Part shown: in pieces, positions 1 through 64,000 of the stretch
Layout of the letters: the number at the start of each line of letters is the position of its first letter
Numbering within the stretch: position 1 is the first letter of the stretch
Source: Candidatus Aminicenantes bacterium UBA6072
GTDB taxonomy: Bacteria; Acidobacteriota; Aminicenantia; UBA2199
NCBI GenBank assembly: GCA_002436105.1
Contig: DIXU01000008.1
Location: 145,979 to 209,978, forward strand
Length of the DNA stretch: 64,000 nt
Direction of reading: 5' to 3'
Position numbers and translations under genes: made by a program
Notes under the pieces: generated by a model
What the model saw: the letters and a program-made list of their open reading frames with translations, nothing else
Databases searched by the model: none
What the model was told of the DNA's origin: nothing

Positions 1-864
1 GTCGCCTTTGAAGTCGATGGAGACCAGCGGCTCGTAGGTATAGCCCATGATGCCCTTGAGCGGTCCGCCGGCGGCCTTCTCGATCACCTGGCGCACTTCG
101 TCCACCGAGGTATCCTTGGCTACATGCACCACCAGGTCGACCACCGACACGTCGGGAGTCGGGACGCGGATGGAGGTGCCGTGCAATTTTCCCTGCAGAT
201 CCTTGATGACCAGGCCCACGGCCTTGGCGGCGCCGGTCGAGGTGGGGATCATCGATATGCCGGCGGCGCGGCAGCGGCGCAGGTCCTTGTGGGGCAGGTC
301 GAGGATGCGCTGGTCGTTGGTGTAGGCGTGGATGGTGGTCATGTTGCCCTTGAGGATGCGGAAGTGATCGTGCAGCACCTTGGCCAGCGGCGCCACGCAG
401 TTGGTGGTGCAGGAAGCGTTGGAAATGATGCGGTGCTTGCCGCCGTCATAGTCGGCGTCGTTAACGCCCAGGACGATGGTCACGTCGGGATCGGTCGCCG
501 GCGCGGAGATCAGCACTTTTTTTGCCCCGGCCAGCAGATGCTTCTCGGCCTCGGGACGCTTGGTGAACAGCCCGGTGGACTCGACCACCAGGTCGATGCC
601 CAGCTCCTTCCAGGGCAGCTCCGCCGGGTTCTTGACCGCCGAGGCGCTGATCTTGCGGCCGGCGACGCTGATGAATCCTTCCCCGTGGCCGACTTCCTCG
701 GCGAACGTCCCGAAGGTCGAATCGTATTTCAACAGGTGGGCCAGGGTCCGGGTATCGGTGATATCGTTGATGGCCGCGATCTCGATGCCCGGGGTTTTGT
801 ACGCCGTGCGCAGGAAAAGCCTGCCGATCCTGCCGAAACCGTTTATCGCGATTTTATACTTCAT
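1..864 (-). CDS. gap: glyceraldehyde-3-phosphate dehydrogenase (type I), 3' part runs off window start
   Basis: Reverse translation starts MKYKIAINGFGRIGR (NAD-binding motif) and contains the SCTTNC catalytic-Cys motif. ATG at 862-864 is preceded by AGGAGG. Confidence 0.9.
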   Translation of the reverse strand, partial: MKYKIAINGFGRIGRLFLRTAYKTPGIEIAAINDITDTRTLAHLLKYDSTFGTFAEEVGHGEGFISVAGRKISASAVKNPAELPWKELGIDLVVESTGLFTKRPEAEKHLLAGAKKVLISAPATDPDVTIVLGVNDADYDGGKHRIISNASCTTNCVAPLAKVLHDHFRILKGNMTTIHAYTNDQRILDLPHKDLRRCRAAGISMIPTSTGAAKAVGLVIKDLQGKLHGTSIRVPTPDVSVVDLVVHVAKDTSVDEVRQVIEKAAGGPLKGIMGYTYEPLVSIDFKGD

Positions 865-954
865 GATGAACCTCCTTTGTTGGGAACGTAGCATAATGCC
901 GCGATATTTTCAAGGGCGCCGGGCGGCACCGTCCGGGCTTTCGCCGGAGGCAGG

Positions 955-983
955 TTGCATTTTCAGCCCCACTTGCCTATAAT
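955..983 (+). promoter_or_regulatory. sigma70-like promoter: TTGCAT, 17-nt spacer, TATAAT
   Basis: Hexamers read directly at 955-960 and 978-983, about 17 nt upstream of the GGGAGG RBS and ATG at 1000. Confidence 0.5.
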
Positions 984-999
984 CGGGCGGGAGGGCCGC

Positions 1000-1521
1000 A
1001 TGGACATCAAGGAAAGGGCGAGGGAACAGTTGAACTGGCTGGAAAGGATCCTGCACAAGCTGCCTGGCTTCAAAGGCTATTACGAAAGGGAGCTGCGCCG
1101 CGATTCCGACCGCCTGCAGCGCGAGTACATTCTCAAGCAGCAGCGCAAGGTGAAGAGCGGCATGAACAAGCTGATCCAGGCCGCCGCCCGCGCCAAGGAT
1201 TTTGACCTGCTGCGCGAGTACGACCTGTTCGTCCGGGAGATCGACAGGAGCATCGGGGCGCTGCGCTACGCCGACCAGGGCTACAGCGGCTTCTTCGACC
1301 TGGTCAAGATCCGGGAGCCTGAGCTGGACAGGGTGTACGAACAGGACGCCCTGGCCATGGATGCGGCGGAAACCCTCGTTGCCGAGTTCAAGAAGCTGTC
1401 GGCCGCCCCGCTGGATCCGTCGGGCCTCGTTTCCCTGCGCGAGGCACTGGCGCGGATCGACGATCTTTTCGAGAAACGCACCGCCCTGCTGAAGGGGGTG
1501 GATAGAGGAGAAGGCAAATGA
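1000..1521 (+). CDS. hypothetical alpha-helical protein, stop overlaps next start (ATGA)
   Basis: ORF-track frame 955..1521. Start moved to ATG 1000, which has an RBS and lies downstream of the promoter. Co-directional and overlapping with the SPFH gene. Confidence 0.55.
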   Translation: MDIKERAREQLNWLERILHKLPGFKGYYERELRRDSDRLQREYILKQQRKVKSGMNKLIQAAARAKDFDLLREYDLFVREIDRSIGALRYADQGYSGFFDLVKIREPELDRVYEQDALAMDAAETLVAEFKKLSAAPLDPSGLVSLREALARIDDLFEKRTALLKGVDRGEGK

Positions 1522-2558
1522 AACTCGAGATCATCCAGCATTTCGATGCGACCGGCCAGGAGCTGTCGCATCGCGTTCCCGAGAAAGGCTCGAGCGACAT
1601 CAAGCTCGGGGCGCAGCTGATCGTCCAGGAGAACCAGGCCGCCGTCTTCTTCCGCGACGGCAAGGCCCTGGACACCTTCCGGGCCGGGCGCCATGTCCTG
1701 TCGACGATGAACATTCCCCTGCTCACCCGGATGCTCTCCCTGCCCTTCGGATTCAAGTCTCCCTTCCAGGCCCAGGTCTATTTCGTCAATCTCAAGACTT
1801 TCCTCAACCTGAAATGGGGCACCAAGGAGCCGGTCGGATTCAGGGACAGCGAACTCGGCTTCGTCCGCCTGCGCGCCTTCGGCGTCTATTCGCTGAAAGT
1901 CGTCAATCCTCCGCTGTTCATCGGCGAAGTGGCGGGCACCCAGGCCGTATACGCCACCGGCGACATCGAGGATTTTCTGCGCGACCTGCTGGTGGGAAGG
2001 CTGAACGATTTCCTGGGCGAGACGGTCAAAAGCATCTTCGAATTGCCGCAGCATTTCGACGAGATGGCCGTCGCGCTCAAGGGGCGCATCGCCGACGACT
2101 TCGCCAAGTACGGCCTGGAGATCGCCGATTTCGTCATCAATGCCATCACGCCTCCCGAGGAAGTGCAGAAAATGATCGATGAGCGTTCGGGCATGGGCGC
2201 CGTCGGCGACATGGGCAAGTTCGTGCAGTTCAAGGCGGCCAAGGCCATGGAAAAAGCCGCGGAAAAGGGGGGCGAGGCCTCCTCGGGCATGGGCATGGGC
2301 ATGGGAGCGGGCATGGGCATGATGATCCCGGGCATGATCAACCAGGCCATGCAGGAATCGAAGCAGCAGGCCCTTGGCGCGGCCGTCGCAACGGCGACGA
2401 AAACATGCCCCGCCTGCCGGAAAGAGGCGCCGGCGACGGCCAAATTCTGCCCCGAGTGCGGCGCCGAATTCCCCAAGAATTCCTTCTGCAGCCACTGCGG
2501 CACCGCGTTGAAGAAAGGCTCGAAATTCTGCCCCGAGTGCGGCCGGAAAACCTCCTGA
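1518..2558 (+). CDS. SPFH/band-7 domain protein with C-terminal tandem zinc-ribbons (YdjI/COG4260-like)
   Basis: 346 aa. SPFH-like core, a Gly-Met low-complexity linker (GMGMGMGAGMGMM), then CPACRK...CPECG and CSHCG...CPECG zinc-ribbon motifs. Confidence 0.7.
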   Translation: MKLEIIQHFDATGQELSHRVPEKGSSDIKLGAQLIVQENQAAVFFRDGKALDTFRAGRHVLSTMNIPLLTRMLSLPFGFKSPFQAQVYFVNLKTFLNLKWGTKEPVGFRDSELGFVRLRAFGVYSLKVVNPPLFIGEVAGTQAVYATGDIEDFLRDLLVGRLNDFLGETVKSIFELPQHFDEMAVALKGRIADDFAKYGLEIADFVINAITPPEEVQKMIDERSGMGAVGDMGKFVQFKAAKAMEKAAEKGGEASSGMGMGMGAGMGMMIPGMINQAMQESKQQALGAAVATATKTCPACRKEAPATAKFCPECGAEFPKNSFCSHCGTALKKGSKFCPECGRKTS

Positions 2559-2607
2559 GAAGGCAAATCCGGCGCCGGAGGCCGGCGCCGGGGCTTCAGC
2601 TCAGCGC

Positions 2608-3510
2608 ATGAAACGCAGCAGCGAACGGATCCTGCTGATGCTGAACCCTGCCTCCGGATTCATTTCCAAGGACATCGCCGGTTCGCTGATCATCCGCAAG
2701 CTGCGCCGCCATTTCGCCAGTGTTTCACTGGTCAATACCCGCTCGGCGCTGCAGGCCCGGGAGATCGCCCGCCAGGGCTTGAAGCACTTCGACGTGTTCG
2801 TGGCCTTCGGCGGCGACGGCACGGTGAACTCGGTGGCCGGCGCCCTGGTCAACCGCGACAAGATCCTGGGCATCCTCCCGGGCGGCTCGGGAAACGGCCT
2901 GGCGCGCAACCTGGGTCTCCACCTGTCCTGGCTGCGCGCCCTCGATACGCTGATCAGCGGCCAGGACGTGAGCATCGACGCCGGCGACATCAATGGCCGT
3001 CTGTTTTTCAATGTCGCCGGCATGGGGCTGGATGGCCTGATATCCAAGAAATTCAACCTGGAATCCAGGGCGCGCGGCATCCTGCCGTATGTCTATTTCG
3101 CCCTGAAAGGCTATATGGAAATGCCCCCGTTCCGCGTGCGGGTCCGTACCGAAAACAATGAGTTCGAGGAGGACATCCTGATCCTGGCCCTGGCCAACTT
3201 CCGCGAGTACGGCGCCAAGGCCGTCATCGCCCCCCACGCCTCCCCCTACGACCGGCTGCTCGACCTTTGCCTGCTGAAGAAGTTCAATCTGCTGCAGTCA
3301 TCGCTGAACGTGCAGCGGCTGTTCACCGGGACGATCCACAAGTTCCCGTTCTACCGGACGTTCAAGTTCGAGCAGGCGCACATCCGCTCGCTGAGCGGCC
3401 CGATCCCCTATCACTTCGACGGCGAGTACGGAGGCAACGATCTGGAAGCGTTCGACGTGCGCGTGCTGCCGGCGGCGGTGCGCGTGCGCATCCGTTCCAT
3501 CAGGGAATAA
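2608..3510 (+). CDS. lipid kinase, diacylglycerol-kinase catalytic domain family (YegS/BmrU-like)
   Basis: FGGDGTVNSVAGAL motif and LPGGSGNGLARNLG, typical of the DAGK_cat family. Confidence 0.7.
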   Translation: MKRSSERILLMLNPASGFISKDIAGSLIIRKLRRHFASVSLVNTRSALQAREIARQGLKHFDVFVAFGGDGTVNSVAGALVNRDKILGILPGGSGNGLARNLGLHLSWLRALDTLISGQDVSIDAGDINGRLFFNVAGMGLDGLISKKFNLESRARGILPYVYFALKGYMEMPPFRVRVRTENNEFEEDILILALANFREYGAKAVIAPHASPYDRLLDLCLLKKFNLLQSSLNVQRLFTGTIHKFPFYRTFKFEQAHIRSLSGPIPYHFDGEYGGNDLEAFDVRVLPAAVRVRIRSIRE

Positions 3511-3544
3511 AAAAAAAAGGGAAGAATCGCTTCTTCCCTTTTTT
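3511..3544. terminator. bidirectional intrinsic terminator (A8 - GGGAAGAA/TTCTTCCC hairpin - T6)
   Basis: Perfect 8-bp stem with tcgc loop flanked by A-tract and T-tract. Sits between convergent genes 2608..3510(+) and 3560..3991(-). Confidence 0.8.
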
Positions 3545-3559
3545 GCGAGAATGTCCGTT

Positions 3560-3991
3560 TCAGTCCACAGAGGACGCTTTCTGCTCCGTCACCAGGCCGA
3601 GAATTTCGACCTGAGCTTCCTTGATGGCGTTCATCACGTCGACCACCTTGCCGTATGCGGCTTCCAGGTCAGCCTTCAACAGGACCTTCTTTTCGGTCCG
3701 CTGCATTTCCTCCATCTTGTCGAGGATCAGCTGCCCCAACTTCGCCAGATCTTCCACCGGGGTTTCATCCAGAGCCACTTCCCCGGTCTTCTTGACGTAG
3801 ACGGTGAACATCTGGCTGGGATCGGGCTGGTTGGCCACGTACTTGGCTTCAGGCAGAGTGACGTTGGCCCCCTTCTGGATCATTGGCGTCACGATCATGA
3901 AAATGATCAGCAATACCAGGAGGATATCGCAGAGAGGCACAACGTTTGGTTCAGACTTCGCGGTGCTCGTCCCGCCGATATCGACGCTCAT
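3560..3991 (-). CDS. exbD: biopolymer transport protein ExbD/TolR
   Basis: 143 aa with a single N-terminal TM and an ExbD-like periplasmic domain. Downstream of exbB and tonB on the same strand. Confidence 0.8.
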   Translation of the reverse strand: MSVDIGGTSTAKSEPNVVPLCDILLVLLIIFMIVTPMIQKGANVTLPEAKYVANQPDPSQMFTVYVKKTGEVALDETPVEDLAKLGQLILDKMEEMQRTEKKVLLKADLEAAYGKVVDVMNAIKEAQVEILGLVTEQKASSVD

Positions 3992-4003
3992 AGTCGACTC
4001 CCT

Positions 4004-4678
4004 TTACTTGGACTTCAGCTTGATAAAATGATCAATCAGCTCCGAGGAGGCGTTGGCCATTTCACCGGTGAAGATGTCCACGCGGTTCAGCAACACGTTG
4101 AAGAACCAGACGGCAACGACGGCAACGATGATGCCGAAGCCGGTGGTGATCAGGGCCTCGGCGATGCCGCCGGCGACGGCGCCGATGCCGCCCGATCCGG
4201 AGACCTTCATGCCCTGGAAGGCGGTGATGATGCCGAACACGGTGCCGAACAGGCCGACGAACGGACCGGTGGAGCCGATGGTCGCCAGGCCGTTCAAGCC
4301 TCTCTTGAATTCCTGAACGCCCTTGATGGTGGCGCGCTCAATGGCCCGCTTGGCGGATTCGACCACTTCGGGCTGGGCCGAGCGGTTGTCCTGCTGGAAC
4401 TGCAGCTCGTTCAGGCCGGCGACCAGCACCTTGGCCAGGTGGCTGTTCTTGAAGCGCTTGTCGGAGGACAGCTTGATGGATTCCTCCACCTTGCCCTCGC
4501 GCCAGAGGCCGGAGATCAGCTTGAGCAGGTCGCGGGACTGCTTTTTCGCCTTGTTGAACACGATCGCCCTTTCGATGCCGGTGGCGAAGCAATAGACCGA
4601 CATGAACAAGAGGGTGAAGACGACCGCCCGGGGAACAAAACTCATACTGTGCCACATTTCAACTAGATCCCATGACAT
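4004..4678 (-). CDS. exbB: MotA/TolQ/ExbB proton-channel protein
   Basis: 224 aa with three TM segments. Conserved C-terminal TolQ/ExbB region (GLxGTVxGI). Confidence 0.8.
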   Translation of the reverse strand: MSWDLVEMWHSMSFVPRAVVFTLLFMSVYCFATGIERAIVFNKAKKQSRDLLKLISGLWREGKVEESIKLSSDKRFKNSHLAKVLVAGLNELQFQQDNRSAQPEVVESAKRAIERATIKGVQEFKRGLNGLATIGSTGPFVGLFGTVFGIITAFQGMKVSGSGGIGAVAGGIAEALITTGFGIIVAVVAVWFFNVLLNRVDIFTGEMANASSELIDHFIKLKSK

Positions 4679-4739
4679 AGGAAACCTCCTAAATTGGTTT
4701 TATTTATTAATTCTGCCCGTGGATTTGACCACGTGGGAA

Positions 4740-5489
4740 TTACTGGTTCTGCAGGGTGAACGTGACCGTGGCCGTGAAAATGACCGGCTTCGGGATGCCG
4801 TTCAGGATGTACGGCTCATAGACCCATTGCTTGATGGCGCTGATGGCCGCGTCATTGAGCAGCGGGTGGCCGGCCACGACCCGGGCGTTGCGCACGCGGC
4901 CGTAAATGTCGGTCATGGCCTCGATGATGACCACGCCCTGGATGCGGGCCGTCAGGGCGATCTGGGGATAGATGGGCTTGACCTGCTTGATCAGCTTGGG
5001 ACGCTGCACGCTGGCGATGCGGATGGCCTGGTCGGCCCCCTCGATCAGCTGGCCGCCCTCAACGCCGCCCAGGACGCCGCCGACAACGCCGCCTTCGACT
5101 CCGCCCTCGACGCCGCCCTCGACGCCGCCATCGATCCCGAAGCTGCCGATGTCCTCTTCCTGGATGATCGTGGGCACCTCGATGGGTGCGACCAGGCGGC
5201 CGGCGATGATCGGCCGCGCTTCGACTTTTTTGGCCTCTTCAGCGGCTTTCTGCTGGCCGCCGCTCTTTTTCTTGGCCGCCGGCGGGGGCGGGGGCGGGGG
5301 CGGGGGCGGGGAACCGATGAAGACATTGGTCACCTTGATTTCCGGCAGGTTGGAGTCGGCCATCATCAAGGGGACAACGACAAAGGAAGCGACCGCGATG
5401 CCATGGATCAGCAGAGAGATGGGCAGGGTCAAGTATTTCTTGGTTGCTTTGCGCTTCTCTCCCGATATGATCAAGGATTCGCCAAACAT
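4740..5489 (-). CDS. tonB: energy transducer TonB (Pro-rich and GGVEGG-repeat linker)
   Basis: N-terminal TM, a P11 tract, (K/A/E)-rich and GGVEGGVEGGV repeats, and a C-terminal TonB domain. RBS GGAGG upstream of ATG 5489. Confidence 0.8.
   Translation of the reverse strand: MFGESLIISGEKRKATKKYLTLPISLLIHGIAVASFVVVPLMMADSNLPEIKVTNVFIGSPPPPPPPPPPAAKKKSGGQQKAAEEAKKVEARPIIAGRLVAPIEVPTIIQEEDIGSFGIDGGVEGGVEGGVEGGVVGGVLGGVEGGQLIEGADQAIRIASVQRPKLIKQVKPIYPQIALTARIQGVVIIEAMTDIYGRVRNARVVAGHPLLNDAAISAIKQWVYEPYILNGIPKPVIFTATVTFTLQNQ
5058..5312. repeat. in-frame coding microsatellites inside tonB: 12-nt GACGCCGCCCTC-like repeats and (GGGGGC)n
   Basis: About 7 tandem 12-mers at 5058-5140 (encoding GGVEGG) and a (GGGGGC)x5-6 tract at 5281-5311 (encoding poly-Pro), read directly. 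Confidence 0.7.
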
Positions 5490-5569
5490 GCTAGGCCTCC
5501 ATAGTAGTATTTTGATAATATTTCCAAGTCATCTTATATAACAAAAGCGCGCGCAATTCAAGCCCAATT

Positions 5570-6745
5570 TCAACTTTTTTTTCTTTTTAGCAGGAACCGC
5601 TCCCAGACCTTCAGCCAGGCGCAGGACTGGTAGATCGTCGAATAGGAACCGGCGATGACCCCGACCAGCATGGTGAAGGCGAAGGGACGGATCACTTCGC
5701 CGCCGAATAGGAACAGGGAAAGGACGGTGAGCAGCACGGTCAGGGAGGTGAAAATGGATCGGCTCAGCGTCTGGTTGATGCTCTTGTCCAGAATGGCTTC
5801 CAGGTTGTCCTTTCTCATGATCTTGAGGTTGTCGCGCAGGCGATCGAAGACGACGATGGTATCGTTGATCGAGTAGCCGGTGATGGTCAGCAGGGCCGCG
5901 ACGACCTGCAGCGACATCTCGACGCGGAAGAAGAGGATGAAGGCGAGGGCGATCAGCACGTCGTGGGCCAGGGTAAGGATGCCCGACAGCCCGAACAGCA
6001 GCTTGAAGCGGAAGCCGATATAGATCAGCATGCCGATCAGGGCCCAGATGCAGGCCAGCATGGCCTTGCGCCGCAGGTCCTTTCCCACCTGCGGGCCGAC
6101 GAACTCGACGCTCAGGAACGTGTACCGGCCCAGGAACGCCTTGGAACGCAGCATGGAGATGACGCGGTTCTTGACGCCGGCCTTCTCCAGCTCGGAAAAA
6201 TCGCCGATGATGCCGCTGCCGCTCTTGCGCAGGCCGATGATCAGCCGGGCGCTCTCCCGGGCGTCCTCGTCGGTGATGCCCTGCTCGCGCAGGAAGCGGG
6301 CGATCTCGCCCTCGGCGCTGTTGTTCAGGTCGATCCTGCCCGCGGCGGCCTGGGCGCGCCCGGCTTCGTCCATAATGCCCTGGCGGATCTCGCGGGCCAC
6401 CAGCTCGTACTCCTCGATGTCCTCCAGCTCCTCGCCGCCCTGCAGGTTCAGTTTCTTCAGCGAGGCCAGGGTCTTGATGAAGAACTTGTTCTCGCCGCCG
6501 ATGCGGGTGATCTGGGCGTCACCCAGGTTGATACTGGCCAGCGCGGCGCGCAGCTGGTTGACCGAAGTCGGCTCCTGGAAGCTCACCTCGATGAGGGTAC
6601 CCCCGGAAAAGTCGATGCCCCAGTTGAAGCCGCGGGTGGCAAATATGAACACCCCAGCCAGGATGATCAGCCCCGAAAGAGCGAACGCGACATGGCGCTT
6701 ATTGATGAATTTGAACTTGGGTTCTTCCTTGAATAGCTTAAGCAT
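5570..6745 (-). CDS. secF: protein translocase subunit SecF (with extra periplasmic insertion)
   Basis: C-terminal six-TM SecF domain. Immediately downstream of secD on the same strand. Confidence 0.85.
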   Translation of the reverse strand: MLKLFKEEPKFKFINKRHVAFALSGLIILAGVFIFATRGFNWGIDFSGGTLIEVSFQEPTSVNQLRAALASINLGDAQITRIGGENKFFIKTLASLKKLNLQGGEELEDIEEYELVAREIRQGIMDEAGRAQAAAGRIDLNNSAEGEIARFLREQGITDEDARESARLIIGLRKSGSGIIGDFSELEKAGVKNRVISMLRSKAFLGRYTFLSVEFVGPQVGKDLRRKAMLACIWALIGMLIYIGFRFKLLFGLSGILTLAHDVLIALAFILFFRVEMSLQVVAALLTITGYSINDTIVVFDRLRDNLKIMRKDNLEAILDKSINQTLSRSIFTSLTVLLTVLSLFLFGGEVIRPFAFTMLVGVIAGSYSTIYQSCAWLKVWERFLLKRKKS

Positions 6746-6754
6746 CTTCCTCTC

Positions 6755-8302
6755 CTATATGCTGATCCGGGACAGCTTCCTGCGCCGGCCGTAGGTCAGT
6801 TCGAAGATCACCCGCGAAACGAAGATGGCGGTGAACATGCTGGCCGCGATGCCGATGATCAGGGTGACGGCGAAGCCCTTGATGGGGCCGGTGCCGAACT
6901 GGAACAGGAAAACCGCCGAGATGACGGTGGTCAGGTTGGCGTCGAAGATGGTCCAGAAGGCCTTCTTGAAGCCGGCATCGATGGCCGACTTGGGCGACTT
7001 GCCGGCGGCGAGCTCCTCGCGGATGCGCTCGAAGATCAGCACGTTGGCATCCACGGCCATGCCGATGGACAGGATGATGCCGGCGATGCCCGGCAGGGAG
7101 AGCGTGGCGCGGAAATAGGCCATGATGCCCATCAGGATCAGCATGTTCAGCACCAGCGCCAGCACCGAGTTGATGCCCGCGGCGCGATAGTAGACCAGCA
7201 TGAAGAGGATGACCAGCAGCAGGCCGCCCAGGGCGGCGGTCAGCCCCTTGCGGATCGAGTCGGCTCCCAGCGAGGGGCCGATGGTCCGCTCCTCGATGTA
7301 TTTCAGCGGCGCCGGCAGGGCGCCGGAGCGCAGCACCAGCACCAGGTCGTCCACCTCGTCCATGGTGAAGCGGCCCTTGATGATGCCGTCGGCGGAAATG
7401 ACGTCCTGGATGGTGGCCACGCTCTCGATGCGCTCGTCGAGGACGATGGAGAGCGGCTTGCCGATGTTGGCCGCGGTGAACCTCTCGAACTGGGCCGCCC
7501 CCTGGGAGTTGAAGGAGAAGCCGACGGCCGGGGCGCCGTATTCGTCCTGGGCGCGCCGGGCGCCCTTGAGGTCCTTCCCCGGGACGACGGTGGCCGCCTT
7601 CAGCACGTAAAAACCCTTGTCGAGGCGCCGCGGGTTAGTGCGCACGATCTCCAGGTCGTCGGGCAGCTGGCCGTTGTACTCCTGGAGCGCCGCCTCCTCG
7701 GTCAGGTACGGCCCGCCGACGACCAGGTGGAACTCCAGCATGGCCGTGCTCTTGATCAGGCCCTTGACGCGCTCGGGGTTGTCGATGCCGGGCAACTCGA
7801 TCAGGATGCGGTCACCGGCCAGCCCCTCCTTCTGGATGGTGGGCTCGGCGACGCCGAACTCGTCGACGCGGTTGCGGATGGTCTCCAGGGCCTGGTCCAC
7901 CGACTGCTCGCGCAACTGCAGCTCGATGTTCGGGCGCAGCGCCAGCGAGACCAGGTTGCCGCCGACGGTATAGGTCCAGTCGCGGAAATCGTCGTCGAGG
8001 ATATCCTTGATCCTGCGCTCGTCCTCGACCCGGGTGCCGGTGATCTCGATCTGGTTGAAGCCCCGGCGTCCGATCTTGTCGTACGGGATGCTGCCGTCCT
8101 TGAACAGGCCGCGCAGCTGGGTGGCGCTCATGTCGGTCTGGATGGCCAGCGCCTCGTCGGTGACGACTTCCATGACCAGGTGCATGCCGCCCTTCAGGTC
8201 CAGCCCCAGGTTGATCTTGTCCTTGGGCGGGTACAGCAAAAAGATCGAAAGGGCGATCACGGCGATGATCAGCCCGATTTTCCAGGTCAACGACTTGTCC
8301 AT
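6755..8302 (-). CDS. secD: protein translocase subunit SecD
   Basis: 515 aa with a SecD periplasmic domain and C-terminal six-TM region. Sits in the tgt-yajC-secD-secF order. Confidence 0.9.
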   Translation of the reverse strand: MDKSLTWKIGLIIAVIALSIFLLYPPKDKINLGLDLKGGMHLVMEVVTDEALAIQTDMSATQLRGLFKDGSIPYDKIGRRGFNQIEITGTRVEDERRIKDILDDDFRDWTYTVGGNLVSLALRPNIELQLREQSVDQALETIRNRVDEFGVAEPTIQKEGLAGDRILIELPGIDNPERVKGLIKSTAMLEFHLVVGGPYLTEEAALQEYNGQLPDDLEIVRTNPRRLDKGFYVLKAATVVPGKDLKGARRAQDEYGAPAVGFSFNSQGAAQFERFTAANIGKPLSIVLDERIESVATIQDVISADGIIKGRFTMDEVDDLVLVLRSGALPAPLKYIEERTIGPSLGADSIRKGLTAALGGLLLVILFMLVYYRAAGINSVLALVLNMLILMGIMAYFRATLSLPGIAGIILSIGMAVDANVLIFERIREELAAGKSPKSAIDAGFKKAFWTIFDANLTTVISAVFLFQFGTGPIKGFAVTLIIGIAASMFTAIFVSRVIFELTYGRRRKLSRISI

Positions 8303-8383
8303 CGTGTTCCTCCTTGGTTACTGCGGGTTTGCGGCGCGGAAAGGATCGACGCTTCCGCCGCCGCGAGCGACCGGCAGGGAATG

Positions 8384-8698
8384 CTACCGGGCCTTGGGGG
8401 TCTCGTCAACGACCGTGGAGATGGAGCCCTTGGCCACCTGGATGCGGGTGTTGGCGTCCACCTGGATCTCGAAGCGGTCGTCCATGACGCGATTGACCGT
8501 GCCGTAGAGGCCGCCGGCGGTGATGACGCGCTCCCCGCCCTTGAGCGAGGAGATCAGGTTCTGGTGCTGCTTCTGCTTCTTGCGGGCCGGCAAGATGATC
8601 AGCAGGTAAAAAATGACGAAAATGACGACGAAGGGGATCATCGAAACCAGCATGTTGGGCTGGCCGGCGCCGCCCGCGGTTTGTCCGAAGAGATACAT
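8384..8698 (-). CDS. yajC: preprotein translocase subunit YajC
   Basis: Start set to MYLFGQT (ATG 8696-8698, RBS AAGGAG). Single TM then the conserved YajC core (GGLYGTV). The ORF-track N-terminal extension is discarded. Confidence 0.8.
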   Translation of the reverse strand: MYLFGQTAGGAGQPNMLVSMIPFVVIFVIFYLLIILPARKKQKQHQNLISSLKGGERVITAGGLYGTVNRVMDDRFEIQVDANTRIQVAKGSISTVVDETPKAR

Positions 8699-8699
8699 C

Positions 8700-10860
<2,161 letters not shown>

Positions 10861-10917
10861 GATCGTGACCTCCATGAACGTATTTGGCAGCAAGCGCCGG
10901 CGGAACGGTCCCGGCCG

Positions 10918-11850
10918 TTACGCCTGCAGCTGGTTCTTAAAATAGGCGATGGTCTCGCGCAGGCCGTCCTGGAGCGGGACCTTGATCTCCCAGCCCAATT
11001 TTTCCCGGGCCAGCGTGATGTCGGGACGGCGCCGGACCGGGTCGTCGACGGGAAGCTCGCGAAAAACCAACTTGGATCGCGAGGCGGTCAGGCGCAGGGT
11101 CAGCTCGGCCAGCTCCAGGACGGTGATTTCCTCGGGATTGCCCAGGTTGAACGGCCCGCTGATCCCCTCCTGCTCCATCATGCGCACCGCGCCCTCGATC
11201 ATGTCGGAGACGTAGCAGAACGAGCGTGTCTGCTCTCCCCTGCCGAAGATGGTGATCGGCTGGTGGCGCAGCGCCTGGACGATGAAATTGCTGACCACGC
11301 GGCCGTCGTCGAGGGCCATGCGCGGGCCATAGGTGTTGAAGATGCGCGCGATGCGGATATCGACGCCGTTCTGGACATGGTAATTGACCAGCAGCGATTC
11401 GGCCACGCGCTTGCCTTCGTCGTAGCAGGAGCGCGGGCCGATGGGATTCACCCGCCCCCAGTAGGACTCCTGCTGCGGGTGCTGCTCGGGGTCGCCGTAC
11501 ACCTCCGATGTCGACGCCTGCAGGATGCGCGCCTTGACCCGCTTGGCCAGCCCGAGCATGTTGATGGTCCCCAGCACCGAGGTTTTTATGGTCTTGACCG
11601 GGTTGAGTTGATAGTGGACCGGAGAGGCCGGGCAGGCAAAATTGTAGATGCGATCGGCCTCGAGCAGGATGGGATTGATGACGTCATGACGGATGAGCTC
11701 GAAATGGCCGTTGGCCAGCAGGTGGCGGATGTTGCCCTTGCGGCCGGTGAAAAAATTGTCCAGGCCGATCACATCGTGCCCCCTGGCCAGCAGGGCGTCG
11801 CATAGGTGGGAGCCCAGGAAACCGGCCGCCCCGGTCACCAGGTCGATCAT
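10918..11850 (-). CDS. UDP-glucuronate decarboxylase / UDP-xylose synthase-like NAD-dependent epimerase-dehydratase
   Basis: [10 protein letters not shown] Rossmann motif and a YDEGKR catalytic motif characteristic of the UXS/ArnA-decarboxylase subgroup. Confidence 0.8.
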
Positions 11851-11938
11851 GTCAGCCCTCCTCGATCCGAATCACCCGGCCATTCTATCCCAAAACCACC
11901 CCGCAGGCAAGCCGGAGGCGGCCGCGGCCGGGCGGCCA

Positions 11939-11967
11939 TTGACTTGCCGCCCGGGATGCAATATAAT
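11939..11967 (+). promoter_or_regulatory. consensus sigma70 promoter (TTGACT-17-TATAAT) placing feoA start at the predicted TSS (leaderless)
   Basis: Hexamers at 11939-11944 and 11962-11967. feoA ATG at 11973 lies 5-6 nt after the -10, and no RBS is possible. Confidence 0.55.
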
Positions 11968-11972
11968 ATTCA

Positions 11973-12218
11973 ATGAATTTATCTCCGCTCAACCTCGTTC
12001 CCTGCCAAATCCCGCAGCGCATCGTCGAGATCAAGGCCGGCACGGAAGCCAAAAGGAAGTTCCTGGCCATGGGACTGCACGTAGGCGATTCGATCGTCAA
12101 GCTGAACCGTTCCAGCTGGAGCCCGGTTCTGATCCGCAACCTCACCACCGGCTCCAGCAAGATCGCCATCGGCCAGGGGCTGGCCAGGAAGATCCTGGTG
12201 GTCGATGCCCGTGCATAA
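11973..12218 (+). CDS. feoA: ferrous iron transport protein A
   Basis: 81-aa FeoA/SH3-like domain. Overlaps feoB start by 14 nt. Confidence 0.75.
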
Positions 12219-14127
12219 GGTCGTTCTCGTCGGCCAGCCCAATGCCGGCAAAAGCACCCTGTTCAACGTCCTTTCCGACATCAAGTCAGCCTCCGGCAAT
12301 TTCGCCGGCACCAGCGTTCGCCTCACCCAGAGCACCGTGCAGCTGGACGGACGGGTCTTTCAGCTGCTGGACCTGCCGGGTTGCTATTCGCTGAATGCCG
12401 GCGACGACGCCGAGCGCATCTCCCGCGACCATCTGCTGGGCCAGCCGGTCGACCTGGTCATCAACGTGGTCGACTCCATGCAGCTGGCACGCAGCCTGGA
12501 ACTGACCTACGAACTGCTGGAACTGGGGCTGCCCATGGCCGTCGCCCTGAACATGCAGGATGAGGCCGAGAAGCACGGCCTGCTCATCGACCATGAAAAA
12601 CTGGAGCGGGAACTGGGAGTGCCGGTCGTTCCCACTTCCGCCCTGCACGGCAAGGGGGTTCGGCAGCTCATGGATCGCTCCCTGCGCCGGCTGGACGCGC
12701 CGCCTTCTCCGCGTCCCGCCCCGGCCTACACCGCCCACATCGAAGCCCATGTGCGGAAGCTGTCGGCCGCCCTGCCGCAGCCGGGCCCCGGGCACAACGG
12801 CAGCCGCCGCTTCTACGCCATCAAGGCCATCGAGAACCCGGACATGGTACCCAGCGAGTGGCTCCGCCCCCTGGAAGGGAACATCGCGGCCGCCTGCGCG
12901 CAGATCCGCGAGATCCACCAGCTGGAGTGCTTCGAGACGATCTCCTGCGAGCGCCATCACCTGGCCATGAAACTGAGCGAGGAGACCTGCGAGTTCGTCC
13001 CGCGCAGGACGATCCACCTGCACGACCGCATGGACCGCTTCCTGCTCCATCCGCTGCTGGGCCGTCTTTTCCTGCTCGCCTATTTCCTGACCTTTTTCAC
13101 CGTCATTTATGTCACCGGCGGCCTCTTCTCGGGCTGGATCGAACCGCTGCTGAACCGCGGGCACGCGCTGCTTCTGCCCCTGCAGCAGGTATGGCAGCCC
13201 CTCTGGCTGACGGCCGACGGCATTTACCAGGGATTGTCCGGGGCGCTGGGGATCGTCCTGCCCTATTTCCTGCCGCTCATCCTGCTCCATGCCATTTTCG
13301 AGGACTCCGGCTACCTCTCGCGCGTCGCCTTCCTGCTGGACGGCCTCCTGCACCGCGTCGGGCTGCACGGCAAATCGGTGGCCGCTTTCATCCTCGGCTT
13401 CGGCTGCACCGCGCCGGCCCTCTACGCCACGCGCATCCTGGAAAACAAGCGCGACCGCGTCCTGAGCGCCCTGCTGCTGCCGTTCATCCCCTGCTCGGCG
13501 CGCAACGCCATCATTTTCGCCATGAGCGCCGCGCTGGCCGGACCGTTGTGGGCCATGGTGATCTACCTCTTCGTGCTGCTGGTGATCGGGGTCACCGGCA
13601 GGCTCATCTCGCTGTTCCTGCCCAGGCCGGGCGGCTTGATCATGGAGATCCCGGACTTGAGAACGCCTTCCCTGCGCAACGCCCTGTCGGCCAGCGGCCG
13701 GCAATTGAAGGAGTTCGCGTTCACCGTCGTGCCCTGGCTGCTGCTGGGCAGCGCCGCCATGTCCTGGCTGGGGCGACTGGACCTCAGCGGCGCCATCGAC
13801 GCCCTGTTCGCGCCGCTGATCAACGGGCTGTTGGGACTGCCCGCCGCGCTGGGCACGACGCTGGTCTTCGGCTTCTTCCGCAAGGAACTGATCGTCGTCA
13901 TGGCCCAGCAGGCCCTGGGCGCCGCCTCGCTGGCGCTGCTGCCGCTGACGGCCGGCCAGGCCGTGGTCTTCCTGGTCTTCGTGACCCTTTATTTTCCCTG
14001 CTTCAGCACGTTCGTGGTCATGGGCCGGGAGTTCGGCTGGAGGATCGCGGGCGCCTCGGCCGTGCTGAGCGTGATCGTGGCCACGCTGGCGGCCTGGCTG
14101 TTCAAGGTCGTCATCCTCTTTTTTTAG
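12205..14127 (+). CDS. feoB: ferrous iron transport protein B
   Basis: N-terminal G-domain ([13 protein letters not shown]), a gate region, and a C-terminal polytopic membrane domain. Confidence 0.9.
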
Positions 14128-14196
14128 GGCCAGCCGGGGGGGCGGCCGAACCATACGCCGCCAGCGGGAAAAAATGATATTTCTCCCGCTTCGCGG

Positions 14197-14226
14197 TTGA
14201 CTTCCTTTCCCGCCGTCGGGTACAAT
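14197..14226 (+). promoter_or_regulatory. sigma70-like promoter (TTGACT-18-TACAAT) with likely leaderless start
   Basis: Hexamers at 14197-14202 and 14221-14226. The ATG at 14234 is about 8 nt after the -10. Confidence 0.5.
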
Positions 14227-14233
14227 GGCCGGA

Positions 14234-14929
14234 ATGTGGCTGACCTACCTGCTCTTTTATGTGGGATGCTTTTTCATCGCTTTTTTCCTCTGCATCCCCA
14301 TCGGCCCGGTCAACCTGCAGGTGTTCCAGCGCGCCGTCAAGAAGGAGCACGCCCAGGCGCTCAGCCTCGCCTTCGGCGCCGCCCTCGGCGACTCGGTCTG
14401 GGCCATGGCCGCCTTTTTCGGCATCACCCCCTTCCTGAAGAACGGCTACAACCTGAGCCTCGAAGGGATCTTCCTGCTGATCACCGCCATCGTCACGTTC
14501 GTCCTGGGATTGCTCGCGCTCAAGGACGCGCGCTTCCTCGAGCGCATCGAGGAGATTGAGAAGAAGGAGGAGGCATTCGCCGCCAAGCTCCAGAGAAAGC
14601 GCTGGGCCTTTCTCCAGGGCCTGCTGATGGTGCTGGTCAATCCCCTGGGCATCGCATCGTGGATGATCGCCCTCTCCTTTCTGAAGAAACTCCGCATCTA
14701 TATTCCCCTGACCCTGAACTATGAGCTGCTGTTCATGGTGGTCGTCCTGCTCGGCGCCTTCTCCTATTTCACCCTGATCATCCTGATCACCCACCGCGTG
14801 AAGGCTTTATGCCTGCCCCATAACACGCGCAAGGTCATCCGCATTCTGGGCTACGTTCTGATCGGTTTCAGCATCTATTTCCTGTATTTCGCGCTCAAGG
14901 CGTTGTTCTTCGCCCCCGGGCCGCACTAG
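14234..14929 (+). CDS. LysE/RhtB-family amino-acid exporter
   Basis: About 230 aa with six TM helices and an N-terminal LysE-type motif (IPIGPVNL). Start set at the second ATG, the first overlaps the -10. Confidence 0.65.
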   Translation: MWLTYLLFYVGCFFIAFFLCIPIGPVNLQVFQRAVKKEHAQALSLAFGAALGDSVWAMAAFFGITPFLKNGYNLSLEGIFLLITAIVTFVLGLLALKDARFLERIEEIEKKEEAFAAKLQRKRWAFLQGLLMVLVNPLGIASWMIALSFLKKLRIYIPLTLNYELLFMVVVLLGAFSYFTLIILITHRVKALCLPHNTRKVIRILGYVLIGFSIYFLYFALKALFFAPGPH

Positions 14930-14971
14930 CGTGGCGCAGGCCGTCACCGCCCCCAACGCCGCCCGCTGAAC

Positions 14972-15709
14972 ATGCCCCAGGCTTCGATCCCGGCCCTGGT
15001 CCTGTCCACCTCGCCGTTGAACGAGCAGGACAAGCTGGTCACGCTGCTGACTGCCGACCAGGGCTTGCTCAAGGCCGTGGCCCCCGGGGCGGCGAAGATG
15101 AAAAACCGCTTCGGCTCGCTGCTGGAGCCTTTCACCGAGGGGGACTTCCACTATTACTGGCGCGAGGACAGAGAACTGGTCACGCTCGGCAAGGGCGAGA
15201 TCCGCAAGAGCTTCTTTTCCGTGGTGTCCGCGGCGGAGAATGTTTTTTACTTTTATCTCCTGGCCGAGATCACGCTGAAGTTCATGCAGCCCGGTCACCG
15301 CGAGCCCCGCGTTTACAAGCTGCTGCTGGCCATTCTGCGCTCCAGGGAGAAAGGGGTGGCCATGGACTGGCTGCTGCTCTACTTCCTGGCCTGGCTTTTG
15401 CGCAGCGAGGGGCTGCTGTTCAACCCGCGGCGCTGCTCGAACTGCGGCGCCCGCGACCTCGAGCGGGCCTGGCTGCGCAACGACTACCGCGGGCTGCTCT
15501 GTCCCGCCTGCCGCTCGGGCGAACGCCTGGCGCTGTCCCGCGACGAGCTGGAGTTCATCGCCTGGACCGCCGCCCACGCCCCCGGGCAGTGCGGCGAGTG
15601 GGCCGATCGCTTCGCGCCGGCCGGCCTGATCCGCACCTTGACGGGAAAGATCGAGCACCACGGCGAGTTCACGCTGCAATCGCGACGCTACCTCCGCGAA
15701 TTCCACTGA
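14972..15709 (+). CDS. recO: DNA repair protein RecO
   Basis: 245 aa with an N-terminal OB-fold region and a C-terminal CxxC...CxxC zinc motif (CSNCGA...CPAC). Confidence 0.8.
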   Translation: MPQASIPALVLSTSPLNEQDKLVTLLTADQGLLKAVAPGAAKMKNRFGSLLEPFTEGDFHYYWREDRELVTLGKGEIRKSFFSVVSAAENVFYFYLLAEITLKFMQPGHREPRVYKLLLAILRSREKGVAMDWLLLYFLAWLLRSEGLLFNPRRCSNCGARDLERAWLRNDYRGLLCPACRSGERLALSRDELEFIAWTAAHAPGQCGEWADRFAPAGLIRTLTGKIEHHGEFTLQSRRYLREFH

Positions 15710-15741
15710 AAAAAAAAGGGGGAGGGGAAATCCCCTCCCCC
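15710..15741. terminator. intrinsic terminator (A8 + GGGGGAGGGG/CCCCTCCCCC hairpin)
   Basis: 10-bp perfect stem with aaat loop. The A-tract on plus strand acts as a U-tract for the minus-strand OMP gene ending at 15762. Confidence 0.7.
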
Positions 15742-15761
15742 GCAGCGGGAATCTTCTTCGC

Positions 15762-16274
15762 TCAGATCGGAAAGGTGACGCCCAGCAGCCCGCCCACGCC
15801 GGTCCAGTCGCCGATGACGCTGAAATTCAGCCGCAGGCTGACGGCCATCTTCTCGGAAAACCAGTAGCGGCCGGCGACGAATGGCGAAAGATAGAGGCCC
15901 GAGGAGCCGCCATAGCCCTCCTTGGCGGAGAAGATCGCGAAGCCCAGGCTGGCGCCGGCGAACAGGTCGAGCTTGTCCACGTCAAGCCGGGTGAAATGAT
16001 AGGCCCCGTCGGCCGACGGCATGATGATGGTGCCGTGGCTCCAGAGCCACATCATGACCGTTCCGCCGACGCCGATGTTCTCGGTGATGGCGGTCTCGAA
16101 GTTGACGCCGAAGGGGATGGCGTAGGAATTGAGGCCGATCTGCGGCGTGAGGAATTTGTCGCCCTTGTGGAATTGCAACTGGGCGTTCTTCTTCCCCTTG
16201 GGAGCCGCCGCCAGGGCCAGGGACATGCACAAGATCAGGACAAACAGTGCCAGAATGGATCGCTTGAATTTCAT
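15762..16274 (-). CDS. small outer-membrane beta-barrel protein (OmpW/OmpA-like)
   Basis: Signal peptide, then alternating hydrophobic beta-strand pattern. Paralogous to 16348..16869. Confidence 0.55.
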   Translation of the reverse strand: MKFKRSILALFVLILCMSLALAAAPKGKKNAQLQFHKGDKFLTPQIGLNSYAIPFGVNFETAITENIGVGGTVMMWLWSHGTIIMPSADGAYHFTRLDVDKLDLFAGASLGFAIFSAKEGYGGSSGLYLSPFVAGRYWFSEKMAVSLRLNFSVIGDWTGVGGLLGVTFPI

Positions 16275-16347
16275 GTTTCCTCCCGGATCGAATAGTCACC
16301 ATACGCCGCCGGCGCCGCTGAAGCGGGACACGGGCGGCGCCTGTGGC

Positions 16348-16869
16348 CTATAGTCCGTGATAGAATCCGGCATACAGCTTGAAGAACGTTCCGGTTTCCT
16401 CCTCGGCGAAAGAAACCTTCAAGGTGGTGCCGGCGCGCAGCCCCATCTTTTCATTCAAGGCATACTCGACCCCGCCGCCGATATTGAAGCCGATATCGGA
16501 GTCACTGCCCGAGAAACCCATGAAGGTGACGCTGGTGTGAATCAGGCAGATGCCGGCCTTGCCGAACAGCGTTAGCCCACCCGACAAGCCGTGCTTGTAA
16601 ACGCCGTTCAGGTTCAGTCCCCAGGCGCTGGAATCGAGGCCCGATCCCGCCGGGTTGAAGTAATACTCGAAGAGTCCCTCGGCGAACAGCTTCGGACTGA
16701 AGCCGTACTGGAAGCCGGCATCGAAGAACAGCCCTTCAAAATCGGAAACGGCCAGGCCCAGGTCGCCGAAAACCTGCATTTCGGGTTTCTGCGCTTCCTT
16801 CTTTCCCGCGGCAAAGCCCAGGGAAGACAGCAGCAGCACGCACAAAATGAAAGGCAGTATTTTTTTCAT
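16348..16869 (-). CDS. small outer-membrane beta-barrel protein
   Basis: Start MKKILPF with signal peptide (ATG 16867-16869, RBS AGGAGG). Tandem paralog of 15762..16274. Confidence 0.55.
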   Translation of the reverse strand: MKKILPFILCVLLLSSLGFAAGKKEAQKPEMQVFGDLGLAVSDFEGLFFDAGFQYGFSPKLFAEGLFEYYFNPAGSGLDSSAWGLNLNGVYKHGLSGGLTLFGKAGICLIHTSVTFMGFSGSDSDIGFNIGGGVEYALNEKMGLRAGTTLKVSFAEEETGTFFKLYAGFYHGL

Positions 16870-16930
16870 TATTTCCTCCTGGCGGATACTATACGCAAAC
16901 ACGATAAAATATCAAGGGCCCGTGAGCGGG

Positions 16931-17980
16931 TCATTCGCCGCTCATGGCCGCGGCCACGGGCCTGAGGCCGGGGATGCTTTCGAAAACGATCTTGATGACC
17001 GCGGTGATGGGCACGGCCAGGAACATTCCGACCAGACCCCACAGCCAGCCCCAGAAAACCAGCGAGAGCAGGATGATGATCGGCGAGAGGTTCATGCTCT
17101 TGCCCATGACCTGCGGCTCGAGCACGTTGCCCATGGCGAACTGCATGAGCATCAGCCCGGCGGCGACCAGGACCAGGCGCAGGCAGAAGCCGTACTTCAG
17201 GAAGGTGATCAGAACCGGGAAGATCGTGCTGAGCAGCGAGCCGAAGGTGGGGATGTAATTCAGCAAAAAGACCAGCAGGGCGGTGAAGATGACGAAATCG
17301 ACCCGGCCCACGATCAGGATCAGTGCCGCCAGCGCGGCGGTGGCCGCGCTCATCAGGGTCTTGATGAACAGGTAATGCTGGATTCTGGCCTCGATGGTCG
17401 TGACCATGTCCAGCAACTCCTCCGCCCGATCCCGGGACAGGGTCCGGGCGATGCGCGTGACCATCGGCACCCTCTCGCCCAGCATGAACATCAGCAGCAG
17501 CAGCACCAGCAGGAGGTTGCCGATAAAATTGGTAAAATTCCCCATGGCCCCCGAAACCAGAGCCGTGATCTGGGCGGGATTGAAAATATTATCCCAATCG
17601 ATGCCGGCAATGTAATGCTTGACATCGATCAGCGGCAGCTTAAAATTGGCCAGCGAACTCTTGAGCAGCTGCGTCACCTTTTCACTGTATGCCGGGAAAT
17701 GGTTGATGAAGGAGGCGGCGCCGGTGAAAAGCAGCAGCCCGCTCAGGAAAAGGCCCAGGAAGATGAGCGCCAGCACTCCGGCCAGGGCCAGGGGCTTGGG
17801 GACGCGCCAGCCCAGCAGCCGGCGCATGATCCCGTTCAGCAGGAAAAAGAGGAACAGGGCGATGCAGAAAGGGATGAAGATGGCGCGCAACTCCCGCAGC
17901 ACGATGACAACGAAAACCGCTGCAATGAAGGCAAAAGCCGCCTTCAGGAGCCCCGTGTCCCCCCGAAGGCCGTCAGCCAT
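16931..17980 (-). CDS. AI-2E family transporter (PerM/TqsA-like)
   Basis: Eight predicted TMs. Conserved C-terminal region (LxxVxxxGxxFLxxPL) typical of the AI-2E/UPF0118 family. Confidence 0.7.
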   Translation of the reverse strand: MADGLRGDTGLLKAAFAFIAAVFVVIVLRELRAIFIPFCIALFLFFLLNGIMRRLLGWRVPKPLALAGVLALIFLGLFLSGLLLFTGAASFINHFPAYSEKVTQLLKSSLANFKLPLIDVKHYIAGIDWDNIFNPAQITALVSGAMGNFTNFIGNLLLVLLLLMFMLGERVPMVTRIARTLSRDRAEELLDMVTTIEARIQHYLFIKTLMSAATAALAALILIVGRVDFVIFTALLVFLLNYIPTFGSLLSTIFPVLITFLKYGFCLRLVLVAAGLMLMQFAMGNVLEPQVMGKSMNLSPIIILLSLVFWGWLWGLVGMFLAVPITAVIKIVFESIPGLRPVAAAMSGE

Positions 17981-18329
17981 AGTTTTCGATCTGGTCCACG
18001 ACGTCGATGACCTCGTCACGCTTGAAGAACAGGAAGTTCGTCACCATGCGGTAGGAGAACGAGTAGCGGATGACTCCGCCTTCGAGCCGGGCGGCGATTT
18101 CCAGGATCTCGATATCGTGCTTCAGCAGGATTTCCTCGATGACCGCCATCAGCGCGGCATCATCCCGGTCTCCGCCGCGCGTGCTTCCCAAGGTGTCGAA
18201 TATCTCCTTCTTGATCTGCTTTTTCTCCAGGTTGCTCCCGATGTACTGGAACGCCATGTAGCCGCCGATGGCCAGTATGGCGATGGCGATCAGGCTCATG
18301 AAGGTCATTTTCCCGCTTTGTCCTTTCAT
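17973..18329 (-). CDS. small membrane-anchored protein (118 aa), translationally coupled to sucD
   Basis: ATG overlaps sucD stop (ATGA) and is preceded by GAGGGAGGA. Single N-terminal TM. The longer track ORF 17973..18869 is a frame artefact. Confidence 0.5.
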
Positions 18330-19237
18330 CGTCCTCCCTCCTTGCTTTTCGCGATTCGACCCGGGGCCTGGCCCAGGATCCTTCTTGCCGCCCGGCCGAT
18401 CTCGGCCGGGTTCTCCACCACGTGAACGCCGTGCTCGCGCAGCACCGCCATCTTCTCGGCGGCGGTGCCGCGGCCGCCGGAGATGATGGCACCGGCATGG
18501 CCCATGCGCCTGCCGGGCGGCGCGGTCTGGCCGGCAATGAACGACAGGACCGGCTTGGCGAAGCCCTTGCCGATGAATTCCGCCGCCTGCTCCTCCATGC
18601 TGCCGCCGATTTCGCCGATCATGACCACCGCCGCGGTCTGCTCGTCGGCGCCGAACAGCTCCAGGGCGTCGACGAAGCTGGTGCCGATGATCGGATCGCC
18701 GCCGATGCCGATGCAGGTGGATTGCCCCAGGCCCTCGCCGCTGATCTGGTCCACGGCGACGTAGGTCAGCGTTCCGGAACGCGATACGATGCCGACGCGG
18801 CCCGGGCGGTGGATGCGCGCAGGCATGATCCCGACCTTGCACTTGCCCGGCGAGATGACCCCGGGGCAATTCGGCCCGATCAGCCGCGAGCGCGTCGTGC
18901 CCAGGAAGCTCTTCACCTTCACCATGTCCAGGGCCGGCACCCCCTCGCTGATGCAGACGATCAGCCGGATATCGGACAGGGCCGCCTCGATGATGGCGTC
19001 GGCGGCGAACGCGGCCGGAACGAAGATGACCGACACGTCGGCCCCGGTCTCGCGGACGGCTTCGGCCACGGTGTGGAAGACCGGCCGCTCCAGGTGCATC
19101 TGCCCGCCTTTGCCCGGCGTGACGCCGCCGACCACGCGCGTGCCGTACTCGATCATCTGTGCGGCGTGGAACGACCCCTCCCGTCCCGTGAAACCCTGGA
19201 CGATCACCCGCGAATTCCCGTCGATGAGGATGGACAT
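18326..19237 (-). CDS. sucD: succinyl-CoA ligase alpha subunit
   Basis: CoA-binding and catalytic-His region (MGHAGAII). Confidence 0.9.
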
Positions 19238-19239
19238 GG

Positions 19240-20406
<1,167 letters not shown>

Positions 20407-20412
20407 CGTCTC

Positions 20413-20970
20413 CTATTTCCGCTCGTACTGCCTGCGGCCCTCCTCATAGATGTCGCCGCCGTACATGTCGTTGATCACCTGGGCCGGGAAGTCCTTCACC
20501 TCCAGCCTGCGGATGGCTTCCGGACCCAGCTCGGGGTAGGCAACCACCTCGGCCTTGAGGATGCTCTTGGAGACCAGGGCGGCGGCGCCGCCGGTCACGG
20601 CCAGGTAGACGGCCTTGTGCCTGCGGAGCGCCTCCTTCACCTCGGAGTTGCGCGACCCCTTGCCGATCGAGGCTTTCAGGCCGAGCTCGTGCAGCTTGGG
20701 AGCGTAGGCGTCCATGCGGTAGCTGGTGGTCGGCCCGGCCGAGCCAATGGGGTTGCCGGGCCGGGCCGGCGTCGGTCCCACGTAAAAAATGACCTGGCCG
20801 CGCAAATCGAAGGGCAGTTCCGCGCCGGCGGCGATCAGGTCGGTCAGCTTCTTGTGGGCGGCGTCGCGGCCGGTATACATGGTGCCGCTGATCAGCACGT
20901 TGTCCCCGGCCTTCAGGCCGGCGACGGTCTCATCGCTCATCGGGGTCGAAATTCGCTTGATTTCGCTCAC
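20413..20970 (-). CDS. class I fumarate hydratase / Fe-S hydro-lyase beta subunit (no alpha subunit adjacent)
   Basis: 185 aa homologous to FumA/TtdB C-terminal domain. The gene upstream is an unrelated propeller protein. Confidence 0.7.
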   Translation of the reverse strand: MSEIKRISTPMSDETVAGLKAGDNVLISGTMYTGRDAAHKKLTDLIAAGAELPFDLRGQVIFYVGPTPARPGNPIGSAGPTTSYRMDAYAPKLHELGLKASIGKGSRNSEVKEALRRHKAVYLAVTGGAAALVSKSILKAEVVAYPELGPEAIRRLEVKDFPAQVINDMYGGDIYEEGRRQYERK

Positions 20971-20979
20971 GGGGTCCTC

Positions 20980-22995
20980 CTAGATGGATTTTTGGAACAC
21001 CTTGTCGTTGCCGAACTCGTCGCTGAGCTTGATGAGCAGCATGCGCGAGTTTTTCGGGTTGCTCAGCTCGAAGCGGTAGGTCTCGACCCGCGAATCCCCG
21101 ACCAGGTCGTCCGGTAATACCGGGACCCACTCCTTGCCGTCCAGGGAATACAGCGCCAGGGCCACGGCCGAGGCCTGGTCCTCCGCCTTGAAGCGGACGC
21201 TGCGCCCCGTCATGGAGAACTCGGAGAGGAGCGGGGCCGTGGAATCGATGATGAACGGCGCCGAGGTCCGCACGGCGTTCCGGGCCCAGGCCGGGGCATT
21301 GTCCAGGCCGTCATCGGCCTGCACCTTCAGCTGGTACTTGCCGTCGGCGAAGAGCTCGCAGTCAAGGTACAGCCACTTCTCGCGAAGTTCCTTGCGCAGC
21401 GGCAGCCATTCATTGCCGGGAAGCTTGCGCAGGGACAGGGTGAAGTTCAGGCGGTCCTGGTTGGGGTCACTGGCCTCCCAGGAGACATGCAGGTATTTGT
21501 TCGGCGGCGTCGTCTCGGGGACCGGCTTCCTGTCGCCGGGACGCTGGACGAGGACGGGCCCGATCACCGGTTTCAGGTTGTCGGTCAGATAGTGGACGCG
21601 GTAGCCCGACAGCAGGGGGGACGCGCTGGGGCTGCTCGAGCTGAGCACGATCTTCACCTGCAGGAAGCGGTAGCCGCCGGTGTTGATGTTCGAGTTCTCC
21701 GGGTCGGTGAAGGGGGCCGACCAGTTCGTCCAGGAGCGGTCGGGATAATCGGAATTCCCCAGGCGCACGGAAAAGGAGACCGCTGAAGGGGCGGCATCCT
21801 CGACGTTCCAGGAAAGGCGGCCGAAGCGCGACTGGATGCGGGCGTCGAACACCTCGGAGAAGTACGTGCCGGTGGCGTTCATGCCTCCCTCCACCAGGGT
21901 GATGCCGGCCGTGTTGTTGGCGATCAGGTAGTAGCCCTTGCCCGGCGCAGCGCTGCCGACGATGCGGAAGATCTGGGCCGAGTCGCTCTCGCAGACTTGA
22001 GCGAAGGCGCCGGAGCGGTCCACGCGGTAGACGCGCCCGGCGTTGCCGGTGCCGATGACGACCGCTTTGGCCTGGCGGTCGAAATGGACGGCATAGGCCA
22101 GTTCCTCCGTCGAGGACCAGAGGGACTCGACCCCGCCGCCGGGGCTGAGGCAGTACAGGATGCTCTTTTCGCGGACCGCCTCCTTGTCGGGGGCCGTGTT
22201 CCGGGTGAACGCGGAGCCGATCTCGAATTCCTTGCCCGATTGCGGCGCCGGGACGCTCTTGACCGCGGTGAAATACACGTTGCCGTCATCGTCGCTGGTG
22301 ATGCCCTTGATCTCCTCGAGGGGGGAATCGAACAGCACGCGCACCTTGCGGTTCCTGATCTCGTAGAGGATGCCGCGGTCGCCGCTGCCGGCGAGGATGG
22401 CGTTGTCGGAAGTGACGTGCAGGCTGATGATATGCGAGTCCTCTGCCGTCAGCAGGTTCTCCACCGCGCCGCCCTTGGCGATGCTGTAGACGGCGCCGGT
22501 GTTGCCCAGGGCGCAGATGATGTTGCCCTGGCGGTCCTCGGCCAGGTCCCAGATGAATTTCTCGTCGGGATGGAACAGCTCAGTGGACTTGCCGTCCCTG
22601 GCGACGCGGACCACGCGGCCGTTGGGCGACGTGCCCACGATCACGTCGCCGCTGCCTTCGACCAGCAAGGCGTAGACGTCGAGCTGCTCGCCCTGGAAGA
22701 TCTTTTCGGTCTTGCCGGCCGCACTGACCCGGTAGACCGCGGCGTTGTGGCCCGTGCCCAGGTAGAGGTCGCCGGCGGAGGCGGCGGCGGCCAGGTAGAA
22801 TTCCTCGGCCGGACCGGGAATGCTCTTCAGCTTGGGCCCCAGGGAAAGGCCGCCGTTGCTGTCGATGCTGACATGGACGAAACTCCCCTTCTGAAAATCG
22901 GCCAGGCTTGACTTCTCGACCTGCTTCACCCGGACCGCGCCCAGGGCGGGGGCCAGGGCCAGCAGCGCGATGCCCGCTAGGATCTTGCTATTCAT
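20980..22995 (-). CDS. secreted beta-propeller protein (Reg_prop/Y_Y_Y-like repeats)
   Basis: Signal peptide, many repeated G-x-x-Y/SxDG blades, and a C-terminal Ig/FN3-like region. Overlaps the next gene by 8 nt. Confidence 0.55.
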   Translation of the reverse strand: MNSKILAGIALLALAPALGAVRVKQVEKSSLADFQKGSFVHVSIDSNGGLSLGPKLKSIPGPAEEFYLAAAASAGDLYLGTGHNAAVYRVSAAGKTEKIFQGEQLDVYALLVEGSGDVIVGTSPNGRVVRVARDGKSTELFHPDEKFIWDLAEDRQGNIICALGNTGAVYSIAKGGAVENLLTAEDSHIISLHVTSDNAILAGSGDRGILYEIRNRKVRVLFDSPLEEIKGITSDDDGNVYFTAVKSVPAPQSGKEFEIGSAFTRNTAPDKEAVREKSILYCLSPGGGVESLWSSTEELAYAVHFDRQAKAVVIGTGNAGRVYRVDRSGAFAQVCESDSAQIFRIVGSAAPGKGYYLIANNTAGITLVEGGMNATGTYFSEVFDARIQSRFGRLSWNVEDAAPSAVSFSVRLGNSDYPDRSWTNWSAPFTDPENSNINTGGYRFLQVKIVLSSSSPSASPLLSGYRVHYLTDNLKPVIGPVLVQRPGDRKPVPETTPPNKYLHVSWEASDPNQDRLNFTLSLRKLPGNEWLPLRKELREKWLYLDCELFADGKYQLKVQADDGLDNAPAWARNAVRTSAPFIIDSTAPLLSEFSMTGRSVRFKAEDQASAVALALYSLDGKEWVPVLPDDLVGDSRVETYRFELSNPKNSRMLLIKLSDEFGNDKVFQKSI

Positions 22996-24769
22996 TTTTC
23001 CTCTCTTTGATGCGCAGCTTGAATATCTTCTTGCCGGCGACCACCGCCGGCACCTCGAACTGATACTCGGCCACGGTGGAGAACGCCATGTTGGCCTGGT
23101 CCTTGGCCAGGGTGTTGTAAAGCAGGACGTTGCCCACGCTCGATGGCAGGTAGGAATACTCGAAGCCGCGGATGAACAGCCCCTGGGCCGGAACGAAAAG
23201 CTTCAGGTACAAGCGGCTGTTCCTGCGGATGTTGTTGATGGCACGGATGAGGGCGCCTAGGTCGGATGGGAAATAGGTCGTCTTGACGGCCTTGGCGTCG
23301 AAATCGGAGATGCCGGCGGCATCGGCGACCATGAGGTAGAACTCCGCTCCCGGCTTCAGGTTGGGCGCCTTGACCTGGATCCTCTCGGAGAACGCTCCGC
23401 CCTTCTCGTTTTTGAGCTGCATGTCGATCGTCATCAGCTCCTCCGGGAGATAGGCGACCTTGTCGATGAGGACGTTCTCCAGCTCGGCGCGCTGGACGGC
23501 CTCGCGGCCGCTGATCTCGAAATCCATCTTCTGGATGCGGGCGTTCTTTTCCCGGTTGTTCATCAGGAAATAGTTGATGACCATGACCAGGGTGGAGAAT
23601 TCATCGGCGGCCTCGGTGCCGCTGAACAGGTCATCCATGACCACGTTATCCTCGTTCTCGACGAAGATCTTGCCGTTGACGCGCAGCGACTGGAATCCGA
23701 ACTCCTGGTACTCGGCCTGCAGGGCGTTCAGCAGGGAGATGTAGGTCAGGGCCGGCGTCAACAGCGGGTGGTTGACCACCTCGAGGTTGAAATTGCGGTT
23801 GCGGTTCTTCAGGAAGATCTTCAGGGGGATCATGGCCGGCGCCTGCCCCAGCTCGGCCATGACCCCGGAGAAGCGGTCCTGGCGCACGGCCCCCACCGGG
23901 TTGCGGGTGGCGGCCAGCTTGAACGAGCTCTCGTAGGAGGGGACGACGGAGATGACCTCGGCCTTGTGCAGCGGGAAGTCCACCGTGCCCAGGTTGAAGA
24001 AGGGATGGCCGAAGACATAGACCTTCTGGCCGTCGACATGGGTCACCGTGCCGGTGGCGGCGTAGGAGGCGTCGCCGCGGATGAGCGGGATGGCGACGGC
24101 GTCGGCCGGCCGCACGGTGAACATCTCCGGGGAGAGCTTGCGCGTGCTGATGTCCTTGCCGACGGCCATGCTTTGCAGCGGGACGAACAGGTCGCCCAGG
24201 AAGGAAACCGCCTCCGGCGTGAAGCCGCGGCTGCTGGCGAAGAGCTTGATCGGCGCCAGCGAGCGGGCGGGAGAGAAGTTCAGGCGGGCGGCCAGCTCGT
24301 TGCGGATGGCCGCGGCCACGCGCCGGGCGTTCTGGCGGCCGAAATCGATCTGGATATTGCTGATCTCCACGCTGGCGGCCGGCGCCGAGGCAACGGCCGA
24401 TATCCTCAGGATGTCCTCGATCGGCGTAATGCCTGCGATCGGCTTGCGCGAGAAATTGCTCAAGCCGTAGGACACGGAACCGATGAGCCGGCCGTTGATA
24501 TATACAGGGCTGCCGCTCATGCCGGCGATGACGCCGCCGTCGTTCAGCTCCGGGGCGTTCAGCTCGGCGATGATCAGGCTCTTGTCGGAAACGAACTTTT
24601 CCATCACGCCCAGCACCTTGAAGGTGAAGGTCTCGATGGTGCTGCCCTTGAAAATGGTGCGCCCCTCCCCTTCCATGCCGGGCTTGACCTCGGACAGCTT
24701 CATGATATCGGTGGCCGCCAGCAGGCAGGAGAGCAGCAGGCCGGCAGCCGTCAGCGCGATTCGTTTCAT
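22988..24769 (-). CDS. peptidase S55 (SpoIVB-like) domain protein
   Basis: Signal peptide, then a GMSGSPVYINGRLIG motif matching the S55 catalytic serine region. Confidence 0.6.
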   Translation of the reverse strand: MKRIALTAAGLLLSCLLAATDIMKLSEVKPGMEGEGRTIFKGSTIETFTFKVLGVMEKFVSDKSLIIAELNAPELNDGGVIAGMSGSPVYINGRLIGSVSYGLSNFSRKPIAGITPIEDILRISAVASAPAASVEISNIQIDFGRQNARRVAAAIRNELAARLNFSPARSLAPIKLFASSRGFTPEAVSFLGDLFVPLQSMAVGKDISTRKLSPEMFTVRPADAVAIPLIRGDASYAATGTVTHVDGQKVYVFGHPFFNLGTVDFPLHKAEVISVVPSYESSFKLAATRNPVGAVRQDRFSGVMAELGQAPAMIPLKIFLKNRNRNFNLEVVNHPLLTPALTYISLLNALQAEYQEFGFQSLRVNGKIFVENEDNVVMDDLFSGTEAADEFSTLVMVINYFLMNNREKNARIQKMDFEISGREAVQRAELENVLIDKVAYLPEELMTIDMQLKNEKGGAFSERIQVKAPNLKPGAEFYLMVADAAGISDFDAKAVKTTYFPSDLGALIRAINNIRRNSRLYLKLFVPAQGLFIRGFEYSYLPSSVGNVLLYNTLAKDQANMAFSTVAEYQFEVPAVVAGKKIFKLRIKERKNE

Positions 24770-24939
24770 GGCTTCTCCAGACGGCGGCCGCCGGGATTCG
24801 CCCGCCGCTCGCGGCGGCAGGTTCCTGCACTGGCGGCAACCCCAATCGTTATTCCCTTCATTTTCCTATTGGTTGTGCAACGGGAAACAAAACGCATCAT
24901 AATCAAAATCACGCGAAAAATCAAGGCGGGACGCCGGGC

Positions 24940-26805
24940 TTACGTCTGCGGATCGCCGATGGTCGTCTCGGAACGGTCGTTGCTGCCGGAAACGATGATC
25001 TGGTTGCTGGCCAGGTCGAGATGCAGCTCCTGCCCGCGCGTCGTCCCGGCCCCGCGGCGGCGGATCTCGGCCCGCTCGCGGAAGACGACGGACTGGCGCG
25101 CGTATTGCCAGTGCAGCGCCTGGCCCCGGCCCTCGATATCCTCCTTGCGGAAGGAGGCGGCGTCAAAGGCGAAAACGTCCTGCAGCCTGTCATCGGGGCC
25201 GAAAACCAGCTCGATCCTGCGCGCGGCCAGCGAGTTCGCGCCCTGCTCCAGCCGGGCATCCCTCTCGATGACGATCCGGCCACCGCCGGCATCCAGGTCG
25301 ATCGCCTGTCCGTGCAGGACCAGCGGCTGCCCGTCGTTGGCGAACTTCAATTCGGCGCCGCCGCGGCAGGACAGCGCGCCGCCGCCGCCGAACAGCAGCT
25401 CGCCGGCATGCAGTTCCACCTCATCCTGGAACAGGCTCACCCGGCCGGTGAAGCGGCTGGCGTCATCCTTTTGCGAGGTTTCCAGCTCGTCGGCGGTGAC
25501 GAAAACCGGCTTGGCCCCCAGCAGGGCGCTCTTCCTGCCGGGGATGATCGTGGCCTTGACGCCTTGCTCGCCGGTGATGCGTTTCGACCCGGTTTGCATG
25601 CGGAAATGACGGGATTGAAAGCGGTTTTTGCCGCTCTCGATGGTGGAATTCGGTCCGGAAATGCCGATCTCCCCGCTGGACGCGTCATAATCGAGGCGCT
25701 GGGAAACGCCGGAAAAATCGTCGGTGACGAACCGGCATTCGCCTTTCGCCTGGACCGCCGTGAGTTCGCCGGCCGGGTCGTACGCCGCGTCCAGGATCAG
25801 GCAGTCGACGCGGAGATTCTCCCGGCCTTCGCTGGCCAGGGTGCCGCGGGCGAGCATGCGGGCCTCGCGCAGGATCTGGGTCTCGGGATCCAGCGTGATG
25901 TCGACGGCATCGGAAAGCAAACGGCTTTTGCCTTCCCGGGAGCTGGTGGAGATCGTGGCCCGTTCGCGAACTTCCAGCAGCCGCAGCCGTCCCTGGTCCC
26001 CATACAGGAGCTTGATGCGTTCGGCGGCGATCTCCTTGTCCAGCCGCTGTCCGTCGTCGCCGGCCTGCCGGGTGTCAAAAAGGCATTCGCCGGTGGCCAG
26101 CGCCCACTGCGCCTGGGCGAAATCCGGATCGAACTGCATCAGGACGCGCCGCGCCCTGAGCGCGGAGCGGGCTCCCTCCACGCGGACGTCCCCTTCCATC
26201 AGCAGCCAGTTCTGCTTCCGGTTCACCCGGAGCAGCCGGGCCTGGAAATCGAACGGCCGCTCGTCGCGGATCATCACGCCCTTGAAATCGAGCAGCTTCA
26301 TGAGCTTGGCCTGGATCACGTAGACCATGCCCCCGGCGGCCCGGCCGCTGACCGGATTGAGCCGGATCTCCACGGCGTCCTGGCTGGAAAGCAGGTCCAG
26401 GCTTTTCAGGTCGAAGCTGCGGCCGGAGAGGGTGAAGCGCGGCGAAGAGATGCGCACGTCCCCCTCCAGGAAAAAGTCGTTGAACTCGTTTCCGGCCCGG
26501 CCGCTGTCGGCCGCAACGCGGATGTCCTCGCCCAGCTTGTCGACGCGGTAGAGGGTCGCCACGATCTGCTTCATGCGCAGGGTGTCGTCGTCACCTTTCT
26601 GGGATTCGGCGCACTGAACCTGCAGTTTTTTTTCATTGTCCAGGTTGAAGGTCAGGTAGGTCAGGTCGATGCCCTCGACCTCGCCCTCCGGGGTCTTCGC
26701 CGCCGCGGCGGCCCCTCCCGGGCGGTTGCGCACCCACAGCAGTCCGACCAGCAGCAGCGCGGCGAGCAAGGACCAGGCAATGATCGTTTTCTTCTTCGCT
26801 TTCAT
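24940..26805 (-). CDS. LptA/OstA-like repeat protein with N-terminal membrane anchor (LptC/LptA-like)
   Basis: 621 aa with an N-terminal TM and repeated OstA-N-like beta-jellyroll segments. Confidence 0.5.
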   Translation of the reverse strand: MKAKKKTIIAWSLLAALLLVGLLWVRNRPGGAAAAAKTPEGEVEGIDLTYLTFNLDNEKKLQVQCAESQKGDDDTLRMKQIVATLYRVDKLGEDIRVAADSGRAGNEFNDFFLEGDVRISSPRFTLSGRSFDLKSLDLLSSQDAVEIRLNPVSGRAAGGMVYVIQAKLMKLLDFKGVMIRDERPFDFQARLLRVNRKQNWLLMEGDVRVEGARSALRARRVLMQFDPDFAQAQWALATGECLFDTRQAGDDGQRLDKEIAAERIKLLYGDQGRLRLLEVRERATISTSSREGKSRLLSDAVDITLDPETQILREARMLARGTLASEGRENLRVDCLILDAAYDPAGELTAVQAKGECRFVTDDFSGVSQRLDYDASSGEIGISGPNSTIESGKNRFQSRHFRMQTGSKRITGEQGVKATIIPGRKSALLGAKPVFVTADELETSQKDDASRFTGRVSLFQDEVELHAGELLFGGGGALSCRGGAELKFANDGQPLVLHGQAIDLDAGGGRIVIERDARLEQGANSLAARRIELVFGPDDRLQDVFAFDAASFRKEDIEGRGQALHWQYARQSVVFRERAEIRRRGAGTTRGQELHLDLASNQIIVSGSNDRSETTIGDPQT

Positions 26806-26910
26806 GGGCGATGCGCACTGGCGGCGGGTCCCCGGCGCCGGGCCGGCGTGCGCGCCGCGCGGGCCCCGCTGCCCCCCTTGCTTTCGTTTACGATACGGCC
26901 CGGGATCGAC

Positions 26911-27417
26911 TCAGGGGCCAACGTGGATGAGCTCCTGCTCCTCGCCGTATTCCTCGAAACGCTCCAGGCTGCTTTTTTCCACGTCAAGCAGCTTGTAATG
27001 CCCCATCTCCATCATGGAAAAATAGAGCAGCAGGTTCTTCCTGGCGGGGTCGTCGGCGAACAGCTCGGCCAGCTGCAGGTAGAAATCGTGGGCCGCCTGC
27101 TCGGCGTCCATGGCCTGGGCAATGATGCCGCTCAGCGGCACCAGCTCGTCGCGGAAGCGGACCTCGGGCAGGGGCACGACGGGGGTGTCGGGGACAACGA
27201 TGGCCTGGCCGGGAAAACGCTGGCGGAAAAGCTCCTCCAGCGACTTCTGGTGCTTGCCTTCCTCGAGGGCGAGGAAATCCAGGCGCTCCTTCAGGAAGGC
27301 GTTCTTCACCGCTTTCGCCAGCCGGGTATAGACGGCCTGGCTGTCGATCTCGCTCTTGACGGCGGCCAGCAGCAGGTCGGCCAGCGCGTATTTCTTCAAA
27401 TTCAAATTCTTCATCAT
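26911..27417 (-). CDS. ferritin-like / rubrerythrin-like four-helix-bundle protein
   Basis: 168 aa with two ExxH-like diiron motif pairs (EEGKH, MMEMGHYK). Confidence 0.5.
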   Translation of the reverse strand: MMKNLNLKKYALADLLLAAVKSEIDSQAVYTRLAKAVKNAFLKERLDFLALEEGKHQKSLEELFRQRFPGQAIVVPDTPVVPLPEVRFRDELVPLSGIIAQAMDAEQAAHDFYLQLAELFADDPARKNLLLYFSMMEMGHYKLLDVEKSSLERFEEYGEEQELIHVGP

Positions 27418-27445
27418 GACCTCCTTGGAACGGCCGCAGCCGTGA

Positions 27446-28030
27446 TCAATAGTTCTCCACCCAGAGCTCGAAATGCTCCCGGGGATGATCGCAGACCGGG
27501 CACTTCTCCGGGGCCTGGTCCGCTTCGACGACCGCGCCGCAGACGCGGCATTTCCAGGCGGTCTTGCGCGGCCTGGCGAAGACCGTCCTGTCCTTCACGT
27601 TCTGCAGCAGCTTGCGGTAGCGCGCCTCGTGCCGCTTTTCCACCGTGGCCACGGCGCGGAAAACGCGGGCGACCTCGGGGAAGCCCTCCTCGTCGGCGAC
27701 GCGGGCGAACTCCGGGTAGAGGGCGCACCACTCCTCGTTCTCGCCGGCGGCGGCGTACTCGAGGTTCTTTTCCGTCGTGTCCAGCGCCACCGGGTAGGCG
27801 GCCTGGATCTCCAGGGGCTCGCCGTTCATCGCCGCAGCCAGGGGCTTGTAGAACAGCTTGGCATGCATGCGCTCGTTCTCGGCCGTCTCCAGGAACAGCT
27901 CCTCGATCTGCTTGAAGCCTTCCTTGCCCGCCGTCTTGGCATAGAACGTGTAGCGCATCCGCGCCTGCGATTCGCCGGCAAAAGCCTTGAGAAGATTCTC
28001 CGCCGTGCGGCTGCCCTTGAGTTGCTTCAT
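27446..28030 (-). CDS. rbr: rubrerythrin
   Basis: Diiron ferritin-like domain plus a C-terminal rubredoxin-like CRVCG...CPVC. Start set at MKQLKG. Confidence 0.85.
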
Positions 28031-28050
28031 GGTTCGACCTCCACAATCCG

Positions 28051-28716
28051 TCATTGTAGCTTTTTTCCGCCCAAAGTCAAGGAGGATCGGCCTCCGTCCC
28101 CTTGCAGCAGGGACAGGGCTTTTTCTTCGTCATCGCCGCGGCGGACGATGCGCGGCGTCTCGCCGGTTGCATCGACCACGGTCGATCCCCTGGAAGGCGG
28201 CAGCGCTCCCCCGTCGATGAGCAGGTCGAGGCCCGGGAACTCGCGGGCGATGCGCCGCGGGTCGTTCAGGGGCGGCCGTCCGCTCAGGTTCGCCGAGGTG
28301 CCGATCAAAGGGAAGCCGAGGGCGGAGATCAATTCCAGCAGCAGCGGCAGGCCCGGCATGCGGATGCCGATTTTCCCGCTCCCCTTGAGCAGGGCCGGGT
28401 CGACGGCCGGGCCCGGCTTGAAAAGGAAGGTGAACTTCCCGGGCAGCAGATCCTGGAGCCGCCCGCGGAAAACATCGGGGATCTCGGCAACGAGCGATTC
28501 CAGCATGGCCCAGTCGGCGACCGCGGCCGAGTAGGGCGATCCTCCCCTCCCCTTCAAGCGGTCGACGGCCGCATGGGCGGCCGGCGACAGGAAATTCCCT
28601 CCCAGCCCGTACAGGGTGTCGGTGGGATAGGCCATGATGCCGCCGGCGTGCAGGCAATCGCGGATGCACGCCGAATTATCGGGGACGAGGACAGAGTCGA
28701 AAGGAATGACGGTCAT
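28051..28716 (-). CDS. tsaC: L-threonylcarbamoyladenylate synthase (TsaC/YrdC family)
   Basis: [10 protein letters not shown] hallmark motif. Start MTVIPFD overlaps upstream stop (ATGA). Confidence 0.8.
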
Positions 28717-29879
28717 GGGTAGAGCAGGAACGGCCGGACCGCTTCGGCGTAGGCATTGATCTCGCGCTCGATGTCGCACTGAATTTCGGGAAAGGGAATG
28801 TTTTTATCAATGGCCTTGCGGATCGCGCCCGTGCCGCAGATCATGTCGATGGGCAGGCGCTCGGACTCGAATTCATAGGGCGGGGCCTGCCACTTGAATT
28901 TCCCGGGATACAGCCGCGCCGCCAGGCGGATCAATTCATAGTATGCCCGGAACGGGCGGAATTTTTCCTGGCCCGGCACTTGCACCAGCACGCCGCCGCA
29001 CACCCGGCCGGCGTGCTTGGAGAACTCGGGCTTGAAGAACATGGGGACGAAACGGACCCCGGGCAGCATCAACCGCTTCATCTCCGCGGCCAGGCGCAAC
29101 GGCTCGATGAAGGGCGCGCCGACGAGCTCGAACGGCCGTGTGCTGCCCCGGCCTTCGGAAAGGTTCGTCCCCTCGAGGAGCACGGCTCCGGGATAGACCC
29201 GGGCGGCGGCGAAGGAGGGCATGTTGGGGGACGGCAGGGTCCAGTCCCCGGGGAAGAACTCCTCCCGCGGCCAGCCGCGCGCCTTGACCACCCGGAGCGG
29301 GACGTCGAGCCCGTATTCATTCAGGGCGAAGGAGAGGTATTCGCCGGCGGTCAGGCCGTGGCGCATGGGAACGGGCAGCTGGGCGACGATGCTGAAATGA
29401 TCGGGTTGGGCGACCGGGCCTTCAAGAACACGGCCGTTGAGCGGGTTGGGGCGGTCCAGGACGACCACCTCGACGCCGCGCCCGGAGAGCCAGCGCAGCA
29501 GCATGACCAGGTGGTTGACGAAGGTGTAGACCCGGGTTCCGATGTCAAAGGGATCGACCAGCAATGCATCGACGCCCTCGAGCCAGTCATCCCCGGGCAG
29601 CAGCCTTTTCCCGTACAGGCTGCGCACGGCCACTCCCCTGGCTTTCCAGAAAAAGGACGGCGAAAGGACCATGTTGTCCTGCCGGTCGATGAAGAAGCCG
29701 TGCTGCAGCGACCAGATCGCCTGCAATCGCTTTCCGGCCAGTTCATGGACCACCCGGTAAACCGGCTGGCCGGCGGAATCGATGTTGGCGCTGCCGGTGA
29801 CCAGGGCGACGCCGCGCCGGCCGATGGCCTCACGGTAAACCCACGGCAAGACATCGATGCCATTCAGAATTATGGCCAA
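28713..29879 (-). CDS. DUF1343 family protein (exo-beta-N-acetylmuramidase NamZ-like)
   Basis: 388 aa. Resembles YbbC/NamZ-family proteins by overall conservation. Confidence 0.55.
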   Translation of the reverse strand: MAIILNGIDVLPWVYREAIGRRGVALVTGSANIDSAGQPVYRVVHELAGKRLQAIWSLQHGFFIDRQDNMVLSPSFFWKARGVAVRSLYGKRLLPGDDWLEGVDALLVDPFDIGTRVYTFVNHLVMLLRWLSGRGVEVVVLDRPNPLNGRVLEGPVAQPDHFSIVAQLPVPMRHGLTAGEYLSFALNEYGLDVPLRVVKARGWPREEFFPGDWTLPSPNMPSFAAARVYPGAVLLEGTNLSEGRGSTRPFELVGAPFIEPLRLAAEMKRLMLPGVRFVPMFFKPEFSKHAGRVCGGVLVQVPGQEKFRPFRAYYELIRLAARLYPGKFKWQAPPYEFESERLPIDMICGTGAIRKAIDKNIPFPEIQCDIEREINAYAEAVRPFLLYP

Positions 29880-29948
29880 GAAATACCTCTTCTCCCGTTA
29901 ACCCAATTGCGCTGGAAAGTCAAGGCCTGGAGTATGCCGGAACCCGGT

Positions 29949-31805
29949 TCACCTGCCCGGTTTACATACCTTGCCGGTCGCCTGCCACGACGGTGCCAGC
30001 CAGGCGTGCCCCAGGATGCGGTATTCGACCAGCGGCGGCAGGTAAGCGTTCATCCAGTTGCTGTGCTTCCAGCTGTAGTGGAAGAAGCGGCGCTCCCGGG
30101 GCCGGTCAACCGGAATGCTGAAGAGCGGCTCGCCGCTGCCTTGCTTTTCCATCCCCAGCTCGTCGAAGATCGTGGCCGGGACGTCCGCCAGGGATGCGGG
30201 CGCATCCGTGATCCTGAGCTCCCCCCGGTCGCCCGGGCGCTTGGCCAGCAGGAGGGGGATGCCCGATCGCAACACGCGGTCGAAGCCCGGGGCAGCCGCG
30301 GCACCGGCTTCCCCCAGGTCGGGTGGCACGCGCACATCGTAGGCGCCAAAAGGATGACCGTGGTCGCCGAGGATGAAGATCAGCGCCTGGTCGTAGATGC
30401 CCATCTCCCTCAGCCCGTCCAGGAACAGCCGCACCAGCTTGAGCTCCCCGCGCGCCAGGTCGGTGAGGTTGGCGCGGTTCAGCGGCAGGTTGACCCGCTC
30501 GAAGTCCGCGTTCATCTGGATGGGCTCGTGCGGGCCGCGCCAATGGTAGAGCTTGAAGACATGGCTCTCGTTCACGGCCGCCGCCTGCATCAGGAAATTG
30601 GCGATGAAGCGCGAGTCGGAGTTCACCGGCAGCGAATCGCGGACCAGATCCACCCCGCGCATGTGGTTCCTGGAGCTGACATGGGGAAACTTGCGGCGCT
30701 GCGCCAGCCGCGAGCGGATCGCCTTCAGCGATCTCGGCGGCGGTTCGTCCTCGTTCAGCAGGTTGGCCAGGACGTCCTTGCGGATCCAACGTGACAGGAA
30801 CCAATGACCGTCATGGTAGATCACGCGCTTGAGCAGATGAGGCAGATGACGGAACAGGGTCAGATCAATCAGCCACACCAGCCTGGAGTCGCTCATGCGC
30901 CGGGTTCTTTTTTTGATGTTGGATAAAACCGCCGGGTCAAAGTAAATCGTGTTGGGCACCAGGGGGACGAGGTGAACCTGCCAGCCGCGCCGGGTCAATT
31001 GGTACGGGACCGAGGAGGGAGAACTGTAGGCTTGGGCGATGAAGCTCTGGATGGGCACGGAATTGGAGTAATACTGCCCTGTCAGCAGCAAGGGAATGGA
31101 GGCGTAGGTGCTGGGGAATCCTCCCGTCGTGTTGCGGAAATAGGTGAAGTCGCCGAAAATATCCCTATACGATGGGTCGCGGTCGATGATCTCCTGGAAA
31201 ACGTCGGACTGGAAACTGTCCAGGATGAGGACGATGACGTTCCGGCGGCTTGAGAAATCGAACTCCACCATGCGATCGAACTGGTATTTCTTGAAGCTCG
31301 GCATCTCCGGCTGGCGAACGACCGTGATCGAAGTGGACAGCAGCTGGATCGCCAGGAACAGCAATGAGATCGCCTTCACCCGCCGATAAAGGAATCCCGG
31401 GCGCCACAGCGCCAGGATCAAGGCCGCGACCCACAGGGGGGTGTCGATCAGGCCATTGAGCGCCTTCTCCCCCCAGGCGATCTCGTGGCCGCTCAGGGCG
31501 CCGTACTGCCAGAGCAGGATGTTGCCCTGGAGCCACAGGAGAAGGCCGAGAGCGAGCACGAAGGCCACGCCGCGCTCGTGAAGCCGGAAGCGGCAGGGAA
31601 GCAGGAGCAGAAGCAGCGTCAATACCAGGAAAACGCCCAGGGCGATGATGCCGAGATAGGGCAGGAGATGGAAGAAGCCGAATTTGAACTCGAGGGAATT
31701 GGTCAGGAAGATCTGCGCCGGCCCGAACAGGGTCAGGGTGCAGGAAAACAGCAGCGCGGCCAGCAGGGCGCTGGGCCATTTCTTTATTTTCTGGGCAACG
31801 GGCAT
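29949..31805 (-). CDS. membrane-anchored alkaline-phosphatase-superfamily transferase (LtaS/EptA/sulfatase-like)
   Basis: About 5 N-terminal TMs then a sulfatase-fold domain with DSFQSD metal site and GDHG motif. Adjacent to LPS core genes. Confidence 0.65.
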   Translation of the reverse strand: MPVAQKIKKWPSALLAALLFSCTLTLFGPAQIFLTNSLEFKFGFFHLLPYLGIIALGVFLVLTLLLLLLPCRFRLHERGVAFVLALGLLLWLQGNILLWQYGALSGHEIAWGEKALNGLIDTPLWVAALILALWRPGFLYRRVKAISLLFLAIQLLSTSITVVRQPEMPSFKKYQFDRMVEFDFSSRRNVIVLILDSFQSDVFQEIIDRDPSYRDIFGDFTYFRNTTGGFPSTYASIPLLLTGQYYSNSVPIQSFIAQAYSSPSSVPYQLTRRGWQVHLVPLVPNTIYFDPAVLSNIKKRTRRMSDSRLVWLIDLTLFRHLPHLLKRVIYHDGHWFLSRWIRKDVLANLLNEDEPPPRSLKAIRSRLAQRRKFPHVSSRNHMRGVDLVRDSLPVNSDSRFIANFLMQAAAVNESHVFKLYHWRGPHEPIQMNADFERVNLPLNRANLTDLARGELKLVRLFLDGLREMGIYDQALIFILGDHGHPFGAYDVRVPPDLGEAGAAAAPGFDRVLRSGIPLLLAKRPGDRGELRITDAPASLADVPATIFDELGMEKQGSGEPLFSIPVDRPRERRFFHYSWKHSNWMNAYLPPLVEYRILGHAWLAPSWQATGKVCKPGR

Positions 31806-31931
31806 CTTGACTGGCTTAAAAAAAGGGATTCGCCCTTCGTGACGCTTATAGCACCAATCGCCGCCCCTGTCAATTTGAGCCGGCGCACGGGCTCCGCCGG
31901 CGCCAACGGGGAAACTTGAACGCCGGCGACC

Positions 31932-31959
31932 TTGACGAAAGCAGATAATATGCTATAAT
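31932..31959 (+). promoter_or_regulatory. sigma70-like promoter TTGACG-16-TATAAT upstream of rpoZ
   Basis: Hexamers at 31932-31937 and 31954-31959. GGAGGA RBS at about 31970, TTG start at 31980. Confidence 0.5.
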
Positions 31960-31979
31960 TTCACTTTCTGGAGGAATCC

Positions 31980-32300
31980 TTGCAAACATTGAACGGCATC
32001 GACAGCAAGTTCAGGCTGGCCATCCTGGTCGCCCGCCGCGCCAAGCAGCTGATCAACGGCGCCCACAGGAAGGTGGAGATCAAGAGCGACAACACCCTGA
32101 CCGTGGCCATGGAAGAATTCCGGCAGGGGAAAATAAACTTCGACGTGCTCGACGAGGAAGAAAACTTCTTCACGCAGCAGGCCGCGGGCGAGGCCGGGAC
32201 CGAGGCCGTTGCCGGCGCGGAGGAAGATGCCGACATCGAATCCGATCTCGGCGCCGAGGAGGACGGGGGGGAAGAGGCCGAGGCGGAAAGCGAGTCCTGA
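31980..32300 (+). CDS. rpoZ: DNA-directed RNA polymerase subunit omega (TTG start, acidic C-terminal tail)
   Basis: KFRLAILVARRAKQL motif. C-terminal D/E-rich extension. Confidence 0.85.
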   Translation: MQTLNGIDSKFRLAILVARRAKQLINGAHRKVEIKSDNTLTVAMEEFRQGKINFDVLDEEENFFTQQAAGEAGTEAVAGAEEDADIESDLGAEEDGGEEAEAESES

Positions 32301-32314
32301 CCCCGCGTTCCTGA

Positions 32315-33331
32315 ATGAGCACCGTCATCCGCTCGCCGAACTGGATCGGCGACGGGATCATGTGCCTTCCCGCCATCCGGGCTTTCAAGGCGAGTTTCCC
32401 CGACGAGCGCCTGGCCGTCGCGGCCAAGCGCTACCTGGCCGCCGTGTTCCTGAACATCCCGGAGATCGACGAGATCGTTCCTTTGCCCGACCGCTGGACC
32501 CCGAGCTCGATCGCGTCCGCCATCGGGGAATTCAGGCACAGGGGATTCCGCCGAGGCGTCCTGTTCACCAACTCCTTCTCATCCGCCCTCTTCTTCCGCC
32601 TGGCCGGCATCCGTTCCCTGGCCGGCTATGCCCGCGACGGCCGCGGATTCCTGCTCCGTGACCGGGTGCCGCCGCCTTTGGCCGGCGGCCATCATCAGCA
32701 TTATTACCTGAACATCATCGGGCACCTGCCGGGGAATAGCGCGGGCCCGTCCTTCCCGGCCAACCTGGTTGTCAGCGCCGGGGAGAAGGAATGGGCGGCG
32801 GACTGGCTGCGGGAACAGGGGATCGCCGGCGAACGCCCCCTGCTGGCCGTCTCCCCGACCGCGGCCTACGGCAGCGCCAAGGCCTGGCTCCCCGACCGCT
32901 TCCGCGAGGTCATCCGCCGCTGGCTGGAGAGATTTCCCGAAGCCGCCGTGCTGCTGCTGGGCGGCCGGTCGGAGCGGGAGCGGATCGCCGCCATTGCCGA
33001 CGGGCTGCCGGGGAGCGTGCTCAACCTGGCCGGCGCGCTCGACCTGCGCCGCTCCATCGCCGTGCTGTCGCGCTGCCGGCTGTTCGTCGGCAACGACTCG
33101 GGGCTGATGCACGTGGCGGCCGCCCTCTCCGTGCCGCTGGTCGCCGTGTTCGGCCCCACCGAGCCCGGCCGCACCGCGCCGCTCGCCGACCGTTTCCGGC
33201 TGTTGCACCACGGGGCCGACTGCGCTCCCTGCCGCCGGCGCGAATGCCCCGGCGACCATCGCTGCATGACCGCCGTCAGCGTCGACGAGGTCCTGGCGGC
33301 GGCGACCGAGCTGTGGCGGGGGGCGCAATGA
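32315..33331 (+). CDS. ADP-heptose:LPS heptosyltransferase (GT9, WaaF/RfaF-like)
   Basis: 338 aa GT9 fold with PNWIGD and GNDSGLMH motifs. Confidence 0.75.
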   Translation: MSTVIRSPNWIGDGIMCLPAIRAFKASFPDERLAVAAKRYLAAVFLNIPEIDEIVPLPDRWTPSSIASAIGEFRHRGFRRGVLFTNSFSSALFFRLAGIRSLAGYARDGRGFLLRDRVPPPLAGGHHQHYYLNIIGHLPGNSAGPSFPANLVVSAGEKEWAADWLREQGIAGERPLLAVSPTAAYGSAKAWLPDRFREVIRRWLERFPEAAVLLLGGRSERERIAAIADGLPGSVLNLAGALDLRRSIAVLSRCRLFVGNDSGLMHVAAALSVPLVAVFGPTEPGRTAPLADRFRLLHHGADCAPCRRRECPGDHRCMTAVSVDEVLAAATELWRGAQ

Positions 33332-33903
33332 CCCGGGCCGTCTTCCTCGACCGCGACGGGACGCTGATCGAGAACCGCGGCTACATCTGCGAGCTTTCCC
33401 AGGCCTTGGTGTTTCCCTTCGCCGCCGCCGCCGTGCGCAGGCTGAACCGCGCCGGCTACCGCGTCATCGTGGTCAGCAACCAGTCGGCCGTGGCCCGCGG
33501 CATCTGCAGCGAGGAGCAGGTGCTCGCCCTGCACCGCGGGCTGCGGGAGCATTTCGCCGGGCAGGGGGCCGAGATCGCCGCCTTCTATCATTGCCCGTTC
33601 CTGGCCGACGCCGCGCTGGCCGCCTACCGGCGCGAGAGCCCGCTGCGCAAGCCGGCGCCGGGCATGCTGCTGCAGGCGGCCGCCGAACACGGCATCGACC
33701 TGGCCGCCAGCTTCATGGTCGGCGACAGCCTCGACGACATCGAAGCCGGCCGCCGGGCCGGCTGCCGCACCGTGCTGGTGCGCACCGGCCACGGCGCTGA
33801 AAGCGAATCCCGGCTCGCGGCGACGGGGCCGCGCCCCGACCACATCGTCGCCGACCTGGCCGTTGCCGCCGCCCTCATCGACGAAGGCGGCACAAGGCCT
33901 TGA
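33328..33903 (+). CDS. gmhB: D-glycero-D-manno-heptose-1,7-bisphosphate phosphatase (HAD)
   Basis: VFLDRDGT motif I and GDSLDD motif. ATGA overlap with waaF. Confidence 0.8.
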   Translation: MTRAVFLDRDGTLIENRGYICELSQALVFPFAAAAVRRLNRAGYRVIVVSNQSAVARGICSEEQVLALHRGLREHFAGQGAEIAAFYHCPFLADAALAAYRRESPLRKPAPGMLLQAAAEHGIDLAASFMVGDSLDDIEAGRRAGCRTVLVRTGHGAESESRLAATGPRPDHIVADLAVAAALIDEGGTRP

Positions 33904-33952
33904 GCGGAGCGGGGCGGCGCAAGAAAATCGCCGCCCGGGTGTTGTCCGTGCC

Positions 33953-34552
33953 ATGGATGATCCCCGGCTGACCGATGACGAGGTCGTCACATCCGTCCTG
34001 GGCGGCCGCCGGCAGGACTTCGAGGTCCTGGTCCGGCGCTACTCGTCGCGCATCGTCCATTTCGTCGCGCGCATGACCGGGGACAACGATGAGGCCCGCA
34101 GCATCGCCCAGGACGTTTTCCTGAAGATCTTCGTGAACCTCCCCTACTACCGGCGCGAGAACAACTTCTCGGCCTTCATTTTCAGGATCGCCCGCAACAT
34201 GACCCTGAACTGGCTCAAGCGCCGGAAGCGCACCGTCTTTTTCTCGCGCCTGCTGGGGCACGAACTGGACCGCCTCCCCCCCAGCCAGGACCCGCCTTCC
34301 CTTTCGCCAATGGAGCAGGGCGAGCGCGAGCAGGCCCTGACGCGCCAGCTGCGCCGGCTCCCGGTGGAGCAGCGCCTGGCCCTGGTCCTCAAGGTCTACC
34401 TGGAATTCTCCTACAAGCAGATCGCCGACGTGACCGGCTGGTCGGTGCCCAAGATCGAGACGCTCATATCGCGGGCCAAGGCCCGCCTGAAAAAAGGCAT
34501 CCGCCTGCAAGAAAGCGGCAACGAGCCTGTTGTAGAAGCGAGGGAAAAATGA
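33953..34552 (+). CDS. ECF-family RNA polymerase sigma factor
   Basis: Sigma70 regions 2 and 4. Start set to MDDPRLTDDE after the gmhB stop. Confidence 0.75.
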   Translation: MDDPRLTDDEVVTSVLGGRRQDFEVLVRRYSSRIVHFVARMTGDNDEARSIAQDVFLKIFVNLPYYRRENNFSAFIFRIARNMTLNWLKRRKRTVFFSRLLGHELDRLPPSQDPPSLSPMEQGEREQALTRQLRRLPVEQRLALVLKVYLEFSYKQIADVTGWSVPKIETLISRAKARLKKGIRLQESGNEPVVEAREK

Positions 34553-34998
34553 ATTGCCGAAAGATCGTCCGCCGGCTCAGCGCTTTCCAGGACGGGGAAC
34601 TTGCTTCCTCGCTGGAGCGGCAGATCGAGATGCACCTGCGCGAGTGCGCCGCCTGCAGCCGCGAACTTGCGGAAATGAACCGGCTGCGCGAACGACTGCT
34701 GCGGCTGCCGCCGCCCGCGGCCGACCCTTATTTCCCCGGCCGCGTCATGGCCCTGCTGCCGGGGCGGCCGGCGGCCGCCCAGCGCCTGCTGCGGGCCGCC
34801 GCCTGGGCCGCGCTGTTCATCGCCGTCTTCCTCGGCGGCTTCCTGCTGAAGACATCCGCCGGCGCGACGGACGCCGACGGCCGCCATCCGGCCGCCACCT
34901 TCAGCTCCGTGCTGCTGGAGCCGCAGGCGTTCGGCCTGCTCGCCGTTCACGACGACTCCCTCGACCTGTTCAACGGAGGCGGCCATGAACAGGAGTAG
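34549..34998 (+). CDS. anti-sigma factor, zf-HC2 type, single TM
   Basis: HLRECAACSRE zinc motif, central TM, and overlap with the sigma gene. Confidence 0.7.
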   Translation: MNCRKIVRRLSAFQDGELASSLERQIEMHLRECAACSRELAEMNRLRERLLRLPPPAADPYFPGRVMALLPGRPAAAQRLLRAAAWAALFIAVFLGGFLLKTSAGATDADGRHPAATFSSVLLEPQAFGLLAVHDDSLDLFNGGGHEQE

Positions 34999-35446
34999 GA
35001 TCGTCACCCTGCTGCTCACCGTTTCCCTGGCGCTCAACCTGGCTTTCCTGGCGGCTTTCTTCTACCAGCGGACCCGGCGCCCGCCTTTGCCGGCGCCGCC
35101 CGAGTTCAAGAGCGATTTCGGCCTCAGCGCCGAGCAGGACGCCCGGGTGCGCGGGATCGTCCGCAAGTTCAAGATCAACTCCATCCTGTTCAGGGAGGAC
35201 ATTTTGGACAAGCGAGTGGAGATCATCGAGGAGCTCGGCCGTGAGCAGGGCGACCGGGAGAAGATCGCCGCCCGCATCGAGGAACTGAACTCACTGGAGA
35301 ACCAGCTCAATCGCGACTTCATCGCCGCCCTGCTCCAGATCGGCGACATCCTCGAGCCGGAGCAGCGCCTGGACATGATCTACCGCCTGAGCCGCAACTG
35401 GTTCTTTTTCGATCGCGATGGCAAAAAAGGAGGACCCCATGAATAA
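34985..35446 (+). CDS. periplasmic LTXXQ-motif protein (Spy/CpxP/ZraP family)
   Basis: N-terminal anchor/signal, then an all-helical domain with LSAEQ and LEPEQ motifs. Confidence 0.6.
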   Translation: MNRSRIVTLLLTVSLALNLAFLAAFFYQRTRRPPLPAPPEFKSDFGLSAEQDARVRGIVRKFKINSILFREDILDKRVEIIEELGREQGDREKIAARIEELNSLENQLNRDFIAALLQIGDILEPEQRLDMIYRLSRNWFFFDRDGKKGGPHE

Positions 35447-35996
35447 ACGCGTCATTTTTCTGCTGGTCACGATCCTGCTGCTCGGTTCCCTGGCGCCGGC
35501 CCAGGACGGCAAGCGGCTGCGGCCCAACCTGCTGAACAGCCTGAGGTTCGGCCTGCACATGGCGGAAAACAACCTCTTCGAGGCCCGCTTCATCCTGCGC
35601 CTGAAGGACGGGATCGGCCTGAGCGCCCAGCAGGAGCAGAAGATCGGCGACCTGATGCTGGCCTACGAGGAGAGCTCCATCCGCCGGGGATCCGACATCA
35701 AGGTGCTGGAGCTCAAGTTCGCCGCGCTGCTCAAGGGCAACCGCATCGACCGCCGGCAGATGGAGAAGATGGCCCGCGAGATCGGCAACAAGCGCACCGA
35801 CCTGCAGGTCGATCACCTCAACTACCTGCTCGACGTGCGCGACGTCCTGACCGGCGAACAGATCGCCAAACTGGAGAAGATGAAGCGGAATTTCCGCCCG
35901 AACCTGCCCGGGGCCCGGATGAACCTGCCGGGCCGGATGCCGCCGCCCCCGCCGCCCGACGGCGACGAGCCGGGGCCCGAAACGGAAAGCGACTGA
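35439..35996 (+). CDS. periplasmic LTXXQ-motif protein, second paralog, Pro-rich tail
   Basis: Signal peptide MNKRVIFLLVTILLLGSLAPAQD, with LSAQQ and LTGEQ motifs. RBS AAGGAGG. Confidence 0.6.
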   Translation: MNKRVIFLLVTILLLGSLAPAQDGKRLRPNLLNSLRFGLHMAENNLFEARFILRLKDGIGLSAQQEQKIGDLMLAYEESSIRRGSDIKVLELKFAALLKGNRIDRRQMEKMAREIGNKRTDLQVDHLNYLLDVRDVLTGEQIAKLEKMKRNFRPNLPGARMNLPGRMPPPPPPDGDEPGPETESD

Positions 35997-36044
35997 TTTC
36001 TTCCGGACGTCCGCCCCTCGTCCGTTCTCCCCTTTCCTCCCCGA

Positions 36045-36072
36045 CCGCGGCCCCCGGGCCGCGGTTTTTTTT
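36045..36072. terminator. bidirectional intrinsic terminator (CCGCGGCCC ccg GGCCGCGG + T8)
   Basis: GC hairpin followed by T8. Lies between convergent genes. Confidence 0.75.
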
Positions 36073-37174
36073 ATTTCGATATGAAGCGCTTGAAGTTCAG
36101 CAAAGATATGGAGACCAGGGTGACGGCGATGGCGCCCATGGCCAGGAGCTCTTTCCAAAAATAGGCGATGCCGTTGCCCTTGAGGAAGATCTCGCGGATG
36201 ATCTGCACCAGGTAGCGCATGGGGTTGACGTCGGCCAGCAGGCGCAGCGGGTAGGGAATGTTGTCCACCGGCGTGAAGAATCCCGACATCAGGAGGAAGA
36301 TGATCAGCGAGAACCAGGAGAAGAACATCGCCTGCTGCGCCGTGGAGGAGAGGACCGAGATCAGCAGGGCGTAGGAGAGGATGGCCGTCAGGTAGACCAG
36401 GGCGGCCAGGAACAGGACGGGAACGCCGCCGCGGAAGGGGATGCCGAACCACAGGACCACGACCGCCAGGCCGATGAGCATGTCGACCAGCCCGACCAGG
36501 ATCGCCGGCAGCGCCTTGCCCACGTAGATCTCCAGGGCGCCCAGCGGCGACATGAGCAGCGTGTCCAGAGTCTGCTGCTCCTTCTCGCGCACCAGCGAGG
36601 TGGAGGTCATGAACAGGGTGATGATGGTCAGCAGGAAGGCGACGATCCCCGGCCCCATGGTGTTGATGCCGCGCAGCTGCGGGTTGAAGCGGAACAGCGG
36701 CCGGGCCGCCACCGGCAGCCCGCGCCCCTTTTTCTCCATGTCGTCCAGGATGTAGCCCTTGATGATGCCGCTGAAATAGCCGGAGGCGATCATGGCCGTG
36801 TTGGCGTCGATGCCGTCCATGAGCACCTGCACCTCGGGATAGGCCGACGCCCCGCGCTTGCGGTCCAGGGCGTCGCGGAAGACGATGACGGTCTTCACCT
36901 CCCCCTTCTTGAGCCGGTCCAGGGAGTCCTCGTTGCGGGCGCTTTCGAAGCGCACGTTGAACAGCGGCGAGCGGCGCACGCGCTCGATGACGCGCGTGGC
37001 CGCCTGCCCGCCCGACAGGTTGACGATGCCCACCGGCACGTTGCGGATGTCGCTGGAGACGACGTAGCCCAGGACGATGATCTGGATCACCGGCGAGACG
37101 AGCATCAGGAACAGCAGCTCCTTCTGGCGCACGACCTCGATCAGTTCCTTTTTGACCAGGTGGCGCAGCTTCAT
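36071..37174 (-). CDS. ABC-2 type transporter permease
   Basis: N-terminal TM, a large periplasmic loop, and five C-terminal TMs. Paralogous to the next gene. Confidence 0.8.
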   Translation of the reverse strand: MKLRHLVKKELIEVVRQKELLFLMLVSPVIQIIVLGYVVSSDIRNVPVGIVNLSGGQAATRVIERVRRSPLFNVRFESARNEDSLDRLKKGEVKTVIVFRDALDRKRGASAYPEVQVLMDGIDANTAMIASGYFSGIIKGYILDDMEKKGRGLPVAARPLFRFNPQLRGINTMGPGIVAFLLTIITLFMTSTSLVREKEQQTLDTLLMSPLGALEIYVGKALPAILVGLVDMLIGLAVVVLWFGIPFRGGVPVLFLAALVYLTAILSYALLISVLSSTAQQAMFFSWFSLIIFLLMSGFFTPVDNIPYPLRLLADVNPMRYLVQIIREIFLKGNGIAYFWKELLAMGAIAVTLVSISLLNFKRFISK

Positions 37175-38307
37175 TGGGCCGCCTTGCGCTGGCCGGCGAA
37201 TTTGCGGATGGCGACGGCGAGCAGCAGCAGGCTGTACGCCGCCAGCATGGCGCCGTCGAAGAGAAAGTGGCGCAGCTCGGCGCCCTTGAGGATCACGCCG
37301 CGGATGATGCGCAGGAAATAGGTGGCCGGGACAACGTAGGAGATCGCGCGCAGCACCGGGCTCAGGGAATCGAGGGGGAAGATGAAGCCCGACAGCAGGA
37401 ACGAGGGCAGCATGGTGATCAGCAGGGCGGCCAGCATGGCCGTGGTCTGGGTGGGCGCCACGGTCGAGATCAGGATGCCCAGGGCCAGGCCGGCGACGAT
37501 GTAGAGCAGGCCGAAGGCCAGCAGCACCGGCAGGGCGCCGCGGAAGGGAATGCCGAACCAGAAGCGGGCGAAGAGCAGGATGACGGCGCCGTCAAGCAGG
37601 GCGACGAAAATGTAGGGGATCGTCTTGCCGACGATGATCTCGACCGACTTCAGCGGCGAAATGAACAGCAGGGAGAGCGAGCCCGTCTCGCGCTCGCGGG
37701 TGATGCTCAGCGAGGTCAGCATGGCCGAGATCATCAGCAGGATGACGGCGACCAGCCCGGGGATGAAGAAGAAGCGGCTGCGGGCCTCGGGGTTGAAGTG
37801 CATCTGGGTGCCGATCTTCAGCAGCCCGGCGCTGCCCATCCTGGCCGCGTTGAAATCCAGGATGACGCGCTCGCTGTACTGGTAGACCAGGTTGGCCACG
37901 TTGACGTCGCTGCCGTCGATGATCAGCCCGACTTCCGCCCGGCGGCCGGCGGCGGCGAGGCGGTCGAAGCCGGCCGGGATGACGATCACCTCGCGCACCA
38001 GCCCCTGGCGCAGCATGTCCTCGGCCTCGGCCGGCGAGAGCGCCCCGCCATCGGCGGAGCGCGAGCGGACCTGGAACACCGGGCTGGCGGCAAAGGCGCG
38101 CGCCAGCTGCCGCGAAGTCCCGCCCTGCGAAAGGTCGATCAGCGCGACCTCGACGCGGTCCAGGTCGTAGGAGACCGAGTAGCCGAGGATGAAGATCTGG
38201 ATCAGGGGGATGATGAAGACCAGGGTCAGGCTGCGCGGGTCGCGCAGGATGTGCAGGAACTCCTTGCGGATGATGGCCTTAATTCTGCCCATGATCGTGG
38301 ATCGCAT
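37171..38307 (-). CDS. ABC-2 type transporter permease
   Basis: Same architecture as 36071..37174, with a 4-nt overlap. Confidence 0.8.
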   Translation of the reverse strand: MRSTIMGRIKAIIRKEFLHILRDPRSLTLVFIIPLIQIFILGYSVSYDLDRVEVALIDLSQGGTSRQLARAFAASPVFQVRSRSADGGALSPAEAEDMLRQGLVREVIVIPAGFDRLAAAGRRAEVGLIIDGSDVNVANLVYQYSERVILDFNAARMGSAGLLKIGTQMHFNPEARSRFFFIPGLVAVILLMISAMLTSLSITRERETGSLSLLFISPLKSVEIIVGKTIPYIFVALLDGAVILLFARFWFGIPFRGALPVLLAFGLLYIVAGLALGILISTVAPTQTTAMLAALLITMLPSFLLSGFIFPLDSLSPVLRAISYVVPATYFLRIIRGVILKGAELRHFLFDGAMLAAYSLLLLAVAIRKFAGQRKAAQ

Positions 38308-39019
38308 CCTTGAACAGTTCCTCGATATCGGCTTTGCCCTGCCGGCGCAGCAGCTCGTCCGGCTCGCCGGCGGCGATCAGCTCGCCGTTATGAAGAATGA
38401 GGATGCGGTCGCAGTATTCGGCCTCGTCGAGGTTGTGGGTGGAGACCAGCAGGGTCTTGCCCTGCGTCTTCAGGCCGTAGATGTCGTTCCAGAACAGCCG
38501 CCGCGCCTCGGGATCGACCCCCGAGGTCGGTTCGTCGAGCAGGATGATCCCGGGATCGGGCATGAGGCAGACGAACATGGCCACCTTCTGGCGGATGCCG
38601 GGGGGAATGTCCTGCACCTTCTGGCGCAGCACGGCCTCCGGCAAATCCTGGCGGATGCGCGCCGCGTGCCGGCGCCTCTCCCCAGGGGCCAGGCCGGAGA
38701 TGCCTGCGAAAAAATCGATGTTCTCCAGCGCCGTGAGCAGCGGGTAGAGGGAGAACTTCTGCGACATGTATCCCATTTTCCTCCTGGCCGCGGCCGGGTG
38801 TTCCCGGATGTCGAGGCCCTCGACGCGCACCGTGCCGGAGGTGATCTTCAGCAGCCCGGTGATCATCTTGATGGTCGTGGTCTTGCCGGCGCCGTTGGGG
38901 CCGAGAAAACCCACGATCTCCCCGCCGGCCACGTCGAAGGAGACGCCCTTGACGGCCTGGAAGCGGCCGAAGTCCTTGCGCAGGTCGCGGACCTCGATGG
39001 CCGGCGCGGCGCCGCTCAT
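38279..39019 (-). CDS. ABC transporter ATP-binding protein
   Basis: Walker A GPNGAGKTT, Walker B ILLDEPTSGVD, H-loop. Confidence 0.85.
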   Translation of the reverse strand: MSGAAPAIEVRDLRKDFGRFQAVKGVSFDVAGGEIVGFLGPNGAGKTTTIKMITGLLKITSGTVRVEGLDIREHPAAARRKMGYMSQKFSLYPLLTALENIDFFAGISGLAPGERRRHAARIRQDLPEAVLRQKVQDIPPGIRQKVAMFVCLMPDPGIILLDEPTSGVDPEARRLFWNDIYGLKTQGKTLLVSTHNLDEAEYCDRILILHNGELIAAGEPDELLRRQGKADIEELFKDAIHDHGQN

Positions 39020-39906
39020 GCCTGCCTCTCGTAATAGATGTACATGTCCTCCAGCGTCGGCTGCTCCTCGACCATCTCCAGGTGCGGGATGCGGGCGCCG
39101 GGGTTCTCCCTGCCCTCCTGCAGGCAGCGGATGAACTTGCCGCGCAGGTACGCCCGGCCGGCCAGCTCGGGGTCGGCGGCGATGCCCTGCATGGCCGCGA
39201 AGACGTTGCCGCGCGGCAGGATGCGGAACATGCGCGCCGGAAAGGCGCGGCGCAGCCCGGCGATCGAATCCTGGCGCAGCACCCGGCCCTTGCGCATCAG
39301 GACGATATGATCCCCCTTTTCGGCCTCGTCGAGATAGGGGGTCGACATGACGATGGTCCTGCCCTCGCGCTTCAGCTCCTCGATGATGGCGAAGAACTCG
39401 ATGCGCGAAAGCGGGTCGACGCCGGTGGTCGGCTCGTCCAGGATGATCAGCTGCGGCGAAGAGAGCAGGATGGTCGAGAGGGCCAGCTTCTGCTTCATGC
39501 CCCCGGAAAGGGCGCCGGCCCGGCGGCCGCGGAACGGCTCCATGCCCGTGCGCTCCAGCAGCCGCTGCTTCAGCTCGCGGCGCCGTTGCTCCGGGACCTG
39601 CTGGACGGCGGCGAAAAAATCCATGTTCTCCTCGACGCTCAGGTCGGAGTAAAGGGAGAACTTCTCGGGCATGTAGCCGCAGACGGAGGTGACCCGGGAA
39701 TAGTCATCGCCCACGTCCGCGCCGTTCAGCAGGATGGCGCCGGAGTCCTTCTTGACCAGGCCGACCAGCATCTTGAAGAGGGTCGACTTGCCGGCGCCGT
39801 CGGCGCCGGCCAGGATGGTGATCGCGGCCGGGGCGATCTCCAGGGAGACGCGGTCCACGGCGCGGATGGCGCCGAAGGCCTTGGAGATCTCCTGGAAGCG
39901 GACCAT
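39016..39906 (-). CDS. ABC transporter ATP-binding protein
   Basis: Walker A GADGAGKST, signature LSGGMKQK, Walker B LIILDEPTTGVD. Confidence 0.85.
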   Translation of the reverse strand: MVRFQEISKAFGAIRAVDRVSLEIAPAAITILAGADGAGKSTLFKMLVGLVKKDSGAILLNGADVGDDYSRVTSVCGYMPEKFSLYSDLSVEENMDFFAAVQQVPEQRRRELKQRLLERTGMEPFRGRRAGALSGGMKQKLALSTILLSSPQLIILDEPTTGVDPLSRIEFFAIIEELKREGRTIVMSTPYLDEAEKGDHIVLMRKGRVLRQDSIAGLRRAFPARMFRILPRGNVFAAMQGIAADPELAGRAYLRGKFIRCLQEGRENPGARIPHLEMVEEQPTLEDMYIYYERQA

Positions 39907-39915
39907 GCGCCCTCC

Positions 39916-40797
39916 CTACCTGGCGAAAACGACCGTGACCGGCATGCCGATCTTGAAAACATCCAGGTCAGAGTCAATCCCGACCTTCACCTGGTAGAGG
40001 AGCGCCTGGCGCTCCTTCTCGGCGACGATGTACTTGGGGGAGAATTCGGCCTTGCGGCCGAAAAAGGCGATGCGCCCGGAAAAGGTGCGGTTTGCCATGC
40101 CGTCGACGGAAATGACGGCCTGCTGGCCGAGCTTCAGCGCCGCGATCTCCTTCTCCTCGATGAACACGTCGACGAACAGGCTGGAGAGGTCGAGGATGTC
40201 GGCCACGGCGACTCCGGGCATGACGGTCTCCCCCGGGACGGCAAAGGTCTCGAGCACCACGCCGGAAACCGGCGACTGCAGCAGCAGGTCCTTTTCGGCG
40301 AGATCCAGCGCCTGGCGCTGGTTGGCGATGCGTTCCCTCTGGATCTGCAGCGCCTCCAGCGAGCTGTCGAGCTCGAACAGGGCGGTTTGCGCCTCCTTCA
40401 GCTGCAGGCGCGATTTTTCCAGCTGGTCCCCGGATATGGATCGGCTCTGCTTCAGCCGCTCGAAGCGCTCCACCTGCTCCCGCCAGTAGAGCTGGTTGGC
40501 CAGCAGCAGCCGGCGCTTCTCCCGGGCGCGGGTCTCGCTGTTGGCGACATCGCGCTCCATGAGGGCCAGCTCCTCCCGGCGGTTGCGCACCTTGTCGCGG
40601 TTCATCTCCGCCACCGGGTCGCCCTTGCCGACGGCCTGGCCTTCCCGCACCAGGAGGCGGTCGAGGGTGCCGGCCGCCAGGACCCGGACGCTGGCGATCT
40701 CGCCGTCGACGACCCCGGGGGCGCGGATCTGTCGTTCGTTGCCGCCGCAGGATACCAGCCACACCATCAATGAGGCGAGCGCCGTCGTCTTTTTCAT
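39916..40797 (-). CDS. HlyD-family membrane fusion protein
   Basis: Start set at MKKTTALASL (RBS AGGAGG). Coiled-coil hairpin and beta-barrel/lipoyl regions. The track ORF N-terminal extension is discarded. Confidence 0.75.
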   Translation of the reverse strand: MKKTTALASLMVWLVSCGGNERQIRAPGVVDGEIASVRVLAAGTLDRLLVREGQAVGKGDPVAEMNRDKVRNRREELALMERDVANSETRAREKRRLLLANQLYWREQVERFERLKQSRSISGDQLEKSRLQLKEAQTALFELDSSLEALQIQRERIANQRQALDLAEKDLLLQSPVSGVVLETFAVPGETVMPGVAVADILDLSSLFVDVFIEEKEIAALKLGQQAVISVDGMANRTFSGRIAFFGRKAEFSPKYIVAEKERQALLYQVKVGIDSDLDVFKIGMPVTVVFAR

Positions 40798-42101
40798 CCT
40801 TCCTCCTCGAATTTTCCGACCAGGGTGTCGATCGCCGCCTTGAGCATTTCGAGCTGCGCCAGGGCCTCGTCGCGGCTGGAGCGGTAGCGTTCCTGCCCGG
40901 CCATGGCCGCCAGCAGCAGAAAATGGTCGATCTGCCGCTCCTCGTAGAGCTTTTCCTTCAGTGCCGCGTCCTCGCCGGCATTGGCCAGCAGGCCCTCCAG
41001 GAGAACGAGCTTGCGGCGGACGCTGTCCAGGGAAAGATACAGCTGCCGCAGGTTCTTTTCGCTCTCGCGGATGAAATCGGCGCGCTGGTTCTCCAGCTTG
41101 CGCACTGCGATGTCGGCCAGTTCCAGGTCGCGCCCGCGCTGGTTCCAGTCGAAGACCGGCAGCGAGACGCGCAGGCCGCCCATGACATAGAAGGCCCATT
41201 CGTTGACGAAGAAATTCTGCCCCGGCCGGGCGTAATGCGCCTGGGCAAAGGCGCTGACCTGCGGCCGGTAGGCGGCGGCGGAGGCCCGCTTTTGCTCCTG
41301 CAGCATGCGCGCCCGCCCGTCCAGGGAGCGCAGCAGCGGATGACGCTTCAGGAAATATTCCCAGTCGGCCTCGAAGCCGTCGGCGCCGGCGCCGGGCTGG
41401 AAATCGACGTCCTGCGGGTCATGGCCGCAGAGGCTGCGGAACTGCACGGCCTCCTGCCCCAGCAGCTGCTCCAGGTCCTGCAGGCCCAGCCGCGCTTCAT
41501 CGGCCCTGGCCCTGGCCTCCAGCAGGTCCGACCTCCTCACCAGCTCCTCCTCGTGCAGGCGCGCCACTTTCTTCACGTGCAGGTCCAGGCTGGCCAGCAG
41601 GGAATTCAGCGAGTCGCGCTTGCGGCTGAAGCGCAGGTGATTGAAAAAGGAGGCCTTGACCAGGCCGGCCAGCTCGATCTTCTTCAGGCGCGTCAGGTCA
41701 CGCTCCGCCGCCCCGCGCGCCGCCTCCATCTTCACGGCGCTGGCGAGGCGGCCCCCGGTATGGAGCGGCTGGAGCAGCGTAACGTTCAGATCGGCCGTCC
41801 CGTGGGGCGTCGAGAGGATGACCGTTCCCGCCGGCACCTGGGGGCCGAGGGGGAAGGGGAAATCCGCGGCGGTCACCTGGATGGCGTCGGAACTGTAGCG
41901 GTAGCTGCCTTCAAAACCGGCCGTGAAGCGCCGGCGCCGCAGCGCGCTCCGCTCGGCAATGGCGGCGGCCGCCACCTCCAGTTTCTGGCTGTCCAGGCCG
42001 CGGTTGATGGCCCAGGCGTCGGCCACGGCGCGGGAGAGGGTCACCCTGGCCGGCAGCATCATGGCCGATGCCAACAGGATCGCGAACAGAGTTTTTTTCA
42101 T
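40794..42101 (-). CDS. TolC-family outer membrane efflux protein
   Basis: Signal peptide, duplicated alpha/beta repeats, 435 aa. Confidence 0.75.
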   Translation of the reverse strand: MKKTLFAILLASAMMLPARVTLSRAVADAWAINRGLDSQKLEVAAAAIAERSALRRRRFTAGFEGSYRYSSDAIQVTAADFPFPLGPQVPAGTVILSTPHGTADLNVTLLQPLHTGGRLASAVKMEAARGAAERDLTRLKKIELAGLVKASFFNHLRFSRKRDSLNSLLASLDLHVKKVARLHEEELVRRSDLLEARARADEARLGLQDLEQLLGQEAVQFRSLCGHDPQDVDFQPGAGADGFEADWEYFLKRHPLLRSLDGRARMLQEQKRASAAAYRPQVSAFAQAHYARPGQNFFVNEWAFYVMGGLRVSLPVFDWNQRGRDLELADIAVRKLENQRADFIRESEKNLRQLYLSLDSVRRKLVLLEGLLANAGEDAALKEKLYEERQIDHFLLLAAMAGQERYRSSRDEALAQLEMLKAAIDTLVGKFEEEG

Positions 42102-42718
42102 TTCAGCATCCCCTGCTTGAGAACATTGACGACGCTTGTGACACGCTTGCGGTAGAAGTCCTTGTCGCTGGCGACCCGGATCCCGGAGATGGCCTCCACC
42201 ATGGGCTTGCCGATAAAGGAGAATATGGACAGGGAAACGATATTCATCATGAAATGGATGGGATCGGCCTCGGAGATCAATCCCTTTTCGTGCCAGCGCT
42301 TGATCAGTTCAAAGAGCGGATGGGGCTGGAACGAGGTCATCTGCGAAATGATGCCGGCCATGACGGCGCAGATGTTGTCGGGATTATGGATCAGGTCGAA
42401 GGCGACGATGCGCACGAAATCGGGATGGTCGGCGCAGAGCCGGATGTAAAGCTCGGGAAATTTTTCCATGAAGAGGGCGGGCGTCAGCTCCGTAGTGACG
42501 AGGCCGCTGATCTGGGTGAAAAATTCGCTCATGACCTCGTGCAGGATGGTCTGGTAGAGCTTTTCCTTCGAGGAGAAATAATAGAAAAGCATGGCCTTGT
42601 TGATCCCGGCCCGGCGGGCGATGGCCTCCATTCGAGCCCCGGCATAACCGCGGGCGGCAAACTCGCGGCGGGCCGCTGCCAGGATGGCATCCCTGCTGGA
42701 TTCGCTCTTCTCAGCCAT
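42098..42718 (-). CDS. TetR/AcrR-family transcriptional regulator
   Basis: N-terminal HTH ARMEAIARRAGINKAMLFYYF. First gene of the efflux operon. Confidence 0.85.
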   Translation of the reverse strand: MAEKSESSRDAILAAARREFAARGYAGARMEAIARRAGINKAMLFYYFSSKEKLYQTILHEVMSEFFTQISGLVTTELTPALFMEKFPELYIRLCADHPDFVRIVAFDLIHNPDNICAVMAGIISQMTSFQPHPLFELIKRWHEKGLISEADPIHFMMNIVSLSIFSFIGKPMVEAISGIRVASDKDFYRKRVTSVVNVLKQGMLK

Positions 42719-42735
42719 TTGACCAACCGAATGGT

Positions 42736-42751
42736 TTAACCATATGGTTAA
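42736..42751. promoter_or_regulatory. 16-bp perfect palindrome TTAACCATATGGTTAA, candidate TetR operator
   Basis: Located about 18 bp upstream of the tetR start codon in the divergent intergenic region. Confidence 0.5.
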
Positions 42752-42832
42752 TATAACATCGGATCAGGAACCTGTCAACACTTTTTCGTTTTTTCTTTTC
42801 CGGGCCGCTGTTCTGCTATAATGCGACCGTCA

Positions 42833-43588
42833 ATGAAAACAAAAGCGATCCTGCTCCTTCTGCTGCTGCCCGGCCTGCCCCTGGGCGCTGCCGGCTGGGA
42901 ATGGCAGCTTTCCCTCGGCCCCTGGACGCTGCAGCCGTTCAACTCGCCGGTGGAGCGCCTGGCCGAGAAGGTCGTCGACGAAGAGGCAAGCGAACTGCTC
43001 GCCCCCCTGCTCGAAAACTTCACCGTCATCGGCTACACCCCCCGGGTGACCATGCGCTCGGGCGGGATCTTTTTCAGCGCCGCCGTCTGGCGGCATCTGG
43101 CCGCGAAGCGCTTGGCGGTGGGCCTGGCGGCAAGCCATCTCCGTTTCGACCTGCCGTTCACCCTGCGCGACGACCAGGAAATCTTCTACCAGGGGATACC
43201 CGTCGCCTCCATCACCACCCGCGGCGAGGGCCGCATCCGGCTGCGGACCTTCATGCTGGCGGCGCTGGGGCGCTGGCGGGCCTTCCAGCGCGGCCGCGCG
43301 ACGGCCTATGCCTCGCTGGGGCTGGCGCTGCTGCGCTTCAGCGGCGACCTGCACCTGCCGCTGAACGCCCGCATCCGCTCGTTCCTGGGCGATGCCGAGC
43401 TGGACCAGGTTCAGGATATGACCCTGGACGAACTCCGGGAGGAGAACGGCGGCATCCCGGCCTGGAGCGTGTCCCCCGCCCTGGGCGCCGCGCTGCACTA
43501 CCGGCTCGGGGCGGCGGTCCGGCTGGTCATCGATGCCAGCCTGTCGCAGGGGACATTCCTGTCCGCCGGGCTTGGTTTCGATCTCTGA
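42833..43588 (+). CDS. secreted hypothetical protein (possible OM beta-barrel)
   Basis: Signal peptide MKTKAILLLLLLPGLPLGAAG. No recognisable motif. Confidence 0.45.
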   Translation: MKTKAILLLLLLPGLPLGAAGWEWQLSLGPWTLQPFNSPVERLAEKVVDEEASELLAPLLENFTVIGYTPRVTMRSGGIFFSAAVWRHLAAKRLAVGLAASHLRFDLPFTLRDDQEIFYQGIPVASITTRGEGRIRLRTFMLAALGRWRAFQRGRATAYASLGLALLRFSGDLHLPLNARIRSFLGDAELDQVQDMTLDELREENGGIPAWSVSPALGAALHYRLGAAVRLVIDASLSQGTFLSAGLGFDL

Positions 43589-43667
43589 TCCCTTCCGCGC
43601 TGCCTCCCAACTGCAACTTTGCTGCGGACGGGAAGGACATCGCCGCGGGAGGACAAGCCCGAAGGCC

Positions 43668-44135
43668 CTACAAGCGAAATCCCAGCGTCGCGCCCACCAC
43701 CGTGTTCTTGAAAAGGCTGTTGAAATCCATGATGACGTAGGCGGTCAACTTGAGGTTCCTGGAGAACAGCCCGGCGTTCAGCTTGAGCGCGAAATCGTCG
43801 GAGACGAAGGTTTCGCCGCTGCCGATGTAGATGCCCTTGACCAGGCCGCCGCCTACAAAAAAGTTGCTGGGGGTGAAATTCAGGACCGCTCCCGGGAAGA
43901 GGAGGAATTCCTTGAACTTGAAGCCGTTGCCCACCAGCGTCACCTCGGGGCTGAGCATCAGGTACTGGCCGAGCTGGAGATCGATCTCGGCCCCGGCCGT
44001 CCACAGCAGGGGGTCGAAGGAGAAACTATCGTCGGTCATGATGCCGAAGTTGACGCCGAAGGTCGTCTGTTTTTCAAAAGCGTACAAGCCCGAGACCAGC
44101 AGCAGTCCGCAGAGAACCATGAGTGCTTTTTTCAT
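43668..44135 (-). CDS. small outer-membrane beta-barrel protein (third paralog type)
   Basis: MKKALMVLCGLLLVSGLYAF signal peptide, alternating strands. The N-terminus of the track ORF is discarded. Confidence 0.5.
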   Translation of the reverse strand: MKKALMVLCGLLLVSGLYAFEKQTTFGVNFGIMTDDSFSFDPLLWTAGAEIDLQLGQYLMLSPEVTLVGNGFKFKEFLLFPGAVLNFTPSNFFVGGGLVKGIYIGSGETFVSDDFALKLNAGLFSRNLKLTAYVIMDFNSLFKNTVVGATLGFRL

Positions 44136-44199
44136 TTTTCCTCCTTGATTATCTGGAAAAACTATATTGAATGGCAAAGTCAAAGTCAATGCACGGCAT

Positions 44200-46560
44200 T
44201 CAGTTGTCCAGCCGCTCCAGGAGCAATTTGAGGATGAAGCGCGCCGCGGCCTTGGGATTGCCGCCGGCGCGGATGGCCGGGCCGACGCAGGAGGGGCAGC
44301 CGCCCGGGCAGGGGCAGTTCTCGATGATCTCCAGCGCCTTCTCCAGCAGCAGGTTTCCCTTCTCGTACAGGGTTTCGGAAAATCCGACGCCGCCCGGGTA
44401 CCTGTCGAAGATGAAGACATTGGGCTCGAAGCGGTCGACGAAGGCCATGTCCGCCTGGCCGCGCATCATGCCCTTGAGCGCTCCCGGGTGCAGCGGCTCC
44501 TTGGTCAGGTTGTCCTCGATGGCCACGCCCAGGTCGCGGGTGTCGCACAACAGGATGACCGGGCTGATCTGCCTGACCAGGTAGGCGATGCCGGAGACGG
44601 CCTCGAGCTTCTCCTCGTTGGCGAAATCCAGGCCCTGCAGCACCTCGTTCTTCACTGTCAGCCAGAAGCCGGTGGTGTGCATCTCCTGCTGCGGCAGCTG
44701 CAGCTCGCCGGCGCCGACGTTCTCCATGGTGAAGAACTTCAGCTTCTTGAAGCCCACCACCTGGGAGAAGACGTGGACGTCGCCGCAAGAGAAATTCACG
44801 TTCTTTTTCCGGGTCTCGTCGAAGACATCCAGCACCTTGATCTTGGTGTAGGTGATCGAGTCAGTGAAGTAATCGGCGTTGGAGCGGGTCAGGAAGGCCT
44901 TGCGGTTCTCGTAGTCCAGCTCCTCGACGATGTACTGCTCCCCTTCCAGGATGTAGATGGCCTTGGGATGGAGCGTTTCCAGCGCATCGCTGAAACCGAC
45001 CTCGGCGATCACCCGCTCGCCGTCGCTGCGGTCGACCACGACGAAGTTGTCGGAGGTGACGCGGGTGAGGCTGACGGCGTCGGCCGGGTAGCCCTCCTCG
45101 GTCCAGAACCACTTGCCGTCCTTGGCCAGCAGCACCTGGTGCTCGGCCAGGTAAGAGAGGATCTCTTCCAGGTCCTCGGAGCCGAAGCGGTCCCCCCGGG
45201 CGAAGGGCAGCTCGAAGGCGGCGCACTTGACATGATCGACGAGCAGGGTCAGGTTATCGGCGTTGATGCGCCCCATTTCGGGCGACTGGCCGGAGAAATA
45301 CTCGGGATGGCTGACGATGTACTGGTCGATGGGCATCGAGGAGGCGACCAGCACGCCCAGCGACGGGCCGCCGCGGCGGCCGGCGCGGCCGAGGCGCTGC
45401 CAGGTCGAGGAGATCGATCCCGGGTAGGAGGCCAGCACGGCGGCGTCGAGCGAGCCGATGTCGATGCCCAGTTCCAGGGCGTTGGTGGCGACCACGGCGC
45501 GGATCCTGCCCTGGCGCAGCTCCTTCTCGATCTCGCGCCGCTGCCTGGGCAGGTAGCCGCCGCGGTAGCCGCGCACCGTGTCGCGGTCCTGAACGGTCTT
45601 CTCGAAGTCGTTCTTCAGGTACTTGACCAGGATCTCGGTGATCAGCCTGGAGTTGGCGAAGGTGATCACCTGCAGGCCGTGCCGGAGGAGAATGCCGGCG
45701 ATCTCGCGCGTCATGGAGACGTAGGAGCGGCGGATGCCCAGCTGCTTGTTGACCACCGGCGGGTTGAAGAACACCAGGAACTTCTCGCCGCGCGGCGCGC
45801 CGTTGCGGTCGACCAGCGCCACCTCCTCCTCGATCAGCTTCCCGGCCAGCTCGGCCGGGTTGGCGATGGTGGCCGAGCTCATGATGAACACCGGCTTCGT
45901 GCCGTAGAAGGAGCAGACGCGCTTCAGGCGGCGCATGACGTTGGCCACGTGCGAGCCGAAGACGCCGGTGTAGTAGTGCAGCTCGTCGATGACCACGTAC
46001 TTCAGGTTCTCGAACAGGCCGGCCCACTTGGTGTGGTGCGGCAGGATGCCGGAATGGAGCATGTAGGGATTGGTGATCACGATCTGCGCCTGCTTGCGGA
46101 TGGCCTGGCGCATGCTGGTCGGCGTGTCGCCGTCGTAGGTGTAAAGCCCCAGTGTCTCCCCCAGCGCCTTGTTCAGGTCGAACAGCTCGGCCAGCTGGTC
46201 CTGGGAAAGGGCTTTGGTCGGGAAGAGGTAGAGCGACTTGGCCTGCGGGTCGCGCTGCAGGGCGTCGAGCGCGGCGGCGTTGTAGATCAGCGTCTTGCCC
46301 GAGGCGGTCGGCGTGGCCACCACCGTATGGCGGCCCGCCAGGACGTTGTCCAGCGCCGCGGCCTGGTGGGAAAAGAGGCGCTCGATGCCGCGCTGTTTAT
46401 AGATCTCGACGATCTCGGGCGCCAGCCGCCCGGGAAAATCGGCGAATTCGCCGCTGAAGGGATCGATGCGGATCAGGCGCAGCTCGGTCTCGACGTCGTT
46501 GCGCAGCTGGAACAGGTCCTTCAGCGCCAGCTCGACCCGGGAATTCTTGCCATCGTCCAT
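44200..46560 (-). CDS. DEAD/DEAH-box helicase with C-terminal DUF1998 zinc domain (YprA/MrfA-like)
   Basis: ATPTASGKT, VIDELH, SAT, QRLGRAGRRG motifs. C-terminal CPCPGGCPSC four-Cys cluster. Confidence 0.8.
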   Translation of the reverse strand: MDDGKNSRVELALKDLFQLRNDVETELRLIRIDPFSGEFADFPGRLAPEIVEIYKQRGIERLFSHQAAALDNVLAGRHTVVATPTASGKTLIYNAAALDALQRDPQAKSLYLFPTKALSQDQLAELFDLNKALGETLGLYTYDGDTPTSMRQAIRKQAQIVITNPYMLHSGILPHHTKWAGLFENLKYVVIDELHYYTGVFGSHVANVMRRLKRVCSFYGTKPVFIMSSATIANPAELAGKLIEEEVALVDRNGAPRGEKFLVFFNPPVVNKQLGIRRSYVSMTREIAGILLRHGLQVITFANSRLITEILVKYLKNDFEKTVQDRDTVRGYRGGYLPRQRREIEKELRQGRIRAVVATNALELGIDIGSLDAAVLASYPGSISSTWQRLGRAGRRGGPSLGVLVASSMPIDQYIVSHPEYFSGQSPEMGRINADNLTLLVDHVKCAAFELPFARGDRFGSEDLEEILSYLAEHQVLLAKDGKWFWTEEGYPADAVSLTRVTSDNFVVVDRSDGERVIAEVGFSDALETLHPKAIYILEGEQYIVEELDYENRKAFLTRSNADYFTDSITYTKIKVLDVFDETRKKNVNFSCGDVHVFSQVVGFKKLKFFTMENVGAGELQLPQQEMHTTGFWLTVKNEVLQGLDFANEEKLEAVSGIAYLVRQISPVILLCDTRDLGVAIEDNLTKEPLHPGALKGMMRGQADMAFVDRFEPNVFIFDRYPGGVGFSETLYEKGNLLLEKALEIIENCPCPGGCPSCVGPAIRAGGNPKAAARFILKLLLERLDN

Positions 46561-46608
46561 AGCTGGAAATTAGCATAAAAAGCCGGAATAGTAAAATAAC
46601 GAACTATC

Positions 46609-46864
46609 GTAACGCGTGACGCGTGACGCGTGACGCGAAAGAACCCTGAGGTAATCCTGATCACATCTATCTTTGTTTTCGCTGGTCTGAGTATACTGGC
46701 GAACCCATGCAACGCATGACAAGCAAGCGCCGAGGGGCAATCCCGATCAAGTTCACCGCATTAATTCACTTGGTAGTGGCGTCGCTTTGTTCTTTTATTC
46801 AATGCCCATTTATAAAGATTGATTCCTGTGGTTACATGTCACGCGTTACGCGTTACGCGTCACG
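46609..46864. repeat. inverted arrays of ACGCGTG heptamer repeats flanking an AT-richer core of about 200 bp
   Basis: ACGCGTGACGCGTGACGCGTGACGCG at 46612-46637. Its near-reverse-complement CACGCGTTACGCGTTACGCGTCACG at 46840-46864 overlaps the trx stop. Confidence 0.7.
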
Positions 46865-47240
46865 TAGTCTTCGGTTCTTCCTTCTTGACTCCCAGGATCT
46901 CGGCGATCGCCTTGTCGAAGCCGCGGCGGTCCATGGCGCCGCGGGCCATCTGCGGCGGGCCGGAAACGGGGATGAACAGCAGGCTGGGGATGCTCTGGAT
47001 GCCGAAGGCGCCGGCCAGCTCCTGTTCCTTGTCGGTGTCGACCTTGTAAACGGCCAGCTGGCCGTCATAATCGGCGGAGATCTTCTCCAGGATCGGGGTC
47101 ACCATCTTGCACGGCCCGCACCAGTCGGCGTAAAAGTCGATGATGGCCGGCAGCGTGCCGCGGTATTTCCACTCCTTCTCGTTCTCGTAGTCGAATACCT
47201 TCTCGATGAACGCTTGCTTGTCCAGTTTTTCCATGTTCAT
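46860..47240 (-). CDS. trxA: thioredoxin
   Basis: WCGPC active site. Confidence 0.85.
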   Translation of the reverse strand: MNMEKLDKQAFIEKVFDYENEKEWKYRGTLPAIIDFYADWCGPCKMVTPILEKISADYDGQLAVYKVDTDKEQELAGAFGIQSIPSLLFIPVSGPPQMARGAMDRRGFDKAIAEILGVKKEEPKTT

Positions 47241-47644
47241 GCTCCTTGTTTATTTTTTTGCTTGCGAAAGGCGATGAAGTCGCGGACCACGCCCATGTCG
47301 CAGGCACGGCCCCTCTGGAAGCGGCGGCAGAACAGCTCCAGGTTCTTGCGGTCGGAGGCGAACGGCTTGCCCCCGGGGTGGCTTGCGGCCAGGGCGTTCA
47401 TCACGGCGAGCCCAACGGGCGGCAGCGCCCCGCTGAGGCGATAGAACACATGCTTGCCCTGGCGGCGCGACGCCGCCAGGCCTTCGCGCTCCAGCAGGGC
47501 CATGCTGCGCGATACCAGGGACTGGGACAGCCCGGTGACGGCCATGAGCTGGCAGACGAAGAGCTCCCGGGCCTGCAGCAGCAGCAGCAGGCGCAGGCGG
47601 TTCTCGTCAGCCAGGGTTTTCAGGATGCGGACGTCGCTTATCAC
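47237..47644 (-). CDS. ArsR/SmtB-family transcriptional regulator
   Basis: Winged-HTH (LRLLLLLQ...ELFVCQL) with Cys in a metal-site-like position. 4-nt overlap with trx. Confidence 0.75.
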   Translation of the reverse strand: MISDVRILKTLADENRLRLLLLLQARELFVCQLMAVTGLSQSLVSRSMALLEREGLAASRRQGKHVFYRLSGALPPVGLAVMNALAASHPGGKPFASDRKNLELFCRRFQRGRACDMGVVRDFIAFRKQKNKQGA

Positions 47645-47690
47645 ATCAACATATTAACATTTGTTTTTTTGTTTGTCAACTTTTTTGCCT

Positions 47691-47806
47691 GTAGACGAGT
47701 AGACGGGTTGATGGGTAGAAGGGTTAACGGCACTGGCAACGAGTTCTTGCGAGCGCCTCATCCCTCTGACTCTTCAACCCCTGAACTCTTCTACCCTTCT
47801 ACGTCT
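47691..47806. repeat. inverted arrays of GTAGANGG-like octamer repeats around rluA 3' end
   Basis: gtagacga gtagacgg gttgatgg gtagaagg gttaacgg at 47691-47730, and reverse-complement units (tagaaggg, tagaagag) at 47785-47806. Confidence 0.55.
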
Positions 47807-48684
47807 TCGCCAAGCCCCATGGCTTCCCGCCAGGCAGGGGGGATGAAACGCACGGAAAGCCTGTCCCCGGTCGCGGGATGGGGGAAGACGTACTGGAAGC
47901 AGAGCAGCCAGAGCTCGCCACCGGGGGCGGCGCCGCCGTAGCGCACGTCCCCCAGCAGCGGCGCCACCTGTTCCTGGAAATGGCGGCGGATCTGGTGGGT
48001 GCGACCGCTCTGCGGCAGGACCAGGAAAAAGCAGCGTCCGTTCCGCTCCCGGCAGAAGCGCACGTAGGTCAGCGCGCCGCGCCGCCGCCCCTGCCATTCG
48101 AGCTCCGAGCGGATGACGTACGACGGCCGGACGCCGGGAAATGGGGCGGTGGCGGCCAGGTAGCGCTTGCGCACGCGGCGCTCCTGGAAGAGCCGGTGCA
48201 GCGCGACCTCGGTTCCCTTGTTCTTGGCGAAGACGACCAGCCCCTGGGCCGGCAGGTCCAGGCGGTTGACCGGGGCGGCCCGGTAGCGCAGGCGCCGGCC
48301 GTCATAATACTTCTGCACTCCGTGCAGCAGGTTGTCGATGTCGCTGTAGGGGGTGGGCTGGGCCGCCGCCCCTCCCCTTTTGTAGACGATCAGCAGCTGT
48401 TCGTCCTCGAAGCGGATATCCTCGCGCCTGAGCACGTATTCGCGGATCGGAAATCTGGGCCGGTCGACGCGCAACAGCTGCCCGCTGATCGTCATTCCTC
48501 CATCGCGCAGGCGGATCTTGCGCTCATTGTCCCAGACCGACCCCTGATGCAGCAGCTGCTCCGCCTCTCCGGGATCGACCCGCAAGTGCTTCTGGAGCGC
48601 TTCGGCCAGGATCATGCTCTCCCCTGCCTTGAGGCGGATAAAGAAGCGGTCCATGTTGCGATAGCCGGGAGCAGAGCCTGTCAT
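47791..48684 (-). CDS. RluA-family pseudouridine synthase
   Basis: RLD motif (HRLDLPAQGLVVFAKN). Start set at MTGSAPG, the track ORF extends upstream into the regulatory region. Confidence 0.7.
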   Translation of the reverse strand: MTGSAPGYRNMDRFFIRLKAGESMILAEALQKHLRVDPGEAEQLLHQGSVWDNERKIRLRDGGMTISGQLLRVDRPRFPIREYVLRREDIRFEDEQLLIVYKRGGAAAQPTPYSDIDNLLHGVQKYYDGRRLRYRAAPVNRLDLPAQGLVVFAKNKGTEVALHRLFQERRVRKRYLAATAPFPGVRPSYVIRSELEWQGRRRGALTYVRFCRERNGRCFFLVLPQSGRTHQIRRHFQEQVAPLLGDVRYGGAAPGGELWLLCFQYVFPHPATGDRLSVRFIPPAWREAMGLGEDVEG

Positions 48685-48731
48685 GGCGGAATTGTAGAAC
48701 CCGGGCTTGGGTCTGTCAAACAAAAAATCAA

Positions 48732-48849
48732 AACTCGGTGTACGGTCCACGGTTGACGGCAAGAGAAGAGTTGCGAAATTCATATTGCATCGCCGCAATA
48801 CTTCTTCTTGACCGTACACCGTATACCGTCCACCGTGAACCGAGTTCGG
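48732..48849. repeat. about 118-bp imperfect palindrome built from inverted CGGTNNN / ACCGNNN heptamer arrays
   Basis: Left arm cggtgta cggtcca cggttga. Right arm accgtac accgtat accgtcc accgtga accg. Central ttgcg...cgcaa inner inverted repeat. Confidence 0.65.
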
Positions 48850-48870
48850 AGAGCAGAAAAAACGAATTCC

Positions 48871-48899
48871 TTGACAATCGAGGTCATATAATTTATAAA
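48871..48899 (+). promoter_or_regulatory. sigma70-like promoter TTGACA-17-TATAAA for acs
   Basis: Hexamers at 48871-48876 and 48894-48899. A leader of about 50 nt with GGAGGG RBS before ATG 48953. Confidence 0.5.
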
Positions 48900-48952
48900 A
48901 TCGTTTTGCCGGGAACACGCATCTCAACGCAAATCAATGCCTGGAGGGCTGT

Positions 48953-50656
<1,704 letters not shown>

Positions 50657-50660
50657 GCCA

Positions 50661-50712
50661 GCGCTCCCTCAGCGAGGGAACACCGCCAGTCGCCTTGCTT
50701 TCGTTTTTCCGT
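50661..50712 (+). terminator. weak intrinsic terminator after acs
   Basis: CTCCCTC-agc-GAGGGA hairpin followed by a T-rich stretch, where GC content drops. Confidence 0.35.
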
Positions 50713-50815
50713 TTTCAACGAGGACCTTCCATTCAACAATTATTCAGAAAAGAGTAGAATTCATATGAAAGGCAGTACCGGGTGACCTGTAAAACGTTAC
50801 CGAGGAGAAGACAAG

Positions 50816-51724
50816 ATGCCCACTCTGCTTTGGACAGGCACGATATCCTTCCCTTTACGGCTCATGTTGAACATGGGGAACATCATTGCCTGGATAACGG
50901 GGAATGCCCGGGACTCTTCCGCGATGAAACGGAGAATGAAAGGCGGGTACAATGGCGAATACTCTGATTATGTGCGGCAATACGACAAGTCAGCGTCATT
51001 TCATTATGAAAAAATCTCCGACTCGCTCATGCAAAATATCGATTGCCGAGGGAAAAAGGTGGTCGATGTCGGATGCGGAACGGGTATCCTCTCCCTGAAT
51101 GCCCTGGAGAAAGGGGCGGCAAAATTGGATTGCGTTGACCTGTCCAGGTTCATGCTGGAAAAGTGCAGGGAAAAAATCATTGCCAAGGGGTATTCCGCCG
51201 AGCTCATTTCCTTCCATGAGGGCGATGCGGAGAGATTGCCATTCAATGATGCCACGTATGATGTCGTCTTATTCAACATGGTCTTGGGAATGATCCCGAA
51301 TCAGCAAGAAGCCATCATTGAGTTGGCGAGGATTCTTCGCCCTGGCGGTACCATCGCGCTATCAGCGCATGGTCCCGCTTATTATAGGGAAGCAATAGAA
51401 GCCGGGGTGAAAGCAATGAATTTGCGCTATTTTTTGGGTCATCGCTTTGAATATTGGCCGCGGGATGAAAACGGGATAAAAGCATTTTTCAGGCTCGCGG
51501 GCCTGGATGACACACAGACATCGCGAATGACATGGGTGGATGAATTTGAGAACGGCGGCAAGGCGTTTGATTTTTTTGCCTCGTCGACCGGGCTGTGGTG
51601 GCATCATCGCTTGCCCCCGGAGATCAGAAACAAGGAAACAGAAAAAACACGCGCGTATTTCCAGCGTAGGCATGTCACTGAAATCACCAGTGATGTGGTT
51701 TTCGCGTTTGCGTCAAAAAAGTAA
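50816..51724 (+). CDS. class I SAM-dependent methyltransferase (low-GC gene)
   Basis: VVDVGCGTGILS motif I, ILRPGG post-II motif. About 48% GC versus 65% in flanks. Confidence 0.7.
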   Translation: MPTLLWTGTISFPLRLMLNMGNIIAWITGNARDSSAMKRRMKGGYNGEYSDYVRQYDKSASFHYEKISDSLMQNIDCRGKKVVDVGCGTGILSLNALEKGAAKLDCVDLSRFMLEKCREKIIAKGYSAELISFHEGDAERLPFNDATYDVVLFNMVLGMIPNQQEAIIELARILRPGGTIALSAHGPAYYREAIEAGVKAMNLRYFLGHRFEYWPRDENGIKAFFRLAGLDDTQTSRMTWVDEFENGGKAFDFFASSTGLWWHHRLPPEIRNKETEKTRAYFQRRHVTEITSDVVFAFASKK

Positions 51725-51843
51725 AGGCACGCAATAAAGCGAATGCAGCCGGCACTGAAAGCCGCGCGATCGAGCAGCGGCGTCAAGAAAAGAGTGAAGA
51801 TAATGAATCTGAAGGTACCAGAAATCACCAATTCCGAAAAAAG

Positions 51844-52512
51844 CTAATCCAGCAGATCCTCGATCCTTCTGGCCGCGGCGAAGAGGTCGGGCTCGACCCA
51901 GTCGGCTTCGGAAAAGTCCTGGCCGCGGGTGTAGTCGTTGGGCACGGCAATGACCCGGCAGCCGGCGGCCTTGCCGGCCAGCACGCCGTTGCGCGCATCC
52001 TCGAGCACGACGCATTTCCCCGGCGCCAGCCCCAGGCGGCCGCAGGCGATGCGGTAGATTTCCGGATCGGGCTTGCCCCGATCCAGGCCGTCGGCCGTCT
52101 GCAGCACGGCGAAATACTTCCGGAGGCGCAGCGTGTCGAGGGCGATATCGAGGAATTCCCGCTGGGCGCCGGTGGCCACGGCCAGCTTGAGGCGGCCGTG
52201 AAAGGCGTTCAGGATCTCGTACAACCCGGGCATGGCGCCCAGGTCACGGCCCATCTTCTCCAGCATCAGCCGGTTGCGCCACTCGAGCAGTTCCTCGGGA
52301 GAGGTCTCGATCCCCAGGATCCCGCGCAGCAGGCGCAGCGACTCGATGGGCTTGCGCCCCATCAGCGGCCAGAGCTGCTCGTCGCGGATCTCCCTGCCGA
52401 AGTGGGCGGCCATCTCGCGCTCGGCGGCGAAATAGAGGCGCTCGGAATCGATCATCAGCCCGTCCATGTCGAAGATCAGGGCCTGCGGGATCAAGTGCGA
52501 TAGCTGCGGCAT
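51844..52512 (-). CDS. HAD-family hydrolase (beta-phosphoglucomutase-like phosphatase)
   Basis: IFDMDGLMIDSE motif I, GKPDPEIY, and a terminal D motif. High GC. Confidence 0.75.
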   Translation of the reverse strand: MPQLSHLIPQALIFDMDGLMIDSERLYFAAEREMAAHFGREIRDEQLWPLMGRKPIESLRLLRGILGIETSPEELLEWRNRLMLEKMGRDLGAMPGLYEILNAFHGRLKLAVATGAQREFLDIALDTLRLRKYFAVLQTADGLDRGKPDPEIYRIACGRLGLAPGKCVVLEDARNGVLAGKAAGCRVIAVPNDYTRGQDFSEADWVEPDLFAAARRIEDLLD

Positions 52513-52770
52513 CCGCCATTATACACGATCTCCTTCCCAGCGCAGCATATCTTGTTGTTTGTCCTTCAAGAAGTGTTTTGAGGTATCCTCATCGAGGAAA
52601 ATCCCGATTACGCCCTGGTGGCCTCGCGCAATTTCCTGCCGGTGCGCATCGAGCGCTCGGTCAATGAGAATCTTTGCAAGGGAAAATTTGCTCCGCTTAC
52701 AAAGGTAGTTTTATCAAAGCCAATAGAGGATGAAAACCGTTTTTAGAATTCATGGTTGACCGGCGGGGAA

Positions 52771-54669
52771 TCAGTCGTTGATCACCTGGATGGCAGGGTA
52801 AATTTTCCAACCTCTGCCTTTGGTAAAAGAAAAATGATTCATCTCGCAATGAGGCAAATTGATGGCATAGCCATTTTGTTGCTTATAGCCTTCATAAATA
52901 TGGATTTCCCGATGGATCGGGAATGAATCTTCGAGGATGGGAAAACCATTCTCGGTCATGGCGGGCAGGCAGGATTGCGAGAAAATGGTGGCTGCAATAT
53001 CTGCGGTTTGCGTTTCCCTCTGGGAAATCGTGAGCTGTGATGCGGAACGATGAGCCGGTTTGATCAGCAATAATGCCTGGCTCCATTTATCCATTTGCCT
53101 GGCATCAAAATCAGGGCGTTTGATCAGGGCATCGATTTCACTCATCGTCTCCGCAGATTCGGGGGTTTTCAGGGAAAACAGATTATCTTCTTTGTATGCG
53201 AAGCCATGGTCGGAATGGATCATTATGGTCGCATTATCGTAACGATCAAGGCGCTTCAACTCGGAAACGAATTGATCGATCAAGTTGAAACAGGCTTGAA
53301 CCTGGTCGTTGCGGGTCGTTCCTTCCGGGTGATAGACGAGTTTGCCGTCCAAAACATATGGATTATGTGGAAGATAAATATGCGCCTCGACATAATGTCC
53401 TTGGTGCCCGCGCAATTCTTCCTCAGCAAGCATTGTCCGAAATATGTTCAAGGCGGTACCGACCCGCAAGTGCGTATTGGAAAAATCGCCTTTCTTGCCA
53501 AAATTTCGGCTCAGTAAGCCCCGACCTTGGTCATAAACCTCTTTTCGTAATGGAACCGGTGCCAGTCTCAGCAGGCAGAGATCTGCGAAATTCAGGCGGT
53601 GCAGAATCTGATTATGCGCATGATGCTGGATTCTGTCAGCAACCGCGAAGGACACCTTTCTGAATGCAGGCTCATTTCTTTTAAAACTCGCATTCCCATA
53701 AAGGGAAGTCAGCCAACCGTTTTCCAGCATTCGTTCGGAAATGGTTGGAATGGCTGCATTCAAAATCCACTCCCGCATATTCCCACCTTTAAAAAATGAG
53801 CCGGTTTTGCAGCATGTCACCGATGGCTGAGTCCATAAATAGTTTGCTCTATTTTTCGGATAAAAAATGAAGTCTTTTAAGGTTCTTTGGTGCTTGCTTT
53901 TTGGATAGCATGTTTGAAATTCTTGTGAACCGAAACTGTCAAAAAGCAGCCGGTAGATGTTGCCGCCGGTAATGGTCGCTTGGGGAATGGGATAAGTGAT
54001 TTTTTTGGTTGGATCGGCATAACCATGGTCTGAATGACTTCCCTTGACATCCAATTTCACCAGCAGCAGGATGAGTATCAAAATGGCTATTGTTCCGCCC
54101 ATCGCTCGCAGCAATTTCCGCGGCAAACGAATGAAAGCGAATAGCAGCAGCAAAAATATCAAGCACTGCAGCAAAGTCGCAGCCACAGGTTCAAGCGGTG
54201 TCCATTTGTCCTCCATCCCGCTCGGGGATGACATGCGCAACGGGAAAAGGATTTGCGACAGGTAGACAAACAGCCCAATGAAAAAGAACAACCGGCTCAG
54301 TCGTGAGCGCCACAATGGAGAAAACGTGAACGAAAGAAATAAAAGAACCCCCATGCTTGCGCCGGCGGCAATCAAAAAGGAGTGCAATACATCGCTGGGG
54401 AATTCATTCAGGTTACCCAGGAACAATTCCACCGGAATGGAAATGAATAAAATGGTGGGCAGGAAGCTGGCCAGTGCCATATCACTGAGCCGGTCAATCA
54501 GCAAACTCTTGTGATTTTTCACAAGCCCCCCCTGTGCCATCCGCCAACATTTTATATAATTTTTTCTTTCCGTCAATATAGTTTCAATTGCCGATGGGGT
54601 GCCGATACTGCATGACAATAAATGGTTCTCTTTCCCCATATTTCCGCAAGTTGGGCTTGAAATTTCCAT
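52771..54669 (-). CDS. membrane-anchored LtaS/EptA/sulfatase-like transferase, low-GC paralog of 29949..31805
   Basis: Multi-TM N-terminus then a sulfatase-fold domain (HSDHGF). True start may be an internal Met (MAQGGL or MALASF). Confidence 0.6.
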   Translation of the reverse strand: MEISSPTCGNMGKENHLLSCSIGTPSAIETILTERKNYIKCWRMAQGGLVKNHKSLLIDRLSDMALASFLPTILFISIPVELFLGNLNEFPSDVLHSFLIAAGASMGVLLFLSFTFSPLWRSRLSRLFFFIGLFVYLSQILFPLRMSSPSGMEDKWTPLEPVAATLLQCLIFLLLLFAFIRLPRKLLRAMGGTIAILILILLLVKLDVKGSHSDHGYADPTKKITYPIPQATITGGNIYRLLFDSFGSQEFQTCYPKSKHQRTLKDFIFYPKNRANYLWTQPSVTCCKTGSFFKGGNMREWILNAAIPTISERMLENGWLTSLYGNASFKRNEPAFRKVSFAVADRIQHHAHNQILHRLNFADLCLLRLAPVPLRKEVYDQGRGLLSRNFGKKGDFSNTHLRVGTALNIFRTMLAEEELRGHQGHYVEAHIYLPHNPYVLDGKLVYHPEGTTRNDQVQACFNLIDQFVSELKRLDRYDNATIMIHSDHGFAYKEDNLFSLKTPESAETMSEIDALIKRPDFDARQMDKWSQALLLIKPAHRSASQLTISQRETQTADIAATIFSQSCLPAMTENGFPILEDSFPIHREIHIYEGYKQQNGYAINLPHCEMNHFSFTKGRGWKIYPAIQVIND

Positions 54670-54747
54670 GCTCCTTCGAGACTGAATCCACGCTGCGCGA
54701 GCATAAGGTTATGGCCGGGCGGCTGTGGCGGGCAATCCCGGCCCAAC

Positions 54748-54950
54748 GAACATGGAGGCGGTCAAGGCTTCATCTCCCTAACGCCCGGCTTCCATGCCTC
54801 CAAGATGCTCGAACTGGACATGATGGACTTTTCCGCCAGACGCTCTTGTCGCTGGCCTTTCTCCGAGAAATCAAATTCATGCCCGGGCTGCCCAAAAACA
54901 CCCGGGCAGGGTCACGGGCCGCGTACGGGTCACCTGATCGTGGGGCAAGT
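54748..54950 (+). pseudogene. degenerate copy of the acs 3' end (frameshifted, premature stop)
   Basis: About 70% nt identity to 50416-50620. Translation PGFHASKMLELDMMDF...PGCPKT versus acs PGFQASKMLELDIMNF...PGLPKT, broken by indels. Confidence 0.7.
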
Positions 54951-55056
54951 AGACCACCGGCATTTACACCCTGGAAAACGGCTGCAGCTCCCGCTATCGC
55001 CCGCCGCATCGGGATCCGCGATCGTTGCGGATCGAGAAATCTTGCCGACCGCTCCC

Positions 55057-57819
55057 CTACTTCTCCGGCGGAACAGCCAGGGAGCGGTAAATTCCGGAAT
55101 CGACGAAAGCACGATGGAAGCTTTCGCCGCTCAGTTCGCGTACCGTCGGCAGCCGGCGCAGGTAATCGTGGGTGCGGAGGATCAGGTCCCGGTCCATCAG
55201 CTTGGCCGCCGCCTCGGGCAGGGATTGAAAATAAAAAGGGTACTCTGCCCCCAGGTATTCCACCACCGACTCCAGGGGATTGATCAGCAGCGGCGTGTAG
55301 CGCACCATGCATTCGACGATGGCATTGCAGGCGGACGAGTCGTACAGGAACATGAAGACGACGTTCCGGCTCAGCAGCCAGTCATATTCCTGGTTGGACA
55401 GGCAGGGGATGGTCACGACGGAGGAGAGATCCACGTGGACGAAAGTGCCCTCGCGGACCAACATCTCCTTTTCTTTGGCCATCAGCGCGGGGAGGCTGGG
55501 ATGGCCGACGTCCAGAAAGACTTTTTTGAAGTCGGTTTTGGGCAGCTGGTGGATCGCGTGCAGCCGCCGCAGCCACCACCCCACCTGGACGATCATTTTA
55601 TCCGCGTTGGCGGCGAACGCCTCCGGGGACCATTTCAAATCGGGCGTCTCGCTGGGCAAGCGCAGCGTCTCCACCGGGATCTTCAGCATCTCCATCAGAT
55701 GCCTCTGGTGATACCGGGAAAAGGCGAAAAGCCCGCGGCACCAGGGCAGGCTTTTCCGCCAGGATTCCGAGGCGAAGATGGCCGGGTTGCTCTGTTCGGG
55801 ATGGAACCACTCGGGCAGGCGCGGCGGGACATGGATGAAGCCGATCCAGGGCGTTTCGTGGCCCTGATTGCCCTGGGGCAGCCAGGAAAAGGTCCTCTCG
55901 ATGAACGCGTCGAGCTCGACGCCCCGGGGATGGTGCAGCCCCAGCAGGAAGCGCAGCCCGTATTTCAATCCGCTGCGATGAAGCCCGAAATCCAGGCGCA
56001 GCTGGTCGGCCAAAGCGATCTTCCTCTCCCCGGCGGGAGGCATGGCGGCCAGGCTGGCGATCTCGCTTTCGGGCAGCCTTCGTTCCGCCTGCCGCGCTTT
56101 CAGGCTTTGCAGGAACTTCTTCCCCATGCGCAACGGCAGCAGCAGGAACCGGCCCAGGCGGAACGAATGGCTGTTCCGGAGGATGGCCACGTTGTTCCGC
56201 AGCAGGGAGATCTCCGCGGTTTTTTCCCTCAGCGCTCCGTTCAACTCCCCGATCGTCCGCTCATTCTCCTGCAGGTCATTCTTCAGCCGCCCGATCGACA
56301 ATTCCCTCTCTGCCAGCACACCCGTCAGTGCTTGGCTTTTCTCGCCTACTCGATCCAACTCGCCGGATAAGTGCGCGATCTCCATTTCCCTTCCCTGCAG
56401 TGCGGCCTTCAAGGCATCGATCTTCCGATTTTTCTCGATCCCGTCACTTTGCAGCCGCCAGAGCGATGCGTTTTCCTCGGTCAGCGTGCCGCTGAGCGTT
56501 TCGATCTTCCGGTCCCTCTCCTTCAGGTCGCCTTGCAGTCGCCCGATCGTCCCTTCCCTTTCGGCCAGCGCGCCCTTCAGCTCCTCGATCTCCCTTCTTC
56601 TCTCCCCCACCTCCGTGGCTCCCCGGGCAAGCGAATCGGAGAATCGCGAAACCTGCTCATTCCTGACCTTCAGCTCCGCGACCAGGCCGTCGATCGTCTC
56701 CACTTTCTTTCGCCAGCCGTCCAGCAACCGGTCCGTCATTCTCTCCGCGAGTCTTATCCAATCGCCATTCCTTCCGTCCTCCAGGATATTCCTGGATCTG
56801 ACCGGCTTCACCGCTTCCGCGGCCCGCAGCCGGGTGGCGATCCCGGCCGGAAGCCGCCTGGCGGCCTCCCGGGAAAGCACATGCGGCTGGTTGCCGGCGA
56901 TCAAGCCCTGCACTTGGTCCTCGATCGCCGCCATGGCCTCCGGCGGCAGGGGAAAGGCCGAATAGCGCGTGATATGGCAGTCGCTGAAATCCAGGGAGCC
57001 GGCTTTTTTACCGCCGAGCCAGCGCTGGACCCCGGCGCGGTAGGCGTGGTCAGCGGACAGGGCATTGATGTCCCAGAGCATGTCCGCATGCGTGGCGTTC
57101 TCGAGCAGTGCCAGCAGCCAAAGGTAATAGAAGATGAAGTACTTCTCTTTTTCTTCGTACGCCTGGCTCAGGACCCGGTAGAACGATTCTTCATCGGCAT
57201 AGTCGGAGGAATCGAATTTCAGCAACGGCAGCGCATCCCATAAGGGGCGGATAAGGTCATGTTCACGGTTTTTGCTCATGGCGATGATATCCATCAGGAA
57301 GAACGCGTCATAGCCTGTCCGCTCGCGAAGGGCCGCGTACGACTGCCATTGATCCCTCGGGTCGCGGTGGAGATAGATGTTCAATGAACGGGGATAGGCG
57401 GCCTTGAACCAGGCGCTGCGCAGCGCCGTGCGGTTGAACTGGAACAGCGGTACGCGGGGGCCGCTGGCCTGGATCAGAAAGTCGATATATTTTTTCTGTT
57501 CGGAATCGGCCTCGCTGCCCGCCTGGCAGAACCAGTCGAAGCTCAGTTCCTTCCTGAAAAAAGGCACGCCGGGGATTCCGGGCCTCAGTAGGGTTTCGTA
57601 TTCGTACAGATAGTGCCGGTCGAGCTCCGGGTGTCCCGCCGCCTTGAAATTGCGGGTCAGGACATCCTGGACGTTGTCCACGGTCACGCCCCCGAGAAGC
57701 TGATGGAACGGCTCGTAATAACAGACGTAGCCCGGAAGCTGGCGGAACTTGTTCCAGACATAGGTGCTGCCGGTGCGGAACAGGGCATGGATGAAAATCG
57801 GGCGCGCTTTCATGTTCAC
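55057..57819 (-). CDS. sulfotransferase-like P-loop domain + repetitive coiled-coil spacer + C-terminal domain (920 aa)
   Basis: N-terminal IFIHALFRTGSTYVW (5'-PSB-like P-loop). Residues about 395-560 form heptad-rich degenerate about 28-aa repeats. RBS-less, possibly leaderless. Confidence 0.6.
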   Translation of the reverse strand: MNMKARPIFIHALFRTGSTYVWNKFRQLPGYVCYYEPFHQLLGGVTVDNVQDVLTRNFKAAGHPELDRHYLYEYETLLRPGIPGVPFFRKELSFDWFCQAGSEADSEQKKYIDFLIQASGPRVPLFQFNRTALRSAWFKAAYPRSLNIYLHRDPRDQWQSYAALRERTGYDAFFLMDIIAMSKNREHDLIRPLWDALPLLKFDSSDYADEESFYRVLSQAYEEKEKYFIFYYLWLLALLENATHADMLWDINALSADHAYRAGVQRWLGGKKAGSLDFSDCHITRYSAFPLPPEAMAAIEDQVQGLIAGNQPHVLSREAARRLPAGIATRLRAAEAVKPVRSRNILEDGRNGDWIRLAERMTDRLLDGWRKKVETIDGLVAELKVRNEQVSRFSDSLARGATEVGERRREIEELKGALAEREGTIGRLQGDLKERDRKIETLSGTLTEENASLWRLQSDGIEKNRKIDALKAALQGREMEIAHLSGELDRVGEKSQALTGVLAERELSIGRLKNDLQENERTIGELNGALREKTAEISLLRNNVAILRNSHSFRLGRFLLLPLRMGKKFLQSLKARQAERRLPESEIASLAAMPPAGERKIALADQLRLDFGLHRSGLKYGLRFLLGLHHPRGVELDAFIERTFSWLPQGNQGHETPWIGFIHVPPRLPEWFHPEQSNPAIFASESWRKSLPWCRGLFAFSRYHQRHLMEMLKIPVETLRLPSETPDLKWSPEAFAANADKMIVQVGWWLRRLHAIHQLPKTDFKKVFLDVGHPSLPALMAKEKEMLVREGTFVHVDLSSVVTIPCLSNQEYDWLLSRNVVFMFLYDSSACNAIVECMVRYTPLLINPLESVVEYLGAEYPFYFQSLPEAAAKLMDRDLILRTHDYLRRLPTVRELSGESFHRAFVDSGIYRSLAVPPEK
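56142..56637. repeat. degenerate tandem coding repeats (about 84 nt unit) specifying the coiled-coil spacer
   Basis: Repeated units visible on the plus strand (…cagccgcccgatcg…ccttcaag/ctgcag…) and as a repeated SxSxxPxSxSI pattern in the shadow frame. Confidence 0.55.
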
Positions 57820-57899
57820 CTCAATTCATCGCTGCGGCCGGGATACTGAGCGTTCGTCAACATTCCGACCTCCCCTGCCATCCAGTATATCACAAGCGT

Positions 57900-59330
57900 T
57901 CATTCGCCGACGATGATTTCAACCCGATGCGGATGCCCGTCGGCGTCGGGGTCGAGTACCCGGTTGACGCGCACGAAAACGAGAGAATGAGAGCCCTGCT
58001 CGACACGATGGACATTCCGCACCCGCGCTTCCCCGGCGGCTGCAAATTTCAGCCGGTCCCCGGCCCTGACCGGCAGGGACGCATCCCTGGCGACATCCAG
58101 CAAGAACAGGTTCTTTCTTTCCCGGTGGATGCCGTTCGACCACTTGCCGTTCGTAAATCGGCTGATTGGATGCGACCGGGGCAATTCAGCGCGCCGCGCT
58201 CCATTGCCATGGTTGCAATACGCCTGCGCCAGCTTCCGCGAGAATTCTCCGGCGCGGGACATCTTAAGATGGAAATAATCCGGGATGTCGTCATCGGCAT
58301 ACGAGAAATCGGTTGTCAGCAGCGCAACGCCCCATTTTTTGAACTGTTCCCTTATTATGGCTTTATTCCTCTCATGGTTCGGCGTCGCGTAGGCCTTGAG
58401 TTCCATGGAATAAGCCGGCAGGTTTACGAAAAACACCTCCCCGCCCTGCCTCTTGATCAAGCGGACGATATCCGCCAGCACGCTGCCGTCCCAGCGGTTG
58501 AGAATCGGCCGGCGACTCGCTGCCAGCGATTGATAGTATCGCCGCGCGCTTTTCTTGGCCCTCTCCATGGTTTTCGCGTCGGTCATGATCCCGCCGATCG
58601 CCTGGATCACGGGCCTTGGCTCGGGCGGGAGCGGAGGCAGGCGCAACAGCAGGTTCGCTACCCGGTAGAGCATTTTTTGCCCCTGCGCCTCGAATTCATG
58701 CCTGACCCGTTCCCGATTGCTGACGATTTTTGAGCTTCCCAGCAGGAATTTCGCCGTCACCAGGAATTTGTCCGTCCATGCGGTTCCCTTGGAGCGCCAG
58801 AAGGGCAAGAGGTCGGGGAAGCGCAGCAGAGGCACGAGAAGCTCCGGCTGGCGGTTGAACCATATGGACTTCCAATTGCCGTGATATTGATAAAGAGGGG
58901 CATCCGACATGGCTTCAGCGAACAAGGTCACGCCTTTCAGGGATTCCGGGTATCTGCGCAGCAGGTTGCGCAGCCCAAGGTAATGAAGCTGGGGCGAGGA
59001 GAAGCCCCTGCCCAGGTTGACGGAGACGATCCTTCGCTGCCGAACCTTCGCCATCTCCACGCTGAAAGCCTTCTCGATGAAGGCGGCCGCCACCTTGGAC
59101 GAACCGACAAAGGCAAAATCGATCCTGCCCCGCCTGGCGATCGCTTCGGCGCGGGCATACCACAGGGGAGCCGCCACATCGCTCTTTCGCAGCAAATATT
59201 CAACGGCGACCAGGATCAGGAGTGGGATGACCACCCACTGGGAACGGACGAGCAGCCTTCGTAATACCGGTTTTCCGGCCTTGGAAACTGGAGAAGACGG
59301 CGGCACCATCGAGTCCTCAGAACCGGGCAT
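57900..59330 (-). CDS. membrane-anchored hypothetical protein, likely MBOAT partner (DltD/AlgJ-like role)
   Basis: N-terminal TM then a large extracytoplasmic domain. 14-nt overlap with the MBOAT gene. Confidence 0.5.
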   Translation of the reverse strand: MPGSEDSMVPPSSPVSKAGKPVLRRLLVRSQWVVIPLLILVAVEYLLRKSDVAAPLWYARAEAIARRGRIDFAFVGSSKVAAAFIEKAFSVEMAKVRQRRIVSVNLGRGFSSPQLHYLGLRNLLRRYPESLKGVTLFAEAMSDAPLYQYHGNWKSIWFNRQPELLVPLLRFPDLLPFWRSKGTAWTDKFLVTAKFLLGSSKIVSNRERVRHEFEAQGQKMLYRVANLLLRLPPLPPEPRPVIQAIGGIMTDAKTMERAKKSARRYYQSLAASRRPILNRWDGSVLADIVRLIKRQGGEVFFVNLPAYSMELKAYATPNHERNKAIIREQFKKWGVALLTTDFSYADDDIPDYFHLKMSRAGEFSRKLAQAYCNHGNGARRAELPRSHPISRFTNGKWSNGIHRERKNLFLLDVARDASLPVRAGDRLKFAAAGEARVRNVHRVEQGSHSLVFVRVNRVLDPDADGHPHRVEIIVGE

Positions 59331-60762
59331 AGATGAAATCCTGGGAGGCAGGCGCGAAAAAAACGATCAGCAGCAGGATCAAGGCCGTGACCAGGGCGGG
59401 ACCCAGCCCGTATCTCCAGCCCGGAATGCTCCGGGGGTCATCGCGGCTGCAGCCCAGTGATTCAAGCCCCCAGAGGATGAAGCAGTAAAAAAGAGGCATG
59501 AAAAGCATTTTGATATCGGCGGCGGCCGGCGGGAAATCGACGAAGATCCGGCGCAGGAAATCCCAGGCCTGGCCCAGGCTATGCGCCCGGAAGATGAGCC
59601 ACCCCAAGGCGGTCAGGTGAAAAAAAACGAATGCTTTCGCCAGCCGCAGAAACCCGGATCGGCTGCGCCTCTTTTTTCTGCGCCGGACCAAAAGATGATG
59701 CAAGGCAATGAGGATGCCGTGGTAGCCGCCCCAGACGACGAAGGTCCAGGCGGCGCCGTGCCAAAGGCCGGCGAGGAGCATGGTGCCGGTGATGCCGATC
59801 ACGTATCCCCAGTCTTCGACTTTCAGCTTCAGGGCCGGTTTTTCAACATGCCGCATCACGGCGTAGGCGATGGGCAGGAATAAATAATCCCTGAGCCAGG
59901 TGGAGAGCGTGATGTGCCAGCGTTGCCAGAATTCCACCGGGTTTGCGGCCAGGTAGGGGCGGTCGAAATTCAACGGGGTTTCGAATCCCAGGAGCTTGCC
60001 GATGCCGCGGGCAATATCCGAGTAGCCGCTGAAATCGCAGTAGATCTGGAAGGAGAATGCATAGGTCGCCAGGAGAACATGGAATCCGGAAACGGAGCCG
60101 CCGCCATCGAACACGTCATGCACGACGAGCGCGAGGTTGTCGGCCACGACCGCTTTCTTGAAGAGGCCCCAAAGGATCAACCAGGAACCCTGGATCATCT
60201 TGTCCCTTGACAGGGACCGGGGAGCATGCAATTGGGGGAGAAAGTGGGCGGCGCGCTCGATGGGACCGGCCAGGAGCTGCGGAAAGAAGGAAACGTAAAG
60301 GGCGTAATCGAAAAAATTGCCGGTGGGTTCCAGCTGCCCGCGATAGACGTCGATGGTGTAGGTCAGGGTCTTGAAGGTATAGAAGGACAATGCCGCGGGC
60401 ACGATGATGTGCAGCGCCGGTTCGGGCAGCCCGAGGCCCAGCATTCGCGAAAATCCAACGAGGCTGGATATGAAGAACCCCAGGTACTTGAAGAGGAACA
60501 GGATCCCCAGGTTGACGGCCAGGCTGATCCCCAGGTAGCGCCGCTTCTTGGCCATGCCGTCGGCGAGGTGGATCTTCCGCGCCACCAGGAAGTCCACCGC
60601 GGTGGAGAAAAGGATCAGGAACAGGAAGCGCGGGTCCAGCGCACCGTAGAACGCATAGCTGGCGGCCAGCAGCAGGCGGTTTTGCTTTTTTTGTGAAAAA
60701 AAACTATGGAGCACGAGGACAAGGCCTATGAAGAGAAAGAACTGCGCAGAGTGAAAGGACAA
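59317..60762 (-). CDS. MBOAT-family membrane O-acyltransferase (AlgI/DltB-like)
   Basis: Polytopic. Conserved FWQRWHITLSTWLRDY with catalytic His, and LWHGAAWTF. Confidence 0.8.
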   Translation of the reverse strand: MSFHSAQFFLFIGLVLVLHSFFSQKKQNRLLLAASYAFYGALDPRFLFLILFSTAVDFLVARKIHLADGMAKKRRYLGISLAVNLGILFLFKYLGFFISSLVGFSRMLGLGLPEPALHIIVPAALSFYTFKTLTYTIDVYRGQLEPTGNFFDYALYVSFFPQLLAGPIERAAHFLPQLHAPRSLSRDKMIQGSWLILWGLFKKAVVADNLALVVHDVFDGGGSVSGFHVLLATYAFSFQIYCDFSGYSDIARGIGKLLGFETPLNFDRPYLAANPVEFWQRWHITLSTWLRDYLFLPIAYAVMRHVEKPALKLKVEDWGYVIGITGTMLLAGLWHGAAWTFVVWGGYHGILIALHHLLVRRRKKRRSRSGFLRLAKAFVFFHLTALGWLIFRAHSLGQAWDFLRRIFVDFPPAAADIKMLFMPLFYCFILWGLESLGCSRDDPRSIPGWRYGLGPALVTALILLLIVFFAPASQDFIYARF

Positions 60763-61623
60763 CTATTTCCTCAATATCACTTCGAGGACACCGGTGGAAT
60801 AATTGCCGATCGCAGCGGATTGTCCGGGCAGGGAAATTCCGGAGAGCGGCCGAGATGCCATGTCTTTAATCGCGGCCAGTTTGCGTAAAACGCCTCTGGG
60901 CGGATTCCCCCATGAAGTTTCCCTCAGCTTTTCGATGGTGAGTTTTGCTTCCCTCAGGATACGGACAATGGTTTCAACCGGGTAGCGGTTCAGCATGGGG
61001 TTGTCGTAGATCCAGTCTGCGATCTTCTGGGCATGAACCTGGGGGATGCCCTCTGTCTCCAGGTAGCGCCTCATTTCGTCCTTATTGTAAATCAAATGAT
61101 ACCAATCGGGGATGGGATTGTTGGCATTGAATTCATACTTGACACCGTCGGCTTGCACCCAGACATGATGCCCAAGGCGGCAAGACCACAACGGCCCCCC
61201 GTGCAAATAGGCCCGGCCGCCTCTTGTCAGCACCCGGCATATTTCCGCTAAAACCTTATCCAGGTCATGCAGGTGCTCCAGGACGGCAATGCCGAAAACG
61301 ATGTCGAACTCCTCCCCGGGAAATTTCAAATCGCGAGCGTCCATATTGGAATAATCGATATCCGTATCGATTGGCTTGCTGGCGATATCCGTCCGATTGT
61401 TGATAACGCATATTTTTCTTGCGCCCCGTGTGCGCAATTCTCTGGCGACGCTATAAGGCGGACTTCCTCCGATTTCCAGCACCTTCTTCCCTGTGAACGG
61501 GTATCTGGCATTAAAATAATCAATGGATTGTTTTTGATATTTCTGCAATTCAAAGCCGCTGTTTTTCATGATCTGTCGGGCAAGGCCGGCGACGGCGAAG
61601 TACAGATCGGACATGGGCCACAA
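60763..61623 (-). CDS. class I SAM-dependent methyltransferase
   Basis: VLEIGGSPPYS motif I, DIVFGIAVLEH motif, RGGRAYL. Confidence 0.7.
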   Translation of the reverse strand: MWPMSDLYFAVAGLARQIMKNSGFELQKYQKQSIDYFNARYPFTGKKVLEIGGSPPYSVARELRTRGARKICVINNRTDIASKPIDTDIDYSNMDARDLKFPGEEFDIVFGIAVLEHLHDLDKVLAEICRVLTRGGRAYLHGGPLWSCRLGHHVWVQADGVKYEFNANNPIPDWYHLIYNKDEMRRYLETEGIPQVHAQKIADWIYDNPMLNRYPVETIVRILREAKLTIEKLRETSWGNPPRGVLRKLAAIKDMASRPLSGISLPGQSAAIGNYSTGVLEVILRK

Positions 61624-61674
61624 AAGGATGGTCGTACGGGGCTCAAGGATGTGCCGCCTGGCTCTCGAATCCGC

Positions 61675-64000
61675 TCACTCCAACGCCGCGGCGCGGACCC
61701 ATTTTTTGCGTGCTTTTTCCCGCTCAGCCGGCGGATAGAAGTGCCGGGCATAGCGCGAAGAATAGATCCGGTCGAACAACTCTTCCGAAAGGGAAAATTT
61801 CCGCAGAACGGCCTGGTATTCATTCCAGTAAGACTTGCTCTTGGCGGTATTCACCTTGATCAACTCCAGATCCGGCAGGAGCAGAAAATCGGCCATGGCC
61901 GGACGGAAACTTCGCTCCAGGTCCTCCAGCCGGATCAGCACCACGCTGACGTTCCCCTTGTTGAGGATCGTATAACCGCGGGCGAAGTCATATGGAACTG
62001 AATAAATGTCGATCCCGAAAACCTGCTCCAACTCCACGTTGAACCAGGAGCTTGAGTAATCCCGCTTTTCATCAAATTCGTGGAACACCGTGTTCATCAG
62101 TGTCCTGACCACCTTGTCGATATTGATCTTCTGCGGTGAGTCAAAGACCTCATGACGGTATACGGCGATGTTTTCAAAAAACGAGGACAACTTCACGCTC
62201 ACCGGGTCCCGGGTCATGGTGATGATCTTCCAAGGCACCCGCGTCCGGTTGGCATCGATCCATGCCCTGAGATCCCTGCTGAATTGCAGATCCTCCGCTA
62301 TCCTGGGGAGCTGCAGGGAATCAAAATATTTCAGCCAATCCGTTTTTCGCTGGATCCCCTGTTCCGACAACTGATGGACATGGAAAATGGCATGGCGGCT
62401 GTCGGCCTGCTTCAATGTCCTGTAAACCGATGACGACCCCACCTTGCCCATCTGGTAGATCAGGAGAGGAGAAGGATCTCCAGCACGTCCGACTTGGGGG
62501 AAATCCTGGGAAGATCCGGCCCGGGAGTTCAACGCCGTTTCGACCATCCGCGGGTATCTGCGATCTGTTCGAATCAAGTCCGCGTTCGGGGCGTTATTCC
62601 CGCAGGCGGCCAAAAGCGGCGATGGCGGGGCAGCCTGACCGGCAACGGATCCCTTGACGGCAACGAGATGACCGGCCAGGCCGTATTTGGCCAATAGCCG
62701 GCGGGGATAATCGATGGGAGAGAGGGGGGGCAGGAATCGCTGCAGATCCCGGCGCCGGCGATAGAACTGGATAAAAACCAGGGGATCACGGAAAAGCCAG
62801 GGCAAACCGATCCCGATCCTTCGCAGCAGTGGCAGAGGCATCGGGGCGGAACGCTGCCGGGCTTCCCTGAGCGTCTCAACCAGCCTTTCTTTCCGATAGA
62901 GGCAGATCAGTTCGCTGAGGCGCAGCTTGCGTAGGAGTTTGGGCTCGATGCGGCGGGCGGCGCGGAAGGCATGACGCACCATCATGATCAGTTCGCGCTT
63001 CCGGCTGGCCGCGTCCAGTTTGCTGATGTCGGTATTCTGCCGCTCATGGACTCTCCAGGCAGCCAGTGTGCGGGGCACATGGACGGTGTCGGCCAGCAAG
63101 GACGCTCGCATGCCCCATTCAAAATCGGCGGCCGGGCCGAATCGCGTCGAGAACAGGCCCACCCGCTCAAAAAGCCGCCTGCGGATCAACAATTGAGTCA
63201 TGGATGTATAAACAGTCCGCACGCCGCAATGCAGCACGCCGTCAAAAGGAGCGCGGCGGATGTGCGCATGATCGATCCAATCCTCAAAAAACCTCGTACT
63301 GAACAGGCGATCCCAGTTCAGGCGCGAACTTGGATCCCCATTTTCGTCAATGATGCGCAGTTTGCAATGGGCCAGGTCGCAGTCCGGGTTCTCGTCCAGC
63401 GCCCGAACCATATGCTCGAGGAAGTCAAGCTCCATGGTGTCATCGCTGGGCGCGATCAGCACGTATTCCCCCCTGGCCAGTCCGATGCAGCGGTTCCAGT
63501 TCACGTAAATGCCCCGCTGCGGCGTCTGGAAGATGCGAATGCGCGGATCCTTGGCGGCCCATTCCCGGAAGAATTCCCAGGCGCCGTCCGTGGATTGGCT
63601 GTCCACCACCACCAGCTCCCAATCGCCGAACGTCTGCCCCTGGATCGACCGCATCCGCTCGTCCAGGAAGGGCCTGTGATTCAGGTTGGGAAGCAGAATG
63701 GAAACTCGCGGCGCCGGCAGGGGCGCATCCGGGGCGTCATTGCCGGCGGACAATGTTCTCAGCCTTGCCAGCAGATCCTGCTCCGCCGCCAGGGATGCGG
63801 GAATGGGTGGCGGTGCCATCCCCCCATGAAACTCCCCGGCGGCCCGGCCCAGGTCATCCAGACCGGCAAATTCAAACAGCCCGGCCCCGTTGAACTCATG
63901 GTAGGAACGGGCGGCATGGGCGTTGGCCAAAACCGGCACTCCGGCCAGCAGCATTTCCCTGATCTTCGTCAAGGCGCCCGAGCCGGATTCCTGGAAACAG
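61675..64000 (-). CDS. multidomain glycosyltransferase: GT4-like C-terminus (runs off window) + GT2 + sulfotransferase-like domain
   Basis: Continuous frame to the window end. Encodes ESGSGALTKIREMLLAGVPVLA (GT1/GT4 C-terminal motif), VSILLPNLNHRPF...DSQSTDG (GT2, DxD), then LLIYQMGKVGSSSVYRTL (P-loop). Confidence 0.6.
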   Translation of the reverse strand, partial: CFQESGSGALTKIREMLLAGVPVLANAHAARSYHEFNGAGLFEFAGLDDLGRAAGEFHGGMAPPPIPASLAAEQDLLARLRTLSAGNDAPDAPLPAPRVSILLPNLNHRPFLDERMRSIQGQTFGDWELVVVDSQSTDGAWEFFREWAAKDPRIRIFQTPQRGIYVNWNRCIGLARGEYVLIAPSDDTMELDFLEHMVRALDENPDCDLAHCKLRIIDENGDPSSRLNWDRLFSTRFFEDWIDHAHIRRAPFDGVLHCGVRTVYTSMTQLLIRRRLFERVGLFSTRFGPAADFEWGMRASLLADTVHVPRTLAAWRVHERQNTDISKLDAASRKRELIMMVRHAFRAARRIEPKLLRKLRLSELICLYRKERLVETLREARQRSAPMPLPLLRRIGIGLPWLFRDPLVFIQFYRRRRDLQRFLPPLSPIDYPRRLLAKYGLAGHLVAVKGSVAGQAAPPSPLLAACGNNAPNADLIRTDRRYPRMVETALNSRAGSSQDFPQVGRAGDPSPLLIYQMGKVGSSSVYRTLKQADSRHAIFHVHQLSEQGIQRKTDWLKYFDSLQLPRIAEDLQFSRDLRAWIDANRTRVPWKIITMTRDPVSVKLSSFFENIAVYRHEVFDSPQKINIDKVVRTLMNTVFHEFDEKRDYSSSWFNVELEQVFGIDIYSVPYDFARGYTILNKGNVSVVLIRLEDLERSFRPAMADFLLLPDLELIKVNTAKSKSYWNEYQAVLRKFSLSEELFDRIYSSRYARHFYPPAEREKARKKWVRAAALE

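Follow-up and report, generated by a model that had tools for sequence, protein, structure and literature searches.

A locus of an Aminicenantes bacterium predicted to assemble and decorate a sulfated, methylated and O-acylated glycan

Pathways for sulfated glycans are already known in bacteria but they are rare and poorly understood. Sulfated glycolipids have named precedents in the mycobacterial Stf0 sulfolipid and the rhizobial NodH/LpsS systems. The xss (synechan) cluster of Synechocystis PCC 6803 has been genetically linked to a sulfated exopolysaccharide and places several glycosyltransferases beside PAPS-type sulfotransferases of the Pfam families PF00685, PF13469 and PF03567 (PMC8205485). 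In the non-cyanobacterial anaerobe Pontiella sulfatireligans F21 a putative sulfated glycosaminoglycan cluster contains GT2, GT4, methyltransferase and PF13469 sulfotransferase genes, and sulfated exopolymers were detected chemically (PMC7356697). A further point of comparison is offered by the coiled-coil terminators of ABC-transporter-dependent O-antigens, namely WbdD of E. coli O9a and Klebsiella O3, WbbB of O12 and ORF6 of O7 (PMC11231755, PMC3482155).

Here we describe a locus of the uncultured Candidatus Aminicenantes bacterium UBA6072 at positions 55057-64000 of the window, the whole 64,000-nucleotide stretch of DNA that was analysed. ORF calling resolved this region into five close-packed minus-strand ORFs, in agreement with the original prediction of five consecutive genes with gaps of at most about 80 nt. 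From low to high coordinate, the first two ORFs lie 80 nt apart, the next pair overlaps by 14 nt, the third pair abuts (0 nt) and the last is separated by 51 nt. The gene at high coordinate passes the window end with 774 of its 1060 codons inside the window, and directly upstream on the same contig, outside the window, lies the gene for a 969-aa canonical Sulfotransfer_3 (/_1) protein. We consider it likely that the region represents the 3' two-thirds of an operon with at least six genes whose products assemble and decorate a sulfated, methylated and O-acylated glycan. The locus is not an assembly artefact as the JGI contig 3300002498 TOLCLC_10000119 showed no mismatch to the window (0 of 18,944 bases) and four independent assemblies yielded the identical gene set; the full 1060-aa product is encoded on the source contig and in four assemblies, and the 918-aa product P0001 is identical on 8 contigs.

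Like xss, the Aminicenantes locus combines glycosyltransferases with sulfotransferase domains, here predicted to be of the PAPS type; unlike xss, it has these domains fused to glycosyltransferase or coiled-coil modules, two of the three lie outside the Pfam sulfotransferase families, and they are accompanied by an MBOAT pair and a methyltransferase, in a different phylum and an anaerobic habitat. The xss cluster pairs two sulfotransferases with Wzx/Wzy, PCP and the XssQRS regulators; in the reachable flanks of the Aminicenantes locus no Wzx/Wzy, PCP or regulator genes were seen. The Pontiella F21 cluster is alike in holding glycosyltransferase, methyltransferase and sulfotransferase genes, however its single sulfotransferase is a standalone protein and it has no NKWYS domain, sulfotransferase-coiled coil protein or MBOAT pair.

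The gene at 55057-57819 (minus strand) encodes a 920-aa protein, or 918 aa counted from the ATG at 57813. A domain map derived from BLAST comparison with 49 homologues gives the order sulfotransferase (residues 1-335), coiled coil (~363-550) and a C-terminal domain, here called X (588-920). The N-terminal domain (56815..57819, minus strand) scored 23.7 bits against Sulfotransfer_3 (E=6.7e-5), missing the gathering cut-off of 27, with its homologues equally weak (18.9-26.5 bits), and a profile search of PDB sequences gave no match to it. Its assignment as a divergent sulfotransferase domain comes from this weak match, the predicted fold and a motif set of the form RxGST...E / RxPx5S. Residues 8-22 of the ORF (IFIHALFRTGSTYVW) had been proposed to fit the 5'-PSB of carbohydrate sulfotransferases, and they do form a strand-loop-helix P-loop in the AF2 model (pLDDT 91.8), with FRTGST between strand 8-12 and helix 18-26. 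The predicted 5'-PSB reads F-R15-T-G-S18-T, with E36 at +21 followed by H39, and R15, T16 and S18 are invariant across 38 homologues. The predicted 3'-PB, R152-D-P154-R-D-Q-W-Q-S160, falls between strand 146-151 and helix 154-168, with R152, P154 and S160 invariant in the same set. The FRTGST pattern equates to the PRSGTT pattern of the neighbouring bona fide Sulfotransfer_3 domain, and the spacing from R to E (+21) and from R to S (+8) is the same in both.

The second P-loop domain belongs to the fusion gene at 61675-64000 (minus strand; ORF 61675-63972, with the frame open to base 64000). Its product is organised as a GT-B-like module, a GT2 module and an NKWYS domain, and the original description of a GT4-like/GT2/P-loop fusion stood for the GT2 and P-loop parts and fell short for the 'GT4-like' part, to which no profile corresponded. 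The GT-B-like module makes up the N-terminal ~380 aa, with the last ~95 aa inside the window (63712..64000, minus strand), and matched no Pfam model at E <= 1. A sister-species paralogue shares 41% identity with it and itself matches Glyco_transf_4 (PF13439) weakly, which gives a faint hint of a GT4-like identity. The GT2 module (GT-A fold; 63034..63711, minus strand) matched Glycos_transf_2 with 81.2 bits (cut-off 23.3, E=1e-22), and among PDB sequences it matches GT2 enzymes such as 3bcv, GalT1 and chondroitin synthase (best E=1e-14).

The NKWYS domain (PF10364; 61678..62526, minus strand) scored 85 bits (cut-off 25.1, E=6e-24), and PF10364 is present in 57 of its 61 homologues. We found no mention of NKWYS in the literature searched, where the string 'PF10364' occurred only in an unrelated clinical paper. 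The proposed P-loop motif LLIYQMGKVGSSSVYRTL, which lies at residue 512 in the in-window fragment of 774 aa, fits a 5'-PSB as predicted: in fragment numbering the domain carries QMGKVGSS (K28), H49-x-H51 and a 3'-PB of the form R106-D-P-x5-S114. Across 59 homologues G27, K28, V29 and S31 of the 5'-PSB and R106 of the 3'-PB are invariant, and P108 and S114 are found in at least 90%. A profile of the domain places RDPxxRxxS on the 3'-PB of heparan sulfate 3-O-sulfotransferases (3-OST-5/3A1). On its motifs and modelled fold we read NKWYS as a putative PAPS-type sulfotransferase domain. Both P-loop domains share the predicted alpha/beta fold of HS 3-OST-5, NDST1, TPST1/2, StaL and Stf0/Stf1/Stf9, along with the strand-loop-helix 5'-PSB, the R...S 3'-PB and an acidic or His residue after strand 2, and both would be divergent and previously unstudied kinds of sulfotransferase domain.

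The remaining genes encode candidate tailoring enzymes. The 286-aa protein encoded at 60763-61623 (minus strand) is a predicted class I SAM-dependent methyltransferase, as originally proposed, with Methyltransf_11 at 48.2 bits (cut-off 21.2, E=1.8e-12) and Methyltransf_25 and _23 also above cut-off; no NCBIfam equivalog was reached. The 481-aa protein encoded at 59317-60762 (minus strand) scored 59.7 bits against MBOAT (cut-off 27, E=4e-16), has several TM segments by hydropathy and includes, in FWQRWHITLSTWLRDY, the conserved His of the W-H motif, all of which bears out its prediction as an MBOAT membrane O-acyltransferase, of the AlgI/DltB/PatA type. Assignment as a DltB equivalog for D-alanylation was rejected (TIGR04091, 185 bits vs a cut-off of 375), and unlike Dlt systems the operon contained no AMP-binding or carrier-protein genes (DltA/DltC).

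The gene for the 476-aa protein (57900-59330, minus strand) overlaps the MBOAT gene. Its product begins with a TM helix near the N terminus (aa 25-49), continues with a putative SGNH-like domain (~aa 60-375) and ends in an additional beta domain of ~90 aa (57903-58190, minus strand). It gave no Pfam, NCBIfam or PDB sequence match and belongs to a family (383 representatives) that no profile model covers. Within this family G76, S78 and D351 never vary and H354 is kept in at least 90% of members, giving a GSS...DxxH pattern; Lipase_GDSL_2, ALGX or DltD were matched weakly by just one or two of 53 members. The arrangement recalls AlgI/AlgJ/AlgX, PatA/PatB and DltB/DltD, where an MBOAT protein is adjacent to a membrane-anchored extracytoplasmic SGNH-type protein with Ser...Asp-x-x-His, and hints that the 476-aa protein could be the MBOAT partner. 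It differs from AlgX, DltD and GDSL proteins in lacking a significant model match and in its extra domain, which matches a tandem-repeat lipoprotein encoded upstream of sulfotransferase genes in relatives and by this similarity appears to derive from it.

A supply of PAPS is suggested by the homologues of the 920-aa N-terminal domain. Four of these (P0045, P0046, P0048 and P0049) carry the domain in one protein with APS kinase (PF01583), the loci with such adenylyl-sulfate kinase fusions being L025, L026, L028 and L034 (P0045-49), and in two further loci (L017, L019) a separate cysC-like APS-kinase gene lies less than 5 kb away. This link to PAPS supply holds for the family and not for the UBA6072 genome itself; neither the annotated part of the window (~3.5-64 kb) nor the 3.8 kb past its end showed sat, cysDN, cysC or cysQ. 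In another Aminicenantes genome sat and cysC have been reported (PMC4897734).

The domain identities, folds, motifs and conserved co-occurrence were shown by the analysis, and the donors of sulfate, methyl and acyl groups, the acceptor, the order of the steps and the cell location belong to a pathway that we infer. In the cytoplasm the two glycosyltransferase modules of the 1060-aa fusion (GT-B-like and GT2), possibly with X domains, would build a glycan on a lipid carrier. Three sulfotransferase-fold domains, the Sulfotransfer_3 domain of the 969-aa protein, NKWYS of the fusion and the N-terminal domain of the 920-aa protein, would then move sulfate from PAPS to the glycan and the class I methyltransferase would methylate it from SAM. 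After export the MBOAT protein would pass an acyl group (most probably acetyl) across the membrane, and its putative single-pass SGNH-like partner would place this group on the glycan in the periplasm. The sulfated, O-acylated and O-methylated glycan of the original prediction is supported by sulfotransferase folds, 3'-PB motifs, PAPS-linked homologues and the Pfam matches of the MBOAT protein and methyltransferase. The 'surface' location, the carrier lipid and the export route are assumed, since the reachable flanks in this organism and its sister species (views of ~+/-10 kb each) revealed no initiating phosphoglycosyl transferase, Wzx/Wzy or Wzm/Wzt, nor any PCP/OPX or ABC exporter genes. 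Views of the same size around three comparable loci (L041, L043 and L044) also showed no flippase, polymerase or PCP genes.

The same lack of export and initiation genes favours a product other than a surface polysaccharide, with genuine sulfotransferases acting on a glycolipid, a glycan attached to protein or a small secreted glycoside. Such a product would also accord with the PMT_2 (GT-C) genes of one related cluster (L044), which could glycosylate proteins or lipids, with an NKWYS homologue that adjoins lipid A acyltransferase-like genes in another (L042), and with the LPS genes found elsewhere in the window. Against this stand the equivalent cluster of the sister species, with at least seven sulfotransferase genes and at least five glycosyltransferases, the coiled-coil spacer, which is characteristic of polymer assembly, the combination of MBOAT and periplasmic SGNH-like partner, which is typical of polymer O-acylation, and the lipoprotein domain tied to the locus. 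We regard a non-polysaccharide product as unlikely. An ABC ATPase lay within 10 kb in only 3 of ~30 related loci (L014, L017 and L028).

Sulfotransferases and nucleotide kinases have a common fold. The two P-loop domains might on this basis be kinases or other nucleotide-dependent transferases, and the locus would then make a phosphorylated glycan in place of a sulfated one, with a WbdD-like kinase step. This would be in keeping with the use of kinases and methyltransferases by known coiled-coil terminators (PMC11231755), and the sulfotransferase structural matches are all distant, those of the 920-aa domain having E >= 2.6e-3 (2z6v best) and TM scores of 0.24-0.47 (0.41/0.47 for 1nst). The ranking of the matches nevertheless answers the question of fold that the original prediction had raised in favour of sulfotransferases: all PDB entries at Foldseek ranks 1-33 for the 920-aa domain are sulfotransferases (Stf9, TPST, NDST1, Stf1 and others) with the first kinase at rank 34, and the overall fold of NKWYS is also closest to solved sulfotransferases, shikimate and adenylate kinases coming lower in the lists of both domains. 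A Walker A motif, GxxxxGK[ST], is absent from both domains, and the 3'-PB that had likewise been called for is present in both as R-x-P-x5-S on a strand-loop-helix. The kinase reading is quite improbable.

As had been noted, the locus adjoins a low-GC segment. A 632-aa ORF at 52771-54669 (minus strand), 387 nt downstream of the 920-aa gene, has a GC content of 46.7% (GC3 52.8%) against 62.3% for the window. The protein (583-632 aa) has ~5 TM helices by hydropathy and an alkaline-phosphatase-superfamily domain with the motif SDHG, with weak Sulfatase and Phosphodiest matches (E ~1e-3, below cut-off), and its gene, which may be an accessory gene of the locus, is missing at the equivalent position in the sister species. 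The sister-species cluster contains four further Sulfotransfer_3 genes, a Sulfotransfer_2 gene, GT2 and GT4 genes and an epimerase; there a gene each encodes the GT-B-like module (390 aa) and the GT2 module (594 aa), NKWYS is absent and the NKWYS/methyltransferase/MBOAT/partner cassette is missing at the equivalent position. In other relatives the associations recur: an unrelated genome (L041) has a row of 920-aa homologue, X, GT2, methyltransferase, NKWYS, methyltransferase and Sulfotransfer_1, and in two clusters (L043, L044) the sulfotransferase-coiled coil module is accompanied by GT4, by other sulfotransferases and by a sulfatase with a radical-SAM maturase. That the five genes are chance neighbours gathered by horizontal transfer with no common pathway, as the missing cassette and the mosaic GC might suggest (the methyltransferase gene at 51.9%, below its surroundings, and the NKWYS part of the fusion gene at 54%, beside the low-GC ORF), is very improbable given their single strand and tight spacing, the physical fusion of NKWYS to GT2, the renewed GT2/methyltransferase/NKWYS adjacency in L041, the MBOAT genes of six related clusters (L006, L010, L011, L017, L019 and L021) and the fact that mosaic GC is normal for polysaccharide loci.

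Within the favoured reading of a sulfated glycan operon, the architecture of the 920-aa protein may indicate how the glycan is finished. Residues ~363-550 (56170..56733, minus strand) match many coiled-coil families (SMC, Rad50, HOOK and others) and are followed by a basic amphipathic stretch, SHSFRLGRFLLLPLRMGKKF; by a crude composition heuristic 41 of 48 homologues have a coiled-coil-like segment of ~60-370 aa after the sulfotransferase domain. The X domain (~330 aa; 55060..56058, minus strand) is highly conserved (in alignment A3 the columns average 67% identity and many residues never vary) and shares 50% identity with the C-terminal domain of the 969-aa protein encoded upstream. It gave no Pfam or PDB sequence match and hhalign against GT4 was not significant; homologues of the 920-aa protein carry GT4 or GT2 modules where X stands, and standalone or duplicated copies of X adjoin GT2 in four loci (L006, L009, L011 and L012). 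WbdD and WbbB have the same order of N-terminal tailoring enzyme, extended coiled coil and C-terminal glycosyltransferase module or polymerase-recruiting region, as well as a basic amphipathic stretch after the coiled coil and a coiled-coil length that varies among homologues. By analogy this layout suggests that the 920-aa protein may act as part of a polymerase complex, as WbdD/WbbB do, although these have no sequence homology to it, none of the known terminators adds sulfate, and the Wzm/Wzt with carbohydrate-binding module of their systems was not found in the reachable flanks of the Aminicenantes locus.

A bolder possibility, which we put forward tentatively and hold to be rather doubtful, is that the 920-aa protein is a glycan chain terminator in which the coiled coil serves as a 'molecular ruler', the sulfotransferase caps the growing chain with sulfate and X is a new glycosyltransferase family or a polymerase dock. 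If so, sulfate would be added to the methyl, phosphomethyl and Kdo caps known for the WbdD/WbbB principle, and the RTGST family of the 920-aa protein together with NKWYS/PF10364 would represent two new families of bacterial carbohydrate sulfotransferases.

Five open reading frames (ORFs) follow one another on the minus strand of the locus, encoding the 920-aa protein (55057-57819), a 476-aa protein (57900-59330), a 481-aa MBOAT protein (59317-60762), a 286-aa methyltransferase (60763-61623) and a glycosyltransferase (GT) fusion (61675-63972). Their spacing in this order is 80 nt, a 14-nt overlap, 0 nt and 51 nt, in agreement with the original prediction of five closely packed genes separated by at most about 80 nt. 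The frame of the last ORF is open to base 64000 and the gene is therefore cut by the window edge. Read as the reverse complement, positions 45057-64000 are identical to part of JGI metagenome contig 3300002498 TOLCLC_10000119 (333,722 bp), with 0 mismatches in 18,944 bases; the whole window corresponds to about 123,419-187,418 of that contig in reversed orientation. The same gene set occurs in three Logan assemblies; the arrangement and the fusion are therefore not assembly artefacts. On the JGI contig the truncated gene encodes 1060 aa. Only 7 nt upstream of it lies the gene for a 969-aa protein with a strong Sulfotransfer_3 match (E=7e-30) as well as a Sulfotransfer_1 match (E=3e-10), so the operon comprises at least six genes and three sulfotransferase-type domains. 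A scan of 51500-58000 for promoters and terminators returned sites no more numerous than expected by chance. The nearest genome is that of Candidatus Aminicenantes bacterium UBA2190, with proteins 84-94% identical. Toluene/methanogenic enrichment cultures containing the organism are represented by SRR943309, SRR943314 and SRR5323176.

The MBOAT, methyltransferase and GT2 identities assigned from sequence hold, each scoring above its Pfam cut-off (MBOAT, 59.7 bits against 27; Methyltransf_11, 48.2 against 21.2; Glycos_transf_2, 81.2 against 23.3), and the C-terminal domain of the GT fusion matches NKWYS (PF10364) at 85 bits against 25.1. The MBOAT protein carries a FWQRWH...RDY motif and is DltB-like, yet it reaches 185 bits against a DltB equivalog cut-off of 375. 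As the operon also has neither DltA nor DltC, a role in DltB-type D-alanylation was rejected.

The 920-aa protein begins with a domain (aa 1-335) whose Sulfotransfer_3 match is sub-threshold (23.7 bits in Pfam), as it is in its homologues (18.9-26.5 bits), and searches of PDB sequences with the single sequence and with a profile gave nothing significant. Residues invariant among 38 aligned homologues include R15, T16 and S18 of the FRTGST loop, Y35, H63, R152, P154 and S160, with E36 and H39 kept in at least 90%. The spacing from Arg to a Glu at +21 and the R-x-P-x5-S pattern are common to this domain and the adjoining bona fide Sulfotransfer_3 domain of the 969-aa protein, in which the motifs read PRSGTT...PETHFF and RHPEAAILS. 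In the AlphaFold2 (AF2) model (pLDDT 91.8, pTM 0.92) both motifs sit on strand-loop-helix elements. A Foldseek comparison with the PDB placed sulfotransferases at all of ranks 1-33, among them Stf9, tick and human TPST, the olefin-synthase sulfotransferase domain, NDST1 and Stf1, with shikimate kinases appearing from rank 34; these matches are distant (E of 2.6e-3 or higher, TM 0.24-0.47). Walker A is absent from the domain, and a kinase reading of the P-loop domains was rejected on motif and fold. The proposal that the P-loop motif is the 5'-PSB of a sulfotransferase is thus borne out by the modelled fold and by an invariant 3'-PB (R152, P154, S160). We conclude that aa 1-335 are predicted to represent a divergent PAPS-type sulfotransferase family without a Pfam model of its own.

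Four homologues of this domain (P0045, P0046, P0048 and P0049) are fused to an adenylyl-sulfate (APS) kinase domain, which contains GLSGAGKTT, and one of the four, HXX19290.1, is named adenylyl-sulfate kinase by NCBI. Using tblastn the fusion was found in loci from Acidoferrum, Verrucomicrobiia and Terriglobia, and in two Spirochaetota loci a separate APS-kinase gene lies no more than 5 kb from the homologue. With an APS-kinase domain as query, tblastn gave no match in the window or the Aminicenantes loci, and the annotated stretch of the window (~3.5-64 kb) holds no PAPS-pathway genes; another Aminicenantes genome has been reported to carry sat, cysC and cysH (PMC4897734).

The NKWYS domain of the GT fusion occurs as a standalone protein of ~270-330 aa in 57 of 61 homologues. 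Invariant residues are G27, K28, V29, S31, H51, R106 and N226, with P108 and S114 near-invariant; they outline a GKxGS 5'-PSB, an R-D-P-x5-S 3'-PB and an H-x-H motif in place of the E-x-H of heparan sulfate 3-OSTs. The eight best PDB sequences retrieved with an NKWYS profile were all sulfotransferases aligned at the 3'-PB, at sub-threshold, non-significant E-values of 0.06-0.4, and the AF2 model has a pLDDT of 92.9. The second predicted 5'-PSB, in the GT fusion, was also upheld by a modelled sulfotransferase fold and a conserved R-D-P-x5-S 3'-PB. Our literature search returned no paper naming NKWYS, the string PF10364 matching one unrelated clinical paper only, and nothing on Aminicenantes together with sulfotransferase.

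The 476-aa protein had been put forward as the partner of the MBOAT enzyme. No Pfam or NCBIfam model matched it, and neither single-sequence nor profile searches of PDB sequences gave anything significant. An exhaustive HMMER search gave 383 representatives, mostly ~350 aa long and spanning query residues 25-375, in whose alignment G76, S78 and D351 are invariant and H354 near-invariant, a GSS...DxxH pattern resembling SGNH blocks I and V; the protein also has a single N-terminal TM helix. Lipase_GDSL_2, ALGX or DltD were matched weakly by just 1-2 of 53 family members. The pattern and the helix favour the assignment, and given the stray family matches and the lack of a PDB sequence match we regard a partner role as plausible but not proven. 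The last ~90 residues (57903-58190, minus strand) form an extra domain without a Pfam match, which in relatives is present in two tandem copies in a ~232-aa lipoprotein whose signal peptide ends in the lipobox ...AASGC or ...LIGC. In at least seven related loci (e.g. L038:9165-9863 and L041:3672-4373) the lipoprotein gene lies directly upstream of genes for 969-aa-type proteins or for sulfotransferase-coiled coil-X proteins, X denoting the C-terminal domain of the 920-aa protein; in the window this separate gene has apparently given way to a fusion with the partner.

Residues ~363-550 of the 920-aa protein match many coiled-coil families and are followed by a basic amphipathic stretch, SHSFRLGRFLLLPLRMGKKF. 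By a crude composition heuristic, 41 of 48 homologues have a coiled-coil-like segment of ~60-370 aa following the sulfotransferase domain. Conservation of the X domain (residues ~588-920) is very high, alignment columns averaging 67% identity, and the domain shares 50% identity with the C-terminus of the 969-aa protein; in related loci it also occurs as standalone genes, single or duplicated, adjoining a GT2. Genuine GT4 or GT2 modules occupy its place in homologues. As a lead only, its sequence resembles the C-terminal half of a GT-B enzyme (...LYDSSACNAIVECMVRYTPLLINP...EYLG). X itself matched no Pfam model, single-sequence and profile searches found no PDB sequence match, a Pfam scan of 22 X members gave one stray Glyco_trans_1_2 match, and hhalign against a small GT4 alignment was not significant (probability 0.2%); given these null results a GT-B identity is not established. 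The 920-aa protein, in which a tailoring enzyme is linked through a coiled coil to a domain in GT position, is like the chain terminators WbdD, WbbB and ORF6(O7), and by this analogy sulfate might cap the chain. We consider such a cap unlikely because no Wzm/Wzt exporter was seen near the window locus; only three related loci have an ABC ATPase within 10 kb.

The N-terminal ~250 aa of the 969-aa protein (L001:40-940, just past the window end; homologues P0205-P0234) have no Pfam match. This domain is found fused to Sulfotransfer_3, Sulfotransfer_2, GT4, methyltransferase, radical-SAM and TPR modules (76 proteins with a sulfotransferase, 22 with other partners, 20 with a sulfotransferase and X), and could represent a GT-A-like or acceptor-binding module that has so far gone unrecognised. 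One 1530-aa protein, P0120 (Logan contig of 10,333 bp), joins a coiled-coil-bearing ~890-aa N-terminal part (coiled-coil-type match at aa 438-502, plus a second, unplaced Sulfotransfer_3 stretch) to a complete 969-aa-type protein (Sulfotransfer_3 at aa 897-1111, X at aa 1216-1530). From this single-chain fusion, the 920-aa and 969-aa proteins may cooperate physically.

Gene order upstream of the 969-aa gene was taken from a sister species (loci L038-L040) as proxy. Its cluster runs Sulfotransfer_3, GDSL-like, Sulfotransfer_3, two unknowns, GT4, epimerase, unknown, Sulfotransfer_3, GT2 and lipoprotein, followed by a homologue of the 969-aa protein, a 390-aa GT-B-like protein, a 917-aa homologue, GT2-Methyltransf_24 and Sulfotransfer_2, after which come the HAD and methyltransferase genes that also flank the window cluster. 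Relative to the sister, the window organism has the 390-aa GT and GT2 fused with NKWYS and has gained the methyltransferase/MBOAT/partner cassette. The cassette and the downstream 632-aa ORF are lower in GC (47-54% versus 62%), and the predicted low-GC neighbour was recovered as this ORF (52771-54669, minus strand; 46.7% GC, GC3 52.8%). In its 583-632-aa product about five TM helices at the N-terminus are combined with a C-terminal domain of the alkaline-phosphatase superfamily (motif IMIHSDHG; Sulfatase and Phosphodiest matches sub-threshold), an arrangement that recalls periplasmic phospho-group transferases of the LtaS/EptA type. The sister lacks the gene at this position, and it may therefore be a recently acquired extra decoration gene. 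A 302-aa UbiE-like methyltransferase gene (50816-51724, plus strand) of clearly atypical composition (49.8% GC, GC3 59%) is kept at the same cluster flank in the sister.

An unrelated genome (L041) encodes in a row a 920-aa homologue, X, GT2, methyltransferase, NKWYS, methyltransferase, MT24, Sulfotransfer_1 and GT2. Two further loci, L043 and L044, have sulfotransferase-coiled coil-GT4 proteins with further GTs, sulfotransferases, a PF00884 sulfatase and a radical-SAM maturase. Here (L043:16166-20987, L044:13797-17295) the sulfatase, with SGSH_C, is followed by a radical-SAM/SPASM protein resembling anaerobic sulfatase-maturating enzyme and a Sulfotransfer_1 protein, the radical-SAM and Sulfotransfer_1 domains being fused in L043. 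The presence of a sulfatase among sulfation genes hints that the sulfation pattern is edited.

The rest of the annotated stretch of the window (~3.5-64 kb) holds housekeeping and LPS genes. At 29949-33331 a 618-aa protein of the PF00884 'Sulfatase' family, which probably transfers phospho-substituents to the LPS core instead of acting as a sulfatase, lies near a divergently oriented GT9 heptosyltransferase/HAD hydrolase pair with LptC/LptD-like genes nearby, a gene set that shows a diderm organism with LPS. A TetR regulator, outer-membrane factor (OEP), membrane-fusion protein, ABC ATPase and two ABC-2 permeases (36071-42718) have the appearance of a tripartite efflux system and not of a glycan exporter of the Wzm/Wzt type.

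Functional statements on the locus are predictions throughout. What the analysis shows is which domains are present, that both P-loop domains have sulfotransferase motifs and a modelled sulfotransferase fold, that clustering with GTs and other sulfotransferases is conserved, and that one sulfotransferase family is fused to APS kinase. The GT modules would assemble a glycan in the cytoplasm, the three sulfotransferase domains would sulfate it with PAPS, a SAM-dependent step would methylate it, and the MBOAT protein and a periplasmic partner would O-acylate it after export. Among described systems, the closest are the cyanobacterial xss/synechan cluster, with two sulfotransferases, eight GTs and Wzx/Wzy (PMC8205485), and a putative sulfated-GAG cluster of Pontiella (PMC7356697), which likewise combine a GT cluster with PAPS-type sulfotransferases. 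In contrast, the present locus belongs to a different phylum, its sulfotransferase domains differ in number and divergence and are fused to GT and coiled-coil modules, an MBOAT pair and a methyltransferase are added, and it is so far without recognisable export genes.

Sulfated polysaccharides have long been regarded as essentially eukaryotic and cyanobacterial (PMC8205485), and sulfated glycosaminoglycan-like polymers recur in anaerobic granules and sludge, their producer and enzymes not being known (PMC7356697). The locus and its relatives in Aminicenantes, Acidobacteriota, Spirochaetota and others provide concrete candidate genes for these polymers. Both an unmodelled sulfotransferase family repeatedly fused to APS kinase and the uncharacterised Pfam family NKWYS gain a testable function, and the sulfotransferase-coiled coil-GT layout suggests a way to couple sulfation to polymer length control. 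Such enzymes are of interest for the microbial production of heparin-like and other sulfated glycans.

Follow-up and report, generated by a model that had tools for sequence, protein, structure and literature searches.

The stretch of Candidatus Aminicenantes DNA analyzed here (64,000 nucleotides, referred to as the window) ends within a genuine gene whose product, of 1,060 residues, is probably a soluble or peripheral cytoplasmic enzyme. A GT-B domain, a GT2 domain and a likely PAPS-dependent sulfotransferase domain are joined in this single polypeptide, which would carry out one step of a large surface-glycan locus. The combination of domains is rare, its component parts being common or of known kinds. 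The preliminary description of the window had called this tri-domain build unusual, and it was indeed found in only two lineages.

Reading frame and full-length gene

The gene is read on the minus strand. Its frame is open from the first whole codon at the edge of the window (63999) down to the stop codon (Table 1), a run of 774 codons. The list of open reading frames names as start only an internal TTG, at 63972, since the true one is beyond the window. A public contig (L001) that matches the window at 100% identity across 14,329 nt supplies the missing 5′ part. It continues the frame upstream, where a complete GT-B domain was found in frame, and the full product has 1,060 residues, the last 774 of which (287-1060) are encoded in the window. 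A single uninterrupted ORF with three catalytic-type domains, as first proposed, is borne out by this frame together with the domain matches, which on the visible fragment were to Glycos_transf_2 and NKWYS. The frame is not a chance one: its homologs are conserved over the whole length, at 40-81% identity, with dN/dS of 0.16-0.39 across every domain.

Some of the signatures named in the preliminary description shifted in position or meaning. The stretch QESGSGALTKIREMLLAGVPV occupies residues 3-23 of the visible fragment. VVVDSQSTDG (residues 130-139; 63583-63612) is a GT2 motif, but it is the first nucleotide-binding Asp motif and not the DxD with which it had been equated. The P-loop YQMGKVGSSS is present, at residues 515-524 (62428-62457) rather than near 505, and MAPPPIPASL begins at residue 61 rather than near 52. 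This last site had been suggested as an internal translational start. It is not conserved, the start residue being F in the standalone GT-B relative P0067 and G in the ortholog P0002, and in the GT-B model it immediately precedes the C-terminal helix that closes the domain; a conserved internal start was therefore rejected. The first 60 residues of the visible fragment gave no Pfam match of their own in the domain HMM search.

Table 1. Features of the 1,060-residue gene within the window, in window coordinates
Feature	Coordinates	Strand	Basis
Stop codon	61675..61677	-	Frame translation
NKWYS (PF10364) domain, complete, 260 aa, divergent sulfotransferase-like	61678..62475	-	Pfam; AF2/Foldseek
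Low-complexity linker, 62 aa, from GT2 module to C-terminal domain	62476..62661	-	Alignment
GT2 helical extension, conserved, mostly helical	62662..63033	-	Alignment A4
GT2 (GT-A fold) catalytic domain	63034..63711	-	Pfam Glycos_transf_2, Glyco_tranf_2_3
Fusion linker NDAPDAPLPA, short, Pro/Ala-rich	63712..63741	-	blastn, L012 vs L006
C-terminal 86 residues of GT-B domain (GT4/GT1 superfamily)	63742..64000	-	L001 continuation and P0067 model

Locus, module exchange and proposed role

The surrounding locus exceeds 40 kb. Besides the fused gene, it contains at least three genes for glycosyltransferases and at least six of the sulfotransferase families. It also holds methyltransferases, a pair of MBOAT O-acyltransferases and a gene for a protein of 918-920 residues that combines a long coiled coil with a weak match to Sulfotransfer_3 at its N-terminus; part of this context was read from the sister strain's paralog (P0137). 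The ~40 kb examined showed no initiating phosphoglycosyltransferase, flippase, polymerase or ABC exporter. The fused gene is thus one of many for glycosyltransferases and sulfotransferases in a large cluster, whose product is probably a sulfated surface sugar polymer. A literature search combining Aminicenantes with sulfotransferases returned nothing relevant. The ORFs first called at 37-47 kb belong to no families and were rejected, the real genes there being ORFs on the opposite strand. A neighboring ORF of 476 residues at 57900-59330 has no database record with that start.

A sister strain encodes the GT-B domain in a gene of its own, and its GT2 module bears a methyltransferase where the sulfotransferase-like domain stands here. 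Three proteins (P0005, P0006 and P0008) align to 49-62% of the query, beyond which they continue into Methyltransf_24, and fusion of GT2 to NKWYS was found in 10 proteins of 40-81% identity. In P0004, the GT2-NKWYS pair is joined via a coiled coil to another domain. Members of the GT2 subfamily directly adjoin a GT-B of the same family in Anabaena, Pleurocapsa, Halothece and a deltaproteobacterial MAG (L030, L036, L048, L044). A 332-residue gene upstream of P0001 (L005) was considered as a split-off GT-B and rejected, as it encodes a different domain resembling the C-terminus of P0004; it had no PDB or Pfam match, and hhalign against the GT-B family was confined to the C-terminal Rossmann half, with a probability of 41%. 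The tailoring domains that the GT2 module carries are interchangeable: the one here is sulfotransferase-like, and the one in the sister strain is a methyltransferase.

We infer which reactions the enzyme catalyzes, on which substrates and in what order, and that sulfation takes place at all, as follows. The protein, whose three complete domains are joined by flexible linkers, would lie on the cytoplasmic side of the membrane and act on a lipid-linked intermediate of the glycan. Drawing on nucleotide-sugar donors, its two transferase domains would attach one sugar each, in succession, and sulfation by the C-terminal domain would follow ahead of export; to our knowledge, PAPS is found only in the cytoplasm. 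The protein would thereby serve as one step of the locus and not as its single polymerase. Its fused form probably arose when a standalone GT-B gene became linked, at its 3′ end, to the 5′ end of a gene for GT2 and a tailoring domain. More tentatively, this one cytoplasmic polypeptide of an anaerobic, non-cyanobacterial phylum could constitute a self-contained sulfated-disaccharide module, set in a locus with eight or more sulfotransferase-family genes, and take part in a cassette-like variation of a surface glycan rich in sulfate. The same tentative reading has related strains exchanging sulfate for methyl tailoring on the GT2 carrier, and fusing or unfusing the GT-B domain.

A role at the end of the chain is rather unlikely. 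The enzyme would then cap or terminate the glycan by adding a terminal residue and a sulfate (a methyl group in the sister strain), and would set chain length by a WbdD- or WbbB-type logic, as in ABC-transporter-dependent O-antigen and capsule pathways. Alternative tailoring domains on one GT2 module, whether sulfotransferase-like or Methyltransf_24, do resemble non-reducing-end caps. Further parallels are the long coiled coil in the 918-920-residue Sulfotransfer_3-like protein of the locus, the coiled coil that connects GT2-NKWYS to another domain in P0004, and the documented case of WbbB, a multi-domain protein that has both a GT1 and a GT2 domain (PMC4483657). However, the ~40 kb showed no ABC transporter genes (Wzm/Wzt or KpsMT), the fused protein itself lacks a coiled coil, and the many sulfotransferase genes of the locus point to sulfate along the chain, not just at its end.

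The three domains and the integrity of the fusion

The C-terminal domain matches the Pfam family NKWYS over residues 626-755 of the visible fragment (E 1e-24 to 6e-24; 85-88 bits against a cut-off of 25.1), as do all 72 aligned relatives. Pfam labels this family (PF10364) a "putative capsular polysaccharide synthesis protein". Its model represents only the last ~139 residues of a real domain of ~260 residues that starts with the P-loop. The domain was matched by 4,052 representative clusters, mostly standalone proteins of 270-330 residues that cover its residues 2-262. NCBIfam gave no family model for the 72 relatives, only scattered single chance matches, and a literature search on NKWYS and PF10364 found no paper and no member with a tested function.

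As a sequence pattern, two motifs in this domain resemble those that bind PAPS. The P-loop located above resembles a 5′-phosphosulfate loop (GKVGSS at residues 518-523), and TRDPVSVKLSSFF at 62176-62214 resembles a 3′-phosphate motif (RDPVSVKLS at residues 597-605). This pattern, a PKxGTT-like loop followed by R..P....S, is in the sulfotransferase order, and the key residues K, G and S of the first motif and R, P and S of the second show full or at least 90% conservation in each of two alignments. With an AF2 model of the domain (pLDDT 95.1), the top three Foldseek matches in the PDB were human SULT1C1, SULT1A3 and SULT1C3 (probability 0.84-0.95, E 6e-3 to 2e-2, TM 0.32-0.40), and HS 6-OST ranked 12th. 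Pfam sulfotransferase models recur among the 72 relatives (Sulfotransfer_1 in 14, best 7e-6; Sulfotransfer_2 in 14; Sulfotransfer_3 in 6), and none is matched by the window's own C-terminal domain. A PDB profile search gave a weak match to HS 3-O-sulfotransferase 3A1 at the RDP...S motif (E 0.16), and a PDB sequence search with the domain alone gave no match even at E 10. Alignment of the NKWYS family (A3) with the Sulfotransfer_1/3 proteins of the locus (A5) by hhalign covered only the P-loop, with a probability of 1%; A5 is too shallow (Neff 1.9), and this result is therefore not counted against a sulfotransferase. The domain is most likely a divergent PAPS-dependent sulfotransferase. The sulfotransferase assignment in the preliminary description is somewhat overstated, as the lines of evidence for it are consistent with one another but individually weak.

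It is distinctly unlikely that NKWYS is another nucleotide-dependent enzyme of P-loop type or a binding domain, which would make the protein a bifunctional glycosyltransferase with an accessory domain. Such a reading would suit the weak structural and profile matches (E 6e-3 to 0.16, TM 0.32-0.40), the empty PDB sequence search, the alignment of the P-loop alone with the sulfotransferases of the locus and the lack of an NCBIfam model. Yet sulfotransferases are the only PDB folds that top the Foldseek list, and Sulfotransfer_1/_2/_3 are the only Pfam families that recur among the 72 members (34 matches, no other family appearing more than twice). Both PAPS-binding motifs are present in the right order with invariant or nearly invariant key residues, and the genomic surroundings are rich in sulfotransferases.

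The GT-B domain comprises residues 1-372 of the full protein, 286 of them beyond the window edge; the part within the window contains QESGSGALTKIREMLLAGVPVLAN and the closing C-terminal helix ASLAAEQDLLARLRTLS. Its fold was assessed on the standalone relative P0067, which shares 93% identity with residues 1-338 and whose AF2 model is of high confidence (pLDDT 93.5, pTM 0.91). This model displays two Rossmann-like domains and a C-terminal crossing helix, and Foldseek returned 328 PDB matches at E ≤ 1e-3. All matches listed have the GT-B fold with probability 1.0, among them glycogen synthase, VldE, BshA, MshA, PimA, Gtf3 and GtfC; the pseudo-glycosyltransferases VldE/ValL are also among the matches listed. 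Within the family, Glyco_transf_4 is matched by 20 of 64 members and Glycos_transf_1 by 17 of 64. Neither the full-length protein nor P0067 has an above-threshold match to PF00534, PF13692 or PF13439, and P0002 stays below threshold against the Pfam GT4/GT1 models (19 bits against 28.5). Because 15-20 of the 64 members match these models (best 4e-8) and the fused protein does not, the family is considered related to the curated GT4/GT1 models but outside them.

The second Glu of the EX7E motif is nearly invariant (E301 of P0067), and the first is displaced to give QE-x10-E, as aligned to the C-domain of WbaZ-1 (2f9f). A Lys of the GR..KG type is not conserved. The family retains an invariant Gly loop, the invariant acidic residues E134, E153, E169 and E170, and a nucleotide-sugar region of the form Q/E...G..T...E..AGVP. 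As modeled, the N-terminus is a complete GT-B fold and a divergent member of the GT4/GT1 superfamily. The initial assignment to GT4 thus holds at the level of fold and superfamily, but not at that of a Pfam GT4 match in the fused protein or of the standard EX7E spacing.

Less probable again is a GT-B domain that is catalytically dead and acts as a scaffold, recruiting the GT2-sulfotransferase module or placing it, for example, at the membrane or on a partner. The altered E...E spacing, the missing Lys, the lack of a Pfam GT match in the fused protein and the ability of P0001 (L005), the closest GT2-NKWYS relative, to work without a GT-B domain are set against a family of 161 proteins, of which those listed are standalone and of ~200-480 residues. 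The Gly loop, the acidic residues and the nucleotide-sugar region are typical of active enzymes, and dN/dS over the GT-B domain is 0.26-0.39.

The GT2 domain is assigned from Glycos_transf_2 (PF00535), which matches residues 100-229 of the visible fragment well above the gathering threshold (E 1e-22; 81.2 bits against 23.3), and from Glyco_tranf_2_3, whose match spans residues 97-322. It has the nucleotide-binding Asp after β-strand 2 and a DxD-type metal site, here S-D-D at residues 185-187 (APSDD; Asp-Asp at 63439-63444). In full-length numbering, D419, D472 and D473 are invariant in 10 homologs. The nearest solved structures are soluble enzymes, namely 3bcv, GalT1, the chondroitin polymerase K4CP and SpsA, and the core resembles K4CP (E 8e-12) and heparosan synthase B (E 5e-7). 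The helical extension ends in ...LLAKYGLAGHLV and is shared with the GT2-methyltransferase P0005 of the sister strain, the tailoring domains being swapped at its end. The 62-residue linker that follows is poorly conserved, its length and sequence varying among homologs.

The preliminary description had taken the protein as likely the polymerizing/tailoring enzyme of the locus. The polymerizing role is not supported, given its lack of transmembrane helices and of QxxRW and the further glycosyltransferase and sulfotransferase genes counted above. A hydrophobicity scan found no transmembrane helix (best 19-residue Kyte-Doolittle mean, 1.17), and no QxxRW or Q/RxxRW motif occurs in the protein; it is for these reasons not a membrane-embedded processive synthase. 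We attach almost no weight to a processive GT2 synthase of the cellulose, hyaluronan or PNAG type (BcsA, HAS, PgaC), defined by multiple transmembrane helices and QxxRW and both polymerizing and exporting the chain, since the weak PgaC/IcaA similarity of the core in NCBIfam (E 9e-10; 38 bits against 422) stands against hydrophobic segments too short for a membrane helix, equivalog scores that are all far under their cut-offs, and soluble closest relatives.

The fusion itself is well documented. An identical 1,060-residue product is encoded on 12 contigs, which come from three pipelines and no fewer than eight samples (sources include JGI 3300002498, a toluene-degrading methanogenic enrichment, JGI 3300001567, and SRR943309, SRR943311, SRR943314, SRR943315 and SRR942927), three of the contigs being base-for-base identical where compared. 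The ortholog P0002 (63% identical overall, 60-72% per domain) has the same three-part fusion on two further contigs. The fusion linker is unique to the fused form and falls between the points where, in the sister strain, the GT-B gene stops and the GT2 gene begins; in a blastn comparison of L012 with L006, homology to the standalone GT-B stops at gene nt 1120 and homology to the separate GT2 starts at nt 1153. A frameshift or misassembly separating the domains had been named as the finding that would refute a fusion; because the same protein recurs on 12 contigs and a 63%-identical relative has the same build, the fusion is not such an artifact. An upstream part lacking a GT4 domain had been named as well, and the upstream sequence proved to encode a complete GT-B domain in frame. 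A sequencing frameshift or assembly chimera joining two or three genes has next to no probability: the sister strain (UBA2190 type) does have a separate 390-residue GT-B gene and GT2-NKWYS stands alone in L005, but the sister strain differs by gene order and is not a frameshifted copy.

Significance and relation to known systems

Multi-domain glycosyltransferases are frequent and the parts of this one are common, making the finding useful rather than surprising. The tentative sulfated-disaccharide reading, if correct, would provide the first functional assignment, as a sulfotransferase, for the 4,000-cluster NKWYS family. The fusion acts as a Rosetta stone linking a GT-B family, the GT2 subfamily with its helical extension and the NKWYS family, and predicts that they perform consecutive steps. 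Exchange of NKWYS for a methyltransferase in the sister strain is a natural experiment that shows how the tailoring of surface glycans diversifies. The fused enzyme would also be a compact tool for making defined sulfated oligosaccharides.

Tailoring is likewise tied to glycan assembly in WbdD, with methyl and phosphate groups there and sulfate or methyl here. WbdD is a chain terminator composed of a kinase-methyltransferase and a coiled-coil ruler and has no glycosyltransferase domain. Coiled-coil proteins occur in the Aminicenantes locus as they do in WbdD, although the fused protein itself has none. The NDST of animal heparan sulfate synthesis is an N-deacetylase/N-sulfotransferase, eukaryotic and located in the Golgi lumen. 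Like the fused protein, it joins a sulfotransferase domain to a glycan-processing domain and so couples consecutive steps. Its partner domain, however, is a deacetylase and not a glycosyltransferase, and the two proteins share no sequence relationship beyond the sulfotransferase fold.

WbbB, the bifunctional K4CP/KfoC and PmHS2 likewise place GT-B and GT-A modules in one cytoplasmic polypeptide that works on a growing glycan. In contrast to the fused protein, they have no sulfotransferase-like domain, and its GT-B family and GT2 subfamily are not orthologous to theirs. WbbB, found in Klebsiella O12 and Aeromonas salmonicida, is a multi-domain soluble glycosyltransferase of an ABC-transporter-dependent pathway (PMC4483657), whereas no ABC exporter was seen in the ~40 kb examined around the fused gene. 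K4CP/KfoC and PmHS2 are polymerases, a role that is not supported for the fused protein.

Bacterial sulfated polysaccharides have been described as almost exclusive to cyanobacteria (PMC8205485, PMC13390465), and a sulfotransferase-dense locus in Aminicenantes would extend them beyond that group. Glycosyltransferases and PAPS-type sulfotransferases occur together in the synechan (xss) cluster of Synechocystis 6803 (PMC8205485) and in wps-1 of Actinoplanes (PMC13390465), and for both systems sulfation on the cytoplasmic side before export has been proposed (PMC8205485, PMC13390465). The Aminicenantes locus is similar in combining glycosyltransferase and sulfotransferase genes in one surface-polysaccharide locus. 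It differs in its anaerobic host and in its many more sulfotransferase-family genes. In xss and wps-1, the sulfotransferases are of the PF00685, PF03567 and PF13469 types, are encoded by separate genes and are accompanied by a Wzx/Wzy set, whereas in the Aminicenantes protein a sulfotransferase-like domain of another family, NKWYS, is fused to two transferases.

The complete fused gene

Translation of the window gives a minus-strand frame that continues past the window edge, and for this reason the ORF listing offers just an internal TTG at 63972 as its start. The neighbouring MBOAT (O-acyltransferase family) protein, which was on record, pointed to two Logan contigs, L001 and L002, which are identical to window 49672-64000 at 14,329 of 14,329 positions and both extend upstream. 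The complete fused gene on L001 encodes P0189, in which visible residue n is full-length residue n + 286, and with the extension the GT-B domain is complete and in frame; absence of a glycosyltransferase domain upstream would have spoken against the fusion. P0189 is present in the public protein collection, and 12 contigs from no fewer than 8 samples encode it without any difference, one being a 333,722-bp JGI contig (sample 3300002498). An orthologue, P0002 (1,020 aa, 63% identical), encoded on two other contigs, is built from the same three parts. The identical frame on 12 contigs and the fused orthologue thus bear out the preliminary description, which had placed the domains in one gene; no frameshift separates them. 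Every motif it named is found in the translation, but some, including the P-loop and MAPPPIPASL, lie at other positions than it gave, and the D-x-D role it assigned to VVVDSQSTDG falls instead to S-D-D.

Positions of the fused gene, its motifs and neighbouring features (aa numbers of motifs refer to the visible fragment)
Feature	Position	Strand	Remark
Visible part of fused gene	window 61675-63999	-	774 sense codons, then stop
Complete fused gene	L001:5906-9088		1,060 aa
QESGSGALTKIREMLLAGVPV	aa 3-23
MAPPPIPASL	starts at aa 61
VVVDSQSTDG	aa 130-139		first nucleotide-binding Asp motif of GT2
S-D-D	aa 185-187		DxD equivalent
YQMGKVGSSS	aa 515-524		P-loop
MBOAT	window 59317-60762	-
MBOAT partner	window 57900-59330	-	469-476 aa
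Coiled-coil protein	window 55057-57819	-	918-920 aa; weak N-terminal Sulfotransfer_3 match (aa 7-172, E 7e-5)
Locus end	window ~50.8-52.5 kb
Locus upstream of window edge	L013:1-10000, L099:1-10000		at least 20 kb

Domain architecture and predicted activities

Pfam identifies Glycos_transf_2 (E 1e-22) and NKWYS (PF10364, E 6e-24) in the visible fragment and has no match in its first 60 residues. All NCBIfam matches of the fragment fall far under the equivalog cut-offs, and therefore no named orthologue applies. All three domains are under purifying selection (dN/dS 0.16-0.39). P0189 is most likely a soluble or peripheral cytoplasmic trifunctional enzyme, whose activities, substrates and reaction order we infer. 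It would add two successive sugars onto a lipid-linked glycan intermediate and sulfate the resulting product, as one step among many in the assembly of a heavily modified surface glycan. A rival reading gives it a capping or terminating role.

The C-terminal domain belongs to a large family: an exhaustive HMMER search with residues 795-1060 returned 4,052 representative clusters (E <= 1e-3). These are mostly standalone proteins of 270-330 aa aligned over residues 2-262; the domain is therefore complete, at about twice the length of the Pfam NKWYS model. In Foldseek searches of the PDB, its AF2 model (pLDDT 95.1) ranks the human cytosolic sulfotransferases SULT1C1, SULT1A3 and SULT1C3 first to third and a heparan sulfate (HS) 6-O-sulfotransferase twelfth, with weak scores to sulfotransferases (E 6e-3 to 2e-2, probability 0.84-0.95, TM 0.32-0.40). 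Among 72 NKWYS relatives, the sole recurring Pfam families beside NKWYS are Sulfotransfer_1 (14, best 7e-6), Sulfotransfer_2 (14) and Sulfotransfer_3 (6). The invariant R-D-P....S block of the family profile aligns with the 3'-phosphate-binding block of HS 3-OST-3A1 (E 0.16), and the GKVGS loop occupies the expected place of the 5'-phosphosulfate loop. Fold, relatives and motifs are each weak and all concordant, and the domain is very probably a divergent PAPS-type sulfotransferase. The rival, a non-sulfotransferase chemistry for NKWYS, can point to the weakness of these scores; hhalign against the locus's own sulfotransferases, NCBIfam, a direct PDB sequence search and the literature added no support on the identity of the domain.

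The N-terminal domain, with residues 1-350 as query, matches 161 proteins (E <= 0.001), and the 120 listed are standalone, at about 200-480 aa and mostly 340-400 aa. The family conserves FSRF.P....GGG.RR, NLESL, TISREE, LPYYP and CYQE.G.GALTRI.EML.AGVPVLAN. Its nearest member, P0067 (390 aa, 93% identical), was folded with 64 relatives (pLDDT 93.5, pTM 0.91), and Foldseek gave 328 PDB matches at E <= 1e-3. All of those listed have the GT-B fold (probability 1.0, TM 0.5-0.63, identity 10-16%); they comprise glycosyltransferases and the pseudo-glycosyltransferases VldE/ValL, and include glycogen synthase, tll1591, BshA, MshA, PimA, Gtf3 and GtfC. Glyco_transf_4 is detected in 20 of the 64 relatives and Glycos_transf_1 in 17. 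The link at sequence level is weak: the top PDB match of the family profile is the WbaZ-1 C-domain (2f9f, E 0.0055), the N-terminal domain of P0189 has no Pfam GT match of its own, and its EX7E spacing departs from the canonical one. The domain is therefore assigned as a complete GT-B from a branch of the GT4/GT1 superfamily that is divergent and uncharacterised, so that the earlier label "GT4-like" holds for fold and superfamily and not for GT4 membership. A rival view takes the domain as non-catalytic. An internal start at MAPPPIPASL, also proposed earlier, is unlikely to be conserved: in the model MAPPPIPASLAAEQDLLARLRTLS contains the closing C-terminal helix of the GT-B fold, and its Met is replaced by F in P0067 and by G in P0002.

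Residues 383-608 form a standard GT-A GT2 core, with D419 and D472-D473 invariant in the alignment, followed by about 125 conserved, mostly helical residues. A membrane-embedded processive synthase is ruled out, since no 19-residue Kyte-Doolittle mean exceeds 1.17, the QxxRW motif is absent from the protein and the closest relatives of known structure, namely 3bcv, GalT1, chondroitin polymerase K4CP, SpsA and heparosan synthase B, are soluble GT2 enzymes.

Origin and distribution of the fusion

The top genome match is Candidatus Aminicenantes bacterium UBA2190, whose contig DCVK01000034.1 bears a sister form of the locus (L006-L011, L019). There the 969-aa sulfotransferase gene, common to both forms, precedes the standalone GT-B gene (P0067), after which comes a 917-aa coiled-coil protein. 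Further along lies P0005 (594 aa), a GT2 with a C-terminal Methyltransf_24 domain, 77% identical to the window GT2 module. In blastn of the window-type L012 against L006, nucleotide identity is 90.7% in the upstream flank (L012 1-6123), 94.5% from the 969-aa sulfotransferase gene through the GT-B part to nt 1120 of the fused gene (aa 373), and 79% from nt 1153 (aa 385), where the match is to the sister's separate GT2 gene. In the fused form, therefore, an 11-residue linker connects what corresponds to the end of a GT-B gene with what corresponds to the start of a GT2 gene. Past the conserved ...KYGL of the GT2 module, the attached domain is sulfotransferase-like in some proteins and a methyltransferase in others.

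The closest GT2-NKWYS relative, P0001 (on L005; 84-87% identical), is unfused, and its start shares one base with the stop of an unrelated 332-aa gene lying upstream. The product of that gene (L005:9003-10001) is homologous to the C-terminal domain (residues ~850-1168) of P0004, a GT2-NKWYS-coiled-coil protein of 1,168 aa, and hhalign against the GT-B family gives a probability of 41%, in the C-terminal Rossmann half only. The protein could serve the GT2-NKWYS module as another, distinct GT-B-like partner.

Across the best 80 loci from GTDB species representatives and the protein searches, a non-exhaustive scope, the three-domain form occurs only in the P0189 and P0002 lineages. P0189 was hidden in homologue searches under its 390-aa cluster representative P0067, and P0002 did not appear among the proteins listed for the N-terminal domain; the numbers of fused proteins are therefore lower bounds. 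The GT2 subfamily usually consists of standalone proteins of 350-370 aa. Its genes are directly adjacent to GT-B-family genes in Anabaena subtropica (L030), Pleurocapsa (L036) and a deltaproteobacterial MAG (L044), and lie about 2 kb from one in Halothece (L048); all are separate same-strand genes in the order GT2 then GT-B, the reverse of the fusion. NKWYS is mostly standalone and also occurs with GT2 domains in giant ORFs of 2,250-3,485 codons in Planctomycetota, Thermodesulfobacteriota, Pirellulales and Desulfobacterales MAGs (L054, L055, L065, L068). These recurrent pairings support a functional link among the three parts.

The glycan locus and known systems

Downstream of the fused gene, the window encodes a SAM methyltransferase, the MBOAT and its partner, the 918-920 aa protein, an alkaline-phosphatase-superfamily protein, a HAD hydrolase and another methyltransferase. 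The MBOAT partner has no Pfam family and carries a G-S-S motif close to its N-terminus; the longest-ORF starts of the pair overlap by 14 nt, and gene callers place the start 7 nt past the MBOAT stop. The two resemble the usual pairs of MBOAT and acyl-transfer partner (AlgI/AlgJ- or DltB/DltD-like). The 918-920 aa protein is also conserved in the sister form; the long coiled coil at its centre (~aa 380-550, many coiled-coil Pfam matches) is reminiscent of "ruler" chain-length regulators such as WbdD.

Upstream of the window are the 969-aa sulfotransferase, a GT2, a 279-aa sulfotransferase, an epimerase/dehydratase and a GT-B paralogue that is 41% identical to the domain; the sister strain has three or more additional Sulfotransfer_3 genes, a further GT2 and a methyltransferase. 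Taken together, the upstream stretches hold at least six sulfotransferase-family genes (sizes include 236, 279, 295, 329 and 969 aa) and two GT2 genes besides those of the window. The ~40 kb examined showed no flippase, polymerase, ABC exporter or initiating transferase. Below the locus end lie an AMP-binding enzyme, a pseudouridine synthase, a helicase, TetR and an efflux pair. Family-less plus-strand ORFs of up to 803 aa at window 37174-47444 were rejected as shadows of real minus-strand genes (DEAD/MrfA-type helicase, TetR, outer-membrane efflux protein, HlyD); ORF length by itself misleads in this DNA of 62-66% G+C.

Between window 51844-64000 and L006/L019, shared flanking and locus genes are 88-94% identical in nucleotides, and the interval from the 969-aa sulfotransferase gene to the HAD gene holds different cassettes. 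The window type holds the fused gene, a methyltransferase, the MBOAT and the 469-aa gene; the sister type holds the standalone GT-B, GT2-Methyltransf_24 and an opposite-strand Sulfotransfer_2 gene. The locus resembles a hypervariable region for a surface glycan. Its G+C content is 0.52-0.57 (window 50001-56000, 60001-62000) versus 0.61-0.70 across most of the window, which fits a horizontally exchanged or fast-evolving cassette.

Proteins that unite two transferases and a sulfotransferase-like domain are rare across the databases searched, and no description of one was found in the literature searched. Combinations of GT-B and GT-A modules in multi-domain glycosyltransferases are well known, for example WbbB (PMC4483657) and the bifunctional polymerases K4CP and PmHS2. 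Clusters of glycosyltransferases and separate sulfotransferases have been described in Synechocystis and proposed in Actinoplanes (PMC8205485, PMC13390465). In those clusters the sulfotransferases are separate genes, whereas here a sulfotransferase-like domain is fused to two transferases.
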